In this document: one piece after another, positions 1-64,000 of the stretch
Numbering within the stretch: position 1 is the first letter of the stretch
Layout: the number at the start of each line of letters is the position of its first letter
Virus record (IMG/VR): IMGVR_UViG_3300027804_002812
Coordinates: 1 to 64,000 of that record
DNA length: 64,000 nt
Source of the DNA: a virus
Lineage: Duplodnaviria > Caudoviricetes
Reading direction: 5' to 3' (one strand)
Notes under the pieces: model-generated
Told to the model about the DNA's origin: nothing
Seen by the model: the letters and a program-made list of their open reading frames with translations, nothing else
Databases searched by the model: none
Translations under genes and position numbers: made by a program

Positions 1-576
1 AGGTACAACCATCGCATTAGCAGGATTAAAGTTGTCATACGGTCCATAAACGTTTGCAGGTCTAACTATTGATATCCTATCCCACCCGTATTGTTTTTTA
101 TAGGTTTCAGTTTGTAATTCTCCAATTCTTTTCGCCCACCCCGCGTACATGTCGTTCGGAGAAGGAAATGTCCCCCAAACACTTTCTTCATAAAAAATTT
201 CAGACGGAGCATAAACTCCAACTGAACTTGTGAACAAATACCATTTGACATCAGATTCAAATGCCGCTTGAGTCATGTTAGTATTGAACTGTAACATTGG
301 GACCATAAAATCAACTGGTTGATTCATACACATATGTGGAGACCCTTTGACACCCGCTAAATGGAAAACATAATCTTGTCCCTTACATACTTCCAAACAA
401 CTATTAAAATTTCTCAAGTCAGTCTTGACAAAATTAACATTGAAGGGTAAATGTTCTGGCTCTGTCAAATCCGCGATAGTGACTTTGGCCCCTTTTAATA
501 CTAACTTTTTAACAAGTTGCCTCCCAATCATTCCGGCTCCACCTGTTACTAATACTTTTTGGTTATTAAACATCAT
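1..576 (-). CDS. NAD(P)-dependent epimerase/reductase, GDP-fucose-synthase (Fcl/ColC)-like extended SDR; partial, runs off left edge
   Basis: Not in the ORF track; translated by hand from ATG at 576: MMFNNQKVLVTGGAGMIGRQLV...HLAGVKG...FTSSVGVYAP...YAGWAKRIGE...IVRPANVYGPYDNFNPANAMVVP, open to base 1. GGxGxxG Rossmann motif and RPxNxYGPxDNF motif. Confidence 0.88.
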   Translation of the reverse strand, partial: MMFNNQKVLVTGGAGMIGRQLVKKLVLKGAKVTIADLTEPEHLPFNVNFVKTDLRNFNSCLEVCKGQDYVFHLAGVKGSPHMCMNQPVDFMVPMLQFNTNMTQAAFESDVKWYLFTSSVGVYAPSEIFYEESVWGTFPSPNDMYAGWAKRIGELQTETYKKQYGWDRISIVRPANVYGPYDNFNPANAMVVP

Positions 577-1753
577 TCAATCTTTTTACTAAATTTATAA
601 TTTGCTCATCAGTCAAATCTGTGTGATTTCCAATATACAATGAATTACTGTGTATATAATTAACAACATCTAAATCACCTGATATCTTGAATGGGAAATT
701 GTCTAAATATGGCTGATTAGCCTGGTTCCCTCCACCGGCAGTTCCCAATCTATATTCAACCCCACATATATCTAAAACGTCACAAACACTACTATAGTCA
801 TCATTAATATGAAATCTATCTTTATAATCAGGTTTCATTATTAGTGGTAACGCGAAACTACTATTCCCATCAATATCAAAATCAGTATAAAATTTGTGTT
901 TATCCAAATTTTGAAACCATACTGATAAATTATGTCTTCGTCTTTCGATATTATAATCAATTCGTTTCATTTGTTCTATCCCTAAAACAGCATTGATTTC
1001 AGTACTTCTCATATTAAATCCCGCAACCGCAAACGTGAACATAGGGTTTAATTCAGGATAATTATTTCTGTAGTTGCTCTGAGTTTCCTCGGAAACTTCT
1101 CTTGTCATACCATGTGACCTAAATAACTTGGAGGATTCATAAATTTGTTCATTATTGGTACAAATCATTCCTCCTTCTATTGTTGTAATATGGTGCCCAA
1201 AATAGAATGAAAAAATAGAAATGTCTCCGAACGTGCCCACTTTTTGATTATTAAACGTTGCCCCATGAGCTTCACAACAATCTTCGATTAATAGAATATC
1301 ATTTTCTTTGGCGATTTTGATAATCTCTTCGTTAATCCCATTGAACCCAAGGCAATGTACCAAAACAATCGCTTTAGTTTTCTTGGTTATCGCCCTTTTA
1401 ATATTTTCTGCGGTTATCGCCAAGTTATCCAAAGATACATCAACAAATACCGGAGTCATACCTAATTGTACTACCGATGAAATATCCGATACCCACCCTA
1501 ATGGGGGTACAATAACTTCACCAATACCTTTAAGTTCTTTAACAATTGCAATCGAAACAAAATTTCCTGAATTACCGGAGTTCAACATAGTACTATGTTT
1601 GACACCCAACCAATTACTCCATATCTTTTCGAATTCTTTAACCTTTTCCCCGTTTGTTAATCTTTGGTTTGATAATATAAAATCAGATAAAGCCTCCCTA
1701 TCTTCACGACTGACATTGTCGTTTATAAGTGGCCAATTATATGTCTTTCCCAT
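566..1753 (-). CDS. DegT/DnrJ/EryC1/StrS-family PLP enzyme, ColD-type GDP-4-keto-6-deoxymannose 3-dehydratase-like
   Basis: LIEDCCEAHGA, SFYFGHHITTIEGGM with His in place of the Schiff-base Lys, FRSHGMTR, GFNMR; no Cys-rich Fe-S insert as in E1/DdhC. Confidence 0.85.
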   Translation of the reverse strand: MGKTYNWPLINDNVSREDREALSDFILSNQRLTNGEKVKEFEKIWSNWLGVKHSTMLNSGNSGNFVSIAIVKELKGIGEVIVPPLGWVSDISSVVQLGMTPVFVDVSLDNLAITAENIKRAITKKTKAIVLVHCLGFNGINEEIIKIAKENDILLIEDCCEAHGATFNNQKVGTFGDISIFSFYFGHHITTIEGGMICTNNEQIYESSKLFRSHGMTREVSEETQSNYRNNYPELNPMFTFAVAGFNMRSTEINAVLGIEQMKRIDYNIERRRHNLSVWFQNLDKHKFYTDFDIDGNSSFALPLIMKPDYKDRFHINDDYSSVCDVLDICGVEYRLGTAGGGNQANQPYLDNFPFKISGDLDVVNYIHSNSLYIGNHTDLTDEQIINLVKRLNDV

Positions 1754-1770
1754 AATATTAAAAATAAAGT

Positions 1771-2502
1771 TTAATCCATTGAAGTCAAAGACTTGTCCAA
1801 TATTAATTTTAGTAAAGGAATTGGTATTTTGACTGGTCTGTGTATTCCTACAGGATGTGGGTAAAAAATATCTTCAACACTAAATTTCATTGCAGTTAAT
1901 ATATCAGGTAACTGATGGTCGTCTAAATGTTTTACAAAAAAAATATCTTCCCAAACACCCTTTTCGTTTTCATACTTTTTTAAGTACTCAATAGTTTTTG
2001 ATTTGTTTCTGATTGATAATCCTCCATTACCAACAAACTTCCCTTCTTTTGGTTTAGACCAAGGAGCTCCAATAAAATCATAATCTAAAAACTCTTCTAT
2101 GTTGTCTCTTAATAACAAGGAGTCTATTTGAAAATTCAATATTATTTCTCCCTCAACTAGTTCCCAAAATTCAATACTTTTTAATAATTCTGTGTGAGTT
2201 TCTTTATCAATGTCTTCGATGTCCAGTTTAGTTAGTAAAACATTGTCCCAATCTTTGACAATATTCTTAATATAACTTTCGTTTCCCTCACTATGGAAAA
2301 TTTGTAACCCCCATCTAACATCTTTGTTGTTTTTATTTAAGAAATAAATGTGGTTCTTCAATATCTGTTCAAAATTAATGACAACCCTATTCTCAACTAT
2401 AATCGAATTATATATTGAATCTTTTTTTACTTGTGGGAGATAACCTTTAGTTTTTTCGGTAAACTTGGTCAAGTATTCACACAATAAGTCGTAATGTTCC
2501 AT
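1771..2502 (-). CDS. DUF5672-like protein (putative glycosyltransferase-associated)
   Basis: YDFIGAPW, VGNGGLSIR, EDIFF, FSVE motifs. Confidence 0.7.
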   Translation of the reverse strand: MEHYDLLCEYLTKFTEKTKGYLPQVKKDSIYNSIIVENRVVINFEQILKNHIYFLNKNNKDVRWGLQIFHSEGNESYIKNIVKDWDNVLLTKLDIEDIDKETHTELLKSIEFWELVEGEIILNFQIDSLLLRDNIEEFLDYDFIGAPWSKPKEGKFVGNGGLSIRNKSKTIEYLKKYENEKGVWEDIFFVKHLDDHQLPDILTAMKFSVEDIFYPHPVGIHRPVKIPIPLLKLILDKSLTSMD

Positions 2503-3122
2503 TATAAAAAATCGTAAATCTTGTCGTATATATATTCTCCGATAATACGATATCCCAACTCATTGGGATGATAGTCACCTTTGAACATATTTTCTTTGTC
2601 ATTCCAAACTTTTCTACTTTCATATTCCCACACAGAAACATTATTAACTAATTCGTATAAGTTCAAAAGGTCAGATAAACAATCGTTTGGGTTAATAAAA
2701 TAATTTGGTAAAGATTTTGAATCAAAATCTTCATTGTGAAACATAGGATAAAAAGAGTTGAAATAGAAATGTTTATGACTAGTTAGAGCATTTTCTATTT
2801 TATGGTATATCTCGATAACATTGTAAGTGTCCGCAGTATATCGATACGGATAGGAAAACATAACTATAATGATATCATCAGAGTTTATAAACCCCATATC
2901 AAGTGATTGTTCAATTTCCTTGAGTATGTATTCATTTCCATATCCACAAACTCCACAATTCACGTATAAACAGTCTAGTTTTTGAGCAACCCATCTCGGC
3001 CAAGAATTTTGATTTCTTAAATTTGTGATGAACTTTTCGGGGTGAGCAACTTCTTTATACTTTATATCAGTTTCAATTCCATGACCCGCAGTCCAACTAT
3101 CTCCGAAACAAATTAATCTCAT
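2502..3122 (-). CDS. SGNH/GDSL hydrolase-like protein
   Basis: N-terminal FGDSWTAG and C-terminal DYHPNELGY motifs. Confidence 0.7.
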   Translation of the reverse strand: MRLICFGDSWTAGHGIETDIKYKEVAHPEKFITNLRNQNSWPRWVAQKLDCLYVNCGVCGYGNEYILKEIEQSLDMGFINSDDIIIVMFSYPYRYTADTYNVIEIYHKIENALTSHKHFYFNSFYPMFHNEDFDSKSLPNYFINPNDCLSDLLNLYELVNNVSVWEYESRKVWNDKENMFKGDYHPNELGYRIIGEYIYDKIYDFL

Positions 3123-3856
3123 ATTATCCCATCTCTTGTTTTTATAAATTCATAAAAATACTTTGCTTGAGATAAATGTCCAAGTTCACCACTATGTAAA
3201 TCCTTTACATCTCCTGAAGTTTCATGTTCCATAGTGTGTTTTCCATCAGAATATAATCTTCGTGAAAATTCAAATACATCTAAACTACCGTTAGGAGTTC
3301 TGATGAATGTTCCAATCTCATCTTTATCATTAAACTTTTCATTAAAAAATAAATCATCCGAATTCCAATGTAATATATTGACCCCACTCAGACGACAAAA
3401 AGAATTTATTAAAGAAATCCATTTCCAAAGTTCCGTGTTCCATTCAGCATGAGATCTATTGTTGAATACCTCTACTAATGTTTGGTCAGAAAAAATATGT
3501 GTTCCATTTGTATTGATAAAAGATGGTAATATATTGTTCATATGACCATCTCTCTCATTATACGCAACAAATCTCAAGAGTGATGTCCACCCAATAATAA
3601 TCAAATCCCCTTTTCGAAATTTCTTATGTTCATCAATAAACTTCCAAAAAATAGTTTGATTAGCGGCACCACCTTCTCCACAGTTATTTACATCATAATC
3701 CATCATTTCAGATAATACAGTTGGCCAAACTTTTGGTAAATTACCACCTCTCCAATCTTTATAATCATCATAATTACTTCTTTGTTGGGGGTGACCAACA
3801 GGATGATATTCGGCAGTGAAACTACATCCGAATGTCCACAAAGTTTTTCTACTCAT
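3119..3856 (-). CDS. SGNH hydrolase-like protein
   Basis: FGCSFTA and DLHSGELGH; shares the RGGNLPxxW segment with the next gene. Confidence 0.65.
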   Translation of the reverse strand: MSRKTLWTFGCSFTAEYHPVGHPQQRSNYDDYKDWRGGNLPKVWPTVLSEMMDYDVNNCGEGGAANQTIFWKFIDEHKKFRKGDLIIIGWTSLLRFVAYNERDGHMNNILPSFINTNGTHIFSDQTLVEVFNNRSHAEWNTELWKWISLINSFCRLSGVNILHWNSDDLFFNEKFNDKDEIGTFIRTPNGSLDVFEFSRRLYSDGKHTMEHETSGDVKDLHSGELGHLSQAKYFYEFIKTRDGII

Positions 3857-4629
3857 ATTAGGTTATTTTTTGTAATATATTTATAAAATAGTTCATATTG
3901 AATGAAGTGACCCTTTTCTCCTAAATGACCGTCGCCAACAGCTCCATTGGTTTCATCAAATATTGTAGTTCCTCCATGTCCAAAAAATACATCAAACATA
4001 GTCCGTTTAGGGCCCATACGTACAAAACTATGGTTGTTTGCTTCTGGTGGAATTTGTAGAGGTAATTTTTCAATTTCCTCATGACATATATAATACTTAT
4101 TGTTCAATTTTTCTGATGACAAATTGTTTATTATATCGATATCAGCAGACCAAAAAAACAACTGAAACCCTTTCGATTTAGAAAATTCAACAAGTAATTT
4201 TTCTTGCTCATATACTTCATCAATATATGGAGGTAAAGTTTTATTCACCGCAATATCCATTCTAGTCGATTCTGAAATATACTCACCGTTTTCAGGATTA
4301 GCACTTAATCGTTTCCATTGAAATAAATTTTGTTTGTCGTAAAGATAAGCCCATCTAAATCTTTGCGGATAAGTCCAATTTATGATAACCATATCTCCTT
4401 TTTCAAACTCATTCGAACGCTGGCATACTGTTTGAAAAATCTCAACATTAGACATTCCCGCAACCGCATGATTATTCATTTTCATTCCCAATTTGTTCGA
4501 GAGTAAATCCCCCCAACAAAGAGGTAAATTACCGCCTCTGAATTCTTTCCACTCTGGATAACGAGGGAAACTATCATCTAACAAATGACCTTGAGTGAAA
4601 CTATCTCCAAATAAATGTAATGTTCTCAT
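3853..4629 (-). CDS. SGNH hydrolase-like protein
   Basis: FGDSFTQG and DGHLGEKGH; start moved to 4629 (MRTLHL), which gives an ATGA overlap with the upstream stop. Confidence 0.65.
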   Translation of the reverse strand: MRTLHLFGDSFTQGHLLDDSFPRYPEWKEFRGGNLPLCWGDLLSNKLGMKMNNHAVAGMSNVEIFQTVCQRSNEFEKGDMVIINWTYPQRFRWAYLYDKQNLFQWKRLSANPENGEYISESTRMDIAVNKTLPPYIDEVYEQEKLLVEFSKSKGFQLFFWSADIDIINNLSSEKLNNKYYICHEEIEKLPLQIPPEANNHSFVRMGPKRTMFDVFFGHGGTTIFDETNGAVGDGHLGEKGHFIQYELFYKYITKNNLI

Positions 4630-5921
4630 ATTAAATCCCAAAATAAATCGAAGTCCTGAGTTTTGTCTAACGCAATTTCGAGTAGTTTTCTTCTATTCGA
4701 TTCAAATCTCTCTTTATTTTTTTTATAAAATTCTTTTATTTGTTCTTTATTATTGTTGATTCTTTTAATTTCATCGATGAACATCAAAAATCTTTTTTTA
4801 TCATTTAATTCACTGTCGTAGGAATGGTCTATAACATCATCAAAAAAATCAAAATCGTACTTCTTTTTTAACTGTTTGATATGATTAGGTGTTGCTAAAA
4901 TCAATGGAATTTGATAATAGAAAAAAGGTCTGAAAGATTTTTCAGTAGTATGTATAACACCTGGATAGAAAGTTTGTGACTCATAAGCACTCTCTGAAAT
5001 TATATTAACATAAGAGTTCTCGTAACTTTCTTTGAGTTCTGGATAGTGAAGTGTCGATTGACCTTCTTGATGAAAACCTCTGAATCCATAATTATTGTAA
5101 TCATAATACCCTTTACCACTTTCATAATCGTCTTCTTTAATAGTTGTGTTGAATGATTTAATCAAATCGGCCTTTTGCCATATCTCAGCCTCATCAAATG
5201 ACAAATAATATGGCATAACATCATCTCCGGGATAGGTGAATAACTTTGAATAGTTAATATCTTGAAGAAGATTATTAATCATCAAATGAAATAACAAATT
5301 TAATCTATGTGGTTTAGCGGTCTTGTTCCTTGACATGAAGAATTTACCTGTTTTATTTTCCACAAAGTTTACATCTTTAACTTCAGTAAGAGCAAATGTT
5401 GAGGAATAGTCAATAAAATTGATTTTTTTCGCATTAACCCCGTATTTTTGACCCAAAAAATCACTCAAGGAATTATTGGTAACATAGTAAAACTGATTTG
5501 TTGATATCCCATTTTCTCTCAAAAGTTCTTTGGTACATTTTATCTCTGTGTCACATGCCGGCTCATGCTCCATAGTTATTATCAGAATCAAATTTTTATT
5601 TTGTCTAATAACTTCTAAAGTAGAATCCAACAAGAAAAAATTCCACTTGTTTTCCATAATCAATTTTGATGATAAAAATGCACTTCCCACAATACAAAAA
5701 AATTTTTCGTGTGGATTTTTTTTAACATCATCTAAATTACAAACTTTAATGGATAACTTACGTTCTGTATAATCTTTTCGATTTGTTGGCTCCATTATAT
5801 GAGTTTCGAAAAAATTTCTTGAATCAAAAAAAAGAAACTGATTGAAACTACTCATCCCATTGGCAATGGGTTCGTCACCGTTCCAAGATTCATAAACTAA
5901 ATTTAATGTTTTCTCTATCAT
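4626..5921 (-). CDS. Putative GT-B-fold glycosyltransferase (GT10/exostosin-like C-terminus), copy 3 of an unnamed family
   Basis: HRLNLL, SYVNIISES, TEKSFRPF, IPLILA, FDDVIDHSYD motifs shared with 7885..9201 and the C-terminal half of 9209..11332. Confidence 0.5.
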   Translation of the reverse strand: MIEKTLNLVYESWNGDEPIANGMSSFNQFLFFDSRNFFETHIMEPTNRKDYTERKLSIKVCNLDDVKKNPHEKFFCIVGSAFLSSKLIMENKWNFFLLDSTLEVIRQNKNLILIITMEHEPACDTEIKCTKELLRENGISTNQFYYVTNNSLSDFLGQKYGVNAKKINFIDYSSTFALTEVKDVNFVENKTGKFFMSRNKTAKPHRLNLLFHLMINNLLQDINYSKLFTYPGDDVMPYYLSFDEAEIWQKADLIKSFNTTIKEDDYESGKGYYDYNNYGFRGFHQEGQSTLHYPELKESYENSYVNIISESAYESQTFYPGVIHTTEKSFRPFFYYQIPLILATPNHIKQLKKKYDFDFFDDVIDHSYDSELNDKKRFLMFIDEIKRINNNKEQIKEFYKKNKERFESNRRKLLEIALDKTQDFDLFWDLI

Positions 5922-5937
5922 TTTTTTATTCTATAAC

Positions 5938-7101
5938 TCAATTTAATCGAGTATTACCATAATGTATCACTAAGTTTTCTTCAGAGTAATATTTTCTCCA
6001 TGGGTCAACCACTATCGAACCTTTTGGGAAAGGGTATTCATGAAATTTATTAAAATGAGCAAGCAAGTATATAGCGGTTTTGGGATTTTCAATATCAAAA
6101 TCAACTTGAATTCCTAATTCGTTAATATAGTGAGATACTAAAATTGATGATGATCCGTCTAAATAATCCACATCAGGTTTGTATGATTTACCTAAAATAA
6201 TAATTGGTAAATTATATTCTTTGGATAACTCAACCAATCTCATCGCCATATTTTTAGCCTGAACTTCTCGGGCTTCCATTATTGAATCAAACAAATCGTA
6301 CCCTAATCCTAATTTTTCAGACATAAATCTCAACGCAATATTGTCTCGTGGATGGCATCCTCCACCATCTCCCATACCTGCCTTCATATATGCAGGCCCT
6401 AATATCCTTTGTGTACTTCTTTCAAGAGCCCCTGTTACAATATCAACATTCATGTTACCATTTTTTTCGGCAACATCTTGGATCATATTCACTAAAGCGA
6501 CTTTTGTTGATATGAATGTGTTATAAAAAATCTTTATCGCTTCGGCCTCGTCCCAAGTTCCGACTTCACATCGTGTCGTCTTTGTTACTAATGTATCATA
6601 AAAATCAATCAGTAACTTTGCATCTCCTGTTAATGAACCATCTTCAGTTCCAATTATAATCATTTCAGGGTTAACCATATCAAACTTAACAGTACCCATC
6701 GCAATTAGATATGGGTTATAAATGAATCTGAAATTCTCACAAAGAGGAATAAATTCACGTCGAATTGTTCCAGGTAATACTGTGGAGATTAGTACCACAA
6801 GTTGGTCTTTGGTAGTGTATTTATTGACCTCCGAAAGTACTTCTTTGACTATTGAATAATCAAAATCTTTATTGGGTAAATGAGACGTAGGAAAACGACC
6901 ATCGTAGTCGGGATGGTGTGGTGTCGGAACCGCAACAAAAATTATATTTCTATTGTCACATACATTTTGAATACTATCCACCATTGTGAAATTAGATGGT
7001 TTGACCTCAATAACATCATAACCTATTACATCATGATGATTTGCCATAACTTCTGCGGCATCTTTTCCCAGTTTACCTACACCTATAAATCCTATTTTCA
7101 T
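5938..7101 (-). CDS. UDP-glucose/GDP-mannose 6-dehydrogenase family
   Basis: IGVGKLG, FVAVPTP, LISTVLPGT, YNPYLIAMG, AEAIKIFYNTF, GMGDGGGCHPRD (catalytic Cys), LGKSYKP. Confidence 0.92.
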   Translation of the reverse strand: MKIGFIGVGKLGKDAAEVMANHHDVIGYDVIEVKPSNFTMVDSIQNVCDNRNIIFVAVPTPHHPDYDGRFPTSHLPNKDFDYSIVKEVLSEVNKYTTKDQLVVLISTVLPGTIRREFIPLCENFRFIYNPYLIAMGTVKFDMVNPEMIIIGTEDGSLTGDAKLLIDFYDTLVTKTTRCEVGTWDEAEAIKIFYNTFISTKVALVNMIQDVAEKNGNMNVDIVTGALERSTQRILGPAYMKAGMGDGGGCHPRDNIALRFMSEKLGLGYDLFDSIMEAREVQAKNMAMRLVELSKEYNLPIIILGKSYKPDVDYLDGSSSILVSHYINELGIQVDFDIENPKTAIYLLAHFNKFHEYPFPKGSIVVDPWRKYYSEENLVIHYGNTRLN

Positions 7102-7925
7102 AAATAACTTTGTTCTCGATTTGTACCAATAAATTGTTGGTACGTTAGAGGTAAATTTAGAAAAAAATTGTCGACAAATCCACCAAAAAAACCATCAGCA
7201 CCACAACGATATGATAATTCTTTTTCATCATTAGTTTTATTTTTTCCTTTCGGAACTACATTATTGAGATTTATTCCATCAACTAAAAATTTCGAAGTTT
7301 CTTGGTTAATTATATATGTGTGAGCAGTCGCAGTTTGTCCTCTAAACAACTTAAACTCTTCCTGATAGTTTTCCTTAAGATGAAATCCTAAATTCAAAAA
7401 ACTAATTTCATTATTCAAATCATTATTATATAATTCAACTATGTTATCCAATGTTTTATCTTCAACATATTTATAAAACTTCGCATCATTTTCAAATATC
7501 AACGCTCTTTCATAATTGTTTTTTACAATATCCATTGATATCATCACATGAGAAATATGACATCCAAAAATGTAAAATTCATACATATGGGACTCAAATG
7601 GTGGACCTCCAAACTGTTCAATAATCCAATTGATAATATTTTGGCAATCGGTAGAATGTGTTTCCAAAAGGTCATTAATCATTTTTGGATACAAATAATT
7701 TACCAAAGGTAAAAACCCTTGGGAATCGGCTTCTTTGTCAAAAAAATTCATTTGATTTTCGGAACCAATAACATAGATTGCCGGCACCAAATTCAACCAT
7801 TTTTTCTGTCTTCCATTTATAGTTTCGAGTTGGTACTCAGCTTTTTTCAAGACAGAATTTTTTATCAAAAAGTCTACAATCGTATTATATGAATCTTTTG
7901 TTTCTTCGTTCATATTCAATGACAT
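7098..7925 (-). CDS. Glycosyltransferase family 25-like
   Basis: GCHISH...ALIFENDAKF, TAHTYIIN, GAD motifs match the GT25 pattern (GCxxSH, xEDD, T-x-xY). Confidence 0.65.
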   Translation of the reverse strand: MSLNMNEETKDSYNTIVDFLIKNSVLKKAEYQLETINGRQKKWLNLVPAIYVIGSENQMNFFDKEADSQGFLPLVNYLYPKMINDLLETHSTDCQNIINWIIEQFGGPPFESHMYEFYIFGCHISHVMISMDIVKNNYERALIFENDAKFYKYVEDKTLDNIVELYNNDLNNEISFLNLGFHLKENYQEEFKLFRGQTATAHTYIINQETSKFLVDGINLNNVVPKGKNKTNDEKELSYRCGADGFFGGFVDNFFLNLPLTYQQFIGTNREQSYL

Positions 7926-9201
7926 CTTTCATAAAAATTTCCCGCACAACATCGAAAGCGTACGGAGGTTTTTTCGATGCGTTATGTTCAAGAATGTTAT
8001 AATTGTGTATCAAAACATCCTTCATATCTTTATATATATTAATTTTATTTTTTTCTTTGTCGAATTGTTTGATACTCTCTATTATACCATCCATCCTTTT
8101 CGAGTCAGGTAAAGTATCATATCCCTCATCAATCCACTTGGAAAAAGTTTCATATCCAAGTTTTTTCATTTCATATAAACTATTTCGGTTTCCCAAAACA
8201 ATAAATGGATGATGACATGATATCGGTTTGAACATTTTTTCACTTAGGAAAACGGTTCCTTGGGAATCCTCATATTGAGCTTCACTTACCACTGACAACC
8301 AACTATCCAAATGAGGTTGTTCATAGATTCGTCTAATGTAGTATCCAGTGTCTAACAATTCATTGGATTTCCCGTACAAGTCACAGGGTAGTAAATCTTG
8401 GACTTCAGAAAACACGTTTTGGTCAATTTCAATATCACAAAAATTTCTATAATGTGGAGAAAACTTGTTCATACTTATTAATCCCTTCTCCAACAAATTG
8501 TTTTGATACAACTTAACAAAAAACCAAATTCTATGTTCTCGAGTTTTTTTATTCAAATTATTGAATAACTTAATGTTTTCAAGGTTGGACAATTTATATT
8601 CCAAATGTTCCTCAAATGTCTTCAATTGTTTATTCTCCCACCCCAAATGTCTAATTTCCCCAAACACATCACTTTCGAAATGAGAATATGGTATCGGATG
8701 CATTTTAATGCTTTGTGGATTAATTTCCAACCAAAGTTTATAACGTTCTTTAACTATAGAATTTCCTGTAACGAAAAAAATTTGATTAGGTGATATTCTA
8801 TAATCAACGCACTCGTTATGAAAAAAATCAAAAATCCAATCATCATGGTAACCTTCGAAACTTGAATCAATTAACAAATACGCGTTTCCATCACGTAAAT
8901 CCTTCAAGTATGTTTCATTCAAAAATTCAAAAAGACTTTGAGTTGTCTTATCTGCCGAGTACTTTCCTCCAGCCCACATTTCAGGATCGTTGTTTACCCC
9001 AACAGGAATTATGTATTTATCAGGTTTATTCTTTAATGTGAATTCTTGAAATGTAAATTTATGTTCTTCATTTAATCCACGAAGACATACCATACGATTA
9101 TATAATGGAGCAACTGTAAATCTATCAAATCCAGTTTTATTGGGTACCCAATTCTGAACAAAGTTTCGACTATTTTCCAAGTCTTCAAACACGAAATTCA
9201 T
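7885..9201 (-). CDS. Putative GT-B-fold glycosyltransferase (GT10/exostosin-like), copy 2
   Basis: REHRIWF, SWLSVVSE, FLSEKMFKPISCHHPFIVLG, GYETFSKWIDEGYD. Confidence 0.5.
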   Translation of the reverse strand: MNFVFEDLENSRNFVQNWVPNKTGFDRFTVAPLYNRMVCLRGLNEEHKFTFQEFTLKNKPDKYIIPVGVNNDPEMWAGGKYSADKTTQSLFEFLNETYLKDLRDGNAYLLIDSSFEGYHDDWIFDFFHNECVDYRISPNQIFFVTGNSIVKERYKLWLEINPQSIKMHPIPYSHFESDVFGEIRHLGWENKQLKTFEEHLEYKLSNLENIKLFNNLNKKTREHRIWFFVKLYQNNLLEKGLISMNKFSPHYRNFCDIEIDQNVFSEVQDLLPCDLYGKSNELLDTGYYIRRIYEQPHLDSWLSVVSEAQYEDSQGTVFLSEKMFKPISCHHPFIVLGNRNSLYEMKKLGYETFSKWIDEGYDTLPDSKRMDGIIESIKQFDKEKNKINIYKDMKDVLIHNYNILEHNASKKPPYAFDVVREIFMKDVIEYERRNKRFI

Positions 9202-9208
9202 ACATTAA

Positions 9209-11332
9209 TCAATTTTTTTTCCAAATACTTTTTAGAATTTCTTCGATTGGTTTTTTATTATTTGACCAACCATGTCCATCATAATCATATTTATTTTTTA
9301 TTATTTCCACAAATTTTTCTCTATTGAATAAACAAACTTCATACATCTCTTTTCGGATTTCTTTCAGTTCATTAATACTTTTCGTTTTGAACTTGTTCAA
9401 TTCTTTTATAACCATATCAATTTTTTTATGATGGTCAGGTTCAAAATCATAACTTTCATCTATCCATTTATCGAAAGTTTTATATCCTTGGTCTTTCAAA
9501 TACGACAAAGTGTTAACATTACCTAAAACTATAAAAGGATGACCCGCCACAATTGGTTTCCAAATTTTTTCTGACATAAATAGAATCGATGTATCAATTA
9601 ATGTTTCAGTTACTAATGATATGAAAGTAGACTCGTGGTCAGGTAACTCAATATTTGCAGCCCAATTTATATCCAAAGTTCTATCGATTTCTATCGGTGT
9701 CATTTTAGATAATTCTTCGTATTCATCGTGTGGTTCGAATCTTCCTAAACTAATTTTACCTATATCAAATAAACCATTTTTTATTAATTCGTTCACTAAA
9801 TGAATCCTGTGAGGTCTTGGATTTCTATTGTATGATAACAAGAAATACTTTTCATCTTTGGGATTAAAATCAACAATTTCATTTTTTAACAATCTGTAAT
9901 CCACCCACGAATCAAATATAGAAACGGGATGGCACTCAAACTTTAATCCCCTTTGTTTTCTAACCTCGTCAACTAACAAGTTCCCATGTATATAATGAAC
10001 CCCACTATCAGGTAAATTTGATTCTTTAATCCATCCATCGATAATTTCCAAATCATTATTGTAAATGTTCATTCCACTATAACCTTCGAACTGATGAATC
10101 ATTACAATTTTGGATTTATGATTTCTTACATCATTCAAATATTTTTCTGAAATACACTTAAATCCAATATCTTTGTTTTTACGAAAAAAGTTATTGTCAT
10201 AAACATTTATAAGATATAAATGTTTTTTATTTTCTATATTTATTTTGTCTATATAGTTTACGTTATCTCCGTAATTCACTAATATATTTTCCCTCAGAAC
10301 ATTGTTATCCCATACTTTATTACCATTTTCAATGTCGAACAAATTCCATACTCCCCATGTTTTAGGATAATCAAACCTACCTGTTTCTCGTAAGTACCAA
10401 GATTTAGATGACCCATTTGGCCGGTAGTAATCGAAGATACTATCCCAATCTTCCAAAGAACAACTAATTTTATTGTCCTCCATCAACTCTCTAATCCCAT
10501 CTTCGAAAGTGATATGATTGAATTGTATATGGGCATGTAAATTCGAAAAATCTACTCTATAAGAACGACTATCTTCACTATTAATTAATTCGTATTCTAA
10601 GTCGGGTTTAACTGTTCTTTTAATTTTTTCAATTAAATCAATTTTATTAATATTCAATTCATTCTTACCAATGTTAATGATTGTATCATTATAGTCTCCC
10701 TCGATAATACTTTTCAATATCTTAACACAATCCTTAATATGTAAATGTGGGCGTTCTGCCAAAGGGTCGAATATCTCTATTGGTTTTTCCTCTTTGATGT
10801 CTTGAATCAAATTGTTTATTAAAACATCATTTCTATTCAATTTACTTACACCATATAATGTAGACAACCTTACAATTTTGAATTTTGGATTGTTTTTTGA
10901 CAATAAAATGTTTTCACAAGAAATTTTCAATTCAGAATATAAAGATGAAATCTGAGTATCGGATTTTTCATTAACAATATCAGTCCGTTTCCCATATACA
11001 CTACAACTACTCGAAAATATTAATCTAACTTTTTCATTTGTTATCAAATCAACCGTTTTTTTGAACTGAGAAATTGGTTCAATTAATTGTGATCCATCTG
11101 TCAATTCCAATAATCTCGGTGATGCTAAATAAACTATTACATCTTGTGAATTTAATAACTCTCTATACTTTTCAATATTAGAAACATCATCATGAATGAT
11201 TGTTACATTTTTATTCAAAAATGTAATATTACTATATAAAAACTTATCATATACTGTAACATCACAATCGTTCATGCTATTTGATAATGGGATACCTAAA
11301 TAACCCGCACCCCCTATGATTAAAATTTTCAT
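9209..11332 (-). CDS. Fusion: NAD-dependent epimerase/dehydratase (N-terminal ~290 aa) + putative GT-B glycosyltransferase (copy 1)
   Basis: IIGGAGYLG, SSSCSVYG, YSELK, RLSTLYG; C-terminal RPHRIHL, TFISLVTET, SEKIWKPIVAGHPFIVLG, GYKTFDKWIDESYD. Confidence 0.75.
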   Translation of the reverse strand: MKILIIGGAGYLGIPLSNSMNDCDVTVYDKFLYSNITFLNKNVTIIHDDVSNIEKYRELLNSQDVIVYLASPRLLELTDGSQLIEPISQFKKTVDLITNEKVRLIFSSSCSVYGKRTDIVNEKSDTQISSLYSELKISCENILLSKNNPKFKIVRLSTLYGVSKLNRNDVLINNLIQDIKEEKPIEIFDPLAERPHLHIKDCVKILKSIIEGDYNDTIINIGKNELNINKIDLIEKIKRTVKPDLEYELINSEDSRSYRVDFSNLHAHIQFNHITFEDGIRELMEDNKISCSLEDWDSIFDYYRPNGSSKSWYLRETGRFDYPKTWGVWNLFDIENGNKVWDNNVLRENILVNYGDNVNYIDKINIENKKHLYLINVYDNNFFRKNKDIGFKCISEKYLNDVRNHKSKIVMIHQFEGYSGMNIYNNDLEIIDGWIKESNLPDSGVHYIHGNLLVDEVRKQRGLKFECHPVSIFDSWVDYRLLKNEIVDFNPKDEKYFLLSYNRNPRPHRIHLVNELIKNGLFDIGKISLGRFEPHDEYEELSKMTPIEIDRTLDINWAANIELPDHESTFISLVTETLIDTSILFMSEKIWKPIVAGHPFIVLGNVNTLSYLKDQGYKTFDKWIDESYDFEPDHHKKIDMVIKELNKFKTKSINELKEIRKEMYEVCLFNREKFVEIIKNKYDYDGHGWSNNKKPIEEILKSIWKKN

Positions 11333-11333
11333 A

Positions 11334-12344
11334 TTAGTCCCTTAATGTTTCAGTCGTTACACAATGAAAAGATCCACCCAAAGTTCTTGAGTGTCTGATC
11401 TTACAATCTAATGTATCTATATTATATTTTTTTAATTCTTTAATTAGTTCTGTTTGTCTATTGTCTAATATAACCGTGTTTTCGTCAATAGAAAGTAAAT
11501 TAATACCAACCCAAACAGAAGCTCGTTCGACTTTGTGGTAACCAATATCCACCATTTCAGGTGACCATATTTTATCCCAAGATTTCAACATCTCAGGCAT
11601 GTTTTTCTCATTTATCCTTGCAGGATTTAGAAGACATAGACCCTCTCTTAACAAAGCTATAGTAGAATCCAAATGAGAGTACGAATACATGTTTTCTAAC
11701 ACGTGTACTTTGTATTCTGACCCCAATAAATTTTGAAGCCATTTCGCTCCCAACTTATTCCCTGTATTACTCACCAGATACAGGATATCATTATTCGACC
11801 GTAAAATATTTGCAGCGTCGAATACAGGCTCTTTTTCAGTTAATGTTAACTTAGATAAATCTTTTCTTTGGTATGAATCATCCTTTAACATTGGTTTAGG
11901 TGCAGCAACCCATCTCGCCCCTTGTTCCATATACTGTATGAAATCTTCCCTAAAACAATATGTTTCGAATTGACGAGACCTCAAAGTCATTGGCGCCTCT
12001 ATGATTGTATCACCAATTACAGTTACAGTGTCTCTTGGACAAAAGGTATAGTATTGGTCTGTTTCCCAAAATCCATTACTTATTGTTGAAGTTGTGTCGA
12101 TTGATTTTGGTCTTTTAACATTTACCCCACATTCGTTTAGGATTTGAGATAAAGACTCTAAATCTTCTCGAGTTTCTTCATAAACTTTTTCATCAAAAAA
12201 ACCTAACTCTTTTGAAGGTATTATATCTTTGTCAGCATAGTTAATAGCATGAAGATCAACTCCATGTTTTGGCATATTTGCATTATCTATCGTACCAACG
12301 AAAACTTCTCTTAATTTACCCCATTCATTTTTAACTGATACCAT
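11334..12344 (-). CDS. Amidinotransferase, inosamine-phosphate amidinotransferase (StrB1)-like
   Basis: VSVKNEWGKLREVFVG, FCPRD, PMTLRSR, EPVFDAAN, LVSNTGNKLGAKWLQ, HLDSTI, HSRTLGGSFHC (catalytic Asp/His/Cys). Confidence 0.9.
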   Translation of the reverse strand: MVSVKNEWGKLREVFVGTIDNANMPKHGVDLHAINYADKDIIPSKELGFFDEKVYEETREDLESLSQILNECGVNVKRPKSIDTTSTISNGFWETDQYYTFCPRDTVTVIGDTIIEAPMTLRSRQFETYCFREDFIQYMEQGARWVAAPKPMLKDDSYQRKDLSKLTLTEKEPVFDAANILRSNNDILYLVSNTGNKLGAKWLQNLLGSEYKVHVLENMYSYSHLDSTIALLREGLCLLNPARINEKNMPEMLKSWDKIWSPEMVDIGYHKVERASVWVGINLLSIDENTVILDNRQTELIKELKKYNIDTLDCKIRHSRTLGGSFHCVTTETLRD

Positions 12345-13161
12345 TTTTAATTTTTTTTAATATTTTGTCAACCACAATATCTTGAGATAGGTGTCCATTA
12401 TGTGCACAGTCCCTTCCTTTTTCCTCAAAATCATCTTGAATTTGGTCAATTTTTATCTCATTGTGGAATAACTCAGATTTTTTCAAATTAAAATCATCTC
12501 CCCATGTCCAATGATAAACAGGAATATTCAATGTATTCCATAAATTATCACAAGTTAATGTAAATAAATTACTTTGTTTTATCAACTCACCTTCATTCTC
12601 AACAAACCCATAATGATACCAATCGAAATATTTTTCGTGATTTTTAGGGTACACTTCTTTTGGATATGAAATTGAGAACGTTTCTATTTGAACTGTATGA
12701 GGATTTCTGTAAAACATATAAGATGTCCTATTATCAAATGTCCATTGATAAATCACATACTTTGGCAACTTTTTCTTTTTCAACACAAAGTTATGAAACA
12801 AAATTGTATTGTAGAATGCGACATCGGGTCCTGACCCTCCAACTCCCAAGTTGAATACGTCCAAATTTAATTTTTTTGATAATTTAGTTGGCCAAATGTC
12901 ATCATAATGTAATCCAATACCTTCAGTGAAAGAACACCCAAAAACTACCATGTATTCATCACTAAGATCCGAAAATTCTTTTGCACGGTAACCCCAAGAG
13001 TTATACTTATACTCTAACTCTTTTTCATAATAATACCACTCCTTTCCAAGTTTTTTTCTATTTTCATAGAATTTTTCCTCACTGTCCGTTTGAGCAAATT
13101 TAGTAACCTGATTAGATTTAGAAGGTATAAATATTATGGGGACTTCTTTACTAAACTCCAT
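12331..13161 (-). CDS. SGNH hydrolase-like protein
   Basis: YNSWGYR, FGCSFTEG, FNLGVGG, DCAHNGHLSQ. Confidence 0.62.
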   Translation of the reverse strand: MEFSKEVPIIFIPSKSNQVTKFAQTDSEEKFYENRKKLGKEWYYYEKELEYKYNSWGYRAKEFSDLSDEYMVVFGCSFTEGIGLHYDDIWPTKLSKKLNLDVFNLGVGGSGPDVAFYNTILFHNFVLKKKKLPKYVIYQWTFDNRTSYMFYRNPHTVQIETFSISYPKEVYPKNHEKYFDWYHYGFVENEGELIKQSNLFTLTCDNLWNTLNIPVYHWTWGDDFNLKKSELFHNEIKIDQIQDDFEEKGRDCAHNGHLSQDIVVDKILKKIKNGIS

Positions 13162-13837
13162 TGAAAATTTTATTTAATCTCAAATCTTTATAAGACATGT
13201 GGCTGTGGGAGTCATCATTTACTTCGGATATATTATCCATAAGAATTATTCCTCTTGCGGCATCTTCGGGAGTCATGTACATATGCCATCCTAACATTTC
13301 TATATCATCTTCCATATAGTTTTTTTCTAAATTACGTCCGTCATAACACGCTCTTTTGAACCATGTGTAAGCATCATAATCATCACATAAAATCATCCCT
13401 CCCCTTCCAATAGGCAATCGTTTTTTGATTTGGAATGATAACGCCGCAAATCCTCCTTCATACATTCCTTTTGTCCACCTACCAGCAAAATCCCATACAT
13501 CTAATGGTTCTAATTTATAGGTTCCTGACCACTTTTTATCAACAAACTCAAACTCATATCCAGCATGTAATATTTGCATCGGCACAGATGCATATGTAAA
13601 ATATGGTATTTTAACTTTTTGTGGATTGTTAATATACTTTAGTATTAAGAAAATCGCATTACTACAACAATCAACCGCAACTGCAAACTTAGACCCGCAA
13701 AAATCAGAGACTTTTTTTTCAAAAATATCAACAACTTCCGTCGGGTTACCAAAAGAATAACCTCTATCCTTGAGTTGATTCAATTCAGGTCTCTGTAATT
13801 CGGAAGGTAGTTGACCTAACGGCCATTGTTTATACAT
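13151..13837 (-). CDS. Short (228 aa) DegT/DnrJ-family PLP-dependent aminotransferase-like protein
   Basis: FEKKVSDFCGSKFAVAVDCCSNA, IPYFTYASV, LSFQIKKRLPIGRGGMIL (Lys retained), GWHMYMTPEDAARG. Confidence 0.78.
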   Translation of the reverse strand: MYKQWPLGQLPSELQRPELNQLKDRGYSFGNPTEVVDIFEKKVSDFCGSKFAVAVDCCSNAIFLILKYINNPQKVKIPYFTYASVPMQILHAGYEFEFVDKKWSGTYKLEPLDVWDFAGRWTKGMYEGGFAALSFQIKKRLPIGRGGMILCDDYDAYTWFKRACYDGRNLEKNYMEDDIEMLGWHMYMTPEDAARGIILMDNISEVNDDSHSHMSYKDLRLNKIFNGV

Positions 13838-14870
13838 CTTTGAATGCTTTGGTATATTTTTTCTTGATTATGTTCCAATCTTCAGTGACGAATGCACTTT
13901 CTTTTCTTACGTAATTTTCAGCAAAATTGGACCAAGTGGATGTTGGAACTTTTATCAAAAACTTACAAAAAGATAAACTGAATAAATCCACTAAATTTGG
14001 TACAACATTTCCATATTCGAGTTCACTTTTTTGAATACCTGATGTAACAATATAATCGTAAACAATATTCAATATGTTTTTCTTATCAATTAAATTATCT
14101 CCATATTTTTCATAAAAATACCCCATGATTTCATCGGGTAAATCAGAACTGATATAGAATTTTTGATTTGGGTTTAATTTCAAAATGTTGTCCATTATAT
14201 TGAAATATAATTCGTCTTGATGGAATGAATAGAAATTATCTGTTTGGTATCGAGGAATTCTTTTAATCAATTCAAAATTACCTCTTATCTCTTCAGGTAA
14301 ACTATTCAAGTCATCGTGATTAAATGGAATACCATTACCTCTTCTTATATGAATACCTACAGCGTTCCTTACTTCATATTTTATTGATTCCTCAACACTT
14401 TTATATCTTAATTTAATTTCCTTAAGTGGCCTATCAATCATTTCTACAGTCTCAATTGGATAAAGGTCTTTTAATGCTTTGTACCCAAAATTACTGTAAT
14501 AATGTCCTCCATTTTTAAGTTTACACCCATCATACCCAAACATTTGCCAAATCATTTCGAAAGAAATTGGATTCGCAGTGTTTATTTCTTGGTTCACAGT
14601 GTCGTATACCGCAATAAACTTTAATTTCTCGACATCATAAGTGTCTCCTTCAATATTTCTGAAAAATTTAGTTTTGGGTAAATCAATCAACTTAAATTCA
14701 GGCCAATACTTTTCCTCCAATATGATATGATAATCAAAATTGTTGTTCTTATTTATTTCATATGCGACTTCCCAATGAAATATTCTATTACAAAGTCCTG
14801 TATCTTCGGTATCCTTGTCCCATCCTCCAAAGGGCTCTACCCATCTTAATGTATTTTTATAGTCTGGCAT
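13830..14870 (-). CDS. GDP-fucose-type glycosyltransferase (GT11/GT23/O-FucT-like)
   Basis: GLCNRIF (GLGNQLF-like), VGIHIRRGN, FYISSD, DLFSLSFCKFLI, STWSNFA. Confidence 0.7.
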   Translation of the reverse strand: MPDYKNTLRWVEPFGGWDKDTEDTGLCNRIFHWEVAYEINKNNNFDYHIILEEKYWPEFKLIDLPKTKFFRNIEGDTYDVEKLKFIAVYDTVNQEINTANPISFEMIWQMFGYDGCKLKNGGHYYSNFGYKALKDLYPIETVEMIDRPLKEIKLRYKSVEESIKYEVRNAVGIHIRRGNGIPFNHDDLNSLPEEIRGNFELIKRIPRYQTDNFYSFHQDELYFNIMDNILKLNPNQKFYISSDLPDEIMGYFYEKYGDNLIDKKNILNIVYDYIVTSGIQKSELEYGNVVPNLVDLFSLSFCKFLIKVPTSTWSNFAENYVRKESAFVTEDWNIIKKKYTKAFKDV

Positions 14871-14879
14871 ATTACAATT

Positions 14880-15986
14880 TTATTTAATGAATATCTTAAT
14901 ATATTTTTCAATAATTTTATCAATACTATTAGTAGCGTCTAATGCTGGTTGATGTCTATAATCTTCCGCAAACTCACTCCAAGTCGATTTATTTGATTTG
15001 ATTAAAAAACTACAATAACTTAAAGAAAACAAATCCACAATATTTTCAACTACATTACCATATGTTTTTAACTTATATACATCATGATGATTGTCAACTA
15101 AAAATTCATTTATTTGTTTAATGATTTCAGTGTTATTTATCAAGTTATTTGGATATCGATTATAATATTGTGACAATAAATTTTTTGGTAAATCACTGCT
15201 TATGTATATCTTTTGAGAAGGGTCTATCTCTAATATTCCATCAATTATTTTGAAATATACATCATCCCTAATAAACTTATAAGCGTTATGGTGTGAATTT
15301 GTTTTTTTAATAAATTGACTATAATCTTCCCTATTTTCATCAGGTAATGAATTTATGTCATCTTCGGTCACATAAACTCCATTATGCCTTCGTATATGAA
15401 TTCCAACACACCCTTTTGTAAAATTTTCTAAAAGATTCTGAATAAAATTATATTTTATTTTTATGTTTTGAAGCGGTCTTTCAACTAAATGGATTATAGG
15501 ATATTGAATCGCAAGATCTGGATTGTATCTAAAGTTTATCAACCTTTTAATATCGTAATAACCAAAATCTGAATGAGCCTCTTTAGGAAACCTGTAATCT
15601 TCATTAAAAAATGCATTTTCAATACAATCCCTTGTTATTGGTGTTGTCATTGATACCGACATATTTTTTATATCATAAACCGTTAGAAACTTGAGACGAT
15701 TAAACTCCATTGGATAGTATAATCCATATGCAAACTTTTCCATTTTTACTGGATGGGTATGTGGTAAATCTAAAATTTCAAGTTCCGGCCAAAACATATC
15801 TTGGAGTAAAATATCATATCCAAAATTATTTTTTTCATTAATGAACTCCGCAACTTCCCAATGAAATATTCTATTACAAAGACCGGTATCTGTACCGTAT
15901 TCAAGTTTTACATAGTCAAAGAAATTACTATGATGGCCCCATCCTCCGAATGGTTCCAACCATCTTAACGTACCATCATAATACAT
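14880..15986 (-). CDS. GDP-fucose-type glycosyltransferase, tandem paralog of 13830..14870
   Basis: TLRWLEPFGGW, DTGLCNRIFHWEVA, VGIHIRRHN, IYISSD, DLFSLSYCSFLI, STWSEFA. Confidence 0.7.
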   Translation of the reverse strand: MYYDGTLRWLEPFGGWGHHSNFFDYVKLEYGTDTGLCNRIFHWEVAEFINEKNNFGYDILLQDMFWPELEILDLPHTHPVKMEKFAYGLYYPMEFNRLKFLTVYDIKNMSVSMTTPITRDCIENAFFNEDYRFPKEAHSDFGYYDIKRLINFRYNPDLAIQYPIIHLVERPLQNIKIKYNFIQNLLENFTKGCVGIHIRRHNGVYVTEDDINSLPDENREDYSQFIKKTNSHHNAYKFIRDDVYFKIIDGILEIDPSQKIYISSDLPKNLLSQYYNRYPNNLINNTEIIKQINEFLVDNHHDVYKLKTYGNVVENIVDLFSLSYCSFLIKSNKSTWSEFAEDYRHQPALDATNSIDKIIEKYIKIFIK

Positions 15987-15988
15987 TC

Positions 15989-17437
15989 TTATTTGTTATA
16001 ATTATCCTTATCTGAAATGTATTCACCTGGTTCATAATGTGTGATTCGTCCATCTGTAACTCTCACATCAGGTATGGTTTCATCAATTTCAATCGAATTA
16101 TACCAATCCTCTAATTCAGGAAAAGTTTCAACAAAACTTTTATTTCTTCTTTTATCATATTGTGTATAAAAACTTTTGAAATCGTGAAATTGCATTTGCA
16201 TGTCAGTTTCAGTTGTATTGTGTCCACGGTTAACTACCTCGATGTAATCAACTAATCTTTGAATTTGAGCACCTTCATACATGTTAATCAATGGGTTCTT
16301 TTTATTTTTTCTCCACCACATTGATAATTTACCGTGTAAATCATGTTTAACATCATCAGGTAACGTCAAAGGTGACATAAATGCCGGCCATCTAAGAATG
16401 TTGAAGTCCACAATAGGTTTGTTCCATCCATACTTAGCCTTTAGTGTTAACATATCATCCAAGAATTCAGTGATACTAAACAGACATAAACTATTAATTG
16501 TCATCATAATCACAACTTGTCTCACGTTACCTTTCTCAATGACTTGAACCAAATTGTTTCTCCACACTTCGTAGTTCAAACCATCTCTGATGTATTCTGC
16601 GTGTGCTCCATATGATTCATTACTAGTATAAATGTCAAATTCTTTAACATCAATTTCATTTGTTACGTTTATCAACTTATCAATAAATTCTTGACTGACA
16701 CCTAAATTAGAATTAATAGCAACTCTTAGGTTTGGTGATGGATATTTTTTTACTTCTTCCATAAACTGCCAGAAATTATGACTCATGGTAGGTTCTCCTC
16801 CAGTAACTCTAATCTCTTGTAATGTTTTTGTTAGTTCTGGCCACCACTCTAAGAATGCCGACACATATGGATTATTTTCATTGTGTTTACCATAGATTTC
16901 AGACCAAGATCCATCAGCATAATATGCCCCTGCACTTGTGGTCTTGAACTTTTGATAAGCTCCATTCTTTTTGATGTCTTTACCCCAAGTTGTTGAATAA
17001 CCTGAATTACAGTATGAACACGCAAAGTTACAGGTACGATCGAAACTAACTTCAATAGTTTTTGGGGTAATGTCTGCATCCCAAGGAAAGTCTTTCAATG
17101 CCGCAATTTCTTCTTCAGTGTAAATTTGACTTTTATATACACGGTCAGAAATATTATTTCGACCAATATCTTCAATCTTCCAACAATATGAACATTCTGC
17201 AGGTTTAGTACCTTCCAACATCATTTTTCTAATTTCTTTTTTGAAATCAGTATTATGTAATGCGGATGGATTTGTTTTGATTTTTTCTAAATCAATAGGA
17301 TGGGGTAATGGAAGATGACATGAATTTGTAAACCCATGACCTAAATGTAAACTGACGTTATACCATTTTGCGGCACAAAAGCTACAACTTACGGAATTTA
17401 GGTTTTTATCTCTCCAATTTGCTAATTGCTCTGACAT
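15989..17437 (-). CDS. Radical SAM protein with N-terminal twitch (half-SPASM) domain
   Basis: N-terminal CSFCAAKW...NSCHLP...CSYCW precedes the CNFACSYC radical SAM motif; TGGEP. Confidence 0.88.
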   Translation of the reverse strand: MSEQLANWRDKNLNSVSCSFCAAKWYNVSLHLGHGFTNSCHLPLPHPIDLEKIKTNPSALHNTDFKKEIRKMMLEGTKPAECSYCWKIEDIGRNNISDRVYKSQIYTEEEIAALKDFPWDADITPKTIEVSFDRTCNFACSYCNSGYSTTWGKDIKKNGAYQKFKTTSAGAYYADGSWSEIYGKHNENNPYVSAFLEWWPELTKTLQEIRVTGGEPTMSHNFWQFMEEVKKYPSPNLRVAINSNLGVSQEFIDKLINVTNEIDVKEFDIYTSNESYGAHAEYIRDGLNYEVWRNNLVQVIEKGNVRQVVIMMTINSLCLFSITEFLDDMLTLKAKYGWNKPIVDFNILRWPAFMSPLTLPDDVKHDLHGKLSMWWRKNKKNPLINMYEGAQIQRLVDYIEVVNRGHNTTETDMQMQFHDFKSFYTQYDKRRNKSFVETFPELEDWYNSIEIDETIPDVRVTDGRITHYEPGEYISDKDNYNK

Positions 17438-17444
17438 TCTTGTT

Positions 17445-18158
17445 TTATTTGATTAATTCTAAAAAATTCTTATTACTGGATTCATCGTAAATTATACCCA
17501 AATTATTTGATATATTAAAGTCATAGTAACATAACAAATTTGTATAGGTATTATAAGATGGAAACTTGAAAGTCTCTGTATTAACATATTCCTTAACACT
17601 ATGAATATCCGAAATGTTTTCCAAAATAAAAAACAACCTGATATCCATTTCTCCGTGCCATTTGTTTTCTGGAGAATTATCAGATGAGTTACTTGAACAT
17701 CCTAAATATAATGCAGTGTCTCGGTACTTTTCGCATAAATTTCCTTCGAAACCTTGGGAACCAACTTCTTCTAAATTTTTGTAAATTATGAATTTGTTTT
17801 TATTTCGTATAATAGTCACTGATATACCCTTTTCTAACTCATCTCTCAGAAGAGGTATAGTTATACTTTGATTATTTTGGCCTTTAATCCTATAAATAAA
17901 AAACAAATGATTGTTAATCTTATTATAAACTAAACCAATATTTTTACTCGGTTTCCCGAATAACATAAAGTGTTCGTCTAAAACAAAATCTTCTTCGATT
18001 CTGAAATCAATATGGATTGTAAATTCATCATTGTAAAAAAACTCATCAAAAGTATCGTTAAGTTTTTTATTGTATTGTGTAACATATTGGTCATCTGGGT
18101 GTTCTTCGATTTCCCATTTGAATTTCATCCAATACGGTTGTTTATAATTTATTTTCAT
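17445..18158 (-). CDS. Stand-alone LamG/concanavalin-A-like jelly-roll protein
   Basis: FTIHIDF, VTII..FIIYKN, LYLGCSS, WHGEMD, LLCYYDFN, IYDES; paralogous to the N-terminus of 18142..20262 (MKIxYxxP start). Confidence 0.6.
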   Translation of the reverse strand: MKINYKQPYWMKFKWEIEEHPDDQYVTQYNKKLNDTFDEFFYNDEFTIHIDFRIEEDFVLDEHFMLFGKPSKNIGLVYNKINNHLFFIYRIKGQNNQSITIPLLRDELEKGISVTIIRNKNKFIIYKNLEEVGSQGFEGNLCEKYRDTALYLGCSSNSSDNSPENKWHGEMDIRLFFILENISDIHSVKEYVNTETFKFPSYNTYTNLLCYYDFNISNNLGIIYDESSNKNFLELIK

Positions 18159-20262
18159 TACTAATTTCTTCGAAAAATGATTTTAGTTCAGGGTAATATT
18201 CTTCAACTTTCAAACCTCTACGTGATTCGTATTGTTTAACAAAGTTATAAAGATCGAGTTTATGTTGATACAAATCATTATCATGTAATTTCTTGTCTGA
18301 AATGAATATGTCTCTTAGTCTCGACACTTTTTCTATTTCTTGAGTTGAAAATCCAACATCCTCAACGTTCTGCATTTGATGGAAATTCAAACTTCGATAT
18401 GTTGAATTGAACTTCATGTACTTTATCCATCTATCAAAATAATCTTGCGTTATATAATCTTTCAAGATTCTAAAACTCATAAACGATGGTTGTCTTAAAT
18501 AAGATGTATCTAATATAATTGCAGAACTCCAATATCTCAGAGGATTAAAGTGTTTAACTTTGAACTCATGAACTTTTCTAATTAATGATTCGTATGAAAA
18601 AACACTAAAAATATTAAAAGTAGACATGATTACTACCGTAACTTTGGGTAATGCAGTTAATACTTTATCTATATTGTTAAATAATTTTTCAAAATTCATC
18701 CCATATCTTGTATACTCAGATTGAATTCCATACCCATCACAAGATGTGAAAATAACAATTTCTTTTACTAAATCATTCTCGATAATTTTATTCAATTTAT
18801 CTATTAATTTATCTATCAAATTATCGGGAACTCCAAGATTACTATTTATGGAAAGTTTAAGATTTTGGTTTGGTTGTTCTGTTTCCAAAATGAAATCCAA
18901 TACTTTCCAAGTATCTTTAGATAATAGTGGTTCTCCACCAGTAATTCTAAATGTATCCATACTTTTATAAAGTTCGGGAAACCATTCCCAAAAACTATTA
19001 ACGTATGGGTTATCCTCAGAATGTTTGTATGGCTTAGTATTACGTTCTTCCATACGTCTTGTACCATTGTATTCAAATGAAAGTTGGTAAGGGCCGTGGT
19101 CATTAATTTCTTCCATCCATTTTGAAGAATATTCAGGTCCACAATACGCACATTTGAAATTACAGGTGTTAGAAAAACTAACTTCTACGTATTTTGGATT
19201 GTAATTATCCCTCCAATCTGACTTAGAAACTTCTTCGAAAAAAGGTTCTGACCAAGGTTCGGAAGATTTGAAAACTCTATCTGAAAATGAGTTTGAATTA
19301 TCTTCAACATTCCAACAATAGGAACATTCTGAAGGTCTCTCATTTTCCAACATTTGTTTACGAGCAAGTTTTTTAACTTTACTATTGTGTAAAGCAGTAG
19401 GATTACGAGACAACTCTTCTAAAGTTACCTTATGAGGTTCAGGATGGTGACAAGAGTGAGTTGTTCCATTATGTAAGTGCATTGTGACTTGTGTCCATTT
19501 CGCAAGACAAAATCCACAACCTACGGAGTCCAACTTTTTCTTGTTTGCTTCGAATTGATTAGTTGATATTTTATCTTTTTCTTTATCTTTTGAAAGTTTC
19601 AAATTAAACAAATAGAACTTATCCTTGAATTCATCTTTTATGGTACATTCTTCCCCCAAATTGTCTCTCAAGTCAAAAGCACACAATAAATTATTTGTAA
19701 TCAACTCTTGGTCAATACTCATTCTTGTTACAAATTTTTTAATCTGTTGCATAGTTAATACAGTATCGAATATGGAAAAATGATAAACATCCATTTCAGT
19801 CATACTTCTATGCATCATAACATCTGAGTCCATGTTATGGCAACCAATAAAAAAGTTTTTATCTGCGTAATCATTAATCAAGTCATACTTTGTATCAATA
19901 GTATCAACTAGTTTGTAATTGAAATACAAATTAAATTGGTTGTTGGCATACGTTAGGGTTATGTTTGCTTCATTGTCATACATACCGTCCTTTACAGTAT
20001 TGTAGGTATAACAGTTGTGAATTGAATTACCGTCCTCACCTTTGGTCCAAAATTCAAAAACGAATAAATCTACTTCGTAGTCATAACTTACACCAAAATT
20101 TTTTCCAGGGACACCGAAAAATCCAATTTTTTCATCTCGAGCAAAATATCTACCAACCCTGAAAGATAAACTTATTGTATATTCTTTTTTTAGAATTAAA
20201 TTAGTTTGTTCCTCACCAGAATTAACCTTTAGGTACCAAGGTTTTTCATATTCTATTTTCAT
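18142..20262 (-). CDS. Fusion: LamG-like domain + N-terminal-twitch radical SAM enzyme
   Basis: N-terminal YTISLSF, ITLTYANNQFNLYFN, FFIGCHN, LLCAFDL; then CGFCLAKW...HSCHHP...CSYCW, CNFKCAYC, TGGEP. Confidence 0.85.
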   Translation of the reverse strand: MKIEYEKPWYLKVNSGEEQTNLILKKEYTISLSFRVGRYFARDEKIGFFGVPGKNFGVSYDYEVDLFVFEFWTKGEDGNSIHNCYTYNTVKDGMYDNEANITLTYANNQFNLYFNYKLVDTIDTKYDLINDYADKNFFIGCHNMDSDVMMHRSMTEMDVYHFSIFDTVLTMQQIKKFVTRMSIDQELITNNLLCAFDLRDNLGEECTIKDEFKDKFYLFNLKLSKDKEKDKISTNQFEANKKKLDSVGCGFCLAKWTQVTMHLHNGTTHSCHHPEPHKVTLEELSRNPTALHNSKVKKLARKQMLENERPSECSYCWNVEDNSNSFSDRVFKSSEPWSEPFFEEVSKSDWRDNYNPKYVEVSFSNTCNFKCAYCGPEYSSKWMEEINDHGPYQLSFEYNGTRRMEERNTKPYKHSEDNPYVNSFWEWFPELYKSMDTFRITGGEPLLSKDTWKVLDFILETEQPNQNLKLSINSNLGVPDNLIDKLIDKLNKIIENDLVKEIVIFTSCDGYGIQSEYTRYGMNFEKLFNNIDKVLTALPKVTVVIMSTFNIFSVFSYESLIRKVHEFKVKHFNPLRYWSSAIILDTSYLRQPSFMSFRILKDYITQDYFDRWIKYMKFNSTYRSLNFHQMQNVEDVGFSTQEIEKVSRLRDIFISDKKLHDNDLYQHKLDLYNFVKQYESRRGLKVEEYYPELKSFFEEISNENKL

Positions 20263-21686
20263 TACTTCATTATTACATTTATAAACCTTGTATTCGGATA
20301 TAATGATTCGTCAATATTAACCAACTCAGTCACATCTAATATTTTATTATAACCTTCTTCTTTATAATTAATTTTATTCTGTTGCATTTCAGTTACAAAT
20401 CTTTTTTCATTTCTTGCGGTGGTATCACCTTTTGCCCATTTTCCATTTACAAATCCTTCATCTTCATGATAGATACAATCAAAAGAACCCTCTCTTCTAT
20501 ATGGTAAAATTAAATCTTTTACTTCAATATCTTCATTTACAAAGATAGTATTATTATTATAAAATTCATAATTATTGACAATGTCTTTATCTGAAGCATC
20601 AAAATTATAGTGAAGTACTAAACCACTTTTATCTTCGAAAATAGTGTTTATGTCATCAACAAATTTATCATAAACCTTAACTTCAGCAATTTTACCCTTC
20701 AAAAAAACACCAGTATGAGAACACACTCCCATAAGGATAGGTTTGATTGAATCATGAGCCTTCAACTTTTTTTCGATGTGTAATGGTATATGTTCTTTAA
20801 CTCCATTCATATTGTAGTTCAATTCATCATTGACATATAGATAATAATTCCCGTTTTCAGAGTCATATGTTACTGTGACCCACGTCCATTCATTCTCAAA
20901 TCTTTTTGCATAATTGTAATGATGATTACTGTCCCTATCATATACTATTGAAGAAATAGCTCTTGAATTATTGAAGGAAAGTCCCCAATTGTAACTTCCA
21001 TCTTTTCTTATTAATGGATACTCAATGAATTTTCGTTCTTCGTCTCCAACCAACCAAATTGGGACTTTATCAGGTTGTTGGTCAGCACTGAATAATATTG
21101 ATATAGTATGGTCTTGATGTAAACAAGAACTTATTTCTCTATTAACGTTGAATGCCAAATATGAATCATTTCCATTAAATTGTGCAACCTTCCTATTTTG
21201 ATGTTTTTCGAAAACTTTGTAAGTTGTCAATCCTTCAAAATACGCCCTCCAAAATAAATCGTCATCTTCTTGGCCCCAATCCCAATAGTCATTTGAATAC
21301 CCATTTGTTTTCAAAACTTGGTCTTTGGTGAAAAGAATTATCCCACCAAAATATTGTTCATAACCTAACTTATATCCATATTTGGATAGTTTGGTTGCAA
21401 TATGGACAGGGAACTCATCGGGGTAAGAATAGTCACAAGTGTCATCATGAGGAACCATGTCAACATCATGCCAAGCAATGTAATCACAACCGTCTTCGAA
21501 GGCATGATATGCTGCAATATTTTTCATTGCACCTCTATTAAACAACTTATCATCCACTTGATGTCCTACATAAAATTTATGAGGGATTCCCTTGTTCTTT
21601 AAGTGTTCAGTTAGACGAGGTATTAATTCCTCTATATGTTCTTTTCTATTTCTGTATGGTATACAGATTCCTAATTTTGGTTTCAT
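20262..21686 (-). CDS. GT7 (beta-1,4-galactosyltransferase-like) with an inserted LamG domain
   Basis: IPYRNR, AWHDVD, YFGGI, GYSNDYWDWGQEDDDL; LamG insert (FNGNDSY, WVTVTYD, LYVND, LKGKIAEVKVY, LHYNFD); GT resumes PYRREGSFDCIYHE. Confidence 0.85.
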   Translation of the reverse strand: MKPKLGICIPYRNRKEHIEELIPRLTEHLKNKGIPHKFYVGHQVDDKLFNRGAMKNIAAYHAFEDGCDYIAWHDVDMVPHDDTCDYSYPDEFPVHIATKLSKYGYKLGYEQYFGGIILFTKDQVLKTNGYSNDYWDWGQEDDDLFWRAYFEGLTTYKVFEKHQNRKVAQFNGNDSYLAFNVNREISSCLHQDHTISILFSADQQPDKVPIWLVGDEERKFIEYPLIRKDGSYNWGLSFNNSRAISSIVYDRDSNHHYNYAKRFENEWTWVTVTYDSENGNYYLYVNDELNYNMNGVKEHIPLHIEKKLKAHDSIKPILMGVCSHTGVFLKGKIAEVKVYDKFVDDINTIFEDKSGLVLHYNFDASDKDIVNNYEFYNNNTIFVNEDIEVKDLILPYRREGSFDCIYHEDEGFVNGKWAKGDTTARNEKRFVTEMQQNKINYKEEGYNKILDVTELVNIDESLYPNTRFINVIMK

Positions 21687-23128
21687 ATTCCTACTGTTAC
21701 GTGTATAACATTATCAACGGTTTCTTTACCATATTCTTTGAATTTACATGTAGAAAGCCCGTCACTTTCAAATTTAGCTCCGTTAGTTAAAACTTCGTTA
21801 TGATATCTTAATTGATTAAATCTAGTTGTTTGATTTTTCCACCCTCCGTCTTCATATCCATTTTCTTCGTGTGGTAGTAATTTGAAAGTGGATTCTCTAC
21901 GATAAGGCACTTTTATTTCTTTATGTTCATCGAAGGTATATCCAACAATTTCACAATTGTAAATCCATCCATTATTCCCCTTTTCACTTAAATCTATTAA
22001 TTGATACCCCTTAATAAATTTAGCATCATAATATAACACTAATTTATAATCTGATTTGTAATCACCAAAATTCTGGGTTAATCCAAAAAATTGGTTTTTG
22101 GAAATCTCCTCAATTTCACCTTCTCCTAAGATATCGTTATAAACTGCAAAAGAACTAATTGACCCTTTGAAATAGTTATTATCCTTTTCTCTGTGCGGAT
22201 TTCCGCACCCTAAATAAAAATGTGGCTCTTGTGAGTAATCATAAAAAGTACCCACTCTCTTGGTATCAACCAATTTTCCATTTTGATATAATGAAAAAAA
22301 CTTTTCTTCTCTATCTATAGTAACGGTAATGTTTGTCTTGAAATTTGGCAAGATATCACTGTGAATAAACACAACTTTTTTATTTTCTGTAAACATTTGA
22401 AATGTATACCTTCTATATGAGTTATATGTTATTGTACAGTCATATCCCGGTATTGAAAATACCGACATAATATCTTCACCTTTGTCCTTATCCAACTCTA
22501 AATCATCAGGGTTGAATGAAACGAATATCGTGATTTTTCCATTTGGATTGTAACTTGTCTGATTGATGAAATCGAATATATTAGCGGACTTAACATAGGC
22601 ATTTTTACCATTGAACTTCAATGCTGCAGTGTTACCTCCATCTAATTTTAATAGTTTAGTGTTTAATGGAATATCAAAATATTCACACCTATGTAATAAA
22701 TCATCATCTTCGTACCCCCACCCCCAATAGTTATTTGAATACCCATTTACCTTTTCAAATAAGTGTATTGGAAATAGTGTAACTCCTCCGAAATATTGGT
22801 CAAACACAATTCTATTGAAATCTTCTGTACCTATCAGATTGGTTGCCAAATGAAGTGGAACATCACTGTAGGAATAATCTACTTCTTCAGGTAACATGTC
22901 CAAGTCATGAAAAACGACATAGTCACATCCAAGTTTCTTCGCATAAATCGTACCGATATTTAATAATTTACCACGATTGAAACTTTTTTCATCATCTTGT
23001 TCCACAATAATTAGATAATAATTAATACCAGAATCGGAAAGATGTTTTGTAATATGGCTTTTGAATTCAACCAAATCAAAATATCTATCCCGATAGGGCA
23101 CAATTATTCCTAACTTGTGATTATTCAT
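21683..23128 (-). CDS. GT7 (beta-1,4-galactosyltransferase-like) with an inserted LamG domain, tandem paralog
   Basis: IVPYRDR, FNRGKLLN, FHDLDM, YFGGV, NNYWGWGYEDDDL; LamG insert (LKFNGKNAYV, LYQNGKLV, YFKGSISSFAVY, LYYD); resumes PYRRESTFKLLPHE. Confidence 0.85.
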   Translation of the reverse strand: MNNHKLGIIVPYRDRYFDLVEFKSHITKHLSDSGINYYLIIVEQDDEKSFNRGKLLNIGTIYAKKLGCDYVVFHDLDMLPEEVDYSYSDVPLHLATNLIGTEDFNRIVFDQYFGGVTLFPIHLFEKVNGYSNNYWGWGYEDDDLLHRCEYFDIPLNTKLLKLDGGNTAALKFNGKNAYVKSANIFDFINQTSYNPNGKITIFVSFNPDDLELDKDKGEDIMSVFSIPGYDCTITYNSYRRYTFQMFTENKKVVFIHSDILPNFKTNITVTIDREEKFFSLYQNGKLVDTKRVGTFYDYSQEPHFYLGCGNPHREKDNNYFKGSISSFAVYNDILGEGEIEEISKNQFFGLTQNFGDYKSDYKLVLYYDAKFIKGYQLIDLSEKGNNGWIYNCEIVGYTFDEHKEIKVPYRRESTFKLLPHEENGYEDGGWKNQTTRFNQLRYHNEVLTNGAKFESDGLSTCKFKEYGKETVDNVIHVTVGI

Positions 23129-23324
23129 CTATGGTAGGATCTTTAGGTTGAACTGTTTTATGCCATTCCGCTAAGTAAAATTGAATACGGTCGCTCCACT
23201 CTTGTTTTTCAATTTCTTCAACCCAAACAGTTAACGCGTCCAATGTGTTTGCTATTTTCTCTAAGGCTTTGACTTTTCGTTGCTCAAGCAACATTTTTTC
23301 TTTTTCTTTATCTAATTCTGTCAT
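23121..23324 (-). CDS. Small hypothetical protein (helical/coiled-coil)
   Basis: 67-aa ORF filling the gap with overlaps at both ends; no family motif recognised. Confidence 0.6.
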   Translation of the reverse strand: MTELDKEKEKMLLEQRKVKALEKIANTLDALTVWVEEIEKQEWSDRIQFYLAEWHKTVQPKDPTIDE

Positions 23325-24178
23325 ATCAAAACTATTTTTTTAATTAAATTATTCCATTTCCTATATCTTTTGAATTCATCAATCCCTGAGGATTCTTCAA
23401 TCATAAATTCTTCATTATTCAAATCTATCAAAAAATTTGATTTTTCCAACTCTTGATACATTTTCATGTACTCTTCTGAATATGAATATTCTTTATTAGT
23501 GTCAGCAACTCTTTTAATTCTTTCAATTGAAGTAATATCCCATTTGAAGTGGTGGACTTGTACTGAATGAGTATCAATCGGTGCTATCAAAGGATTCCCC
23601 CAACCTTGCCATTTCCAAGTGGTATATCCATCCACTTTCGCATAGTGTTGACCATTGGTTAATGTAACCCATCCTCTCGTAATACAAACTTTATTTGGAC
23701 AAGCTTGACTCATTGGATACCTAAAAAATCCCATGACAGGAAATTGTTTCCAAATACGTTCATCTTCTTTAATCTCAGGAAATGTACCTCCACTACCTAT
23801 TCTATCTATGAATCCTCCTCTAACAATATCCCATCCATTTACTTCACAATCCAAAATTAACTTTTGAATGTTGTCATGAGGATATAAGTGAAACTCATCT
23901 ATGTCTGCAACAACCCACCAACCATTTTTGTCTTTCGATTTTACTTCATTGTATAAGTTAGTTACCATCTCCCAATCAAAATTGTGATGACGAACTTCTT
24001 TAACAACATGGACATTATTGTATCCTGAAATAATACTTTTTACCTCTTCACTAATGTTCGGATGTAAATCTGAGTTATAACACGCGATATGAATCTCGCT
24101 TACATATTTTTGGTAATGTTTTATAAAGTGGGGTAATAAATTAACCCCGTGACCAATAACTGTTACTAATTTTATCAT
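23321..24178 (-). CDS. GT-A-fold glycosyltransferase (GT2-like/GT92-like)
   Basis: LLPHFIKHY, WWVVADIDEF (DxD), VHHFKW; start at 24178 gives an ATGA overlap. Confidence 0.65.
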   Translation of the reverse strand: MIKLVTVIGHGVNLLPHFIKHYQKYVSEIHIACYNSDLHPNISEEVKSIISGYNNVHVVKEVRHHNFDWEMVTNLYNEVKSKDKNGWWVVADIDEFHLYPHDNIQKLILDCEVNGWDIVRGGFIDRIGSGGTFPEIKEDERIWKQFPVMGFFRYPMSQACPNKVCITRGWVTLTNGQHYAKVDGYTTWKWQGWGNPLIAPIDTHSVQVHHFKWDITSIERIKRVADTNKEYSYSEEYMKMYQELEKSNFLIDLNNEEFMIEESSGIDEFKRYRKWNNLIKKIVLI

Positions 24179-25164
24179 TTTTTCCAAAAACTATAAATCC
24201 CTTTATTCAATTCATAATCACTCCACACAAATCTTTCTCGTTTCGGTTGTTTTTTAGCCCATTCCCACATCTGACTTAACCCATCATATAATGAAGTTTT
24301 ATCAGAAAATCCCAAAAGGTCGATAGATTTTTGATATGTTGGATGAGCGTTTTTTACCTCATGTCTTTTTTCTTTATAGACCACTTCACCATCTTGGATA
24401 ACTTCTCTTAAAACTTTGTTAGCGTCATTAATTGTATAATATTTTGTACCTCCTAAATTGATAATCTCTTTGGAACAATTCTCTTGTTGGGATGATTTCC
24501 ACAAGCCCTCCAAACAATCATCAATGTAACTGAACGCCCTTTTTTGTTCGCCATCTCCAAATATAGTCATCGGTTCACCATTCAGATGTTGATACATCCA
24601 TATACCTAATACGTTTCTGTATTTATCCCAAATGTTTTGTTTGATACCATAAAAATTGTGAGGTCGAATGATACACCAATCTAAACCATGTTGTTCACCG
24701 GCAACCTTAATATCCATTTCACAGGCATATTTTGCAATACCATATGGATCTATAGGATTTTGTTGGTCGTCTTCGTGGAAAGGTGGAGTCCCATGGCCAT
24801 ATACCGCCATAGTAGATGAAAAAATGAGTCGTTTTACATTATGTTTAATACACTCATTTACTATGTTTGCAGTTGAAATGAGGTTATTTTCATAATTATA
24901 TTTCCTAATAAATGGAGATAGTCCTTCAGCAGCATAAGCCGCAAAATGGTATACATAATCAGGTTTGGTTTCTTCAAAAATATCTGATAGTTTATCAGAT
25001 TTACAATCAACATTAAAAAATTTAACGTCAGGGTTAACATTTTCAATGTATCCCCCACTTAAATTATCAACACCTATTAGTTCAACATTAGGTTTGTTTT
25101 CAACAATCCAATCAGCGAGTCTTGAACCTAAAAGTCCTGCAACTCCTGTTATTAATATTTTCAT
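24175..25164 (-). CDS. NAD-dependent epimerase/dehydratase (UDP-glucose 4-epimerase-like SDR)
   Basis: ITGVAGLLG, VDNLSGG, HFAAYAAE, FSSTMAVYG, PYGIAK (YxxxK), RPHNFYG. Confidence 0.9.
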   Translation of the reverse strand: MKILITGVAGLLGSRLADWIVENKPNVELIGVDNLSGGYIENVNPDVKFFNVDCKSDKLSDIFEETKPDYVYHFAAYAAEGLSPFIRKYNYENNLISTANIVNECIKHNVKRLIFSSTMAVYGHGTPPFHEDDQQNPIDPYGIAKYACEMDIKVAGEQHGLDWCIIRPHNFYGIKQNIWDKYRNVLGIWMYQHLNGEPMTIFGDGEQKRAFSYIDDCLEGLWKSSQQENCSKEIINLGGTKYYTINDANKVLREVIQDGEVVYKEKRHEVKNAHPTYQKSIDLLGFSDKTSLYDGLSQMWEWAKKQPKRERFVWSDYELNKGIYSFWKK

Positions 25165-25170
25165 ATATTA

Positions 25171-25896
25171 TTATTTCCTATTTATTATGGTAATACCACT
25201 TGATGATGGTTTATCCATTAATATACGGAAATTATGTAACTTTATCAAGTTCCACTCGGGACTTTGTTCCAACTCTTTAACTAACCTTGAAGGTCCGTCA
25301 AACGGATGATAATCTTTTTTTGCCTCTTCAGAAACAATCAGAGTTTTCTCATAATTCTCATCTGTATCATGTAAAACTATAACACCTTTTTCACTCAAAA
25401 GTTTCGAGTACAAATCGAAATCTTTCTTAACCCCTTCATACGAGTGGTCTCCATCAATAAATAAAAAATCAATTTTAATATCTTGTCGAACAAAAAAATT
25501 ATAATATGCATCTTCAGAAGTTGATTTAATTAATCTAGGATGAAAATTTTTTCTAAAAAAAGAATCTTCATCATCAACATCGGTTGGGCCACCAACACCG
25601 TTACAAGCGTCAACCAAATAGGTAACGCCAATATTCCCCCAATTATAATCAGGGTTACCTTCAAATATTTTTTGATTGTGTAAATCAACTCTTGCTTGAG
25701 TCATTATTCTTGGTATGAATCCTCCACCCGAACCAATACAAACACACACTTTAGCCCTAATCTGTTGTATTAAAGAATATACTACCATCCCATCTCCCAT
25801 GTGTAAATCAGTCGCACCGTGAGTCCACAGATATGGCACCAACTCCCCATCATTAGTAGTTATAAATTTTTCTATAAAGTCTCGATTGGTAATCAT
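25171..25896 (-). CDS. Class I SAM-dependent methyltransferase (Methyltransf_24-like)
   Basis: CIGSGGGF, IDFLFIDGDHSYEGVKKDF, GVIVLHD. Confidence 0.8.
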   Translation of the reverse strand: MITNRDFIEKFITTNDGELVPYLWTHGATDLHMGDGMVVYSLIQQIRAKVCVCIGSGGGFIPRIMTQARVDLHNQKIFEGNPDYNWGNIGVTYLVDACNGVGGPTDVDDEDSFFRKNFHPRLIKSTSEDAYYNFFVRQDIKIDFLFIDGDHSYEGVKKDFDLYSKLLSEKGVIVLHDTDENYEKTLIVSEEAKKDYHPFDGPSRLVKELEQSPEWNLIKLHNFRILMDKPSSSGITIINRK

Positions 25897-25904
25897 TTAG
25901 TTGA

Positions 25905-26594
25905 TTAAGTTTTTTTCTTGTTTTTATACGTTTTTTTCTTTTCAACATTTTCAGGTAAATTTTTACCATATGCAAATGTTCCAATGTGATACACCTCATT
26001 ACTTAGGTTCATATCAATTTTTACTTGATATCCTATTTTATTCAATTTTTTGAACAATGTGAAATCCTCTCCACCCCAATCTTTAGTTTTTGGTTGATAT
26101 GTATACTCGAAATATGGTCTACTCAAGTGTTTGAAAATTGATGTTTTCATTAAAACACATCCCATACCAATCGCTTCAACCGAAACTAGTTCATCATCAG
26201 GTTGAATAGGTATCCAACTTTCCCAATCATTAGTATCTAAGAACGCTACTGATTTGAAAGGGAATGACCGTTTCATATAATTACAAGCAACAATATCTTG
26301 ATTATGGGCTAACAATCTTAATAATGTAGTTGGAGGAAACATCATATCACTGTCCAACCAAAGTACCCATTCAGATTTTACGGCAATTGCCTGACTAATA
26401 AGGGTTTCTCTCTGATTAATTAGTATGGTTGATGCATCAAAAAAAAGGTGTACATCAATTCCCATCTGAGTGGTAGTTTTTACTAAATTTCCAAGTGAAA
26501 GTGAAAAATGAGAATACACAGTGTCTCTTGTTGGAACCAATATAGAAACCGATGTAGGTTTTCCTTCCCATATTGTATTTGTGTAAACACTCAT
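25905..26594 (-). CDS. GT-A-fold glycosyltransferase (GT2-like)
   Basis: ILVPTRD, WVLWLDSDMMFP (DxD), IGMGCVLM, GGEDFTL, HIG. Confidence 0.75.
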   Translation of the reverse strand: MSVYTNTIWEGKPTSVSILVPTRDTVYSHFSLSLGNLVKTTTQMGIDVHLFFDASTILINQRETLISQAIAVKSEWVLWLDSDMMFPPTTLLRLLAHNQDIVACNYMKRSFPFKSVAFLDTNDWESWIPIQPDDELVSVEAIGMGCVLMKTSIFKHLSRPYFEYTYQPKTKDWGGEDFTLFKKLNKIGYQVKIDMNLSNEVYHIGTFAYGKNLPENVEKKKTYKNKKKT

Positions 26595-27037
26595 TTCACA
26601 CCAGAAATTTTAGAAGTATCCATTTCAGATTCGGTTACTGTCTCATTAATAGTTTTAATGAGTTCTTTTGTCCGTTTCATAACTAACTTAAAATCTACCA
26701 CTGGTAAATTACTAATAATTGAAAAAGTTTCTTTGGAATATTTACCTTCTAAAAGTATTTCAACTGCGGCTCTTCTTGAAAATTTTTCAACAGTTGCCCA
26801 TCTACTATAGTCAGAATCATTATTCAGTAACTTTTGTAAATTTTCATTGTTTTGTTTTTTCAAGATATTTTCCATAATACTAATTTCTTCAATTGAATCA
26901 TTAGTTTTTGGTGTGTGTTTTAATTGATTATATCTATCAATAAAGTTTATCAATTTTTCCTTATCATATTCAATCCCTGACCACACAATATGTTTTAATT
27001 CATACTCAGATAAAAAATTTTTGTAATCAAACTTCAT
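26591..27037 (-). CDS. Hypothetical protein, first gene of the glycan island
   Basis: 148-aa ORF overlapping the next start; no motif recognised. Confidence 0.65.
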   Translation of the reverse strand: MKFDYKNFLSEYELKHIVWSGIEYDKEKLINFIDRYNQLKHTPKTNDSIEEISIMENILKKQNNENLQKLLNNDSDYSRWATVEKFSRRAAVEILLEGKYSKETFSIISNLPVVDFKLVMKRTKELIKTINETVTESEMDTSKISGVK

Positions 27038-27119
27038 AATTATATTTTTATAAAAATATACAAAATATAATTACTTTTCTGAAGATTAGTGGAGTTAATA
27101 TAATAAAAATTTCAGATGA

Positions 27120-27548
27120 TTAAGGGCATCCACTCTGACCTGATACTATTACTATTGAACCACTAACAGTTTGTTGTGGAAGAGATGTGCCAGCAGCATT
27201 GTCCCAAGTCCAGTAACCTGAAGTTACTGGGTCGAAATATCTTTGATTAGTTAATATTGGAGTAATAGTAGTATCATATAAAGGTTGTCCACCAGTACAA
27301 CCATTTAGAGTATAATATAGAGTACCACTACAAGTATAATCTTCAGGAACAGTTAAACCACCCATGTCAGCAGATAAACTTGTTTGAGCTCCGGCCGGAA
27401 TTGCAGAAACCCCAAGAGCTTGAGGGGGTTGTCTAAGGGCTCCGAGTGTACCATTCAATGAAATATTCACAGTTGGGAGTGGGAAACCAAATGCGTCATA
27501 AACGCACGACATTGCAATTTCAGTTCCTGTGGCCGGAGTTAATCCCAT
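27120..27548 (-). CDS. Small hypothetical virion-associated protein downstream of the fibre
   Basis: 142-aa Gly/Thr/Pro-rich ORF directly after the S74-bearing fibre gene; the role is inferred from position. Confidence 0.55.
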   Translation of the reverse strand: MGLTPATGTEIAMSCVYDAFGFPLPTVNISLNGTLGALRQPPQALGVSAIPAGAQTSLSADMGGLTVPEDYTCSGTLYYTLNGCTGGQPLYDTTITPILTNQRYFDPVTSGYWTWDNAAGTSLPQQTVSGSIVIVSGQSGCP

Positions 27549-27571
27549 TTTTTATAACTATTTTTAATAGT

Positions 27572-27607
27572 AGTCCTTATCTGAAAATTATAACTCAGAT
27601 AAGGACT
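27572..27607. other. Perfect 13-bp inverted repeat with 10-nt loop
   Basis: agtccttatctga-aaattataac-tcagataaggact in the gap after the fibre stop; no U-tract on the coding strand. Confidence 0.7.
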
Positions 27608-27615
27608 TAATTGTA

Positions 27616-30600
27616 TTATTTTTTTATTATATTTTTTAGTTCATCGATTTGAACTTGTTGTTCTTTAACACATTCTATTAAAAGTGCTACAATTCTATCA
27701 TATTTAACCGCTAAATAACCGTTTTCTCTTCTTTTAACAATTTCAGGTAGTACTTTTTCAACTTCTTGTGCAATTACCCCAATATCGTGACCTTCATTTT
27801 CGTGTATTCCTTCCATAGGAATCCAATCATATTCATATCCACCAATTTGAGATATTTTTGTAATTGGATTAACAATTGGTGTAACATTTTCTTTTAATCT
27901 ACTATCGGAACTGTAAAATGCAATAACATCGTTTGTCGCTCTAATTAAACCAGTAGTAGTTGGTGTTGCAGTTCCTACACCAAGTGCTCCGTTGATATAT
28001 GCCGTTGTACCGTCAAATGTAAAGTTAACCTCTCCATTAATAGTCCCAGCAGTTCCTGTTGCGGTTAGAACATAATTGTTTGTATTATTGTTAATTGTTC
28101 CTAAACCTGAACTACCACTTGATCCTGATGTTCCACTAGATCCTGAGGTACCATTTGTCCCTGATGAACCACTAGATCCTGAAGTACCTGATGAACCACT
28201 TGACCCTGAAGTACCTGATGATCCACTAGATCCAGATGTACCACTAGATCCTGAGGTACCATTTGTCCCTGATGAACCACTAGATCCTGAAGTACCTGAA
28301 GAACCACTAGAACCTGAGGTACCTGATGAACCACTAGATCCTGATGTTCCACTAGACCCTGAAGTTCCGTTTGTTCCTGAAGTTCCATTTGTACCTGATG
28401 AACCAGACGTTCCTGATGAACCAGACGTTCCACTAGACCCAGATGTTCCTGATGAACCACTAGATCCTGATGTTCCACTAGACCCTGAAGTACCTGAAGT
28501 TCCGTCTGTTCCTGATGAACCACTTGTTCCAGATGAACCAGATGTTCCTGATGAACCAGACGTTCCACTAGACCCAGATGTTCCTGATGAACCACTAGAA
28601 CCTGATGTTCCACTAGACCCTGAAGTACCTGAAGTTCCATCTGTTCCAGATGAACCACTTGTTCCAGATGAACCGCTTGACCCTGAAGTACCTGAAGAAC
28701 CACTAGAACCTGAGGTACCTGATGAACCACTAGACCCAGAAGTACCACTAGATCCTGATGTACCATCTGTACCTGAGGAACCACTAGAACCAGATGTTCC
28801 ACTAGAACCAGATGTTCCACTAGAACCAGATGTTCCACTAGAACCAGATGTTCCACTAGAACCAGATGTTCCACTAGATCCGGAAGTTCCAGAAGTTCCA
28901 TCTGTTCCTGAAGAACCTGACGTTCCTGATGAACCTGACGTTCCTGATGAACCTGACGTTCCACTAGATCCTGAAGTTCCTGAAGTTCCACTTGTACCTG
29001 ATGTTCCTGAAGTTCCACTTGTACCACTTGTACCTGAAGTTCCACTTGTACCACTAGTCCCTGAAGTACCACTAGTCCCTGAAGTACCACTTGTTCCGGA
29101 AGTTCCACTTGTACCACTTGTACCATCTGTACCACTTGTACCATCTGTACCACTTGTGCCATCTGTACCACTTGTTCCTGATGTACCACTTGTTCCTGAT
29201 GTACCACTTGTTCCTGAAGTTCCACTTGTTCCTGAAGTTCCGCTTGTTCCACTAGTTCCAGATGTTCCACTAGTTCCAGATGTTCCATCAGTTCCACTTG
29301 TTCCTGAAGTTCCAGATGTTCCACTAGTTCCAGATGTTCCACTAGTTCCTGAGGTTCCACTAGTTCCTGAGGTTCCTGAGGTACCTGATGTTCCACTAGT
29401 TCCTGATGTTCCATCAGTTCCTGAAGTTCCACTTGTTCCTGATGTACCACTAGTCCCTGAGGTTCCTGATGTACCAGAAGTACCACTTGTCCCTGACGTA
29501 CCGTCAGTTCCTGATGAACCTGAAGATCCAGACGTACCATTTACAATACCCAACGTGGTCTGTGCGTAGGAGTAATGTATTGAACCTTCAGTTGCTAAGG
29601 TAACTGTTCCTGTGACACTTCCTGTGTTTGTTGCTCGTACCTTAACAAGTATTTGGTCTGAAACTGTAATCGTATATCCAGTTTGGAATGCATCGGAAAT
29701 TTCCATTATAAACGTCGGTGAATCCGATAGTATTGGTGTCGGGTCTGATGCGAATAAAAACGTTTCGGTACCTCCACTTGTTCTTTTATACACCTCACAG
29801 AATATGTCAAAAGATGTACTAACACTTGATTTATAACTATGTAAGAAGAATTGCCATATTCCAGCAGGAATTGCAGTAACACCCGGAAAACCTGTATCTG
29901 TTAAAAATGACTGTATTGTATCTGTTCCACCAGATGCAATTGATGGCGACGTTATAGTTTGTTCACCTGTATCCGTTGGAATAATCGAAAACTCTTTATA
30001 TGGCCCTGACGTAATTGACTCATTGAAATAGTATATTGCTCCTCCCGAGACTCCATTTACTCCTGATGTTCCACTCGTACCTGATGTACCAGACGTTCCA
30101 CTAGTCCCTGAAGTACCACTTGTTCCATCAGTTCCACTAGTCCCTGAAGTACCACTAGTTCCGGAAGTTCCGCTAGTACCCGATGTACCACTAGTCCCAC
30201 TAGTTCCTGATGTTCCACTAGTCCCTGAAGTACCGCTTGTTCCATCAGTTCCTGAGGTTCCACTTGTTCCTGATGTACCACTAGTTCCTGAGGTTCCTGA
30301 GGTACCTGATGTTCCACTAGTTCCTGATGTTCCACTAGTCCCTGAAGTACCGCTTGTTCCATCAGTTCCTGATGTTCCACTAGTTCCTGATGTTCCACTA
30401 GTTCCTGATGTTCCACTAGTTCCTGATGTTCCACTAGTTCCTGATGTTCCACTAGTCCCTGAAGTGCCACTTGTTCCATCAGTACCACTAGTTCCTGATG
30501 TACCACTAGTTCCTGATGTTCCACTAGTTCCCGATGTACCGCTAGTACCACTAGTCCCAGATGTTCCATCAGTACCACTAGTTCCTGATGTACCACTAGT

Positions 30601-32736
30601 TCCTGATGTTCCACTAGTTCCCGATGTTCCACTAGTTCCAGATGTTCCACTAGTTCCAGATGTACCGCTTGTTCCATCAGTTCCACTTGTTCCTGATGTT
30701 CCGCTAGTACCTGAAGTTCCTGATGTACCATCAGTTCCACTAGTTCCTGATGTTCCGCTAGTACCTGAAGTACCACTAGTACCCGATGTTCCACTAGTAC
30801 CTGAAGTACCACTTGTTCCTGAAGTGCCACTAGTTCCTGAAGTACCATCTGTCCCACTTGTTCCTGAAGTTCCACTTGTACCTGATGTTCCTGAAGTTCC
30901 ACTCGTACCTGATGTTCCAGACGTACCACTTGTGCCACTTGTTCCTGAAGTACCACTTGTACCACTTGTTCCTGAAGTTCCACTTGTTCCTGATGTTCCA
31001 CTTGTTCCTGAAGTTCCACTTGTACCACTTGTACCATCTGTACCACTTGTACCATCTGTACCACTTGTACCATCTGTACCACTTGTACCATCTGTACCAC
31101 TTGTTCCTGAAGTCCCACTTGTTCCTGAAGTCCCACTTGTTCCTGAAGTCCCACTTGTTCCAGATGTACCACTTGTTCCAGATGTACCATCTGTACCACT
31201 AGTCCCTGAAGTACCACTTGTTCCTGATGTACCACTTGTTCCTGATGTACCACTTGTTCCTGAAGTTCCACTTGTTCCTGAAGTTCCGCTTGTTCCAGAT
31301 GTACCATCTGTACCACTAGTTCCTGAAGTACCACTAGTCCCTGAAGTACCACTAGTCCCTGAAGTACCACTTGTTCCTGAAGTTCCACTTGTTCCTGAAG
31401 TTCCACTTGTTCCTGAAGTTCCACTTGTTCCAGATGTACCATCAGTTCCACTTGTCCCAGATGTACCCGAAGTACCACTTGTACCTGATGTTCCACTTGT
31501 ACCTGACGTACCACTTGTCCCTGATGTACCACTCGTACCTGATGTTCCGCTTGTCCCATCCGTACCTGATGTGCCACTAGTACCTGATGTGCCACTAGTT
31601 CCTGATGTGCCACTTGTTCCAGAAGTACCTGATGTACCACTAGTGCCTGATGTTCCACTAGTGCCTGATGTACCATCAGTTCCTGAAGTACCATTTGTTC
31701 CTGAGGTTCCATTCGTACCCGATGTTCCATCTGTACCACTAGACCCTGAAGTACCACTAGATCCTGAGGTACCACTTGTTCCAGATGTTCCTGAAGTACC
31801 GCTAGTCCCTGATGTACCACTAGTACCATTTGTTCCTGAGGTTCCATCCGTACCCGATGTTCCATCTGTGCCACTAGACCCTGAAGTACCACTAGATCCT
31901 GAAGTTCCGCTAGTACCTGAAGTTCCTGATGTCCCACTTGTTCCCGATGTTCCATCAGTTCCAGATGTTCCGTTAGTACCTGAGGTACCATTTGTTCCTG
32001 AAGTACCATTTGTTCCACTAGACCCTGAAGTACCACTAGATCCTGAAGTTCCGCTAGTACCTGAAGTTCCTGATGTCCCACTTGTTCCTGATGTTCCATC
32101 AGTTCCAGAAGTACCATTTGTACCAGCAGACCCTGAAGTACCAGATTGGCCTATAATGTTAAAAATAAATTGTGTATTCGCAGGAATTGAACCCGCACCA
32201 CCAGCAGCAACTTGAAATACTTCGTAATCTTCATAATTAGGATAAGTTGGTGAAACTGCCGTAATTCTTAATAATTTGAAAAATGATGGATTGTCTACTC
32301 TAACTAATTTGATTGTAGTACCAACAGTTAATGTATTTAATAAACTCGAAAAATCTTGCGCAGGACTAAACGCAGTATCACTTATTGTAATTCCTGTTGT
32401 AGTCAATGAAAAATCGTCACCAGTATTTAGTGCAAAGTATCCTGTACCAGGATTTGACATAACAGTAGACCCTGTAAACCTCCAAACGGCAATATTACCT
32501 TCTAATCCGGATGTTCCTGATGACCCACTTGAACCTGATGACCCACTTGACCCCGAAGACCCACTTGAACCTGACGTACCACTTGTACCCCCTGAAATGC
32601 TTGCAGTTAAGGATGAAAAAGCTATTTGACCTGAGGTTCCTGAGGTTCCTCCCGTAAAATTTGTAACAATATATAGTCTATCATTCGAGGTCGCGGCGGA
32701 GACTATAGGTAAATCAGTTATTCTAGTGTTTGACAT
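27616..32736 (-). CDS. Gly-Thr-Ser (Gly-X-Y) repeat tail-fibre-like protein with C-terminal peptidase S74 intramolecular chaperone
   Basis: Two long arrays with Gly at every third residue, three non-repeat domains, C-terminal SSDSRLKENV...DIGVIAQEVEKVLPEIV...LAVKYDRIVALLIECVKE. Confidence 0.85.
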   Translation of the reverse strand: MSNTRITDLPIVSAATSNDRLYIVTNFTGGTSGTSGQIAFSSLTASISGGTSGTSGSSGSSGSSGSSGSSGSSGTSGLEGNIAVWRFTGSTVMSNPGTGYFALNTGDDFSLTTTGITISDTAFSPAQDFSSLLNTLTVGTTIKLVRVDNPSFFKLLRITAVSPTYPNYEDYEVFQVAAGGAGSIPANTQFIFNIIGQSGTSGSAGTNGTSGTDGTSGTSGTSGTSGTSGTSGSSGTSGSSGTNGTSGTNGTSGTNGTSGTDGTSGTSGTSGTSGTSGTSGSSGTSGSSGTDGTSGTDGTSGTNGTSGTSGTSGTSGTSGTSGTSGSSGTSGSSGTDGTSGTNGTSGTNGTSGTDGTSGTSGTSGTSGTSGTSGTSGTSGTSGTSGTSGTSGTDGTSGTSGTSGTSGTSGTSGTSGTSGTSGTSGTSGTSGTDGTSGTSGTSGTSGTSGTSGTSGTSGTSGTSGTSGTSGTSGTSGTDGTSGTSGTSGTSGTSGTSGTSGTSGTSGTSGTSGTSGTDGTSGTSGTSGTSGTSGTSGTSGTSGTSGTSGTDGTSGTDGTSGTDGTSGTDGTSGTSGTSGTSGTSGTSGTSGTSGTSGTSGTSGTSGTSGTSGTSGTSGTSGTSGTSGTSGTDGTSGTSGTSGTSGTSGTSGTSGTSGTSGTSGTSGTSGTDGTSGTSGTSGTSGTSGTDGTSGTSGTSGTSGTSGTSGTSGTSGTSGTSGTSGTDGTSGTSGTSGTSGTSGTSGTSGTSGTSGTDGTSGTSGTSGTSGTSGTSGTSGTSGTSGTSGTSGTSGTDGTSGTSGTSGTSGTSGTSGTSGTSGTSGTSGTSGTSGTDGTSGTSGTSGTSGTSGTSGTSGTSGTSGTSGTSGTSGTDGTSGTSGTSGTSGTSGTSGTSGVNGVSGGAIYYFNESITSGPYKEFSIIPTDTGEQTITSPSIASGGTDTIQSFLTDTGFPGVTAIPAGIWQFFLHSYKSSVSTSFDIFCEVYKRTSGGTETFLFASDPTPILSDSPTFIMEISDAFQTGYTITVSDQILVKVRATNTGSVTGTVTLATEGSIHYSYAQTTLGIVNGTSGSSGSSGTDGTSGTSGTSGTSGTSGTSGTSGTSGTSGTDGTSGTSGTSGTSGTSGTSGTSGTSGTSGTSGTSGTSGTSGTDGTSGTSGTSGTSGTSGTSGTSGTSGTSGTSGTSGTSGTSGTDGTSGTDGTSGTDGTSGTSGTSGTSGTSGTSGTSGTSGTSGTSGTSGTSGTSGTSGTSGTSGTSGSSGTSGSSGTSGSSGTSGSSGTDGTSGTSGSSGTSGSSGTSGSSGTSGSSGTSGSSGTSGSSGSSGTDGTSGSSGTSGSSGSSGTSGSSGSSGTSGSSGSSGTSGSSGTDGTSGTSGSSGTSGSSGSSGTSGSSGTSGSSGTSGSSGTSGSSGTDGTSGTSGSSGTSGSSGSSGTSGSSGTSGSSGTSGSSGTNGTSGTNGTSGSSGTSGSSGSSGTSGSSGSSGTSGSSGSSGTNGTSGSSGTSGSSGSSGTSGSSGSSGTSGSSGSSGTNGTSGSSGTSGSSGSSGLGTINNNTNNYVLTATGTAGTINGEVNFTFDGTTAYINGALGVGTATPTTTGLIRATNDVIAFYSSDSRLKENVTPIVNPITKISQIGGYEYDWIPMEGIHENEGHDIGVIAQEVEKVLPEIVKRRENGYLAVKYDRIVALLIECVKEQQVQIDELKNIIKK
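28106..29545 (-). repeat. GTS/GSS/GTD/GTN triplet array 2 (9/18-bp coding repeats, about 160 triplets)
   Basis: Direct reading of degenerate gttcctgaa/gtaccacta-type units; boundaries approximate. Confidence 0.9.
30058..32148 (-). repeat. GTS/GTD/GTN triplet array 1 (about 230 triplets)
   Basis: Direct reading; includes a 144-bp higher-order duplication near 31871-32088; boundaries approximate. Confidence 0.9.
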
Positions 32737-32740
32737 AACT

Positions 32741-32748
32741 TATAAATA
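32741..32748 (-). promoter_or_regulatory. TATTTATA motif (candidate phage late promoter element)
   Basis: 4 nt upstream of the fibre ATG; same motif and orientation before four other genes outside the replication cassette. Confidence 0.45.
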
Positions 32749-32795
32749 TTTTTCTATATTATTTTTTTCTCTATATATCATTTTATTTTTTCGGT

Positions 32796-33128
32796 CTATA
32801 GAGGAACGCCTCCCGATGACTGTACAACCAAATTGTTACCACTTTGAGTCATTATGATAATTCCATTTTGAGTTATAATGAAATCTCCAAATACACAAGT
32901 CAATACCTTAAACACCTGACAATTGTTGGCATCGACCATTTTCAACAAAATTTCAGGTGCAGTTTGAAATATTGGTGGAATTACTGTGTTATATTCTATA
33001 TTTGGAGGTACCGGACCAGAGTTTATTGTCCCCAAAAAAGTCTCATAGTTTCCGTAAACATCCGATATGAATACATTAATTGGGTATGTCCCTCCCGATA
33101 TTTCCGTAACTACTACCTGATTACTCAT
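32796..33128 (-). CDS. Small hypothetical structural protein
   Basis: MSNQVVVTEISGGTYPINV...; ATGA overlap with the upstream gene at 33125-33128. Confidence 0.65.
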   Translation of the reverse strand: MSNQVVVTEISGGTYPINVFISDVYGNYETFLGTINSGPVPPNIEYNTVIPPIFQTAPEILLKMVDANNCQVFKVLTCVFGDFIITQNGIIIMTQSGNNLVVQSSGGVPL

Positions 33129-35260
33129 GTTAAACAAATTATATTATAGTCTATAACTAGATCGATAACGATTTCTTCTCCTTCCAAAGAAGTATTATTT
33201 CTACTTGTTTCGATAGTTATTTGATTATTTAGTTGGTCTATTATAACATTACCCACACCAGGTATACCCAATAATAAAGTACGAATTGTATCATACCATT
33301 GATTATCAGTAGGTACTTGGACTAATGATGTTGATGTAAAGAAATTTTGAGTTGCAACTATCCCCGATGGATTTACCGAAACTTTTGCAGTAAATGTTGC
33401 ACTTATTAAATCACAACTTGTATTTCCTGAGGTTAAATCAAAAAATCCTTCATTCAACATTTGTAATAATCCAAATTTAGTTGGAGATTGAATGTTAAAT
33501 ACTTCAGCTCCCATGACATAAGTTTGATAGGAGGTAGAATTCGTATTACAAGTTATGGTCGTATTTCTTGTTAATGAACATCCATTTGCATCCACCACAG
33601 TCAAAGAATAAGTACCTGCCGTCAAACCACTAACTTGAATTTGTTGTGGTTCGTTTGGTACATTATCAGACCAATTGAAACTAAATGGTGGTTCGCCTGA
33701 AGTAATGAATGCCGTGATTTTCCCACTTGACCCACTACCACAAGAAGTACTATATAATGAATAATTTAATGATTGGCTACTTGGTACTAATATGTTTGTA
33801 GTTTGAATACATCCATCCGCATCGGTTACGGTAATAACATGAGTACCTGACGATAAATTATTGAATGTTACCGCAGTTAAGTTTGTATCAATTACATTTT
33901 GGATTCCATCTACAGAGTAATCCAAAGGTAAAGTTGCACCTGTTGTTGTTAAAATTGTTACAGAACCGTTATTTTGATTACAACTAGTTCCTACAACCTG
34001 TGTTGAAATTGTAAATTTGTTTTGAGCAACTAAAGTTACCTCCTCTAAAAAAGAACATCCTGTATTGTCAGATACACCCACAGTGTAAGTACCCCCACTT
34101 AAATTTCCAAATATTTGAGTAGTTTGAGAATTACTAATATTCAGTTGATTCCCTGTCGGATAAATTAATGTATAAGTATATGGTGAAGTTCCTCCAACCA
34201 AATTAACAGTAATTGAACCGTTAGTACTAGAACAAGTTGAATTTTGTCCTTGAACACTAACACTTGTTATCCCACCCGGAGTTTCAAGTGTTGTACCTGC
34301 GAACATTTGACATAGTCCTGCGTCTGTAACTTGGAAGTTATATTGACCAGCAGATAATGATGAAATTGTAAACGTTCTTGAATAGGAAACTAAAACGTCT
34401 CCTGTAGAGGCTGAATAGTAAAAGGGTGCTGTTCCACCTGTGATGGTCATATTGATGACCCCATTTGATTGGAGACAAGTTGGTGCAGTCGATGTAAATA
34501 TTCCAAGACCGACCGGACTTACGTTGGTTATTGTCGCCGATTTAGATAAAATACATCCGTAAGCATCGGTAACTTCAACAGAGTATGTACCCGAAGTTAA
34601 TCCTGTAATCGTACTACCTGTCTGTGCATTACTCCATAGATAACTGTATGGTGCTTGTCCAGTTTGACCTGTTACAAAAATTTTACCTATTGGACTTCCA
34701 CCACAACTTGAATTTGGCACAACATATAAACCAAAATCCAAAGGCTCCGATTCTTCAACTATAAATGTCTGAGTAAAAGCAGTGCATCCACCTAAATCTG
34801 TAACTCCCAAATAATAAGTTCCCGCACTCAATTGACCAAAAACCGCTTCATTTGTGTTTGTAGATGCTGAGGTAAGATAATTGTTATTTATATCATACAA
34901 TGAAAAGTTTGTTGATGAATATAACGAAGTTGATGAACCTGTAACCGATCCATTATTAACTCCACAAGTTGTATTTTGTACTGCGACAATCGAACCACAA
35001 ACTCCACTTGACACTGGAATGTTTAGTAGAAACTCATTGTTAGTTGGTAAACTACTATCATTTACCCTAACTTGATAAACATTACTTGCCAACCCAACTA
35101 AAGATGCTGGCTGAATTGTTATAGTTTGAGGGGCGTAAGATGGATTAAGGAACTGTACTGTGTATGGAGGTGTCCCCGCACTAACGAATAAATTGAAAGC
35201 TCCTGAATTATTATTGGAACAATCACCAGTTACCGTTATGTTATAATTTAATGCTGCCAT
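33125..35260 (-). CDS. SprB-repeat-containing protein (putative tail or virion adhesin)
   Basis: Repeated C-x(3-4)-NG-x-I...GGTxPYxYxWS...LxxGxYxVxVTDxxGC units. Confidence 0.78.
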   Translation of the reverse strand: MAALNYNITVTGDCSNNNSGAFNLFVSAGTPPYTVQFLNPSYAPQTITIQPASLVGLASNVYQVRVNDSSLPTNNEFLLNIPVSSGVCGSIVAVQNTTCGVNNGSVTGSSTSLYSSTNFSLYDINNNYLTSASTNTNEAVFGQLSAGTYYLGVTDLGGCTAFTQTFIVEESEPLDFGLYVVPNSSCGGSPIGKIFVTGQTGQAPYSYLWSNAQTGSTITGLTSGTYSVEVTDAYGCILSKSATITNVSPVGLGIFTSTAPTCLQSNGVINMTITGGTAPFYYSASTGDVLVSYSRTFTISSLSAGQYNFQVTDAGLCQMFAGTTLETPGGITSVSVQGQNSTCSSTNGSITVNLVGGTSPYTYTLIYPTGNQLNISNSQTTQIFGNLSGGTYTVGVSDNTGCSFLEEVTLVAQNKFTISTQVVGTSCNQNNGSVTILTTTGATLPLDYSVDGIQNVIDTNLTAVTFNNLSSGTHVITVTDADGCIQTTNILVPSSQSLNYSLYSTSCGSGSSGKITAFITSGEPPFSFNWSDNVPNEPQQIQVSGLTAGTYSLTVVDANGCSLTRNTTITCNTNSTSYQTYVMGAEVFNIQSPTKFGLLQMLNEGFFDLTSGNTSCDLISATFTAKVSVNPSGIVATQNFFTSTSLVQVPTDNQWYDTIRTLLLGIPGVGNVIIDQLNNQITIETSRNNTSLEGEEIVIDLVIDYNIICLT

Positions 35261-38247
35261 TAGTTATTAGTACAGTTTATACTTATATTTATCCCTGAAT
35301 TCAAGGAAAGTGTCTCATTAATATTTCTTTCGGTACAAGTTAGACTTGTAATTGTTAACAAATTACCATTTAAGAAAAATGTAAATCCATAATCATATAG
35401 TTGTGGAAGATATTGTATTAAAGCATTTCTCCACATTGTATTAGTTGGTACATCAGTCAAACCATATCCAACATAGAATAATTCTTTAATTATTAAATCC
35501 CCACCAATCCTTAAATCAACATACCAATTACTTTCAACTGAATTCTGAATACAGTCATTTAATGTTAACCCACTCTGTGCTAACATATTATTGACTCTAT
35601 TTGATAAGATACTACTGAAATTACTAACATCAACATCTCCATTCAACCAAGGATATATGTTGAAGTCCGTATATTCAGTTGTACAGGTGTAATCAAAAAT
35701 ATTAGATATGATGAAACAAGGATCGACAGGTACAGGAATAAACTGACATCCTCTTTGTCTTCGATAAACAAACTTTTGTCTTTGGAATATTGAATTTTCC
35801 ATTCTAACCCCCGTGTTCCATATTGTTGTTGCAGGAATCATTTGTTCCACCAACTTCATCCAATAAGGACCAATACCATTTACATAATCAATTAATTTTT
35901 GATAAGTATATTTGTTATTAGGTAACCCAACCGCACTTTCGGATTCAATGTACTTCCAAAAGATTGATTGTAATGTTGGATAACCTCCAGTTTTTCCATC
36001 AGTAATGTATTGACGGTTTCTAACATTAATCATGTTCTCCCAAAAAGTTTGAGAGAATTCAAAAAACGTTTTCTTTTTTGGCTGTGGATTTACGAATGTA
36101 GAATCAACACCACCAGGTACAGGATATCCAACGGTTAGTCCTGATTCAGGAATTGGATAGTCATATCTTCTTGATTGGTCCCAAACATCGTAAACTAAAC
36201 CTTGTGCAGGATTTAAGAAAAGGTCTACGTTTTTAACATTCAAAACTAACTTTTCATTGTCAACGAAATAATATGCATTATAATCCGCACTTGTTGAAAC
36301 TCTGATTTTATCATCTTCTTCCAACCAAGATTTATTATTATCAACTACTTTTCTAAGTTTGAATCCTTCAGTCATAAACGGAAAGTCTCTAAACCTATTC
36401 AAGTAAGGTTGTCCATAAGTAAATGGTGCTAACTGTGTTTGAATATTAAAATTTTGGCCTGTGAATACTTGGCCAGTTACTGTAACTTCGTCAGGACTTC
36501 TATGTGATGGTGTTGATTCGTACCATCCAGCCCCTATTTGAAAGAAATAACTCTCTGTATTGACAGGAGCTTTCGGATATCCCTCCAAATCGACAGGATA
36601 ATCATCTAGTCTTGTCGTCACATCTTGATACGTATTCGTGGAGGTAAACGCACTGAATGTTTGTCCTTTTATCTTATACGTTGATCCAGGTATAAACCCT
36701 GGTGTATTTTGAACATATGTACCTCCTGAAATTGATGCCCACTGAACCCCAAACTGGTCCATATTTATTTTTTGGTCTGCTAAATAAATGTGTTCATTAA
36801 ACTCTATCAATGAATCAGGTGCACCTATTAATCTTAACATAAATTCAACAGACCTTCTCGTTCCTTTTGATTTGAACAAATAAGACGCGTTCAAAATTAG
36901 ATTACGATAGAAAGCGTAATTCAATTCTGTTGGTGTTAGGGCTCTTGCATATCCTGGATATGTTGGAGTTGAAGTATTTCCGAATACCGAACTTAGAAAA
37001 TCCTCGTTTGTTATTGGCGAAAAATTTGAACTCCATCCTAAAGTTTGTGCCAAGTTGACCAAAAGTTGTGATGGAATATCATTTGAAGGATTGTAACTAA
37101 CAGAGTTCATATACGCCAACGCATCTATGAATTGTTTGATTTGGTCAAAACTTCTACCGTAAATTTGAAATATCTTTTCAACTTTTTGTCCTAATGTATC
37201 AAATTCTTTTAAGGAATCAGTCACCAAAAATCTTGATATTAAATTTGTTTTGAATGAGTCCAAATTAATGGCTATCGCCTCAAGTTGACTTAAATAGTCT
37301 TCAAATAAAAATGATTTAATATCCAAGTTCCACGGTCCTTCTTTTGGCCATGTTACTTGCTGATAATCCGTGAAAAATTGACCAGCCTCATTCTGTTGTG
37401 GAACTTGGAATACCGCAGTATATTCAGGTCTAATAAGTCGGTTGAGTAAGAACTTTTGAACCTCATCGAAATCTTCAGCGAAGATTCGGTCAACCACAAA
37501 ATCATTTGGTCTGACTTGGAACTCTTCATTCGAAGTAGTTGCCGTAGTACCAAATGGTGAACCCGACACAATCAATTCAATAAATCCTGAAGATAATGTT
37601 TGTGAAGGTCTGAATGCAACAAGATTATAAATATTGTCATTAATCGCAACACAGTAATCCAAATAGGTGTTATATAGATTCCTATAAGGAGAAACCGTAA
37701 TCTCCCTTACTGATAAGTTTGTTGTTGCACTTAATGAATAATCAATATCAAATGGGTTATTGATTCTACTAGTATCTATTCTGAATGTAGTTTCATTTAA
37801 TGTTGAATCGTAAGATATATTAGTTGCTGTCGCGCCAGTAACGAAATCCTCATTATTGAACTGTATATCCAAAGATGCTGGAAATCTATGGATAATTTCA
37901 GTAATTGAAACTTGAAATCTCTTACTTAATGACCCATACATTGAAAAGTTTAGGACCTGTGACACATCATAGTTCGGATATACTCTGAACTGTGTCGCCA
38001 TTATTCTTCTACTCTCAGTTAAATCAGTAATATTTAGCCCCTCCAAACTTATAGGTTCAGAGAATGCTCCTACATTAAAGTCTCTAGTTACTCTTTCTGT
38101 AACCGAAGTTGTGAACTCAAAGTTACCTTGCGTAAGTCCTCCTCCTTCAACTGTTTGTAATCCTACAATATTGTCAGAGAAGGTTGCGGCTCCACTACCC
38201 GGCCGTGGTGGGTAAAAAAATTTAGTAGTACTTTGAGTCGTAGCCAT
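35260..38247 (-). CDS. Large structural protein, baseplate wedge (P2 gpI/T4 gp7-like motif)
   Basis: LVNLAQTLGW...YLFKSKGTRRSVEFMLRLIG resembles the KGT motif of gpI/gp7-type wedge proteins; baseplate context. Confidence 0.5.
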   Translation of the reverse strand: MATTQSTTKFFYPPRPGSGAATFSDNIVGLQTVEGGGLTQGNFEFTTSVTERVTRDFNVGAFSEPISLEGLNITDLTESRRIMATQFRVYPNYDVSQVLNFSMYGSLSKRFQVSITEIIHRFPASLDIQFNNEDFVTGATATNISYDSTLNETTFRIDTSRINNPFDIDYSLSATTNLSVREITVSPYRNLYNTYLDYCVAINDNIYNLVAFRPSQTLSSGFIELIVSGSPFGTTATTSNEEFQVRPNDFVVDRIFAEDFDEVQKFLLNRLIRPEYTAVFQVPQQNEAGQFFTDYQQVTWPKEGPWNLDIKSFLFEDYLSQLEAIAINLDSFKTNLISRFLVTDSLKEFDTLGQKVEKIFQIYGRSFDQIKQFIDALAYMNSVSYNPSNDIPSQLLVNLAQTLGWSSNFSPITNEDFLSSVFGNTSTPTYPGYARALTPTELNYAFYRNLILNASYLFKSKGTRRSVEFMLRLIGAPDSLIEFNEHIYLADQKINMDQFGVQWASISGGTYVQNTPGFIPGSTYKIKGQTFSAFTSTNTYQDVTTRLDDYPVDLEGYPKAPVNTESYFFQIGAGWYESTPSHRSPDEVTVTGQVFTGQNFNIQTQLAPFTYGQPYLNRFRDFPFMTEGFKLRKVVDNNKSWLEEDDKIRVSTSADYNAYYFVDNEKLVLNVKNVDLFLNPAQGLVYDVWDQSRRYDYPIPESGLTVGYPVPGGVDSTFVNPQPKKKTFFEFSQTFWENMINVRNRQYITDGKTGGYPTLQSIFWKYIESESAVGLPNNKYTYQKLIDYVNGIGPYWMKLVEQMIPATTIWNTGVRMENSIFQRQKFVYRRQRGCQFIPVPVDPCFIISNIFDYTCTTEYTDFNIYPWLNGDVDVSNFSSILSNRVNNMLAQSGLTLNDCIQNSVESNWYVDLRIGGDLIIKELFYVGYGLTDVPTNTMWRNALIQYLPQLYDYGFTFFLNGNLLTITSLTCTERNINETLSLNSGINISINCTNN

Positions 38248-39155
38248 TAACTAGTTATATTTGTAAAGTTTTTGCTGAAATCGATATTATTACCTCTACT
38301 TTGTCTAACCTCATAAAGAAGAGCATTAAATTGGTCTCTAATTTCGTATAGGTTGTACTGTCTATAGATATTATCATTAGAGTCGTAGATAGTGTAGATA
38401 CCATCATCAATAGACTTAGTTTGATTACCATATAGCGCAATAGCAAGAGAAGAAATATCGTACTCAACCATTTCAATCTCAATAGATACTGGATTGAAGA
38501 AGGTATTAGAAATAATAATATCTTGGTCAGGCTGTCCGATGTACGGAGTTGCGTTTGGTTTGTTCGTTGGTGATGAAGATGGTGAAAGAGTTAGGAATAT
38601 CAAATTTGAGTTTCCTTCAACATATCTATATCTAATCGCTTTTTGTGTTGTATTAACTTCATTTGTCACAACAGGTTCACAGAAGAAACTTGATGTTACA
38701 ACTCTGAAGAAATTAGGAATTTTCGACCCATCAGCGTTTAGATATTCAACTCTGAATCCAACCAATCCTTGTGGAACAAATTTGTTTTGATATTGTGTTG
38801 GTACATCAGAAACGTCAATTATAATACCCTTAACGTTCGGTAATGCACTTAATACACCACAATCACTAATTACCGTTCTAATCTCAGCAGGTCTAATATA
38901 TAAAGTGTAAATCCCCAACGCGTTAAACTGATTTGCAGGTAGTGTTAAATTATAAAGGCCTCCCAAAACTTCAACACCTGCATTCCCCCCTGTTTCGGAG
39001 TTTGCGAAGTAAGGTCTTAATATTGTTTGTGCATCCAACTTTGTTAGGACAAACTGGTCTGTCACATCCCTTGTAGGTGTGTAATTCATAATGATATCAA
39101 CATCCGCTGGTGAAACATCTGAAGGTCTTATTGTACCGTATGAGCCGATTGCCAT
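38247..39155 (-). CDS. Hypothetical structural protein
   Basis: 302-aa beta-rich ORF in the tail/baseplate block. Confidence 0.6.
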   Translation of the reverse strand: MAIGSYGTIRPSDVSPADVDIIMNYTPTRDVTDQFVLTKLDAQTILRPYFANSETGGNAGVEVLGGLYNLTLPANQFNALGIYTLYIRPAEIRTVISDCGVLSALPNVKGIIIDVSDVPTQYQNKFVPQGLVGFRVEYLNADGSKIPNFFRVVTSSFFCEPVVTNEVNTTQKAIRYRYVEGNSNLIFLTLSPSSSPTNKPNATPYIGQPDQDIIISNTFFNPVSIEIEMVEYDISSLAIALYGNQTKSIDDGIYTIYDSNDNIYRQYNLYEIRDQFNALLYEVRQSRGNNIDFSKNFTNITS

Positions 39156-39171
39156 ATTCTCTTATTTAATT

Positions 39172-39179
39172 TATAAATA
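39172..39179 (-). promoter_or_regulatory. TATTTATA motif (candidate late promoter element)
   Basis: 16 nt upstream of the ATG at 39155, intergenic. Confidence 0.45.
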
Positions 39180-39194
39180 CTTTATTTCCTTTTT

Positions 39195-40289
39195 TCAATT
39201 AATTCTTTCTTTATTAACTACGTTGAAAAATCCATATCCATAGTTAATCATATCTCCCAAGTTATCTACTTCACCTAACCTCATCACTCTTTCGTAAGCA
39301 CTATTCTTTCCTCTTTCAACGAATATATTAGTTTGTATTTGTGCTTGGTCAATTACTTTGAGTAAAACCTCATCTTTAGTGATAGGTTGTGCGGTCAAAT
39401 TATTCGATGTTAACCCCGATGATTCTTGGAAGAATATTGTGGTCCCATCATTGTAATCATAGTAATGAACTCCAGTAATTGTATAGGCAGTAAATACAGG
39501 ATTTATATCTGAGATTGCCCCCCATATTTGTCCATAACTAATAACAGGCACACCAACTTGAAATTTAGGGCTACCATACAACGCCAATTCATTTACCCTA
39601 GATTTTGTATTGCCTGAAACCATGAATGGAATTGTAACATAGTTATTAGATGTCTGAGCCGAAACTACGTTCACCGCATCTCCCGAAAAAATGTAATCGT
39701 AAGATACAGGTGTCCCAATCCAATTTCCTGTGGATGGCGCAAAAAACGCTTCCCCCTGTGGATTATAAATTACAACATCAGTAAATGGAACATTGATTGT
39801 TTTCGATACCTTTGTTATACCCCAAGGATTAGTTTGTTCTAAAGTTATAGTATATTGTTTGGTCGCGGTTGGATAAGTATGACTTATTGAATTGGGGGCA
39901 TAAGTTGTTATGGTTTGTTTCGGACTTCCGTCCCCCCAATCCACTCTATACACCGATAACTCCAAAAACTTTTGAAACTCATCCGAAGTATTGTAAACAT
40001 TCCATACGTATGGATTAGTTGTTGTTGAAGAGAATAGAAAGTTCGTTACAACATCTTTTTGTAACACCGCTCCATCAAATGGACTATAGTATCCCGCATC
40101 AACCGCAGTTTGTCTTAATAAGACGTTTACAGATAAACCAGTTAATATTGAAGTCCCATTAGGTCCTGAACTAACAACTTGCGTCATTGCCGAATAAACA
40201 CCAACAGGAGTCCCTTGGTAATTTACCACAGACAAATCTCCTTTAATATTCTCAGGTGAAACTATGAATCTATAACTATCCTGTGACAT
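39195..40289 (-). CDS. Hypothetical structural protein with a PKD-like motif
   Basis: YRVDWGDGSP...SHTYPT...YTITL. Confidence 0.6.
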   Translation of the reverse strand: MSQDSYRFIVSPENIKGDLSVVNYQGTPVGVYSAMTQVVSSGPNGTSILTGLSVNVLLRQTAVDAGYYSPFDGAVLQKDVVTNFLFSSTTTNPYVWNVYNTSDEFQKFLELSVYRVDWGDGSPKQTITTYAPNSISHTYPTATKQYTITLEQTNPWGITKVSKTINVPFTDVVIYNPQGEAFFAPSTGNWIGTPVSYDYIFSGDAVNVVSAQTSNNYVTIPFMVSGNTKSRVNELALYGSPKFQVGVPVISYGQIWGAISDINPVFTAYTITGVHYYDYNDGTTIFFQESSGLTSNNLTAQPITKDEVLLKVIDQAQIQTNIFVERGKNSAYERVMRLGEVDNLGDMINYGYGFFNVVNKERIN

Positions 40290-41125
40290 TATTGTGGTGG
40301 ATTTACGTACTCATACCATTTTATGGGGATATTGGTTCCCACCCTTTGTCCACTAGTATTAAACACTTGGTAAGTCTGTGTTTCATAATCAAGTTTTACG
40401 GTATAGTAGAAAAACTGTGTATTATCAAAATAATACTTGTTATTTCTACTTAAATTGACTTGGGGTCCGTTAGTAAGATCGATTGGATTCGCTCCTCTAC
40501 CTGTCATCATTTTTGTGAACTGTCCCGTCTTCGCATTAAAAAACTTAGCGGTCATAAAAAATGTATTTATATTAAGAAAATTTCGTTTCTTCAACCAATA
40601 CACAAAAAACCCTTCTTTATCACCAACATAATCCAAAACAAATTGAGGTTTTCTAATGTTAACCAAAGTCCTTTGCATTTGAGTTTCCATAGTCAAACCT
40701 TGTTGTGTTGGTAATATAATTGTCAAATAATTTGTTTGTTGTTTTTCGTCAGGAGTATCATAGAAATCCAACTTGAAAAATGAGTTGGCAAATACATTCT
40801 CATAATAATATACTTCTTGTGGAGTAAATCCTTCACTTAAGTAATTGATTCTCCAATTACTTGAATCGTCAAGAGACCCTCCAGAATAAAAGTAAAATTC
40901 GTAGTTAATTAAAGTGTCATTTGTAGTACCTGTTGCAGGTGCGTGTGCAAATCTTGAGATTTCAAAATCTCTTCCTTTACCTATAACATCTCTAATCGCT
41001 TTCTCCTCATACTCATCAATAGCCAAATCTAACCCCAAATAATCCCACTTGAGTTCAACAGGAATGTTGATTTGTTTGTCAACAAAGCCAGTTTGTTTAA
41101 TTACAAATTTATTCGCACTCATCAA
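40289..41125 (-). CDS. Hypothetical structural protein
   Basis: 278-aa ORF, coupled to neighbours. Confidence 0.6.
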   Translation of the reverse strand: MMSANKFVIKQTGFVDKQINIPVELKWDYLGLDLAIDEYEEKAIRDVIGKGRDFEISRFAHAPATGTTNDTLINYEFYFYSGGSLDDSSNWRINYLSEGFTPQEVYYYENVFANSFFKLDFYDTPDEKQQTNYLTIILPTQQGLTMETQMQRTLVNIRKPQFVLDYVGDKEGFFVYWLKKRNFLNINTFFMTAKFFNAKTGQFTKMMTGRGANPIDLTNGPQVNLSRNNKYYFDNTQFFYYTVKLDYETQTYQVFNTSGQRVGTNIPIKWYEYVNPPQ

Positions 41126-42806
41126 TTAGTGGTTTAATTGCAAAATCAAATCCATCAAGATTATCATTATAATTTATTCCTTCAGGTATCAATCTGAAAA
41201 TCACTTGGGTATATGGATATTGTGCCGAATTCAAAAATGGATAATTAACCCCACGACGCAAGTTGTCAATAAACCCATAGGTATAAATATCTCTCCATCT
41301 GAACTCTTGGTCGGCAGTTGAGTAAAATGCCCAACTCGGTACATTATCAATTAAACCCAATTCAGCGGTCTCTATATAATCCGAAAAAACTTTGAGAACC
41401 ATAGTGTTATGTGGTTTATAATAATAACCTGGTGAATTGGTTGAAAAATTATTTGTAGTCTGAAAAACCTGTTGGTTAAACTTTATCTTATGATAATATG
41501 GCGATACTACACGTTCTACTTGTTCATAGTCATTCCACTCACAAAAATCACCATCCATGACATCTCCAGGTTTCAAATCTGTGTTGTAATAGAATGTTTT
41601 AGTCGCACCATTGGTGAGAGTATATGCCGAAACTGGTATACTTGTATTTGACCTTTGATTATTTAAGTCCCACCAAGGATTAGGAGTTTTAGATAAATTA
41701 AATTCCCATCCCTGTTTCAACCCAACTCCGTTGAATGATTGATTAAAATATCCTGAATAACCCTTATTAACAATAGTAAGACTTATTTCATTCAGTGGTC
41801 TTTTTTGATTATCTAAAAAACCCGCAAAGTCTAAATCATAGTTAGATGTTACGTCATATGCATTACTACTAGATTTTTGAGATATTCTTGTAACGTTGTT
41901 TGGAGTTATAGAACTATATTCCAATTTCTTTTCTTCCCCAAATACATTTTTTTCAAATCCCGCTTTTGTAATCGCAAGGTCGTTTAAGTTAGTCAACACC
42001 TTATATTTTTTTACATAATATTTCGATTTAGTTTCTGTTAAGTTGTCAGGGTTAATTACCCTCCTAAACGTTCCAATCGTGCCATTACTAAATGTCGCAC
42101 CTGTAAATCCAATGTTAAATAAATTGAAAACATGTGTACTACTTCCAAACAATCCATTACCAATAGAATATACCTGAAATATATTAGACCCCCTATAAGT
42201 TAAAGATAACTCAACATATTCTCCCGTAGTTAATCCATGAGGAGCAACACAGACAAATGAAACTAATCCATTACCATTCTGTGTAGTATTCCTGATTGAG
42301 AATGGGATTCCACTAGACGCAGTCCAGTTGACATCATTATTTGTTGTCGAGTAATATGTTAATTGTCTATTACTATCATTCTCGTACGGGTATGTTAAGT
42401 AATACATCCAATTATAAGTGTAGGCACTTTTTGCTTTGTACTGAAAGTGATTGTCCCCCACATTAGGTCTATAAAAATCAAACTCGTAATATTGAGGAAA
42501 TCCTCTCCATATCCCACTTTGTTTTGAAGCTACAGGGTCACTGTAATAAAGGTTGTATTGGAAAGGTAAATAAGTTGTTGAACCAGTATACGTGTTGTCA
42601 TACAAGTATGTAATCTTGAAGGTAGGTCTGAATATCGTACTAGTCTGTCTCTCATCATCATAAATCTGAGCTAAATTCAAGGTTGAAGTCCTATCATACT
42701 CAGTCAGTTCTTGACTCTGTTCTTGGAGCGTTACAGAAAGTTCCTCATCTAAAGATGGGGCACCCTTATATCTAAGTCCACTCGGTATTATTGTATACTT
42801 ATTCAT
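41109..42806 (-). CDS. Hypothetical structural protein
   Basis: 565-aa aromatic/Asn/Thr-rich ORF in the baseplate block. Confidence 0.6.
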   Translation of the reverse strand: MNKYTIIPSGLRYKGAPSLDEELSVTLQEQSQELTEYDRTSTLNLAQIYDDERQTSTIFRPTFKITYLYDNTYTGSTTYLPFQYNLYYSDPVASKQSGIWRGFPQYYEFDFYRPNVGDNHFQYKAKSAYTYNWMYYLTYPYENDSNRQLTYYSTTNNDVNWTASSGIPFSIRNTTQNGNGLVSFVCVAPHGLTTGEYVELSLTYRGSNIFQVYSIGNGLFGSSTHVFNLFNIGFTGATFSNGTIGTFRRVINPDNLTETKSKYYVKKYKVLTNLNDLAITKAGFEKNVFGEEKKLEYSSITPNNVTRISQKSSSNAYDVTSNYDLDFAGFLDNQKRPLNEISLTIVNKGYSGYFNQSFNGVGLKQGWEFNLSKTPNPWWDLNNQRSNTSIPVSAYTLTNGATKTFYYNTDLKPGDVMDGDFCEWNDYEQVERVVSPYYHKIKFNQQVFQTTNNFSTNSPGYYYKPHNTMVLKVFSDYIETAELGLIDNVPSWAFYSTADQEFRWRDIYTYGFIDNLRRGVNYPFLNSAQYPYTQVIFRLIPEGINYNDNLDGFDFAIKPLIDECE

Positions 42807-45800
42807 CTACAGAATACTTTGTTTTGAATTTATCCAAAGCGGTTTGTCCGACAATAGTTCCAAAATAAAATTGGAATGGAGCTCCAACCACAAATTTTTG
42901 TTTCAATGCCCCAGTTGCAATATATTGACCATTACCAACTGTTCCATTGACATTGAATATATATCCTCGTGCATTCAAATCATTAGATTCTGAATTGTTA
43001 CTCCAAAAATACTGAGTATCAGATGCATATCTATCTAACGATTGATACCTAACATTTTGAACAATGTCTGATAAAGATGTTGCCCACGTATTATTTTGAT
43101 TACCGAAAATAAGATTAGTGTTAGCCAATTTCCATTGATAAAAAGGTACCACCTGTGATTTTATACTATAAGGGTACGGATAATATCCTATGTCATCGGT
43201 ACCTCTGAAATTTATTCTACCAGGTGTCAGATAATCTTTAGTTTGTAAATCTTCCGTAGTAGATGAAAACCATACTGCAATAGTTGGATCTTTTTCAGTC
43301 CCTAAAATTTGTGTAGGTGGATTAGTATCACCAGATAAAATATCATAATATTCTGGTGAAAAATTAATATTTCCAATTTCACTATTAATTGACAACAGTT
43401 GAGCAAGGTCTCCATCTATCCTTCTTTCAGGTCTCGAAAATAATTGATTGATGGAGTTATCTCCTGCAGGTATTAATTGTTCTAAGAAATTTTCATCTGT
43501 AATTCTTGATATTACAAACAAATTAATCAAATCAGAAGTATCCCCATAGCTTGTTGGATTTATGTTAGGTAATATAAATCCTCGAGTTGTAGGGTCAAAA
43601 GTTATTTCAGAATAGAAATAATCTTTCATTCCCAAATTTATGACAGTGGTGGGATATAATAAGTTCAAATCATTAATACCTCCATCTTGTTTGTTTACTA
43701 TTTTTCCAACAAATTTGTTTGTTGTAAAATTGTATGGGCTACTTCTATAATAGAAGTTGTTACTATCCCGATTATAATACACCACATCTTCACAGAACCG
43801 AACCTGACCGACTTTATTTTGTCTATTATAAAAAGTATCAACTTGTATTGGAAAGAAATATAATGAACCGTTAATCCAATTGTTCATAAATGATTGGGAA
43901 AGTACTCCTCTACATAACCCATAAAAGAATCTGAATCTATACCCCCATTCATTAAAGTTTGAAAGATCTTTTCCTAAATCAAGTAGTGGCCTTCTTAAGA
44001 ACAAATAACAACCTTTATACACATTATCCTTTGTAGTACATTCTTGATTTATTCCAAAATTGTCACCAAATCCTTGATAACAATCTAATCCAACCATATT
44101 TTCACAACTAAATGTTGAAAACACGGTCAAATCATTTGGTAATCCATCAAGATCTTCAATTGGTATCTCGGCACCAGTTTGATATGACGCCAAATCCAAT
44201 GGTTGATCGGGGTCAGTGATATTGTAAAAAATAAAATTATTATTTTGTTGTAGTAATGCCGGATTAGCTTCCCATGAACTACCATTCAACGCATCGGATG
44301 ATGGTAACCTATCAGTCCTCATAACGTTGTTTATTTTAGAAGAGATTGGCATAGGATTTACCAATAACTGAGGATATCCGTTAGGAGTAAAATACTCATA
44401 TTTTACATCATTATAATTAAAATTGAATGTGAGTAAAAGAAATGGTGTGAGTGAAAATGCGTCGATGTTCGAAAATATATAGGACCCTCCTGATACATCT
44501 TCAGACAGATCATATTTTGCAGCATTTTGAGTCGATGAATAAAAATCATTATTAGTTCTACTAACCATAGCAGTAACTCCTCCTAAATTCTCGTCCCTTA
44601 ACCTGTTGTTGTTAGATGTCGCGTCTAAGCTTCCATAGTAACCAACAGTCGATGTTGTAAATCCAGAAAAGTTATTTCCCGCTTCGAAAAAATACGACGG
44701 ATAAAACATACCACTTTGGGTAAATGGTTGGACCGATATATTAGTTTGAGTTAACTTTTGTATTGGTATATTTAACCTTGTTTGTGCAGTAAATATAAAT
44801 TCAGAGTCATCAATATTTTTTCCAAATATTCTTCCAAGTCGATATTCATTTGTATATTTTGGAGAATAAGGGTCAACACCTCTTTGTAATACTAATATAT
44901 ATTGTTCACCCATCTCAGTAAAAGCACTCATTGGGTTAATCAAGAAATCGTCATCCCGTCTATACCCCGGAATAGGGAACGCCCTTTTTTTCGCCAAAGT
45001 AATTCTTGATGGTGCGTTTAGAACATTTGGGAAAGTCTCCAATTCATTTGTATTCCATATTTTGACTGCATCCGCAATCGTTATGGCGGTCACTACTTGA
45101 AAATATTCCCTGTCTTGAGGGTATGATTGTCTTACAACTGTACTACCTGTTGGTAAAGAATAAGTTGTGGTTTGTTCTGAGGTCTGATTAACCGCATACT
45201 TTACATCGATTAAGGCCGAACCAGTTATTGTTGTTCCTGTAATACCATTAACAATTCCATTCTCGGTTTGAGCAGTAAATAAAAAATTCCTGTCCGAAGT
45301 TGTTGCAGGATTAACAGTTGTCAATAATTGTCCGGCTTGATAGTTGGAATTAGAAAGTACAGTAATCGTATTATCGAAGTGAAATTTACCAAGGTTAGAA
45401 TCTTTTGCGAAGGTAACTTTAATTCTATTCAATCCCTCAAAATAGTTTTGTCTTGAATTGAATATATTAATTCTTTCTCCCAACGTCAAACTATCTGAAA
45501 ACGCAAAGTGTTTTCTTTCATCAGATTCATCGGATAAAAATCTTTCAACAGATGATACTGGAGTTTTGAAAATATTCAAATCCGACACAGAATCATTATT
45601 TCCCGCAATTGCTTGTGAGAAAATAGAAGATTTTATTTGTATATCTTCAGAAGGAGTTCCGTCCGCTCCAAAAATTGACTCTAGTCCCTGATAATAACTT
45701 GGTGGAAATGAAACATAAGACAAAACTCCAGAAGTACCTCCCAAAAGAGCCTCAGAATTTAGTTTGCCTTCATTACAAGAACAAGATTGACATTCCGGAT

Positions 45801-47544
45801 AAGTTATCATCGGTAATCTAATAGTAAAACTTTTAGTTTCACATTTTATATTCAATGCGATACAAATAAAACCGAATGGCCTAACTTTGATTACAGGAAT
45901 TTCAACATCACACAAGAAACACAAGGCTTGAATTACGATAGTGTAAATGCCCAAAAGTAAGTGAGCATTTATCAAAATAACTAATCCAACAAATTGAATT
46001 ACCGTGAATAATATTGAAAATAAAAAGTATAACAAATCAAAGTTTTTGAACCCATCATTAACAGGAAACTTGTTAATAGTACTATCACAACTATCATCAT
46101 CAATTTCTTTTATTCCAATAAATCTACCTCGTCCGTCTCCTTTTTTATATTGATCAATTAATGATGATATTGTATAAACTCGATTGAATTGAAATTCATA
46201 AAAAGTGTCTTCACAGTCAATTATTTCATTTAATCTATCTATCTGTTCTGATCCATTAAAACCATTTGTGTATCCACTCCAAGCCAAACCAAAATAATAA
46301 GAACTTTCTTGAATGTCTTTTGTTGTTTGACTTCCCGAATTGGTTGGGTCTGTTGTAGAATTAATCCATCCATACTCTTTTACGTTAGGAACCAAATAAC
46401 TCGGCCTCCTTGTCTGCATGGTTAAATCATTCGCTTGTGACCATTTTACTTTGAATCTGTACTTACCTTTAGTTGGTATGCCGAGAGTAGGATCGTTAGA
46501 CAAAACTCTTTCTCCAAATTCATTTGTTACAACATAGTCCAAATTCATTGGTAATTCTGTTAACCAAGTCCCGTCTCCATCAATTACATTACCAGCTTGT
46601 TCCAACTCATATACCTCTAGTACGGGATTACCGTCTTCATCTTGTTGTGTAGTCTGTCTTATCGCTAATATTTGACCAGGTCCTGAAGTAAGCCCACACA
46701 AATTACCCATATTATCTTTGGGTTTACAATTTCTCCTTATTCTGAATTTATCAGGAGAAGAAAACATTGACCCCATAAAAACTGAGGTTGGTTGGATATC
46801 GACGTTGGCGTCGTCTCGTAAATCAAAATCTACTCTATTAATCGATATGTCACATATTTCAGGGTCTCCCCATAAAGGAGAAATTTCAGCATTTTTGGTT
46901 AGATTAATAATTTGAGGTAAGGAATTCAAGTCAGTAGATGTTCTGAATTTATTTCCAGCAACTTGTGCTTCAGTCGCTAAACCCATTCTAATTAAATCTT
47001 GTGGTGTTAAGGAGAACTCACCTATGTCTGAAAGGTCAACATCCATCACTATAGTCTGTGCTCCGAGTGGAACTCCCATTATCATATAGTCTCCACTATC
47101 ATTTGTTCTAGAGGTGAACCTATAATACTTGTCGTAGATTTCTACGGCAGTGCTTCCTGTTAGAACATCAGATTTTGAAGGTAGTGTTCCAGTCGCAGAG
47201 TGTTTTGAATACGATGGTGTATAAGGAAGTAAATTATATCTATACCCATCATCGTTCCTATCGTTTGGAGATTTGTATGGATATATACTTGTAATTATTG
47301 GGTTTGATTCATCAACCTCTTCGATTGGAATGAATATTGAAACTCTGGCGTTTGGGACACCAAATCCATTATTAGCTGTGACTCTACCAACCAAAACACC
47401 ATAATCAGCACAGCTTCTTGTGTAGATATCAGTTTGTTGTATTTTAAGAGATAGTATTTCTAAGAACTCAAACTCTTGGTCTAATTGTACATTAATTGAT
47501 TTATTAATACCAAGTTCGGTCTTAATTCTATATGAATCACCCAT
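42799..47544 (-). CDS. Large structural protein with an N-terminal carboxypeptidase-regulatory-like (prealbumin-like) domain and an internal hydrophobic segment
   Basis: GVLVGRVTANNGFGVPNARVSIF, TNDSGDYMIMGVPLG; hydrophobic LLYFLFSILFTVIQFVGLVILINAHLLLGIYTIVIQALCFLC. Confidence 0.6.
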   Translation of the reverse strand: MGDSYRIKTELGINKSINVQLDQEFEFLEILSLKIQQTDIYTRSCADYGVLVGRVTANNGFGVPNARVSIFIPIEEVDESNPIITSIYPYKSPNDRNDDGYRYNLLPYTPSYSKHSATGTLPSKSDVLTGSTAVEIYDKYYRFTSRTNDSGDYMIMGVPLGAQTIVMDVDLSDIGEFSLTPQDLIRMGLATEAQVAGNKFRTSTDLNSLPQIINLTKNAEISPLWGDPEICDISINRVDFDLRDDANVDIQPTSVFMGSMFSSPDKFRIRRNCKPKDNMGNLCGLTSGPGQILAIRQTTQQDEDGNPVLEVYELEQAGNVIDGDGTWLTELPMNLDYVVTNEFGERVLSNDPTLGIPTKGKYRFKVKWSQANDLTMQTRRPSYLVPNVKEYGWINSTTDPTNSGSQTTKDIQESSYYFGLAWSGYTNGFNGSEQIDRLNEIIDCEDTFYEFQFNRVYTISSLIDQYKKGDGRGRFIGIKEIDDDSCDSTINKFPVNDGFKNFDLLYFLFSILFTVIQFVGLVILINAHLLLGIYTIVIQALCFLCDVEIPVIKVRPFGFICIALNIKCETKSFTIRLPMITYPECQSCSCNEGKLNSEALLGGTSGVLSYVSFPPSYYQGLESIFGADGTPSEDIQIKSSIFSQAIAGNNDSVSDLNIFKTPVSSVERFLSDESDERKHFAFSDSLTLGERINIFNSRQNYFEGLNRIKVTFAKDSNLGKFHFDNTITVLSNSNYQAGQLLTTVNPATTSDRNFLFTAQTENGIVNGITGTTITGSALIDVKYAVNQTSEQTTTYSLPTGSTVVRQSYPQDREYFQVVTAITIADAVKIWNTNELETFPNVLNAPSRITLAKKRAFPIPGYRRDDDFLINPMSAFTEMGEQYILVLQRGVDPYSPKYTNEYRLGRIFGKNIDDSEFIFTAQTRLNIPIQKLTQTNISVQPFTQSGMFYPSYFFEAGNNFSGFTTSTVGYYGSLDATSNNNRLRDENLGGVTAMVSRTNNDFYSSTQNAAKYDLSEDVSGGSYIFSNIDAFSLTPFLLLTFNFNYNDVKYEYFTPNGYPQLLVNPMPISSKINNVMRTDRLPSSDALNGSSWEANPALLQQNNNFIFYNITDPDQPLDLASYQTGAEIPIEDLDGLPNDLTVFSTFSCENMVGLDCYQGFGDNFGINQECTTKDNVYKGCYLFLRRPLLDLGKDLSNFNEWGYRFRFFYGLCRGVLSQSFMNNWINGSLYFFPIQVDTFYNRQNKVGQVRFCEDVVYYNRDSNNFYYRSSPYNFTTNKFVGKIVNKQDGGINDLNLLYPTTVINLGMKDYFYSEITFDPTTRGFILPNINPTSYGDTSDLINLFVISRITDENFLEQLIPAGDNSINQLFSRPERRIDGDLAQLLSINSEIGNINFSPEYYDILSGDTNPPTQILGTEKDPTIAVWFSSTTEDLQTKDYLTPGRINFRGTDDIGYYPYPYSIKSQVVPFYQWKLANTNLIFGNQNNTWATSLSDIVQNVRYQSLDRYASDTQYFWSNNSESNDLNARGYIFNVNGTVGNGQYIATGALKQKFVVGAPFQFYFGTIVGQTALDKFKTKYSVDE

Positions 47545-47559
47545 GTAATATCTTTAATT

Positions 47560-47567
47560 TATAAATA
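47560..47567 (-). promoter_or_regulatory. TATTTATA motif (candidate late promoter element)
   Basis: 15 nt upstream of the ATG at 47544, intergenic. Confidence 0.45.
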
Positions 47568-47642
47568 GTTTATGTGTAATTTTTAAGAATTAAAAGCACA
47601 CACATTCTAAATTATAAACCAAAGCTTCGGATAATAAACCGA

Positions 47643-49481
47643 TTATGAGAAAGTAGTAGACTGGAAATTCTGAACCGAAACCTTAATATCTTTGTTTGGA
47701 TATCTGATTTGGTATACCTGTGATGGTTGAGCGAAAATTGTTGAGTTGACTGGTTGAATTTCTCTTGTCTCAGGGTTAGAATATTGCATAGAAGTTTCTG
47801 CGGATGAATACTGACCTCCAACATTGTTGAAAACTTTAATACCCGAAACAGTTAAAACTCCATTTTGATTTTGAACAATGCTTTGAATTTCAGATAAATA
47901 AACATTCTGTCCCAACTCCCTTACTTGAGGATTAAAGTAAGCTGCGATTCTATCCACAACATCAGCAATAACTTGACCTGAATTCTGAGCCGATGTTAAA
48001 ACAATAGAAACTTCAACACTTAAATCGATAACCTCAGCAGTAAGAATAGATATATAATCATTCATCATTCTATAGTTAGAAAGATACGTCGCAACATTTT
48101 GTTTTAAGGTATTTGATACAATATTTGTTAACTTTCCTGAAGTATCATATGATAATAATTGAATCAAAATTTTGTTATTGTTTTCAGTAACTGAAACTTT
48201 AGCAGGTGCACCAAACTCTGATGGCATATTTCTGATAATAGACTCATAATCTTGTACTGTAACGGCTCTTTTTTGAGCTGAGAAGTTGAATGACACATAG
48301 TTTCTAATTTCTTCAAGTGACGGTAACCCCGCTCCACCGATTGCCGCAGTAACGTTATTACATCTCAAAGAATTCACTACTGATGAGTTAGTAAGCTCGG
48401 ATGGTCCATTAACAAAGAAAGACACAGTACCAATTTGAGTAATAACATTTGTCCCTAAGTTAGTACCTAAGCCACCACCGATTCTATATTGTACAAATAA
48501 AGTTGAGTTTGGAGTTAAAGCAGACCCTAAAGATATGTTGTTCGAATATCTCTGTAAATCTATTGTCGCCCCTAATGTCGTGAATTGGTTAAGAGCATCT
48601 TGTGCAGTATTTGTACCACCACCAAAAGTTAATTTTTTGAATCCTTCAGGTGTATATTCACTAATAAATCTATTTGGTGTTTGAATATACCTACCAACTT
48701 TAATACCTGGTTGGTCAGATACTTTTGTTGGATCTTCAATAAAAACTCTATCTTCGGCTAAAGCGTCTACCTCATACCATTTGTTAGATGGTCCTAAAAA
48801 TTCCGCACTTGTTGGTATGTTGGTATATTCAGTTCCACTCTTAAGTAAAACACTTGTTATACCCAGCACATTTTTTTCAGGTAGAAACAATTCAAAAAAT
48901 GGTTTAACATCATTTGGTGTTATAACTCTTTTGAAAACCTTAGTAATACCATTAACTACCAACTCTCGTTTAGTAATTGTATAGTTTACTAATACGTTAT
49001 TGGCATTGAAGTTAGGTATCTTAAGTCTATTAGGAAATCCTTGGGCATTGTATGGTGAAGTGAAATCAACATCATATATATTTTCAAAAACAATTCCCGC
49101 CCCTGAAACTTGTGACCCTCTTGATAAAATTCCAAGATATCTTTCATCTTCTTTATCACCGAAGGCTGGTACCGTAATTGAGAAATCTACTAAAGATACC
49201 GATGGTCTTTGTCCAGGTAGTTTCAAACCATAAGTTCTTGCAATATTATATATTGAAGATCTTTGTTGTGCATATTGTAGTACTGTTTCTTGAATACTCC
49301 TATCGATGTGATAATGTAAGTTATCCGCAACGGCAGCATTCAAGTCCAAAAATACTGAAAATACAGATGCGTCATTAAAATCTTGTATTAGTTCAGGATA
49401 ATATGTCCTCACATAATTCAGTAACTCAGTTCTTATCCCCTGATAATCTCTAGTTGTATATGAAATTTTACGATTTGCCAT
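47643..49481 (-). CDS. Baseplate wedge subunit (T4 gp6 / baseplate J-like)
   Basis: ISYTTRDYQGIRTELLNY, AQQRSSIYNIARTYG, GG...SLEEIR, QKRAVTVQDYE; follows the gp25-like gene. Confidence 0.85.
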   Translation of the reverse strand: MANRKISYTTRDYQGIRTELLNYVRTYYPELIQDFNDASVFSVFLDLNAAVADNLHYHIDRSIQETVLQYAQQRSSIYNIARTYGLKLPGQRPSVSLVDFSITVPAFGDKEDERYLGILSRGSQVSGAGIVFENIYDVDFTSPYNAQGFPNRLKIPNFNANNVLVNYTITKRELVVNGITKVFKRVITPNDVKPFFELFLPEKNVLGITSVLLKSGTEYTNIPTSAEFLGPSNKWYEVDALAEDRVFIEDPTKVSDQPGIKVGRYIQTPNRFISEYTPEGFKKLTFGGGTNTAQDALNQFTTLGATIDLQRYSNNISLGSALTPNSTLFVQYRIGGGLGTNLGTNVITQIGTVSFFVNGPSELTNSSVVNSLRCNNVTAAIGGAGLPSLEEIRNYVSFNFSAQKRAVTVQDYESIIRNMPSEFGAPAKVSVTENNNKILIQLLSYDTSGKLTNIVSNTLKQNVATYLSNYRMMNDYISILTAEVIDLSVEVSIVLTSAQNSGQVIADVVDRIAAYFNPQVRELGQNVYLSEIQSIVQNQNGVLTVSGIKVFNNVGGQYSSAETSMQYSNPETREIQPVNSTIFAQPSQVYQIRYPNKDIKVSVQNFQSTTFS

Positions 49482-49486
49482 CTATA

Positions 49487-49957
49487 TTAAATATTAATAA
49501 TAACAAAATCACTTTGAGCAAAAGTCGATCTGTTGTTTGAGTAATCTATTCTAATTTTTGCAGTATATTCTGAAGTGCCTTTTCCTGGTAATCTGTAAAT
49601 TGGAGATTCACTTGTACCAATAATATTTTCACCTATCATAGTATCAACTTCCTCCATTGGGTCCGCTGGTGTAATTGTTATCTGATTTAATAAAAGGTTT
49701 GGCATAAACTGTTGAACCGCGTCTCTTATATCTGATTGAATTGCATCAAAAGTCAATCCATCGAATGGTTCGAATAAGAATTCGTATAATCTAGTACCAA
49801 ATTCAGGTAAATAATATCTACTTCCCTTCCTTGTTAAAAGTAAGTGTATTAAATCAGATTTTACCTGTTGAGATTCTAATTGAGTAAGTTCTAAAAAATC
49901 CCCTCGTCTCGAATCTCTGAATGGAAAATTAATACCATATGTAACTCCGTTTGCCAT
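49487..49957 (-). CDS. Baseplate assembly protein, GPW/gp25-like
   Basis: YGINFPF, VKSDLIHLLLTRKGSRYYLPEFGTRLYEFLFEP; start reassigned to MANG at 49957. Confidence 0.85.
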   Translation of the reverse strand: MANGVTYGINFPFRDSRRGDFLELTQLESQQVKSDLIHLLLTRKGSRYYLPEFGTRLYEFLFEPFDGLTFDAIQSDIRDAVQQFMPNLLLNQITITPADPMEEVDTMIGENIIGTSESPIYRLPGKGTSEYTAKIRIDYSNNRSTFAQSDFVIINI

Positions 49958-49987
49958 AAAGATAAATATAAGTCCCTTGTTTTTCCT

Positions 49988-49995
49988 TATAAATA
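49988..49995 (-). promoter_or_regulatory. TATTTATA motif (candidate late promoter element)
   Basis: Directly downstream of the nrdA terminator and 30 nt upstream of the gp25-like ATG. Confidence 0.5.
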
Positions 49996-50000
49996 GCCAC

Positions 50001-50030
50001 AAATAAAAAATCCCGATATATATCGGGATT
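50001..50030 (-). terminator. Rho-independent terminator after nrdA
   Basis: Coding strand AATCCCGATA-TA-TATCGGGATT followed by TTTTATTT, 10 nt after the nrdA stop. Confidence 0.8.
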
Positions 50031-50040
50031 AATTATTTAA

Positions 50041-52467
50041 TTAAGATGAACAACCGAAACATTCAATTTCAATTCCTTCAGGTTTTGGTGGTAAATTCAT
50101 ACTACTATAATCTACTTTTGGAACCTCAACATTTGGTTTTGGTTTTTGTGTCTTTGAGATATCCAACGCTAAGTGTTTAGCCCCTGTTGATATCGCTTTA
50201 GTTCTTACATAATAACACAAAGTTTTCAATCCTTTTTCCCATGAATGGAAGTGGGATGATGTAATCTTTGACAATGTCGGGTTAGACATATAGATATTCA
50301 TAGACTGAGATTGGTCAATGAAAGGTGCTCTGTCAGCCGCCATGTTAATCAATTCTCTCTGAGAAATTTCCCAAATTGTTTTGTACTTTGGAATTAGGTG
50401 TTCAATTCTTTTAACTTTTTTGTTGTAGTTTTTATCTTCAGGGTCAAGATATAAATTAAAGTTAATATTTTGAATTGAACCTTCATTCAGAATTATTTCA
50501 TTCTTCAAGTCTTCAGACCAAATGCCAATTTTTTCGAAATCGTTAATCAAGTATTTGTTCACAATCATAATTTCACCTCCAACAACTCGTCTGTTGAATA
50601 ATGCAGAGTGTGCTGGTTCTGTCATTTCAAAAGAACCAGTAATCTTTGCAGATGACGCAACAGGCATCTGAGCGGTAAATAATGAATTACAAACGCCATA
50701 CTCCATAACATCTTTCTTCAATGTTTCCCAATCCAAGAATAACTCTGATTCGTTAACACTCCACATATCAAATTGGAAAATACCTTTCGACATTGGAGAA
50801 CCTTTGAAGAATTCGTAAGGTCTTCTAATTCCTTTTTTACACAAATCATTACTTTCAGTGACCGCAGCGAAATAAATTGCTTCAAAAATATTTTTATTCA
50901 ATGTTTTAGCCTCATCCGAAGTGAAGACATAATCCATAAGACAGAATACGTCAGCTAAACCTTGTACTCCAATACCAATCGCTCTTTGTTCCAAACCGCC
51001 TTTAAGACCTTTCTGAGTTGAATAGTTGTTCTTATCAATAACATTGTTCAATGCACGAACAGCCTTTCTTACTTCTTCAATCAAAAGTTTATAATCAAAC
51101 TTTCCGTCAACGATAAAGTTTTTCAAAACGATTGATGATAGTGTACAAATCGCAGTTGTATCCTCATCAGTATACTGATAAATTTCATTACACAAGTTAG
51201 ATTGTTTGATTACACCGATGTTTTGATGGTTGGTCTTCTTGTTCGCACTATCTTTAGCACATAAGTAAGGGACACCAGTTTCAACTTGGGATTCGATTAC
51301 TTTACTCCAAATCTCTTGTGCCTTTACCTTACGACCAATACCAGCATTTACAGCCAACTGATAGTTTCTTTCATACTCGTCACCAAAACATTCCTGTAAA
51401 GGTTTGATACCTGCTTTGATAATATCATTTGGACAGAACAAATACCAATCTTCATTGTTTTTAACTGCTCTCATGAAATTATCAGGAATCCAAAGTGCTG
51501 TAAACAAATCTCTTGCTCTTAATTCTTCTGCCCCTGTATTCTTTTTGATATCCAATAAATCAAAGATATCTTTGTGCCATGGTTCCAAGTATATCGCAGC
51601 ACTACCAGGCCTTCTTCCTTGTTGGTTAAAGAATCTCAATGACTCGTTTACAATCTTAAGATATTTTAACAACCCACCAGCGAAACCACCAGATGATTTG
51701 ATTCTACTTTCTTTACTCCTGATGTTGGACATAGATAATCCAATACCTGCAGCATCTGAAGAATATGTTGAAATATCATTCAAGGTTTTCAATAATCCAT
51801 CTCTTGAATCTGAGTTGTTGTAATGTAACACACAAGATGCTAACTGAGGAACTTTAGTTCCTGAGTTAATCATAATTGGAGTCGCTTTAGAAATACGTTG
51901 ACTTGATAATGAATGGTAGTATTCTACCGCTTCTTCGAATGAATTAGTAACCCACAGAGCAACTCTCATATACATGTGTTGAGGTCTTTCAATTACTTTA
52001 CCTTGTGGAGTTTTCAACAAATACATTTCTTGTAATGATCTCCATCCAAAATAATCAAAGTTGTAATCATTCTCATGATTGATAACCTCATCAATCTTAG
52101 AAGGTCCATACTTCTCAATCATCTCCATAAGTTCATCGTGAACAACACCATCAACATGAAGGGTATGCATCACATTTGAAAAACTTGGGTCAGTTTCTTT
52201 ATGATACGATGAGATAGCTACTGACGCAGCAAGTCTCGAATAATCATAGTGACTTCCAGTATATGCCGCAGCAATTTCATATACAAGTTTATCTAACTCC
52301 TTTGTAGTTATGTTACCTTCAGTTGGTACTGATGTAATGACCTTAATGAAAATCTCATCAGAGTTTACAGTCAAACCTTTTGCAGCACGTTTAATTCTGT
52401 TATAAATTTTTTGAGGATTGAACGCAACGTCATCCCCATTTCTTTTTTTAATTTTTAATGACATCAT
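50041..52467 (-). CDS. nrdA: Ribonucleoside-diphosphate reductase alpha subunit, class Ia, with ATP cone
   Basis: KIKKRNG ATP cone, QLASC, QSNLCNEI, AQMPVASS, GLKTLCYY, C-terminal CFGC. Confidence 0.97.
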   Translation of the reverse strand: MMSLKIKKRNGDDVAFNPQKIYNRIKRAAKGLTVNSDEIFIKVITSVPTEGNITTKELDKLVYEIAAAYTGSHYDYSRLAASVAISSYHKETDPSFSNVMHTLHVDGVVHDELMEMIEKYGPSKIDEVINHENDYNFDYFGWRSLQEMYLLKTPQGKVIERPQHMYMRVALWVTNSFEEAVEYYHSLSSQRISKATPIMINSGTKVPQLASCVLHYNNSDSRDGLLKTLNDISTYSSDAAGIGLSMSNIRSKESRIKSSGGFAGGLLKYLKIVNESLRFFNQQGRRPGSAAIYLEPWHKDIFDLLDIKKNTGAEELRARDLFTALWIPDNFMRAVKNNEDWYLFCPNDIIKAGIKPLQECFGDEYERNYQLAVNAGIGRKVKAQEIWSKVIESQVETGVPYLCAKDSANKKTNHQNIGVIKQSNLCNEIYQYTDEDTTAICTLSSIVLKNFIVDGKFDYKLLIEEVRKAVRALNNVIDKNNYSTQKGLKGGLEQRAIGIGVQGLADVFCLMDYVFTSDEAKTLNKNIFEAIYFAAVTESNDLCKKGIRRPYEFFKGSPMSKGIFQFDMWSVNESELFLDWETLKKDVMEYGVCNSLFTAQMPVASSAKITGSFEMTEPAHSALFNRRVVGGEIMIVNKYLINDFEKIGIWSEDLKNEIILNEGSIQNINFNLYLDPEDKNYNKKVKRIEHLIPKYKTIWEISQRELINMAADRAPFIDQSQSMNIYMSNPTLSKITSSHFHSWEKGLKTLCYYVRTKAISTGAKHLALDISKTQKPKPNVEVPKVDYSSMNLPPKPEGIEIECFGCSS

Positions 52468-52485
52468 AGATATAAAAGTATTAAA

Positions 52486-53433
52486 TTAAAAATCAGAATC
52501 AAATGATAACTCTTCGTTTAGTTTCGCTTTTTGGTATTCCATTGTTCTTGATTCAAAGAAGTTACCCTTCGTTTCAACTGCAATCTGTTCCATAAACTTG
52601 AATGGTTGTTCAACATTAAACTCTTTTTTACATCCGAATTTAACCAACAATCCATCAGTAACGAACTCTAAATATTGTTTCATAAGATTGGAGTTCATAC
52701 CAATAAGTGAAACAGGTAATGATTCTGTGATGAATTCTTTTTCAATCTCCAATGCAGATAATAAGATTTCTTTGATTCTTTTCTCTGATGGTTTATTTTC
52801 CAAGTGGTTATTAACCAAGTGAATTGCAAAGTCGCAGTGAAGATTCTCATCTTTGAAAATCAAACTGTTTGCGTTACACAAACCTTGCATGATACCTCTT
52901 GATTTCAACCAAAAAATTGAACAGAAAGACCCTGAGAAGAAGATACCTTCAACCGCCGCAAAGGCAATAAGTCTTTCTTGGAAGGTTGAATTTTGAATCC
53001 AATCCAACGCCCACTTTGCTTTCTTTTGAACTGCAGGTAGGTTATCCAAAGCAGTGAAACAAAGTTGTTTTTCTTTTTCATTTGAAATGTATGTGTCAAT
53101 CAATAATGAATACATCAAACTATGAATGTTCTCCATCATCAACTGAAATCCATAGAAAAATTTAGCTTCAGGATATTGTACTTCTTTCACGAAGTTTTCT
53201 GCAAGATTTTCATTAACGATACCATCAGAAGCCGCGAAAAATGATAAAATATTTTTAATAAAATATTGTTCATTTTCTGTTAGATTATTCCAATCTCTAA
53301 TATCGTTAGTTAAATCTACTTCTTCAGCCGTCCAAAAAGCAGCTTGGTGTTGTTTGTAAAATTCCCAAATGTCATTGTGCTCAATGGGGAATATAACGAA
53401 TCTATTGGGATTCTCTACTAAAATTTTTTCCAT
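52486..53433 (-). CDS. nrdB: Ribonucleoside-diphosphate reductase beta subunit
   Basis: [45 protein letters not shown]...EY. Confidence 0.97.
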
Positions 53434-53447
53434 AATAATTGTGTGTT

Positions 53448-54833
53448 TTATAATTGTTGTCTTTGTTGTTCTTCTTTTTGTTTCCTTTTCTCCATCAACT
53501 CTTTGACTCTGTCTCTCTTCTTCTCTTCTTGTTGTTCTTCGAATCCTAAGAACGTAACTGAACTTTCTGTATCAATCTCAAGAAGTTCATTGTTGAACTT
53601 ACAATTTTCGAATACAACCCCATCTTTCCCAAGACGTGATTTTGTAATCGCTATTGTTGCCAGATTCATTTCTTTTTGTTGGAGTGTTTTTGCCACCGTA
53701 ATAATAACGTGCCCAACTTGAGCCTTCTTAATTGACCCTCCCATTTGGTCAGTAGTAACTACTTCTGAAGAAATGGAACTTCTATTCCCTTGAGTCGCAG
53801 TCCAACCAACTAAGTTAAGTTCGTGACACATCGCTTCAAATCCTCTCATTACCGAACCCTCCGCCTTCCACTCATCCTTAGAAGATGATTCTGGTAATAC
53901 ACAATCAATATAATCTAACATAATCATATCAATTTTGTTTCCATCTGCAATCATTTTTCTAACCTGATTTTTAAGTTGATTCATTGTCATAGTATCAGAT
54001 GCCAATTTCTTTAATACAAGTTTATTTTTCATTGTTTCTTGTACTTCAGTAATTTTTGACATAACTTCTTCTTTATGATGTGCCAACTCATCAGGTGGAA
54101 TACCTGTCCAAATCGTAAAGTGTTTCCTCTGAACAATCTTTGGATTGTCCTCAAAGAATACTTGGAGAACATTATAACCCAAATTGAATGCAGTATTTGC
54201 AATCTTGGTCAAGATGGTTGTCTTACCTACACCAGTTGGTGCAAGGATTACACCTATCTCACCCTTAGCCAAACCGCCCTTAAGTAGTTTATCAATACCT
54301 GGTATACCCATAGGTATTGGGTGTCTATAATCCTCATCTAATACTGTCTCCAAGTCCGAGAAAATATCTGTTTGACCTTTCTCTATTTCACCAACCTGTA
54401 AAGCCTCTCTAACTAACCCCTCCACTTTATCATAAGATTCAAAATCACCTTGAGTGATGATTTTTTGAGCCTTATCCATAGCCTTCTGAAGTTCTTGTTG
54501 TTTACAGAATTTCAAAGCCTTTTCTTGGACAAACTGTGTTCCTTCGAATGGAGCGTCTTTAACTTGTTTGAGTGTATCTAAAACAATTTTAGCGACTAAT
54601 TCTTGAGAAACTTCAGACTTGACAATTTGTTCGAGAGTTTCGAAGTTAGGGGTTGATTCATACTTTACATAGTATTCCTTAATCATCTGTAAAAGGATTT
54701 TGAAATACTTGTTATCAAAGTATGTTGACTCGATGACATCAAGAATAGACGATGAAAAGTCTTTATCTACCACAATCTGATTCAATAGTTGAATCTGGAA
54801 AGTGTTCCCTAAGTAATCGAAATTTTTGTTCAT
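53448..54833 (-). CDS. Replicative DnaB-like (gp41-like) helicase
   Basis: [21 protein letters not shown] (Walker A), [19 protein letters not shown]. Confidence 0.9.
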
Positions 54834-54868
54834 ATATTTGTAATGCTCCCCTGTGTATTATTAAATAC

Positions 54869-55321
54869 TCACTTACTCAAATCAAAATCCAAATATTGAT
54901 AACTTAATCTTTGTTCTGAAAAAATGTCAGTTAATTCTCTAAGAATGTCTTTCAAAAATGGTCGTACGTCAACGGTATAACGAACTTTGGGTGGAAAATA
55001 TTTTCCATCAAAAATTCTATGACAAATTGTCGTGTCTCCATTTTTAACGAAGATGTTAAAGATTTCTGGTCCGTCAGTATAAGAGGTATCCATAACTGAT
55101 GGGTCATGCATAATAGATTCACTATTATCCGTCATGTAAATAACAGTCTTCATTTTCAAATGATACTGTAGGTCATCTTTAATCTCATTAATGAGGTCAT
55201 AGAATTCAATTGAGTTTTTTGCCTTTGGATTGTAACCTCTAACATTGAAATACCTTTGAACAACAATGTTGTCGTTAAGGGTTAGAAGAAATTCCATTTT
55301 AGTGCTGTCTTGCTCTTTCAT
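54869..55321 (-). CDS. Conserved-looking hypothetical protein in the replication cassette
   Basis: Start reassigned to MKEQDSTKM (55321) to avoid overlap with the exonuclease; no family recognised. Confidence 0.65.
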   Translation of the reverse strand: MKEQDSTKMEFLLTLNDNIVVQRYFNVRGYNPKAKNSIEFYDLINEIKDDLQYHLKMKTVIYMTDNSESIMHDPSVMDTSYTDGPEIFNIFVKNGDTTICHRIFDGKYFPPKVRYTVDVRPFLKDILRELTDIFSEQRLSYQYLDFDLSK

Positions 55322-55329
55322 AAAGTTTT

Positions 55330-56331
55330 TTAATTTTTGTTTGTGTTTCGTTTTTCTTTTCGTGTAAGTTTCATAAATGGTCGGAGGAAATTTACCCAAG
55401 CCTCATCATTCTTGGGTAGGTACTTGAAGAGTCCGTCCTCCATCATCATTCTCATCAAGTTTTTGTATCCACGGTCGGTGGGGTCTATTGTGTCTGTATG
55501 TATCTGTTCCACAAGTTCTTTCCCATCTTCAGTGATTAAAGGATTGTGTAGATCCACGATTTTTTTGTTTGTTTCGAAGAACTGTTCTCCAAATGTACCA
55601 CTTTTAGTTTTACCAATCAAAATGTTTTCTAAAGCCTTTGGTTTTTTCTTTTGCTCTATATTTCGTGCGTTATCTAATATTTCCTCGATAGTACATAATT
55701 TTTCCAAAATCTGAGGGAATAATTTGACTAAAGTTTTTTCACCCAACATTTCAATACCATCTATATTGTCAGACTTGTCCCCCGTCAAAATTTTGGTTAA
55801 TAAGACATTTTGATGGGGTATGTTGACCTTGTTAATAGTAATCATATCTCCATACCTATAATATTGTTTAGAGGTCGGAGAATAGATTGTAACTCGTTCT
55901 GATATAAGTTGGGTTAAGTCTTTGTCTGCGGAAAATATAATAATTTCCTCATCAACAGAAATCTTGGTATAGTAAGCAATTAGGTCATCTGCTTCATTGT
56001 TTATCATTTCAACCTGACGCACAAAGATTTCTTCAAGATATTGTTTAACTCTCGATTTTTGTTGAAGATATGACTCGTACTTATACTCGTTCATATCTTG
56101 CCGACGATTTGCTTTATATTGAGGATAAATGGATTTCCGTATAGATGAGTTGGAGTTTCCATCCCAAAAGACCACAACCTTATCATGATTGTGTTCTTCC
56201 AAAAACTTTCTTAAGATGTTTATAAAATGGTAGATTCCACCTAAGTGGTCTCCACCATTGTACAACTCTTTTACTCCATGAAATCCTATTTTGAACAGAT
56301 TATCTCCGTCCACTAATAATGTTTTAATCAC
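55330..56331 (-). CDS. 5'-3' exonuclease / RNase H (PolI N-terminal, FEN-like)
   Basis: LLVDGDN, VVFWDG, YKANR, EADDLIA, SADKDLTQL, LTGDKSDNIDGI, GEKT. Confidence 0.93.
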   Translation of the reverse strand: MIKTLLVDGDNLFKIGFHGVKELYNGGDHLGGIYHFINILRKFLEEHNHDKVVVFWDGNSNSSIRKSIYPQYKANRRQDMNEYKYESYLQQKSRVKQYLEEIFVRQVEMINNEADDLIAYYTKISVDEEIIIFSADKDLTQLISERVTIYSPTSKQYYRYGDMITINKVNIPHQNVLLTKILTGDKSDNIDGIEMLGEKTLVKLFPQILEKLCTIEEILDNARNIEQKKKPKALENILIGKTKSGTFGEQFFETNKKIVDLHNPLITEDGKELVEQIHTDTIDPTDRGYKNLMRMMMEDGLFKYLPKNDEAWVNFLRPFMKLTRKEKRNTNKN

Positions 56332-56360
56332 AACTCGTGATTTTAATGTGAAACAATAAA

Positions 56361-57362
56361 CTAGTCTTCTTTTTCTTCTTTCAAGGTAAAGTCACCATCA
56401 GAACCGATAATATCTTTCCAATAATCGGCGTATTCTTTTTTGTAAGCTTCAATGGATGTCTTTTCTTCTGAAGCTTCTTTACCCGCTAAAAATCCATGTG
56501 GCGTTACGATAATTTTCCCATCTTCGTATCCCAATCCATTGATGTGGTTTTTCAATACAGACACTTTAGTTCTTGTTGCAAACTTAACACTTCTCTTGTC
56601 TTTTGTTGCAGTAATCTTGTTAGTTCCCGCTCCTTTTTGGTTACCAAATAAAAATACCAAAGATGAGTTTAACCAAATTGCCTCACCACCTTTTGCCTTA
56701 ATTTTTGGTTGACCAAAAGGATTATCAGGAAGTTCAACCCAAGGCTGATTAACAATAACCAAAGTGTTTTCATATTTTGAATCCGCTTTACGCGAACCTG
56801 AAATACGTTGATTAATACCCATACCAATTTTGTCCGCTAAAGTAGAAGCGTTGTGTTGTTTACCACCTTTACCCTCAAAGGTCATCTTACATGGAACGGA
56901 ACCAACAGAATCCCAAAGGAACAATAAACTATAATCCAATTCACCTTTCTCTTGAGCATCTAACAAACTATTGATGTAGTCGGTTATCTGTTCGATGTAA
57001 TCAAAGTTGTTATTGAAGATATAGAATCCATCCCAATCCAATTCTCCTGTTTCCTCATCAACAATTTCCTCACATTGAAAACCCATCAACTTGGCGTGCT
57101 CAAAACTCCACTTTTGTTCTGTAATAATAAACACAGGAAGAATACCTTTCTTTTGAGCATCAACCGCAGTCTTTACCAACGCAGTAGTCTTACCTGTATC
57201 AGAATGGCCCAAGAACATATTAAGATGTCCAATGGCTGGACCAGGAAGTCCTACGGCGTCCAAAAAGTCAGGACCTAAATCAAAAAATCTTTGAGGTTTA
57301 TATTTTGCCGAAGTTGAGAATTTTTTCTTCAAACTTTCGAAGTCGTTTTTTTTAATAGCCAT
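56361..57362 (-). CDS. recA: RecA/UvsX-like recombinase
   Basis: GHSDTGKTT (Walker A), LWDSVG, IVNQ, GGEAI, KVSVLKNHI. Confidence 0.85.
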   Translation of the reverse strand: MAIKKNDFESLKKKFSTSAKYKPQRFFDLGPDFLDAVGLPGPAIGHLNMFLGHSDTGKTTALVKTAVDAQKKGILPVFIITEQKWSFEHAKLMGFQCEEIVDEETGELDWDGFYIFNNNFDYIEQITDYINSLLDAQEKGELDYSLLFLWDSVGSVPCKMTFEGKGGKQHNASTLADKIGMGINQRISGSRKADSKYENTLVIVNQPWVELPDNPFGQPKIKAKGGEAIWLNSSLVFLFGNQKGAGTNKITATKDKRSVKFATRTKVSVLKNHINGLGYEDGKIIVTPHGFLAGKEASEEKTSIEAYKKEYADYWKDIIGSDGDFTLKEEKED

Positions 57363-57377
57363 AAGGAATGTGAGTAA

Positions 57378-57406
57378 AACTCGGACACTAAAATAGTATC
57401 CGAGTT
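57378..57406 (-). other. 12-bp RNA hairpin between ssb and recA (weak terminator or stabiliser)
   Basis: Coding strand AACTCGGATACT-ATTTT-AGTGTCCGAGTT with one U-G pair; only a short U-run follows. Confidence 0.5.
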
Positions 57407-57417
57407 AAGTTGTTTAA

Positions 57418-58266
57418 TTAGAATGGTAAATCTGATGATGGTTCGTCGTCCATCTGCGGATCTACGTATGAGGACTTTTTGGAACCTCCACCGAATGATT
57501 CAGTTTCAACTGAACTGTCACCATAAACGTAACCACCTTTTTCAGAGTCCCACTTAGGAGTTTCTCCTCTTGCGATTGCTTCAAGATAATCAACAGGTTT
57601 TTTGGAGTAAACGTCCATCCATGTCAATTCATCTTCAATCCAAGCCTTTGCTTGTTGTTTGTCTTCATGTACAGGAGCAGGATCGTCATACATAATAGTT
57701 GACACTGTTGTATATTCTTTACCCTTAGGAGTTTTTGCTTTAGCAAGTTCAATGACTAAGTCACGTCCTTTTTCAGGGTCAGTAATATCTCCTTTGTTTC
57801 TCCAAATAGGAATAATTTTGTCAAGGATTCCATCATTCTTGAAGTTGTGTTTGAATCTCCAAAACTTTGGACCATCTTCCTCGTGGTCTCTATCAATTAC
57901 TTTCACAATATAGAATTTTCGTGAACGATACTGAGCCGCCAATAATTTATCAGACTCTTTACCTGTAGACATCAATTCTTCGTAAACCTCATTCAAAGGT
58001 GAACGTTCGTTGTCATTTTTTCCTGGATCGTAGAATTTCTGCCACTGTCCACCCACTTGAATTTCGTGGTACCACGCTTCTTTGAATGGTGATGAACCAT
58101 CTGGTGTAGGGAGAATTCTAACTCTTCTCTGTCCTGATTTCTCTTTATCTCCTAAGATTAAAGCGAAATACTTTTTCATTCTTTCGTCTTGCGACATTTT
58201 TGATTGGGCCCCGCCCCCTTGCTGATTTTTTTCGTACTGTGCCAATACGGCGTCTAATGAACTCAT
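57418..58266 (-). CDS. Single-stranded DNA-binding protein, T4 gp32-like
   Basis: RVRILP..DGSSPFKEAWYH, FYIVKVIDR, GPKFWRF, DITDPEKGRDL, acidic C-terminal DDEPSSDLPF. Confidence 0.82.
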   Translation of the reverse strand: MSSLDAVLAQYEKNQQGGGAQSKMSQDERMKKYFALILGDKEKSGQRRVRILPTPDGSSPFKEAWYHEIQVGGQWQKFYDPGKNDNERSPLNEVYEELMSTGKESDKLLAAQYRSRKFYIVKVIDRDHEEDGPKFWRFKHNFKNDGILDKIIPIWRNKGDITDPEKGRDLVIELAKAKTPKGKEYTTVSTIMYDDPAPVHEDKQQAKAWIEDELTWMDVYSKKPVDYLEAIARGETPKWDSEKGGYVYGDSSVETESFGGGSKKSSYVDPQMDDEPSSDLPF

Positions 58267-58303
58267 AGTTTTTTTTAAGAATTAAAATGATAAATTATAT
58301 AGA

Positions 58304-58334
58304 CAAAGATAACTAAAAGTTTGAATAAGTCAAA
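58304..58334 (-). promoter_or_regulatory. Bacteroidota-type housekeeping promoter (-33 TTTG / -7 TAnnTTTG) upstream of ssb
   Basis: Coding strand TTTG-N19-TATCTTTG, directly after a terminator and about 38 nt before the ssb ATG. Confidence 0.6.
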
Positions 58335-58360
58335 CAAAAAAGGTACCCGAAGGTACCTTT
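58332..58360 (-). terminator. Rho-independent terminator with UUCG loop
   Basis: Coding strand AAAGGTACC-TTCG-GGTACCTTT followed by TTTGTTTG. Confidence 0.88.
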
Positions 58361-58378
58361 CAAACGTTTCGTTCAGTT

Positions 58379-59056
58379 TTATCTGAATGATGTTTTGTAA
58401 ACTTCATTATCTAATCCACCACCAGGTTGGAAGGAATTTTTAATGTCGTTTACATTAATATCAGTAACTTCGTCTGCAGTTAAAACATAATCATTTTTTC
58501 CTGTCTTTTCCATTTCTTCTGACTTATCATCAAAAAATTGTGAAAGTTTTTGACTGAATGGATAAGAGTCATATGTTCTTAACTCTAACTTTTCTTGTGG
58601 AGTTTTTTCTCTATATTTTTCAATCTTATTCTCAAGAGAGTTAAGTTTGTTCATGATGTTATCCATCTCACCTAACTTAGATTGTAAATCATTAAGTTGA
58701 TTGAACAAGTTATTAAAATACTCTTCTTGTTTGATTTCTATATTTTTTTGTGAATCAACCAATTCAGTTATATCTAATTCTTCCGTACCACTTTCTCCCG
58801 TCGCTTCTTCTGATTCACCTTCATCATCAATCTTCTCAACGTCAGGGTCTGATTCAACATCAATAGGTTGTGGTTCATTTGTCGGAGCAGGTGGAGGTGT
58901 TGCCTCTGCAGGTGCAGGTGCTGCCTCAGCTCCAGGTACTGGTGCCAATGCTCCTAATGCGTCCTCTTCAGGTGTTGCTCCTACTTGTTCTAAAATATAC
59001 TGATTGATTTTTCTGTGTCTTTCAATCTCCTTGATAATTTTTTTATCTAAACTCAT
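58379..59056 (-). CDS. Acidic, Pro/Ala-rich hypothetical protein with a coiled coil
   Basis: PVPGAEAAPAPAEATPPPAP linker, acidic tract, heptad segment FNQLNDLQSKLGEMDNIMNKLNSLENKIE. Confidence 0.7.
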   Translation of the reverse strand: MSLDKKIIKEIERHRKINQYILEQVGATPEEDALGALAPVPGAEAAPAPAEATPPPAPTNEPQPIDVESDPDVEKIDDEGESEEATGESGTEELDITELVDSQKNIEIKQEEYFNNLFNQLNDLQSKLGEMDNIMNKLNSLENKIEKYREKTPQEKLELRTYDSYPFSQKLSQFFDDKSEEMEKTGKNDYVLTADEVTDINVNDIKNSFQPGGGLDNEVYKTSFR

Positions 59057-59059
59057 TGG

Positions 59060-59284
59060 TTAGCCATTTAATAATGTTTTTATTCCGTTAGCGGTTTCTA
59101 CTCTAACTCTTCGGTTAGCTGTAGTTTGGTGTCCAGCTCTTTCGATAAGACCGTCTCTTTCTCTTACTGTGTAGCAATCACCAGTATCCAAGTCACAAAC
59201 TTGTTTGGTTCCGTCTCCATTGTCCTCCTGTGAAAATCTAACAGATTTACCAAGATAATTGTCTAATGCTGATTTAATGTTCAT
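59060..59284 (-). CDS. Small hypothetical protein
   Basis: 74-aa ORF with its own TATTTATA motif upstream; VCDLDTGDCYTV. Confidence 0.65.
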   Translation of the reverse strand: MNIKSALDNYLGKSVRFSQEDNGDGTKQVCDLDTGDCYTVRERDGLIERAGHQTTANRRVRVETANGIKTLLNG

Positions 59285-59297
59285 AAGAATCTTTTTA

Positions 59298-59305
59298 TAT
59301 AAATA
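59298..59305 (-). promoter_or_regulatory. TATTTATA motif (candidate late promoter element)
   Basis: 13 nt upstream of the ATG at 59284, intergenic. Confidence 0.45.
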
Positions 59306-59315
59306 TGTTGTTATG

Positions 59316-62300
59316 TTATAAAGTAAATTTTTGGGAAGTTACTGTGAAGGTTGAACCTGGTGAATTAACATCAGTATAAGTCAAAATCATTTGGAACTCA
59401 CCCAATGCCTTTATTTCTAATATATTTGTATATTTTGTATCGGGTCCATTTGTTACAGTTGTATTCAATAGATTTAATTCAGGGAATCTTACAATTTTGG
59501 TTTGTGTTACAGTCAAGTTTGTAGTTGGGGTAAATTGGAAAGTGTAGTATCCTCCATTTGGTTTTACAACATTGTAATAACTATTTCCCATATAATTTGG
59601 CAGTTCACCTGAATTGGTGTCGGATACTAAAATAATTTTTCCAATTCCTGATGGAGATTGTTGTGGTACATTTACCACAAATTCATAATTTAATGGTTCA
59701 TTTTTAGGATTTTTTGTCCTGTCGTCAGGTATTGCCGTCAAAGTAATATTAACAACCGCTTTTATGTTTTCAGATTTGAATTCATCAAGATTCAACAAAG
59801 TACTCATTTGTTGTTTATTTATAGAAAATTCTTGTTGGTCTTGTGAAACAAAGTTTTCAAGTTTTTGATTATTTTGTTCCTTAATCACTTCCTCTTTTAG
59901 AACATTATTTGGGCCGACAATTAATTTATAAATGGTATAACTGTAAACATTGGTTTCACTAATTTTCCACCCTTGTACCTGAGGATTTATTCTCACATCT
60001 AACTCCAAAGTATTACCCAATTCGTCTCTAAATATTTCATAGATAAAAGGTAACTCTCCAGTATTTTGTGGATTAATATTTATACCAACAATATTCTGTT
60101 GTGAAGTAGTCAGTTGTTGTTGAGTATTAGTATTTGCATATCCTCCTGGTGATGATGTTGTGGTATTCTCCAGTGCCGAATTAAATGTAAAATCAACCAA
60201 ACTTTCGAAGGTTCCGAATTCAGTAATGACGGTGATTCTTCCTGTTGCAACATTTTGTCCTTCAGGGATTTGAATTTCAGGTAGAATAAATCTTAATGTT
60301 TCAGAATTGAACACTGTGATATCCTTCAACTCAACATCTTTATCAATTACTCTGATTGATTTCAAAGACTCAAAATTTCTACCGTTCACTTGAACAATCG
60401 TACCTGTAAATCCAGCAGATGGTGAGAATGTAGATAAAACTGGTGGTGGACAAGTTTGACCAATAGTTGGAGTTACAGTTGGTGTTTGTTCTTGGTTTCC
60501 GTTGTTTTCATTATTTTCAATATCTTTAAGTATTTCGTTCTTTGTCTTCAATCCAGATTCCGCAGCCGAAGTTAAAGCCTTGTCAAATGTTTGTTTAGTC
60601 TGTAAAAATTCATCTTCATTTTCATCGTAGTATTCTTCGGAAATGTTATCCACAGGCCAATGACAAACATAATATTTTGATAATCCAAGTCGAGCGATTC
60701 TTCCAGTATCGACATTTTCTCGGAGTCTTCCAGCCATAAATTGGATATATTTGTCTAATGACTCAAAATGAGCAATTGGCTCTGAAGACGTGTTTTCCGG
60801 ATTAGTTCGTATGTTGATACAACTATATGTTTTTTGTAAAAGAGAAACTTGTCCAAACCAATCTTGACTTAAAGATAATGTCGCAAAATTATTATTCCAT
60901 CCATTGAACATACCAGCTCCAGTATTAGAAGCTTCTTGATAAGTTCTGATGTAAGAAATAGTATATATTGCAACTTGTAAATCAACATTATTAGGTATCA
61001 ATCTTCTCAATGCATTCGCAAAATCTTGTGGGGTCATTTCGGTTAATGTAGCATTGACCACTTCATATCCACCATTAGTGTACACAGGCGCAGTTATTTT
61101 TGAACTACATGAATTTGTCGTGTCTTTTGTGTTATCCGCCTGTTGTACAACTTGAGATGATTTAACATTATCAGTTGTTGCACTAATTTTTAGTTGGTCT
61201 TTATTTATCTTCAGTATCTCTTCTAACTTTGTAATCAAATTTTGATTAATACTTTGTAGGAAACTATCTATAGTCGGCAAATCAAAATAACCTTGTCTTG
61301 TTCCATCAAATGTAGTCTGAAATGACCCTTGTTGAATTGTATGAGTTACATCCGTAATTAAATATGGTCCATCAAACATAGGAACGTGCCGTAAATTAAA
61401 ATACATTGTAGGTTGTATTAACGCATTTCCCAAACTTGTTATCGAACATTTATATGACCTATTTTTATATAAGTTATATAAACTATTATTTTGTGTCGCT
61501 ATCTGTCTACCTGAAGCTTGATTTGCCATGTCAAGTTGAACATTAATCGATTCAGATGTTGCAACCCCGTTATCTTGCGAAACACTTAATGCATAAAAAA
61601 TGTTTTGATTTCTAATTCCAACATCGACGTTGAAACCAACACACTTGTTTGAAAGAGCCCAATCCTTTTTTCCCTGTTGGTCTTCTAACAACGGATTACC
61701 AGAAGATCTTCTCATCTCAAATGCATCATCTCTATATTTGGAATCTCCTTTAGGTAATTTCAAATATTGTGAAGGTTTTCCAGCATAAAAACAAACCATC
61801 TTTGGCCCCGAATTTCTATAATCAACATCTAAAAATGTTCCCCATAAATTATTTGCAAATTGTTCAGGTCTATCAAGTTTTGGAGTTGCGGTCACATCAA
61901 CATCTTGTATATTATAAAAATTTACATATGCGGGAAGTGGCATCACAACAAAATTATTTTTAATCAAAATACCACTTATAAAAGTGAAAACACTCATTGC
62001 TTGATTGAGTGAAAATTCTCCAGGAGTTTTACCTCCAACACCAAACATGTATTTCAAATCAAAAATATCGAGTAATATACTCTCACCAATATTTCTTGAT
62101 GCTCTATCCAAAAACAACATATCTTCAAATAGAGTTTTGGTTTTCCAATCCCCACCAGCTATCCACTTGTCATTCAATGCTTTGAAAACTTCATAATTTT
62201 CTACCTTACTTTGGTCTCCAGTGATAACACTATTAATTACACGTTCAGGTAATTGTACTTGGTCTGGTAAATCTTTCCTTAATCGACTCAAAACTCCATT

Positions 62301-64000
62301 CAAAAAATTGTTTTGTATTAGTGTTTCTCTTTCAAGATATTGATTTAGTTGATTTTGAAATTGTATTGCATTCAGATTTGGATTATTTAATTTCTGAGTA
62401 GCGTACATTTTAATAATCGGGGCTAACAATGTAACATTATCACTAGTGAATGCTATATTGTTATCGATAAAAAAATCTGTAATATATGACCCTATTGAAC
62501 TATATCTAACGTTGGGGATTGTTGAGAACCCTACTTCTGTTTCCAAAGTTGTCCAAGCTTGTCTATTATTAATTTGAGATTGACTTAATGTTAAATTACC
62601 ACCAGCACTCGGAAGAGAATTAGGTACGTAAGGTTCAAAAGTAATGGGGTCTACAACTTCCTGAGTATTATTATGTGATAAGTAAGAATCAAAAATTCTC
62701 CTTTCATAGTTGGAAGGATTACCATATTTGAATATGACATCATATTCCATAAATGATTTTATACCATTTTGAAATACTGAATATTGATCGTTAATCACAT
62801 TGTTGAAATATAATTCGTCAGTTTCTGTTTGTGTTTTAGCAGGAACTACCATTAAACTTCTGAATAATGATTGGAAGTTTTTGAAAGTCGAATTTGGGTC
62901 AACAGGAGATTGTCCAAACGTGACAATATTTCTCCCTGTTGAAGCATTACCAATTGGTTTACAAAAGTTCAAAAACTCAGTTTCAAACGAATCTAAAATT
63001 TTCTTTTCGAACACAGAAAACACTTCTTCTATTTTTGTATAGTTGTCTTGTGTTAGAAAATACAATGGTGTTTGGCTATTTCCAGTCGTGATTGAAGTTA
63101 AATAAGAATCTGGTTCAGGGAATGCCAACTGATTGCTATCGAAATATCCAAAATTAGGTGCCGACCATAAACATCTTACCGACCCATTGTACATGTTCGG
63201 ATTGTTAGTTAAATCCACAACAGTTGCTGGAGATGTTGTTTGCGCACTCAAACAAGAATCAACTGTTTGATTGAATGATGTTCCAAACGACGGAATTACG
63301 AAATAATCATCACCTACAGTATTATCTTTAGGGTTACAATCAACTGGAGGTCTGATAGTTATGTTTGGTAATAAAATTGACCATGTAGTCAATCTTAAAT
63401 TTTTATCCCCTTGTTTAGCACTATTAATGTTTGATGAACTGAAATTATATAATTTCATGCCAGAATTAACACTCTGTTGGATTTCCTCACTTGTATAATT
63501 TTCGTACAAATCATATCCGTTTAGAAAAACGTTGAAGTCGTTAATAACTTTAGGATAAAATCCGACTTGCATCTGAATTTGAGTGTCCTCTTCGCTTTGA
63601 AGTGTTATTTTTGTATCTACGTTTGAATACTTGAATTCATACGTTTCGGTTACAGCACTTGTAACAGGATAGTAATTACCCGCATAATCAAAGTTTTTCC
63701 AAGCACTTTCTAATATATCAACATTCGACTCTTTGTATTTTTTGTACCTGTGCCAAATCGAACCATATTTTAGAATCCAAGCATATGGTAACTTGTGGAT
63801 TGCACCAAATTTTTTGAATGTTGATGATATATAATCCAAGTCGGTTGTAATATTGTTAGAAACAGATTTGTATTTTTCTCTCAATGTTGCCAAAGGTAAT
63901 GAATTCAAGAACATATATGCCGCTTGAACATATGGATAGGTGTTCCCTGACAACCTAGAATTATAAACTCCGTTTTGCACAGCATTTATAAAGTAAGGGG
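59316..64000 (-). CDS. Giant baseplate-hub-like structural protein, partial (start outside window), with a hub beta-barrel, possible muramidase-like region and IPT/TIG domain
   Basis: Frame is open to the right edge (PYFINAVQNG...); GNALIQPTMYF...GPYLITDVTHTIQQGSFQTTF (gpD/gp27/VgrG-type); PVLSTFSPSAGFTGTIVQVNGRNF (IPT/TIG). Confidence 0.65.
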   Translation of the reverse strand, partial: PYFINAVQNGVYNSRLSGNTYPYVQAAYMFLNSLPLATLREKYKSVSNNITTDLDYISSTFKKFGAIHKLPYAWILKYGSIWHRYKKYKESNVDILESAWKNFDYAGNYYPVTSAVTETYEFKYSNVDTKITLQSEEDTQIQMQVGFYPKVINDFNVFLNGYDLYENYTSEEIQQSVNSGMKLYNFSSSNINSAKQGDKNLRLTTWSILLPNITIRPPVDCNPKDNTVGDDYFVIPSFGTSFNQTVDSCLSAQTTSPATVVDLTNNPNMYNGSVRCLWSAPNFGYFDSNQLAFPEPDSYLTSITTGNSQTPLYFLTQDNYTKIEEVFSVFEKKILDSFETEFLNFCKPIGNASTGRNIVTFGQSPVDPNSTFKNFQSLFRSLMVVPAKTQTETDELYFNNVINDQYSVFQNGIKSFMEYDVIFKYGNPSNYERRIFDSYLSHNNTQEVVDPITFEPYVPNSLPSAGGNLTLSQSQINNRQAWTTLETEVGFSTIPNVRYSSIGSYITDFFIDNNIAFTSDNVTLLAPIIKMYATQKLNNPNLNAIQFQNQLNQYLERETLIQNNFLNGVLSRLRKDLPDQVQLPERVINSVITGDQSKVENYEVFKALNDKWIAGGDWKTKTLFEDMLFLDRASRNIGESILLDIFDLKYMFGVGGKTPGEFSLNQAMSVFTFISGILIKNNFVVMPLPAYVNFYNIQDVDVTATPKLDRPEQFANNLWGTFLDVDYRNSGPKMVCFYAGKPSQYLKLPKGDSKYRDDAFEMRRSSGNPLLEDQQGKKDWALSNKCVGFNVDVGIRNQNIFYALSVSQDNGVATSESINVQLDMANQASGRQIATQNNSLYNLYKNRSYKCSITSLGNALIQPTMYFNLRHVPMFDGPYLITDVTHTIQQGSFQTTFDGTRQGYFDLPTIDSFLQSINQNLITKLEEILKINKDQLKISATTDNVKSSQVVQQADNTKDTTNSCSSKITAPVYTNGGYEVVNATLTEMTPQDFANALRRLIPNNVDLQVAIYTISYIRTYQEASNTGAGMFNGWNNNFATLSLSQDWFGQVSLLQKTYSCINIRTNPENTSSEPIAHFESLDKYIQFMAGRLRENVDTGRIARLGLSKYYVCHWPVDNISEEYYDENEDEFLQTKQTFDKALTSAAESGLKTKNEILKDIENNENNGNQEQTPTVTPTIGQTCPPPVLSTFSPSAGFTGTIVQVNGRNFESLKSIRVIDKDVELKDITVFNSETLRFILPEIQIPEGQNVATGRITVITEFGTFESLVDFTFNSALENTTTSSPGGYANTNTQQQLTTSQQNIVGININPQNTGELPFIYEIFRDELGNTLELDVRINPQVQGWKISETNVYSYTIYKLIVGPNNVLKEEVIKEQNNQKLENFVSQDQQEFSINKQQMSTLLNLDEFKSENIKAVVNITLTAIPDDRTKNPKNEPLNYEFVVNVPQQSPSGIGKIILVSDTNSGELPNYMGNSYYNVVKPNGGYYTFQFTPTTNLTVTQTKIVRFPELNLLNTTVTNGPDTKYTNILEIKALGEFQMILTYTDVNSPGSTFTVTSQKFTL

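Follow-up and report, generated by a model that had tools for sequence, protein, structure and literature searches.

What an enzyme resembling the amidinotransferase StrB1 of Streptomyces griseus might do in a bacteriophage, and above all which amine it might take as acceptor, is the question raised by a gene at positions 11334..12344 of the stretch of DNA analysed here. This window of 64,000 nt comprises positions 1 to 64,000 of the IMG/VR virus record IMGVR_UViG_3300027804_002812; the record has a length of 326,291 bp and a CheckV completeness of 100%, carries genes for a T4-type baseplate wedge, a Hoc-like protein, RNR, DnaB, and UvsX, and its source is a freshwater giant phage of about 326 kb. 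Rejoining the ends of the record did not restore the SDR gene cut there to a single frame. Megablast of the gene block against known phages gave no match; near-identical DNA was found in freshwater metagenomes from 12 studies, and one freshwater metatranscriptome contained a single identical 186-nt contig within the amidinotransferase gene (11764-11949), for which DNA carry-over is possible, so that it does not count as evidence of expression. The amidinotransferase gene and the genes whose coordinates are given below in the same form (start..end) lie on the minus strand. The amidinotransferase reading frame shares 14 nt with the upstream gene and lies 1 nt from the gene for an SDR-glycosyltransferase fusion, a tight packing as in an operon.

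The 336-residue product (P0001) matches no Pfam or NCBIfam model at an E-value of 0.01 and was identified by PDB sequence search only. There, the best phmmer match is StrB1 (L-arginine:scyllo-inosamine-4-phosphate amidinotransferase, chain 1bwd_A) with an E-value of 3.2e-97 and 329 bits, residues 1-334 of the query aligning with residues 3-338 of the chain; HsvA (9e-61), SxtG (2e-57), and AGAT (5e-52) follow, each over about residues 2-335 and 120-150 bits below StrB1. As the profile libraries are silent while the PDB search finds StrB1, the first-pass annotation, which had recognized a likeness to StrB1 along the whole length of the protein from its letters, was correct; the seven motifs it named (VSVKNEW, CPRD, PMTLRSR, EPVFDAAN, LVSNTGNKLGAKWLQ, HLDSTI, and HSRTLGGSFHC) are all present and each aligns with its counterpart in StrB1. 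C328, H224, D105, D176, and D226 align with the catalytic set of StrB1 (C332, H227, D108, D179, and D229), and these five together with R243 and S276, that is, the catalytic and arginine-binding residues, are invariant in 119/119 homologs (37 viral copies representing 23 distinct sequences, 27 from actinomycetes, and 55 others). A length of 336 residues is constant in more than 120 metagenomic relatives of 74-94% identity, and more than 2,400 metagenomic relatives are found at E ≤ 1e-10. Judged by its sequence, P0001 is a true member of the StrB1 family and is predicted to be active. The reaction would proceed by a ping-pong mechanism in which L-arginine amidinates Cys328 and ornithine leaves, whereupon the amidino group passes to an amine acceptor, converting it to a guanidine.

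The genes surrounding that of P0001 offer the best lead to the acceptor. At 13151..13837 a compact, PLP-dependent sugar aminotransferase-like protein of 228 residues is encoded (mini-DegT; PF01041, E 1.1e-14). A DegT-family gene two genes upstream had been part of the first-pass annotation; it is real, but of a short form, with an internal deletion and without the C-terminal domain. D56, D116, and K139 (in SFQxKK) are invariant among the 16 sequences compared; D116 corresponds to the Asp that pairs with the pyridine nitrogen of PLP, and K139 aligns with the lysine of the GNK motif of GDP-perosamine synthase, which we take to be the PLP lysine. The AF2 model (pLDDT 88.6) has as its top Foldseek matches GDP-perosamine synthase (Per), ArnB, CalS13, and PseC, with E-values around 1e-10, a probability of 1.0, and query TM scores of 0.62-0.68; a slight preference is seen for C4 over C3 aminotransferases (5.6e-11 vs. 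about 1e-9). The predicted structure is thus that of a fold-type I large domain. Canonical two-domain DegT proteins have about 360-400 residues; measured against them (target TM only about 0.41), mini-DegT lacks the C-terminal domain and about 40 internal residues. The short form is kept in at least 558 viral stretches.

Between the amidinotransferase and mini-DegT genes, at 12331..13161, lies a gene for a weakly SGNH/GDSL-like paralog of 276 residues; BLASTP connects it to paralogs of the island at 3119-3856 (E 5e-6) and at 2529-3338 of locus L005 (E 2e-7), which in turn link to a GDSL-like protein encoded at 2502-3122. On the other side follows the fusion protein of 707 residues (9209..11332), whose residues 1-287 form a sugar-nucleotide SDR domain (PF01370, E 9e-20). 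Its best PDB match is 6vo6 (E 8e-20), followed by UDP-glucuronate 4-epimerases and UXS, and these nearest solved relatives make 4-keto intermediates on sugar nucleotides. Residues 288-707 match no Pfam or NCBIfam model, a profile of the family finds nothing among PDB sequences, and by sequence the domain falls into no CAZy or Pfam glycosyltransferase family. In the AF2 model (pLDDT 87) all of the top 50 Foldseek matches listed are GT-B glycosyltransferases, among them SdgB, BshA, GtfA, and fucosyltransferases; the best E-value is 1.3e-5, 33 matches have E ≤ 1e-3, and the TM scores are only 0.36-0.43. The model therefore has the two-Rossmann GT-B fold, and a similarity to GT10 (Atlas score 0.80) is a faint lead. 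In relatives, the SDR and GT-B domains are encoded by separate genes. A paralog of 438 residues from this virus-only GT-B family (7885..9201) is 30% identical (E 8e-26) to residues 391-670 of the fusion protein, and at 5938..7101 a nucleotide-sugar 6-dehydrogenase is encoded which resembles UDP-glucose dehydrogenase (Ugd; PF00984, PF03721, and TIGR03026 with E 1.7e-44), its best equivalogs being the UDP-glucose 6-dehydrogenases AglM and TuaD.

Upstream of mini-DegT, two paralogs of 346 and 368 residues (13830..15986; 41% identity, E 5e-86) may be fucosyltransferase-like, as indicated by language-model features only (Atlas scores of 0.94-0.95 to FUT8/NodZ/O-FucT clusters), which serve as a lead; these two proteins and the one of 276 residues have no match among PDB sequences. 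They are followed by a radical SAM enzyme of 482 residues with an N-terminal twitch domain (15989..17437; NF033640, E 2.4e-91, above the cut-off) and, at 17445..20262, by a LamG-like protein of 237 residues and a fusion of LamG with a second N-terminal-twitch radical SAM enzyme (706 residues; NF033640, E 4.2e-93; Laminin_G_3 weak), residues 1-218 of which are matched by the smaller protein. Two glycosyltransferases combining GT7 (beta-1,4-galactosyltransferase-like) and LamG domains (20262..23128; PF13733, PF02709, and PF13385) occupy the head of the block in relatives as well, and also in sister lineage L122. Farther on, at 27616..32736, a collagen-like (Gly-Thr-Ser)n fiber protein of 1706 residues is encoded, whose hundreds of GTS/GSS triplets explain a local rise in GC content to 44-47%; this fiber is a candidate glycan acceptor.

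The association of the amidinotransferase with such genes is not confined to this phage. By tblastn, among 40 viral loci encoding a relative of P0001, mini-DegT was found in 33, the 707-residue protein in 31, the GT-B protein of 438 residues in 30, the radical SAM enzyme in 27, and Ugd in 23; the 276-residue protein is present in only 14. Most of these loci belong to one clade, so that their synteny is partly inherited and not independent, but more distant lineages show the same company. In L042 (51% identity in the amidinotransferase) a single 11-kb contig encodes a radical SAM enzyme, a GT-B protein, the amidinotransferase, Ugd, an SDR, and mini-DegT; in L180, L181, L194, L197, and L200 (45-46%), GT-Bs, Ugd, and mini-DegT are followed about 20 nt downstream by the amidinotransferase and then by an N-terminal-twitch radical SAM enzyme; and in L131 (44%) Ugd, a radical SAM enzyme, and the amidinotransferase are consecutive. 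L040 and L041 (42%) have mini-DegT and a member of the GT-B family, L072 (48%) has mini-DegT. Ugd is again found beside the amidinotransferase in the independent lineages L042, L131, and L180-L200, and the N-terminal-twitch radical SAM enzyme also recurs in independent lineages. Mini-DegT was not detected in the flanks of L122, L130, and L131 and is not a universal neighbor; nevertheless, the DegT-type partner is conserved in 33/40 viral loci and in divergent lineages at 42-51% identity, and the association with sugar genes survives deep divergence.

From this context we infer an acceptor, the position of its amine, an order of steps, and a final glycan target. An amino sugar is, on the sequence evidence, the most likely acceptor, ahead of a cyclitol, and we assign a probability of roughly 55% to the reading in which the amidinotransferase acts on an amino sugar supplied by the neighboring genes, probably in nucleotide-activated form, and yields a guanidino sugar for a phage glycan. 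No sugar-1-phosphate nucleotidyltransferase is encoded in the phage genome, which would therefore tailor host sugar nucleotides. A host sugar nucleotide, probably UDP-glucose, would be converted to UDP-glucuronic acid by the Ugd-like dehydrogenase; a keto sugar would be formed from it by the SDR domain of the 707-residue protein and/or an N-terminal-twitch radical SAM enzyme; mini-DegT would transaminate the keto sugar, and the amidinotransferase would act on the resulting amine to give a guanidine; finally, the fused and adjacent GT-B and GT7 glycosyltransferases would transfer the product to a phage glycan, possibly on the collagen-like, Ser/Thr-rich fiber. A 4-amino sugar 1-phosphate or nucleotide is a plausible occupant of a StrB1-like pocket because its amine would lie para to the phosphate, as it does in scyllo-inosamine 4-phosphate. 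More tentatively, a guanidino sugar in nucleotide-activated form may be a product of giant phages that are abundant in fresh and marine waters. It could be, for example, a 4-guanidino-4-deoxy pentose or uronic acid with UDP-glucuronic acid as its source; the twitch radical SAM enzyme or the SDR would introduce the keto group, mini-DegT and the StrB1-like enzyme would act next, and the sugar would end up on collagen-like virion fibers.

The same context is silent on the level at which amidination occurs, and the sugar could be modified after it is in place: the acceptor would then be an amino sugar within the fiber glycan, or a lysine of a virion protein converted to homoarginine. The block holds enzymes of late tailoring (SGNH-like proteins, a NodU-like carbamoyltransferase, and 2OG oxygenases), which would suit such modification of a polymer, as would the active site of the StrB1 type, which in the study of the 1bwd structure was reportedly found to be more open than that of AGAT. 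However, all characterized members of the family use small soluble acceptors, and the amidinotransferase gene lies between those of sugar-nucleotide enzymes (mini-DegT and the SDR) and not beside structural genes; we therefore regard amidination of the finished polymer as unlikely.

It is likewise improbable that the gene is an auxiliary metabolic gene situated only incidentally in a sugar block, with a small free amine as the acceptor of its product (such as glycine, lysine, ornithine, a GABA-like compound, or, as for HsvA, a polyamine). Such a role would fit L033-L037, which belong to the same viral clade (66-69% identity) and have no sugar-nucleotide genes within 10 kb, the neighbors there being a DNA-methylase-like gene, ClpP, and a PD-(D/E)XK nuclease, and it would fit L128, a sister lineage (P0123) with no sugar genes nearby. 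An exact-sequence look-up of the homolog in L035 found no record. HsvA, SxtG, and AGAT are also clear homologs, and the authors describing the Synechococcus phage S-SCSM2R treat their copy as secondary-metabolite-like (PMC12801897). Against it stand the bit scores, in which these three enzymes fall far behind StrB1, and the placement of the gene, which is kept in at least five lineages (42-51% identity), where it often adjoins the genes of a sugar aminotransferase, of Ugd, and of glycosyltransferases. More generally, AGAT/GATM, CyrA, SxtG, AmtA, and HsvA share with the phage enzyme the fold, the catalytic residues, and ping-pong catalysis with arginine as donor, but their scores are 180-209 bits (StrB1: 329), they amidinate glycine, lysine, polyamines, or a polyketide-like amine, and their genes are not part of a glycosylation cluster. 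A glycine amidinotransferase of the AGAT/CyrA type was rejected specifically (173-180 bits for AGAT vs. 329 for StrB1); the first-pass annotation had named placement with glycine amidinotransferases as the outcome that would speak against it, and P0001 is not placed there.

A true analog of StrB1, acting on scyllo-inosamine 4-phosphate or a similar phosphorylated aminocyclitol made from host inositol by a BtrN-type radical SAM enzyme and mini-DegT, is very unlikely. StrB1 is the best solved match (collinear over the full length, of similar length, and with the same catalytic and arginine-binding residues, including the Arg and Ser), twitch-domain radical SAM enzymes occur within the block, and BtrN is known to oxidize an alcohol of an aminocyclitol; there is also a likeness in pathway logic, that is, alcohol oxidation followed by DegT-family transamination and amidination. 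In the tree, however, P0001 belongs to a virus-only clade (support 100) apart from the Actinomycetota clade that contains the StrB1-like proteins (support 100), a Streptomyces member of which scores 523 bits against 1bwd compared to 329 for the phage enzyme. The phage enzyme has T167 and R317, whereas the actinomycete clade has Arg at 167 and Thr or Ser at 317 (R170 and T321 in StrB1); position 167 is not Arg in the phage and in all non-actinomycete lineages except L112, position 317 is Arg in the phage and in all of them, and the pair of Arg with Thr/Ser is found in the actinomycete clade only. Streptomyces StrB1-like proteins are about 45-50% identical to the phage enzyme (Streptomyces homologs 43-47% by tblastn), and comparable identity is seen for amidinotransferases of at least 441 bacterial species from many phyla in a genome scan using patterns from a 10-sequence alignment; the likeness to Streptomyces, being no closer than that to many phyla, therefore says little about the acceptor. 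Gfo/Idh/MocA (PF01408), inositol-phosphate synthase (PF07994), and DHQ-synthase-like (PF01761) families found no match in the 326-kb genome, while controls matched, although supply by the host is possible. The constant partners, Ugd and glycosyltransferases, are users of sugar nucleotides and, with the SDR and radical SAM enzymes, set the phage system apart from that of StrB1; they are in line with an amino sugar as the predicted acceptor. Separate clade, missing R/T signature, and lack of cyclitol-pathway genes together rule against a StrB1 ortholog (EC 2.1.4.2), and a cyclitol, streptomycin-like reading is not supported by the sequences. The first-pass suggestion of amino-to-guanidino chemistry on a sugar or cyclitol is thus retained for the amino sugar, which the glycan-synthesis surroundings and the conserved DegT-type partner favor, and dropped for the cyclitol or aminoglycoside.

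That the gene is a decaying, non-catalytic remnant or encodes a hydrolase of the pentein superfamily is scarcely credible, since nothing speaks for it specifically, beyond the failure of Pfam models to detect the protein, and against it are the invariant catalytic residues of the viral copies, the constant length, and the persistence of the stretch in freshwater metagenomes.

Among known systems, synthesis of an amidinated amino sugar would come close to the Arn pathway, in which Ugd, the dehydrogenase domain of ArnA, and ArnB lead to UDP-4-amino-4-deoxy-L-arabinose: both have a Ugd-like enzyme, an SDR of the UDP-glucuronate type, and a DegT protein (the phage model matching ArnB), and both would produce a cationic sugar. 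Unlike that pathway, the phage block has no formyltransferase, lipid carrier transferase, or ArnT; it would add an amidination step from amine to guanidine, and its target is probably a protein glycan of the phage and not lipid A. In the pathways of 2-deoxystreptamine (BtrN/BtrS) and blasticidin S (BlsE/BlsH), a radical SAM enzyme converts a cyclitol or a glucuronic acid sugar to a keto compound, which a DegT-type enzyme then aminates. The recurring set of Ugd, radical SAM enzyme, and mini-DegT in the phages resembles these systems, but the twitch domain of the phage enzyme is N-terminal (NF033640), and the likeness is one of pathway logic.

The closest cultured counterpart is found in the T4-like cyanophage S-SCSM2R, where a short DegT protein (ORF305, 38% identical to mini-DegT), a radical SAM enzyme, and an "inosamine amidinotransferase" (43%) are encoded among glycosyltransferases, in the order glycosyltransferases, mini-DegT, radical SAM, glycosyltransferase, 2OG oxygenase, amidinotransferase, GT2. 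Its radical SAM enzyme differs in being of a short, 266-residue type and not of the N-terminal-twitch type, and Ugd and the SDR-glycosyltransferase fusion are absent nearby. ORF305/306/309 have been published as "antibiotic synthesis genes" (PMC12801897, BMC Biol 2025); where the authors proposed antibiotic synthesis (PMC12801897), the surrounding genes speak for a role of this module in tailoring glycans.

"Inosamine amidinotransferase" or "antibiotic synthesis" is therefore a tempting mis-annotation for these genes, as their context points elsewhere. In the literature searched, no protein glycan, cell-surface glycan, or other glycoconjugate with a natural guanidino sugar was described, and there was nothing relevant on an amidinotransferase paired with a glycosyltransferase; carbohydrates bearing guanidino groups are, within that literature, confined to secondary metabolites of the aminoglycoside type. 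The amidinotransferase clade is common, as judged from its metagenomic relatives, and with cyanophage S-SCSM2R a cultured carrier exists. If phage enzymes amidinate amino sugars, this would be a new sugar modification, cationic at any pH, which could matter for the sticking of giant phages to hosts or particles; and if the guanidino sugar is indeed carried by virion fibers, natural glycoconjugates would gain a new class of sugar, one that would lend the phage a permanent positive charge for adsorption.

All the motifs by which the first-pass annotation had recognized a StrB1-like amidinotransferase are present in P0001 (11334-12344, minus strand; 336 aa), and the likeness to StrB1 of streptomycin synthesis (PDB entry 1bwd) extends across residues 1-334 with an E value of 3.2e-97 in a phmmer search of PDB sequences, in which HsvA, SxtG and AGAT rank after StrB1 by 120-150 bits. 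P0001 has no match in Pfam and NCBIfam. By alignment, StrB1 residues C332, H227, D229, D179 and D108 correspond to C328, H224, D226, D176 and D105 of P0001; these, like R243 and S276, do not vary among 37 viral (only 23 of them distinct), 27 actinomycete and 55 other homologues. R243 and S276 are presumably the holders of the arginine carboxylate, going by AGAT structures. Judged by these residues, P0001 looks catalytically intact, with arginine as the donor.

The window opens a 326,291-bp IMG/VR virus record, complete by CheckV, and covers its first 64 kb; genes of the window all lie on the minus strand and its GC content is about 31%. Genes for ribonucleotide reductase, DnaB, UvsX, a Hoc-like protein and a T4-type baseplate wedge mark the source as a giant myovirus with only distant kinship to cultured phages. 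Almost the same stretch turns up in freshwater metagenomes of 12 studies, with gene order kept in contigs from three of them. One freshwater metatranscriptome run contains a 186-nt contig that matches 11764-11949, inside the amidinotransferase gene, without a difference; this is a weak hint of transcription, DNA carry-over being possible.

The amidinotransferase gene shares 14 nt with the gene upstream of it and is separated by 1 nt from the downstream one. In transcription order, the upstream genes encode two GT7 glycosyltransferases with LamG, a fusion of LamG and an N-terminal-twitch radical SAM enzyme, a LamG-like protein of 237 aa, a second N-terminal-twitch radical SAM enzyme, two paralogous proteins that are fucosyltransferase-like by language-model features only, a DegT-like protein of 228 aa (“mini-DegT”; 13151-13837, minus strand), and a 276-aa protein with weak SGNH likeness. 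Downstream lie the gene for a 707-aa protein and that for a 438-aa paralogue of its C-terminal domain, followed by those for a GT25 glycosyltransferase, a nucleotide-sugar 6-dehydrogenase nearest to UDP-glucose dehydrogenases, more paralogues, SGNH-like proteins, a DUF5672 protein and a full-length DegT. The radical SAM genes (15989-17437 and 17445-20262, minus strand) both match NF033640 (E 1e-91 to 1e-93) and their products are 37% identical to each other; the LamG-like domain of the fusion is also the stand-alone 237-aa gene between them. The full-length DegT-family protein (566-1753, minus strand) scores best, though below cut-off, with RfbH, the CDP-6-deoxy-4-hexulose 3-dehydrase (E 1.7e-62), and by this similarity may be a 3,6-dideoxy-sugar dehydrase instead of an aminotransferase.

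The sugar block runs on across the record ends, where its genes encode a GDP-mannose-4,6-dehydratase-like SDR and more SDRs, a split pair of TPP-dependent proteins, a 2OG oxygenase and a carbamoyltransferase like NodU. Of these, the carbamoyltransferase (NodU/TobZ type) lies at the far end (locus L005, record positions 306292-326291; 11278-15298 within it, minus strand) together with the two E1-like TPP-dependent proteins, 209 and 175 aa long, which flank a paralogue of the 707-aa protein's C-terminal domain; the 2OG-Fe(II) oxygenase is beside them. This gene content suggests sugar carbamoylation and two-carbon branching. One SDR gene is split by the ends of the linear record, its N-terminal 192 codons at 1-576 and a 136-codon C-terminal part at L005:19471-19881 (both minus strand); direct joining of the ends did not yield a single open frame for it, probably because the ends lack or repeat a few bases. 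No sugar-1-phosphate nucleotidyltransferase is encoded by the phage, which argues that it tailors sugar nucleotides of the host. Directly upstream of the sugar block lies a collagen-like protein of 1706 aa (27616-32736, minus strand), composed nearly entirely of hundreds of Gly-Thr-Ser and Gly-Ser-Ser triplets in two long arrays, with globular parts at both termini and in the middle; the local rise in GC to 44-47% is due to the repeats, and the protein is a candidate substrate for O-glycosylation.

K139 of mini-DegT, the PLP lysine within SFQxKK, is invariant among 16 sequences down to 34% identity, as is D116. The closest structures to its AlphaFold model (pLDDT 88.6) are GDP-perosamine synthase, ArnB, CalS13 and PseC, of which only the large domain is covered; unlike canonical DegT enzymes, mini-DegT has no C-terminal domain. 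This short form (195-246 aa) is a large, mainly viral family found in at least 558 stretches of IMG/VR. Among the best 80 viral loci, a 4,6-dehydratase-like SDR is present in 42 (within 1.5 kb in 39), whereas an amidinotransferase is present in only 12. Mini-DegT would thus be a general phage sugar aminotransferase, its usual pairing with the adjoining SDR forming a putative compact two-gene amino-sugar cassette, and the amidinotransferase an optional extra step which, judged by gene content, tends to accompany the dehydrogenase and the radical SAM enzyme.

Residues 1-287 of the 707-aa protein are an SDR whose nearest solved relatives are 6vo6, which we take to be the heptose C4 dehydrogenase Cj1427, followed by UDP-glucuronate 4-epimerases and UDP-xylose synthase; all of these act via 4-keto intermediates. 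The rest of the protein (288-707) falls in a family restricted to viruses, of which the island has five paralogues of about 400 aa (4626-5921, 7885-9201 and 9209-10470 in the window, L005:13472-14668 and 17348-18523 at the other end, all on the minus strand), for which no Pfam, NCBIfam or PDB sequence match was found. The model of 288-707 (pLDDT 87) matches GT-B glycosyltransferases only, at the top SdgB, GtfA, BshA and fucosyltransferases; SdgB and GtfA are O-GlcNAc transferases of Ser-rich repeats. The five paralogues share an invariant E...EK motif (TET...SEKIWKP) that recalls fucosyltransferase motifs. One copy is fused to the SDR; in relatives, SDR and GT-B are two separate genes.

With tblastn, 40 loci of the phage clade yield mini-DegT (33 loci), the 707-aa protein (31), the 438-aa protein (30), radical SAM enzymes (27) and the dehydrogenase (23). 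The 37 amidinotransferase sequences include only 23 distinct ones, so shared descent explains much of this association; lineages at 42-51% identity appear more telling. The locus of Synechococcus phage S-SCSM2R comprises glycosyltransferases, a 195-aa mini-DegT (38% identical to that of the phage), a radical SAM enzyme, a GT, a 2OG oxygenase, the amidinotransferase and a GT2. A single 11-kb contig (L042) carries radical SAM, GT-B, amidinotransferase, dehydrogenase, SDR and mini-DegT genes. In five loci (L180, L181, L194, L197, L200), GT-B genes, the dehydrogenase and mini-DegT are followed after about 20 nt by the amidinotransferase and then by an N-terminal-twitch radical SAM enzyme; L131 has the dehydrogenase, radical SAM and amidinotransferase genes in succession. 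Radical SAM enzymes of the N-terminal-twitch type recur next to the amidinotransferase in viruses of distant lineages. Mini-DegT is present in L072, and with the GT-B family in L040 and L041. In L122, of a sister lineage (44-47%), a GT7 pair, a radical SAM pair, GT-B paralogues, SDRs, a TPP pair and a carbamoyltransferase occur as in the phage; sugar genes were not found near the amidinotransferase of the P0123 lineage. An exception within the same viral clade (L033-L037, 66-69% identity) has a DNA-methylase-like gene, ClpP and a PD-(D/E)XK nuclease around the amidinotransferase, and this sub-branch may use a different acceptor. There (L035:10001-12102 and its surroundings), a 362-aa protein with a DNA-methylase-like C-terminus starts 4 nt before the amidinotransferase end; small methyltransferase-like genes are also nearby, with GT4 genes 5 kb off.

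An amino sugar of the phage's glycan pathway is the most probable acceptor (probability about 0.55) in what would be an arginine-dependent ping-pong amidination; in our thinking it is still nucleotide-bound at that step. The recurring gene partners suggest a tentative route in which UDP-glucose would be oxidized to UDP-glucuronic acid, taken on to a keto sugar by either the SDR or a radical SAM enzyme, aminated by mini-DegT and amidinated by P0001, the guanidino sugar then being transferred by the fused or adjacent glycosyltransferases. The same logic (oxidise, transaminate, amidinate) underlies streptidine synthesis, and the Arn pathway (Ugd, ArnA, ArnB) runs parallel to it. By analogy, the amine of a 4-amino sugar 1-phosphate would lie para to the phosphate, as in inosamine 4-phosphate. 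Amidination after glycosylation, or on a protein lysine, is unlikely, and so is a free small molecule as acceptor.

A true aminocyclitol, which the first-pass annotation had offered beside an amino sugar, is quite improbable. Relatives of the short StrB1-like subfamily occur in at least 441 species (pattern scan, one genome per species); the best 80 all share 42-51% identity with the phage protein and come from Actinomycetota, Cyanobacteriota, Pseudomonadota, Myxococcota, Bdellovibrionota, Acidobacteriota, Bacillota and others. Among 1.8 billion cluster representatives, 171 clusters match P0001 at E <= 1e-30, the top one other than its own scoring no higher than StrB1. In a quick IQ-TREE analysis (LG+C20), P0001 belongs to a clade of 15 rows, all viral (support 100), whose sisters are metagenomic sequences with weak support, while Actinomycetota form a clade of their own (support 100), to which StrB1 belongs, as a Streptomyces member scores 523 bits to 1bwd. 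Twelve positions are at least 90% fixed within both viral and actinomycete clades yet differ between them; the actinomycete clade is unique at two, P0001 positions 167 (Arg there and in StrB1, Thr in the phage, Arg elsewhere only in L112) and 317, 11 residues ahead of the catalytic Cys (Thr/Ser there, Arg in all other lineages). At these positions the derived residue state of the StrB1 clade is absent from the phage enzyme. Searches of the phage genome for Gfo/Idh/MocA dehydrogenases, inositol-phosphate synthase and DHQ-synthase-like cyclases were empty with control genomes positive, which leaves the cyclitol reading without positive support beyond family resemblance. That P0001, with its invariant residues, has no activity is very hard to credit.

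The amidinotransferase family itself is already known; its member in phage S-SCSM2R has been published and taken, without experiments, as an antibiotic-synthesis gene (PMC12801897), and more distant copies in Campylobacter phages are annotated as glycine amidinotransferases. New are the position of the phage enzyme apart from the StrB1 clade, together with a residue signature, the lack of matches to cyclitol genes in the phage genome, the definition of mini-DegT as a predicted intact PLP enzyme, the predicted GT-B nature of the domain fused to the SDR, and the recurrence in independent viral lineages of a core of dehydrogenase, radical SAM enzyme, mini-DegT, amidinotransferase and GT-B.

Follow-up and report, generated by a model that had tools for sequence, protein, structure and literature searches.

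Phage GT7 glycosyltransferase paralogues with a LamG domain nested in the predicted catalytic fold

Introduction

Glycosyltransferase family GT7 is familiar chiefly from the animal Golgi. We describe two adjacent GT7 paralogues from the 326-kb genome of an uncultured aquatic phage, each with a complete LamG jelly-roll inside its catalytic domain, after the WGxEDDD helix and ahead of the segment bearing the metal-binding His and the lid. That the architecture is nested in this way, with the GT7 catalysis predicted for it, we regard as close to certain. The explanation that we favour, with fair confidence, is that of a GT7 pair in which LamG serves docking and a fibre glycan is the most likely substrate. 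The window analysed is a 64,000-nucleotide stretch of this genome (positions 1 to 64,000 of IMG/VR record IMGVR_UViG_3300027804_002812), to which all coordinates refer; (–) denotes the minus strand.

The GT7 pair and its domain content

A preliminary description of this DNA had placed two GT7 paralogues at 20262–23128, and two same-strand open reading frames (ORFs) do lie exactly there: GT7-B (P0002, 481 aa; 21683–23128, (–)) and GT7-A (P0001, 474 aa; 20262–21686, (–)), both β4GalT-like with a nested LamG. The start codon of GT7-A and the stop codon of GT7-B share the letters ATGA, as read from the sequence, and the two genes, GT7-B then GT7-A, are translationally coupled. The proteins are 30% identical across their full length (BLASTP E 2e-47). 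The domain search then suggested finds the same three Pfam families above their gathering scores in both paralogues – Glyco_transf_7N (58.9 and 62.3 bits, cutoff 27), Glyco_transf_7C (69.9 and 56.4 bits, cutoff 23) and Laminin_G_3 (30.7 and 36.1 bits, cutoff 27.6) – with the Glyco_transf_7C match partial, covering profile positions 2–64 of 78 in P0001 and 16–56 in P0002. PHROGs and NCBIfam returned no family for either protein. Since neither contains a hydrophobic 19-mer above 1.0 on the Kyte–Doolittle scale, both appear to be anchorless and soluble. A prediction of the P0002–P0001 complex, run without controls, scored 0.00, which speaks neither for nor against their binding each other.

The catalytic core

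In GT7-B, the N-terminal catalytic part (residues 1–157; 22658–23128, (–)) contains PYRDR, FNRG, HDLDM (the DxD motif), YFGG and the GWGYEDDD helix, and the C-terminal part (residues 409–481 plus the stop codon; 21683–21904, (–)) contains RRxxxFxLLPH with His420, the lid at 423–431 and the DGL...VGI end. P0002 thus reads HDLDM, GWGYEDDD ... PYRRESTF..LLPHE (H420) ... TTRFNQ, and P0001 reads HDVDM, DWGQEDDD ... PYRREGSF..IYHE ... TTARNE. The GWGxEDDD motif once ascribed to both paralogues is therefore present as such in P0002, P0001 having DWGQEDDD in its place, while the downstream series PYRRExxF...HE...RN/RF is seen in both.

With P0001 as the phmmer query, B4GalT7 and B4GalT1 were matched by its N-terminal part (E ~1e-30). 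Among GT7-B orthologues, D75, D77, W137, E140 and D141 are invariant; P408 and H420 are invariant in both orthologue alignments, with R410 and R411 at least 90% conserved, and H-D-x-D, W-G-x-E-D and the distal His are invariant or present across both paralogues and their orthologues. From the alignment of P0001 with B4GalT1 and from established knowledge of the latter, we take these residues to be the metal-binding DxD, the catalytic Asp and the metal-binding His. A phage Tyr aligns with that of the B4GalT1 YFGG motif and, because Tyr is thus retained at the B4GalT1 Tyr289 position, the hexose donor is probably Gal-like rather than GalNAc, as far as sequence can tell. We also considered a pseudo-enzyme reading for this genome and rejected it, all catalytic motifs being kept in both copies. 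Two deep A-type representatives from elsewhere, P0183 and P0236, are without the His.

AlphaFold (AF2) models were obtained for P0002 (pLDDT 83.5, pTM 0.74) and P0001 (pLDDT 88.5, pTM 0.86). Aligned to bovine B4GalT1 (1tvy_A) with VIA-align, the P0002 model (1..481) gives Z 26.5 and rmsd 2.2 over 215 aligned residues, and the P0001 model (1..474) Z 28.1 and rmsd 1.8, also over 215. Both predicted models align end to end with B4GalT1 and B4GalT7, over ~215 residues at 1.8–2.2 Å, and the superposable GT-A fold includes the C-terminal segment. Confidence in the P0002 model is lowest at the lid (423–431; pLDDT <50). An 84-residue profile of the C-terminal piece, run against PDB sequences, retrieved no B4GalT chain, its best match being to unrelated proteins at E 0.15; the piece is assigned to GT7 because of its match to an HMM of short GT7 proteins and the structural alignment, not because of this profile.

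The nested LamG insert

The insert spans residues ~158–408 of GT7-B (~251 residues; 21905–22657, (–); Laminin_G_3 at 196–339) and residues ~158–395 of GT7-A (~238 residues; 20502–21215, (–); Laminin_G_3 at 172–341), the jelly-roll proper taking up roughly residues 165–400 of each. The preliminary description was right that a complete jelly-roll is present, and its estimate of ~200 aa was too short. Compared by hhalign, the two inserts match each other with a probability of 99.7% (E 5.5e-27). VIA-align relates the GT7-B insert (model ~163–400) to PAPP-A LamG, BACOVA_03559 and pentraxins at Z 20–21, and the GT7-A insert (model ~163–390) to PAPP-A and pentraxins at Z 17–20.

For the insertion point we relied on an uninserted reference HMM, built from 26 short GT7 proteins, since a global MAFFT alignment that included both long and short forms wrongly paired the short C-termini with the beginning of the insert. 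On each long protein this HMM splits in two, with positions 2–~156 matching before the insert and ~152–217 after it (in P0002, HMM 2–159 on residues 4–162 and HMM 153–217 on residues 409–479), which puts the insert at about position 153 of the uninserted core. The collinear two-piece match is seen in every one of the 8 long forms tested, as well as in 4 MAG sequences. In structural terms, the site is a turn between two strands, one following the WGxEDDD helix and the other leading to the metal-binding His and the lid; the insert branches off the GT chain a few residues ahead of the lid's Met/His hinge. The proposals that the GT resumes after the LamG and that the insert precedes the metal-His/lid segment are thus borne out by the HMM split and the end-to-end alignment to B4GalT1 and B4GalT7; it had been reasoned that an insert predicted to lie outside the GT fold would undo the idea, and both AlphaFold models place it within.

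Because a 238–251-residue LamG interrupts the core, so that the catalytic domain is not contiguous, the phage pair is best described as a GT7 variant rather than a canonical member of the family. Between the GT7-B insert and its close orthologues, pN is 0.05–0.07 and pS 0.67–0.80, a constraint at least as strong as that on the GT core; with pN so far below pS, the insert appears functional and, on these comparisons, is under strong purifying selection.

Cassette and neighbouring genes

The pair belongs to a cassette with the order Methyltransf_24, GT2-like, GT7-B, GT7-A and at least one N-twitch radical SAM enzyme, for which counts were drawn from 80 related IMG/VR phage loci. The window's own order agrees with the order conserved among these loci: GT7-B is followed by GT7-A in 73 of the 80, and a radical SAM gene follows the pair in 73–74. 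A distant marine contig has the identical cassette order with three paralogues. The Methyltransf_24 methyltransferase (241 aa; 25171–25896, (–); Pfam E 7e-13) recurs in 73 of the 80 loci, and the GT2_4-like protein 5' of GT7-B (288 aa; 23321–24187, (–)), whose Glyco_tranf_2_4 match at E 1.6e-5 is slightly below the cutoff, in 77.

Beyond GT7-A lies a 706-aa fusion of LamG with an N-twitch radical SAM enzyme (18142–20262, (–); NF033640 N_Twi_rSAM E 4e-93 at 251–697), whose start overlaps the GT7-A stop by 1 nt (TAATG); then come a free-standing LamG protein (237 aa; 17445–18158, (–); BLASTP to the fused LamG E 4e-17) and a second N-twitch radical SAM enzyme (482 aa; 15989–17437, (–); NF033640 E 2.4e-91). 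By hhalign, the free and the radical SAM-fused LamG match each other with a probability of 100% and the GT7 inserts with 95–97%, so that the four modules show profile-level homology (probability 95–100%). This homology is distant across the four genes (pairwise E 3e-4 to 3e-5), and their likeness may reflect only a common fold family.

The cassette is located in the virion-gene strand block. A surrounding 27-kb cluster of 26 ORFs also holds DegT-family enzymes, SDR epimerases/dehydratases and a UDP-Glc dehydrogenase-like gene; the ORF at 11334–12344 has no Pfam family.

Distribution and evolution

At least 548 IMG/VR stretches encode relatives. Among the top 150 representatives of 50%-identity clusters, at least 51 carry the nested insert and 58 are of the contiguous, uninserted type. 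A collection of deposited phages gave no match, either by tblastn with P0002 or by a 2.9-kb DNA search, and literature searches that combined GT7 with LamG or with phages, and twitch radical SAM enzymes with phage GTs, found no relevant paper. Uncultured phages thus commonly have the nested design, of which the literature searched contains no description. The earlier impression that it is unfamiliar among characterised GT7s agrees with this, as no solved GT7 structure has a nested LamG; of the objection that it might already be both common and characterised, the first half applies to viral metagenomes and the second to nothing in the literature searched.

In a tree of the N-domain, inserted and short uninserted forms intermingle: the inserted/contiguous label changes 6 times, compared with 37 when labels are shuffled, and the starred branches force at least 3 changes. 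Some 'contiguous' calls within inserted clades are probably misclassified.

The design also occurs in bacteria. A Spirochaetaceae MAG contig encodes a single nested GT7-LamG with the identical insertion site and, because pyrG, rpoN, holA and glnA lie on the same contig, we take this copy to be truly chromosomal. Its gene neighbours – a Wzt-like ABC ATPase, GT4s, GT2s, an FkbM methyltransferase and a radical SAM enzyme – make up an ABC-transporter polysaccharide locus. In a second MAG locus, the nested enzyme is paired with a GT2 and an ABC exporter.

Proposed function and candidate acceptors

Both proteins would be soluble, catalytically intact, metal-dependent inverting CAZy GT7 enzymes, predicted to be of the β-1,4-galactosyltransferase type, and each might add one hexose from a UDP-sugar at a separate step of one growing glycan. 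Beside the lid, the nested LamG would serve as the enzyme's own lectin or docking site for the acceptor, a role towards which we lean slightly, and would keep a macromolecular acceptor, or its previously modified neighbouring units, at the active site. Processivity or acceptor selection, the putative effects ascribed to the insert from the start, are plausible. Related LamG modules being fused to, or found beside, the neighbouring radical SAM enzymes, it is suggested that the whole set docks on one substrate.

Either a virion-fibre glycan or a polysaccharide may serve as the acceptor. The likeliest substrate would be a glycan borne by the Ser/Thr-rich, tail-fibre-like product of a gene just upstream, a protein that would be assembled in the cytoplasm, where anchorless enzymes would sit. 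In the window, this candidate is a (Gly-Thr-Ser)n collagen-like fibre, read from its translation (1706 aa; 27616–32736, (–)), whose gene lies 4.5 kb upstream of the GT7 pair; it is proline-free, with ~390 triplets and a C-terminal domain of the SDSRLKEN type. BLASTP with the fibre C-terminus found no match in the 80 loci, after which the link was scored by ORF composition. Of 42 distinct loci, 36 have a Ser/Thr-rich ORF of 500 aa or more on the upstream side of the cassette, the median maximum S+T being 0.29 for upstream and 0.11 for downstream ORFs; tail fibres are often Ser/Thr-rich regardless. As Gly-X-Y runs occur in an upstream ORF in only 14 of the 42, a collagen-like acceptor is not general. 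That two genes adjoin in a phage late region says little on whether one encodes the substrate of the other's product, and we propose the virion fibre as the acceptor only tentatively. By analogy, the cassette might even be a machine for the dense O-glycosylation of Ser/Thr-rich fibres, the LamG reading the repeat or modified neighbours and the two GT7s adding successive sugars processively along it, which we think decidedly unlikely; if so, the radical SAM enzymes that bear a LamG would also dock on this fibre, whose collagen helix, having no proline, would be stabilised or shielded by the glycan.

It is possible, if rather unlikely in our view, that the cassette instead makes or remodels a polysaccharide – be it the O-antigen or capsule of the host or a surface glycan directed by the phage – with the LamG, as a carbohydrate-binding module, holding the growing lipid-linked chain. 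The two bacterial loci favour this account, and the copy in a bacterial polysaccharide locus points to a glycan chain, not a protein, as the acceptor, at least there; jumbo-phage sugar clusters, too, are usually interpreted as surface-polysaccharide modifiers (PMC7824862). However, family searches with the 26 ORFs that make up the 27-kb cluster returned no match to an ABC transporter, Wzx/Wzy (flippase and polymerase) or a priming phosphoglycosyltransferase, a crude Kyte–Doolittle scan found at most one hydrophobic segment in every ORF and hence no polytopic membrane protein, and the cassette adjoins a fibre gene in most loci, besides its place in the virion-gene strand block.

The LamG could also act on its own enzyme, either as a specifier or regulator packing on the closed lid, much as α-lactalbumin acts on B4GalT1, so as to remodel the acceptor pocket or steady the lid, or as an oligomerisation module. 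The exit of the insert just ahead of the Met/His hinge, the low model confidence of the lid in P0002 and the high pTM of both models, which may reflect fixed inter-domain packing, speak for such a role, yet homologous LamG modules on mechanistically unrelated radical SAM enzymes, and one standing free in the same operon, fit shared docking better, and we judge it improbable. Hardest to credit is that the pair glycosylates a small molecule, such as an aminocyclitol- or aminosugar-type natural product of the same cluster: the DegT-family, SDR and UDP-Glc dehydrogenase-like genes would suit this, but such enzymes are equally typical of nucleotide-sugar tailoring, most tailoring genes are absent from the conserved core cassette, and a 240-aa lectin-like domain common to four enzymes suggests a macromolecular substrate.

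In these phages, GT7 takes the form of a predicted soluble enzyme whose catalytic fold incorporates a lectin-like domain beside the lid that controls acceptor binding. The abundance of this nested design in aquatic phage metagenomes, together with the radical SAM cassette, probably marks a widespread, unstudied glycan pathway of large phages. Were the virion fibre the acceptor, consequences would follow for host recognition, particle stability and evasion of immunity or defence. The naturally occurring inserted and uninserted counterparts also make a clean system in which to see how a nested binding module affects GT specificity.

Comparison with known systems

The phage enzymes share with B4GalT1 and B4GalT7 (1TVY, 1O0R, 1NF5, 4IRQ, 3LW6) the GT-A fold at ~30% identity, as well as H-D-x-D, YFGG, W-G-x-E-D-D-D, the distal His and the flexible lid after it. 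Animal B4GalTs, in contrast, have a contiguous catalytic domain that follows a membrane anchor and stem at the N-terminus and is ~45 residues longer at its own N-terminal end, so that the chains align only from ~residue 177, whereas the phage proteins are anchorless and carry a LamG of 238–251 aa. The short uninserted GT7s of bacteria and metagenomes (~215–230 aa) have the same minimal core, their HMM matching the phage proteins collinearly on both sides of the insert, and differ from the phage pair in having no insert. The insert itself resembles PAPP-A LamG, PTX3, CRP and BACOVA_03559 as a jelly-roll (Z 17–21, ~185–200 aligned residues), from which it differs in sequence (13–18% identity) and in being embedded in an enzyme fold.

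As a lectin on a GT-A enzyme, the arrangement has a functional analogue in the GT27 ppGalNAc-Ts, whose C-terminal ricin-type lectin binds glycosylated sites and steers the dense O-glycosylation of Ser/Thr-rich repeats. We claim no homology: these belong to another GT family, with a β-trefoil lectin appended C-terminally rather than a nested LamG, and the Pfam domains of the phage proteins are GT7 and LamG, not GT27 and the ricin β-trefoil that define that class.

For phage-encoded glycosylation of virions there is a mycobacteriophage system, in which we know of no nested lectin domain or radical SAM partners. The paper on moraphages through which that system is cited mentions four core glycosyltransferase orthogroups of its own, only generically (PMC12619734). 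As cited there, mycobacteriophage capsid and tail-tube proteins are glycosylated by phage GTs (Freeman et al. 2023, Cell Host Microbe, cited in PMC12619734), which, as would be the case here, decorate structural proteins in the cytoplasm; although from another phage lineage, this system offers, as far as that citation describes it, a precedent for the class of target proposed here.

A LamG module nested in the GT7 fold

The adjacent genes GT7-B (protein P0002, 481 aa; 21683-23128, minus strand) and GT7-A (protein P0001, 474 aa; 20262-21686, minus strand) encode paralogues with 30% identity along their full length (E 2e-47). In each, Pfam identifies Glyco_transf_7N, a truncated Glyco_transf_7C – matched only over about the first 56-64 of its 78 profile positions – and Laminin_G_3, each scoring above its curated cutoff. 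The match to the B4GalT7 and B4GalT1 chains (E ~1e-30) covers the first ~155-165 residues. That the catalytic domain resumes after LamG, as the preliminary description had claimed, was borne out by an HMM built from 26 uninserted GT7 proteins (205-240 aa) found in the representative search: every inserted, or long, form tested matches it in two collinear pieces, positions 2 to ~156 before the insert and ~152 to 217 after it (residues 4-162 and 409-479 of P0002; 3-176 and 396-449 of P0001).

Structure prediction, which the preliminary description had called for alongside the domain search, likewise places the insert within the GT fold. AlphaFold2 models made from orthologue alignments are confident (pLDDT 83.5 and pTM 0.74 for P0002; 88.5 and 0.86 for P0001) and superpose with VIA-align on bovine B4GalT1 (1tvy_A) at Z 26.5 and rmsd 2.2 Å for P0002, and Z 28.1 and 1.8 Å for P0001, with 215 aligned residues running from model residue 1 to the last and from chain residue 177/178 to 398/399. 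The intervening segment (~163-400) of the models superposes on the PAPP-A LamG module, a Bacteroides carbohydrate-binding protein and pentraxins (VIA-align Z 17-21). Foldseek, which aligns locally, covers no more than the first ~157 residues, a limit to be expected if the fold is interrupted. The two-piece HMM match and the end-to-end superposition thus confirm the nesting, although the insert measures ~240-250 residues rather than the ~200 first estimated.

Insertion site and catalytic residues

Uninserted GT7 proteins show a helix, a short strand (consensus 'lkverk') and then 'kgkylslkHe'. The insert of the long forms follows this first strand (I152-K157 in P0002) and the core restarts at R410-R411...F415...H420, so that LamG, as originally placed, has the small-loop/EDDD motif before it and the His/lid segment after it. 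We take this site to correspond to the turn around residues 335-337 of bovine B4GalT1, some ten residues before Met344/His347. In the bovine enzyme, these two residues form the hinge of a long flexible loop (345-365). Directly past the His, residues 423-431 are the sole stretch of the P0002 model with pLDDT below 50, which is consistent with a mobile lid.

Both paralogues retain H-D-x-D, YFGG, W-G-x-E-D-D-D and the distal His. The GWGxEDDD motif initially assigned to both is found in P0002, whereas P0001 reads DWGQEDDD. The YFGG Tyr of each aligns with the Tyr of the B4GalT1 YFGG motif, presumably Tyr289, which disfavours GalNAc donors. Among 25 B-type and 18 A-type relatives, the motif residues are invariant or nearly so, except for the distal His, which is absent from two deep A-type outliers of other genomes (metagenomic representatives P0183 and P0236). 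These two carry Ile or Pro at the metal-binding His position and may be pseudo-enzymes in other lineages.

Neither P0001 nor P0002 contains a hydrophobic segment (maximum Kyte-Doolittle 19-mer <1.0). Compared with four orthologues at ~86% identity, the insert shows a pN of 0.05-0.07 against a pS of 0.67-0.80, a constraint no weaker than that on the catalytic parts.

A conserved cassette with related LamG modules

The order GT7-B then GT7-A is present in 73 of 80 related IMG/VR loci, most of the others stopping short of the second GT7 copy or keeping only a short fragment of it. Upstream of the pair lie a GT2_4-like protein of ~283 aa (77/80) and a Methyltransf_24 methyltransferase (73/80), and downstream, in 73-74 of the 80, one to several radical SAM enzymes. 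Three GT7-LamG paralogues occur in this gene order on a distant marine contig. Taken together, these comparisons show two GT7 genes whose predicted products are intact, soluble enzymes, with a nested and selectively maintained LamG, in a conserved cassette.

GT7-B and GT7-A overlap by ATGA, and GT7-A and the next gene by one base, which suggests translational coupling. Between the GT2_4-like gene and GT7-B sits a small ORF of ~64 aa (MTELDKEKEK...; 23130-23324, minus strand) whose stop overlaps the GT7-B start; in a distant relative (L083), small ORFs of 106 and 76 aa likewise lie between the GT7 paralogues.

Downstream, at 15989-20262 (minus strand), three genes follow one another: a radical SAM enzyme with an N-terminal LamG (706 aa), a free LamG (237 aa) and a second radical SAM enzyme (482 aa). 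The radical SAM enzymes of the window are 'N-terminal twitch' proteins (NF033640, E ~1e-91 to 1e-93). In related phages, the radical SAM enzymes occur in one to five copies and lack LamG (~460-520 aa), carry one (~700 aa) or are longer (~860-940 aa). Profile-profile comparison indicates that all four LamG modules of the window – the two GT7 inserts, the fused and the free – are homologous, with probabilities of 100% for free against fused (E 8e-47), 95-97% for either of these against the GT7 inserts (E 2e-11 to 3e-8) and 99.7% for one insert against the other. All four end in an L-x-L-x-(Y/F)-D strand followed by a Gly/Asn-rich turn (around residues 360-395 for the P0002 insert; also in the P0001 insert, at the C-terminal end of P0299 and at P0298:190-225). 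In a typical Laminin_G_3 domain, we assume, a strand of this type stands at the N-terminal start, and a circular permutation of the module is possible.

Surrounding sugar genes and a fibre-like neighbour

The cassette belongs to a 27-kb sugar cluster (1-27037, minus strand) of 26 ORFs, which encodes DegT-family enzymes, several SDR epimerases/dehydratases, a UDP-Glc-dehydrogenase-like protein, GT25-like and Anp1/GT2-like transferases, and DUF5672 and GDSL proteins. The epimerase adjoining the cassette is GalE-like (24175-25164, minus strand; TIGR01179, E 3e-31, under cutoff), lies two genes upstream of GT7-B and could be a local supplier of a UDP-4-epimerised hexose; a homologue occurs in only 15 of the 80 related loci. 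Family searches matched no ORF of the 26 to transporters, flippases, polymerases or priming enzymes, and a crude Kyte-Doolittle scan of 19-mers showed at most one hydrophobic segment per ORF; judged from these predictions, the cluster looks entirely cytoplasmic.

Upstream of the cassette, on the same strand, lies the gene for a fibre-like protein of 1706 aa (27616-32736, minus strand), which accounts for the island of 44-47% GC at 28-32 kb. The protein consists mostly of Gly-Thr-Ser, Gly-Ser-Ser and Gly-Thr-Asp triplets, in two proline-free tracts with a globular domain between them, and has an SDSRLKEN-type (S74 chaperone-like) C-terminus. Enough upstream sequence is available for 42 distinct loci. 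In 36 of them, an upstream ORF on the same strand has at least 500 aa and an S+T fraction of at least 0.22, and in 14 an upstream ORF contains Gly-X-Y runs; the median maximum upstream S+T is 0.29, while downstream ORFs have a median S+T of 0.11, with the 95th percentile at 0.14.

Distribution in phages and bacteria

The source record (326,291 bp, rated complete by CheckV), whose first 64 kb form the window, belongs to a tailed jumbo phage encoding a baseplate wedge protein, RNR, a DnaB-like helicase, UvsX and SSB. Its cultured relatives are distant, the baseplate wedge protein being 26-28% identical to those of Flavobacterium and Microcystis phages. In the 'moraphages' (PMC12619734, 2025), a lineage of aquatic jumbo phages, genomes reach 307 kb, the predicted hosts are Bacteroidota and four glycosyltransferase orthogroups are core; the 326-kb record might fall in or near this lineage.

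A search of metagenomes, suggested in the preliminary description, found the architecture to be common. A word-indexed search matched 2173 proteins, the best 120 of which are all 374-483 aa long (most 463-483), nearly all with all three Pfam domains, on contigs of up to 334 kb. An exhaustive representative search returned 4720 proteins at E ≤1e-3; among the best 150 cluster representatives (50% identity), 51 have a 180-300-aa insert at the same site and 58 are contiguous. At least 548 IMG/VR stretches encode relatives, and in the ESM Atlas dozens of clusters, each of at least 50 members, share this domain set, every one of them with a viral label. In a tree of the N-terminal core, for which the data are short, inserted forms make up an A clade (20 rows, SH-aLRT 95), a B cluster and a third cluster, with 6 changes between insert and no-insert labels versus 37 when labels are shuffled. 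The deposited-phage collection gave no tblastn match, and neither PHROGs nor NCBIfam has a family for P0001 or P0002. The preliminary description knew of no characterised GT7 with this architecture; there is no GT7 with an insert in the PDB, and our literature searches for the GT7-LamG combination found no description. The nested GT7-LamG is thus ordinary in abundance and unstudied in function.

In GTDB genomes, most full-length matches lie on MAG contigs. Among those checked, one (L007) has the phage cassette and a second (G003) the B and A genes in tandem. A 196-kb Spirochaetaceae MAG contig (CAZWKE010000001.1, L011) is clearly a genuine bacterial chromosome contig, carrying CTP synthase (pyrG), sigma-54 (rpoN), holA, glnA, CopA and OppA, and its single GT7-LamG (500 aa; L011:5977-7479), in which the site of insertion is unchanged and the motifs are intact, is cellular. 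The architecture is therefore not restricted to phages. A further nested GT7-LamG (L009:5941-7431, MAG 'bacterium bin_47') has a GT2 fusion and a fused ABC exporter beside it. Its flanking genes encode an LRR-protein kinase and a SNF2 helicase of 1353 aa, and the contig may come from a symbiont, a giant virus or a bacterium.

Proposed role and acceptor

The two paralogues would act at successive steps in building one glycan, each transferring a single hexose from a UDP-sugar, while LamG, emerging beside the lid hinge, would dock a macromolecular acceptor. As the operon also has related LamGs on radical SAM enzymes, whose mechanism is unrelated, a shared docking target fits better than regulation specific to the GT.

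We tentatively favour a glycan on a virion protein, a fibre, as this acceptor, because the cluster has no export or priming gene, the enzymes are soluble and a Ser/Thr-rich fibre gene is a constant neighbour; virion glycosylation in mycobacteriophages, as far as its citation in PMC12619734 indicates, offers a precedent. The same features sit less well with a polysaccharide, which we consider a slightly less likely acceptor. In its favour, the Spirochaetaceae copy neighbours an ABC-transporter ATPase, GT4s, GT2s, an FkbM methyltransferase and a radical SAM enzyme, and looks like part of an ABC-transporter-dependent polysaccharide pathway, a setting that favours a glycan chain. The remaining probability is spread over a specifier or regulatory LamG, a small-molecule acceptor and other readings. 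For the virion-protein reading, the (Gly-Thr-Ser)n tracts provide a candidate acceptor, which is new here, as are the chromosomal bacterial copy and the profile-level link between the four LamG modules.

Comparison with known glycosyltransferases

In sequence, motifs and fold, P0001 and P0002 are GT7 enzymes; their catalytic domain, however, is not contiguous. Whereas Golgi GT7s are membrane-anchored, the phage proteins are predicted to be soluble and lack the animal membrane anchor, and because of these two differences we regard them as a new variant of the family. Although polypeptide GalNAc-transferases belong to another GT family, have another lectin fold and another topology, and can serve as an analogy only, their lectin domain would be the nearest functional counterpart of the nested LamG.
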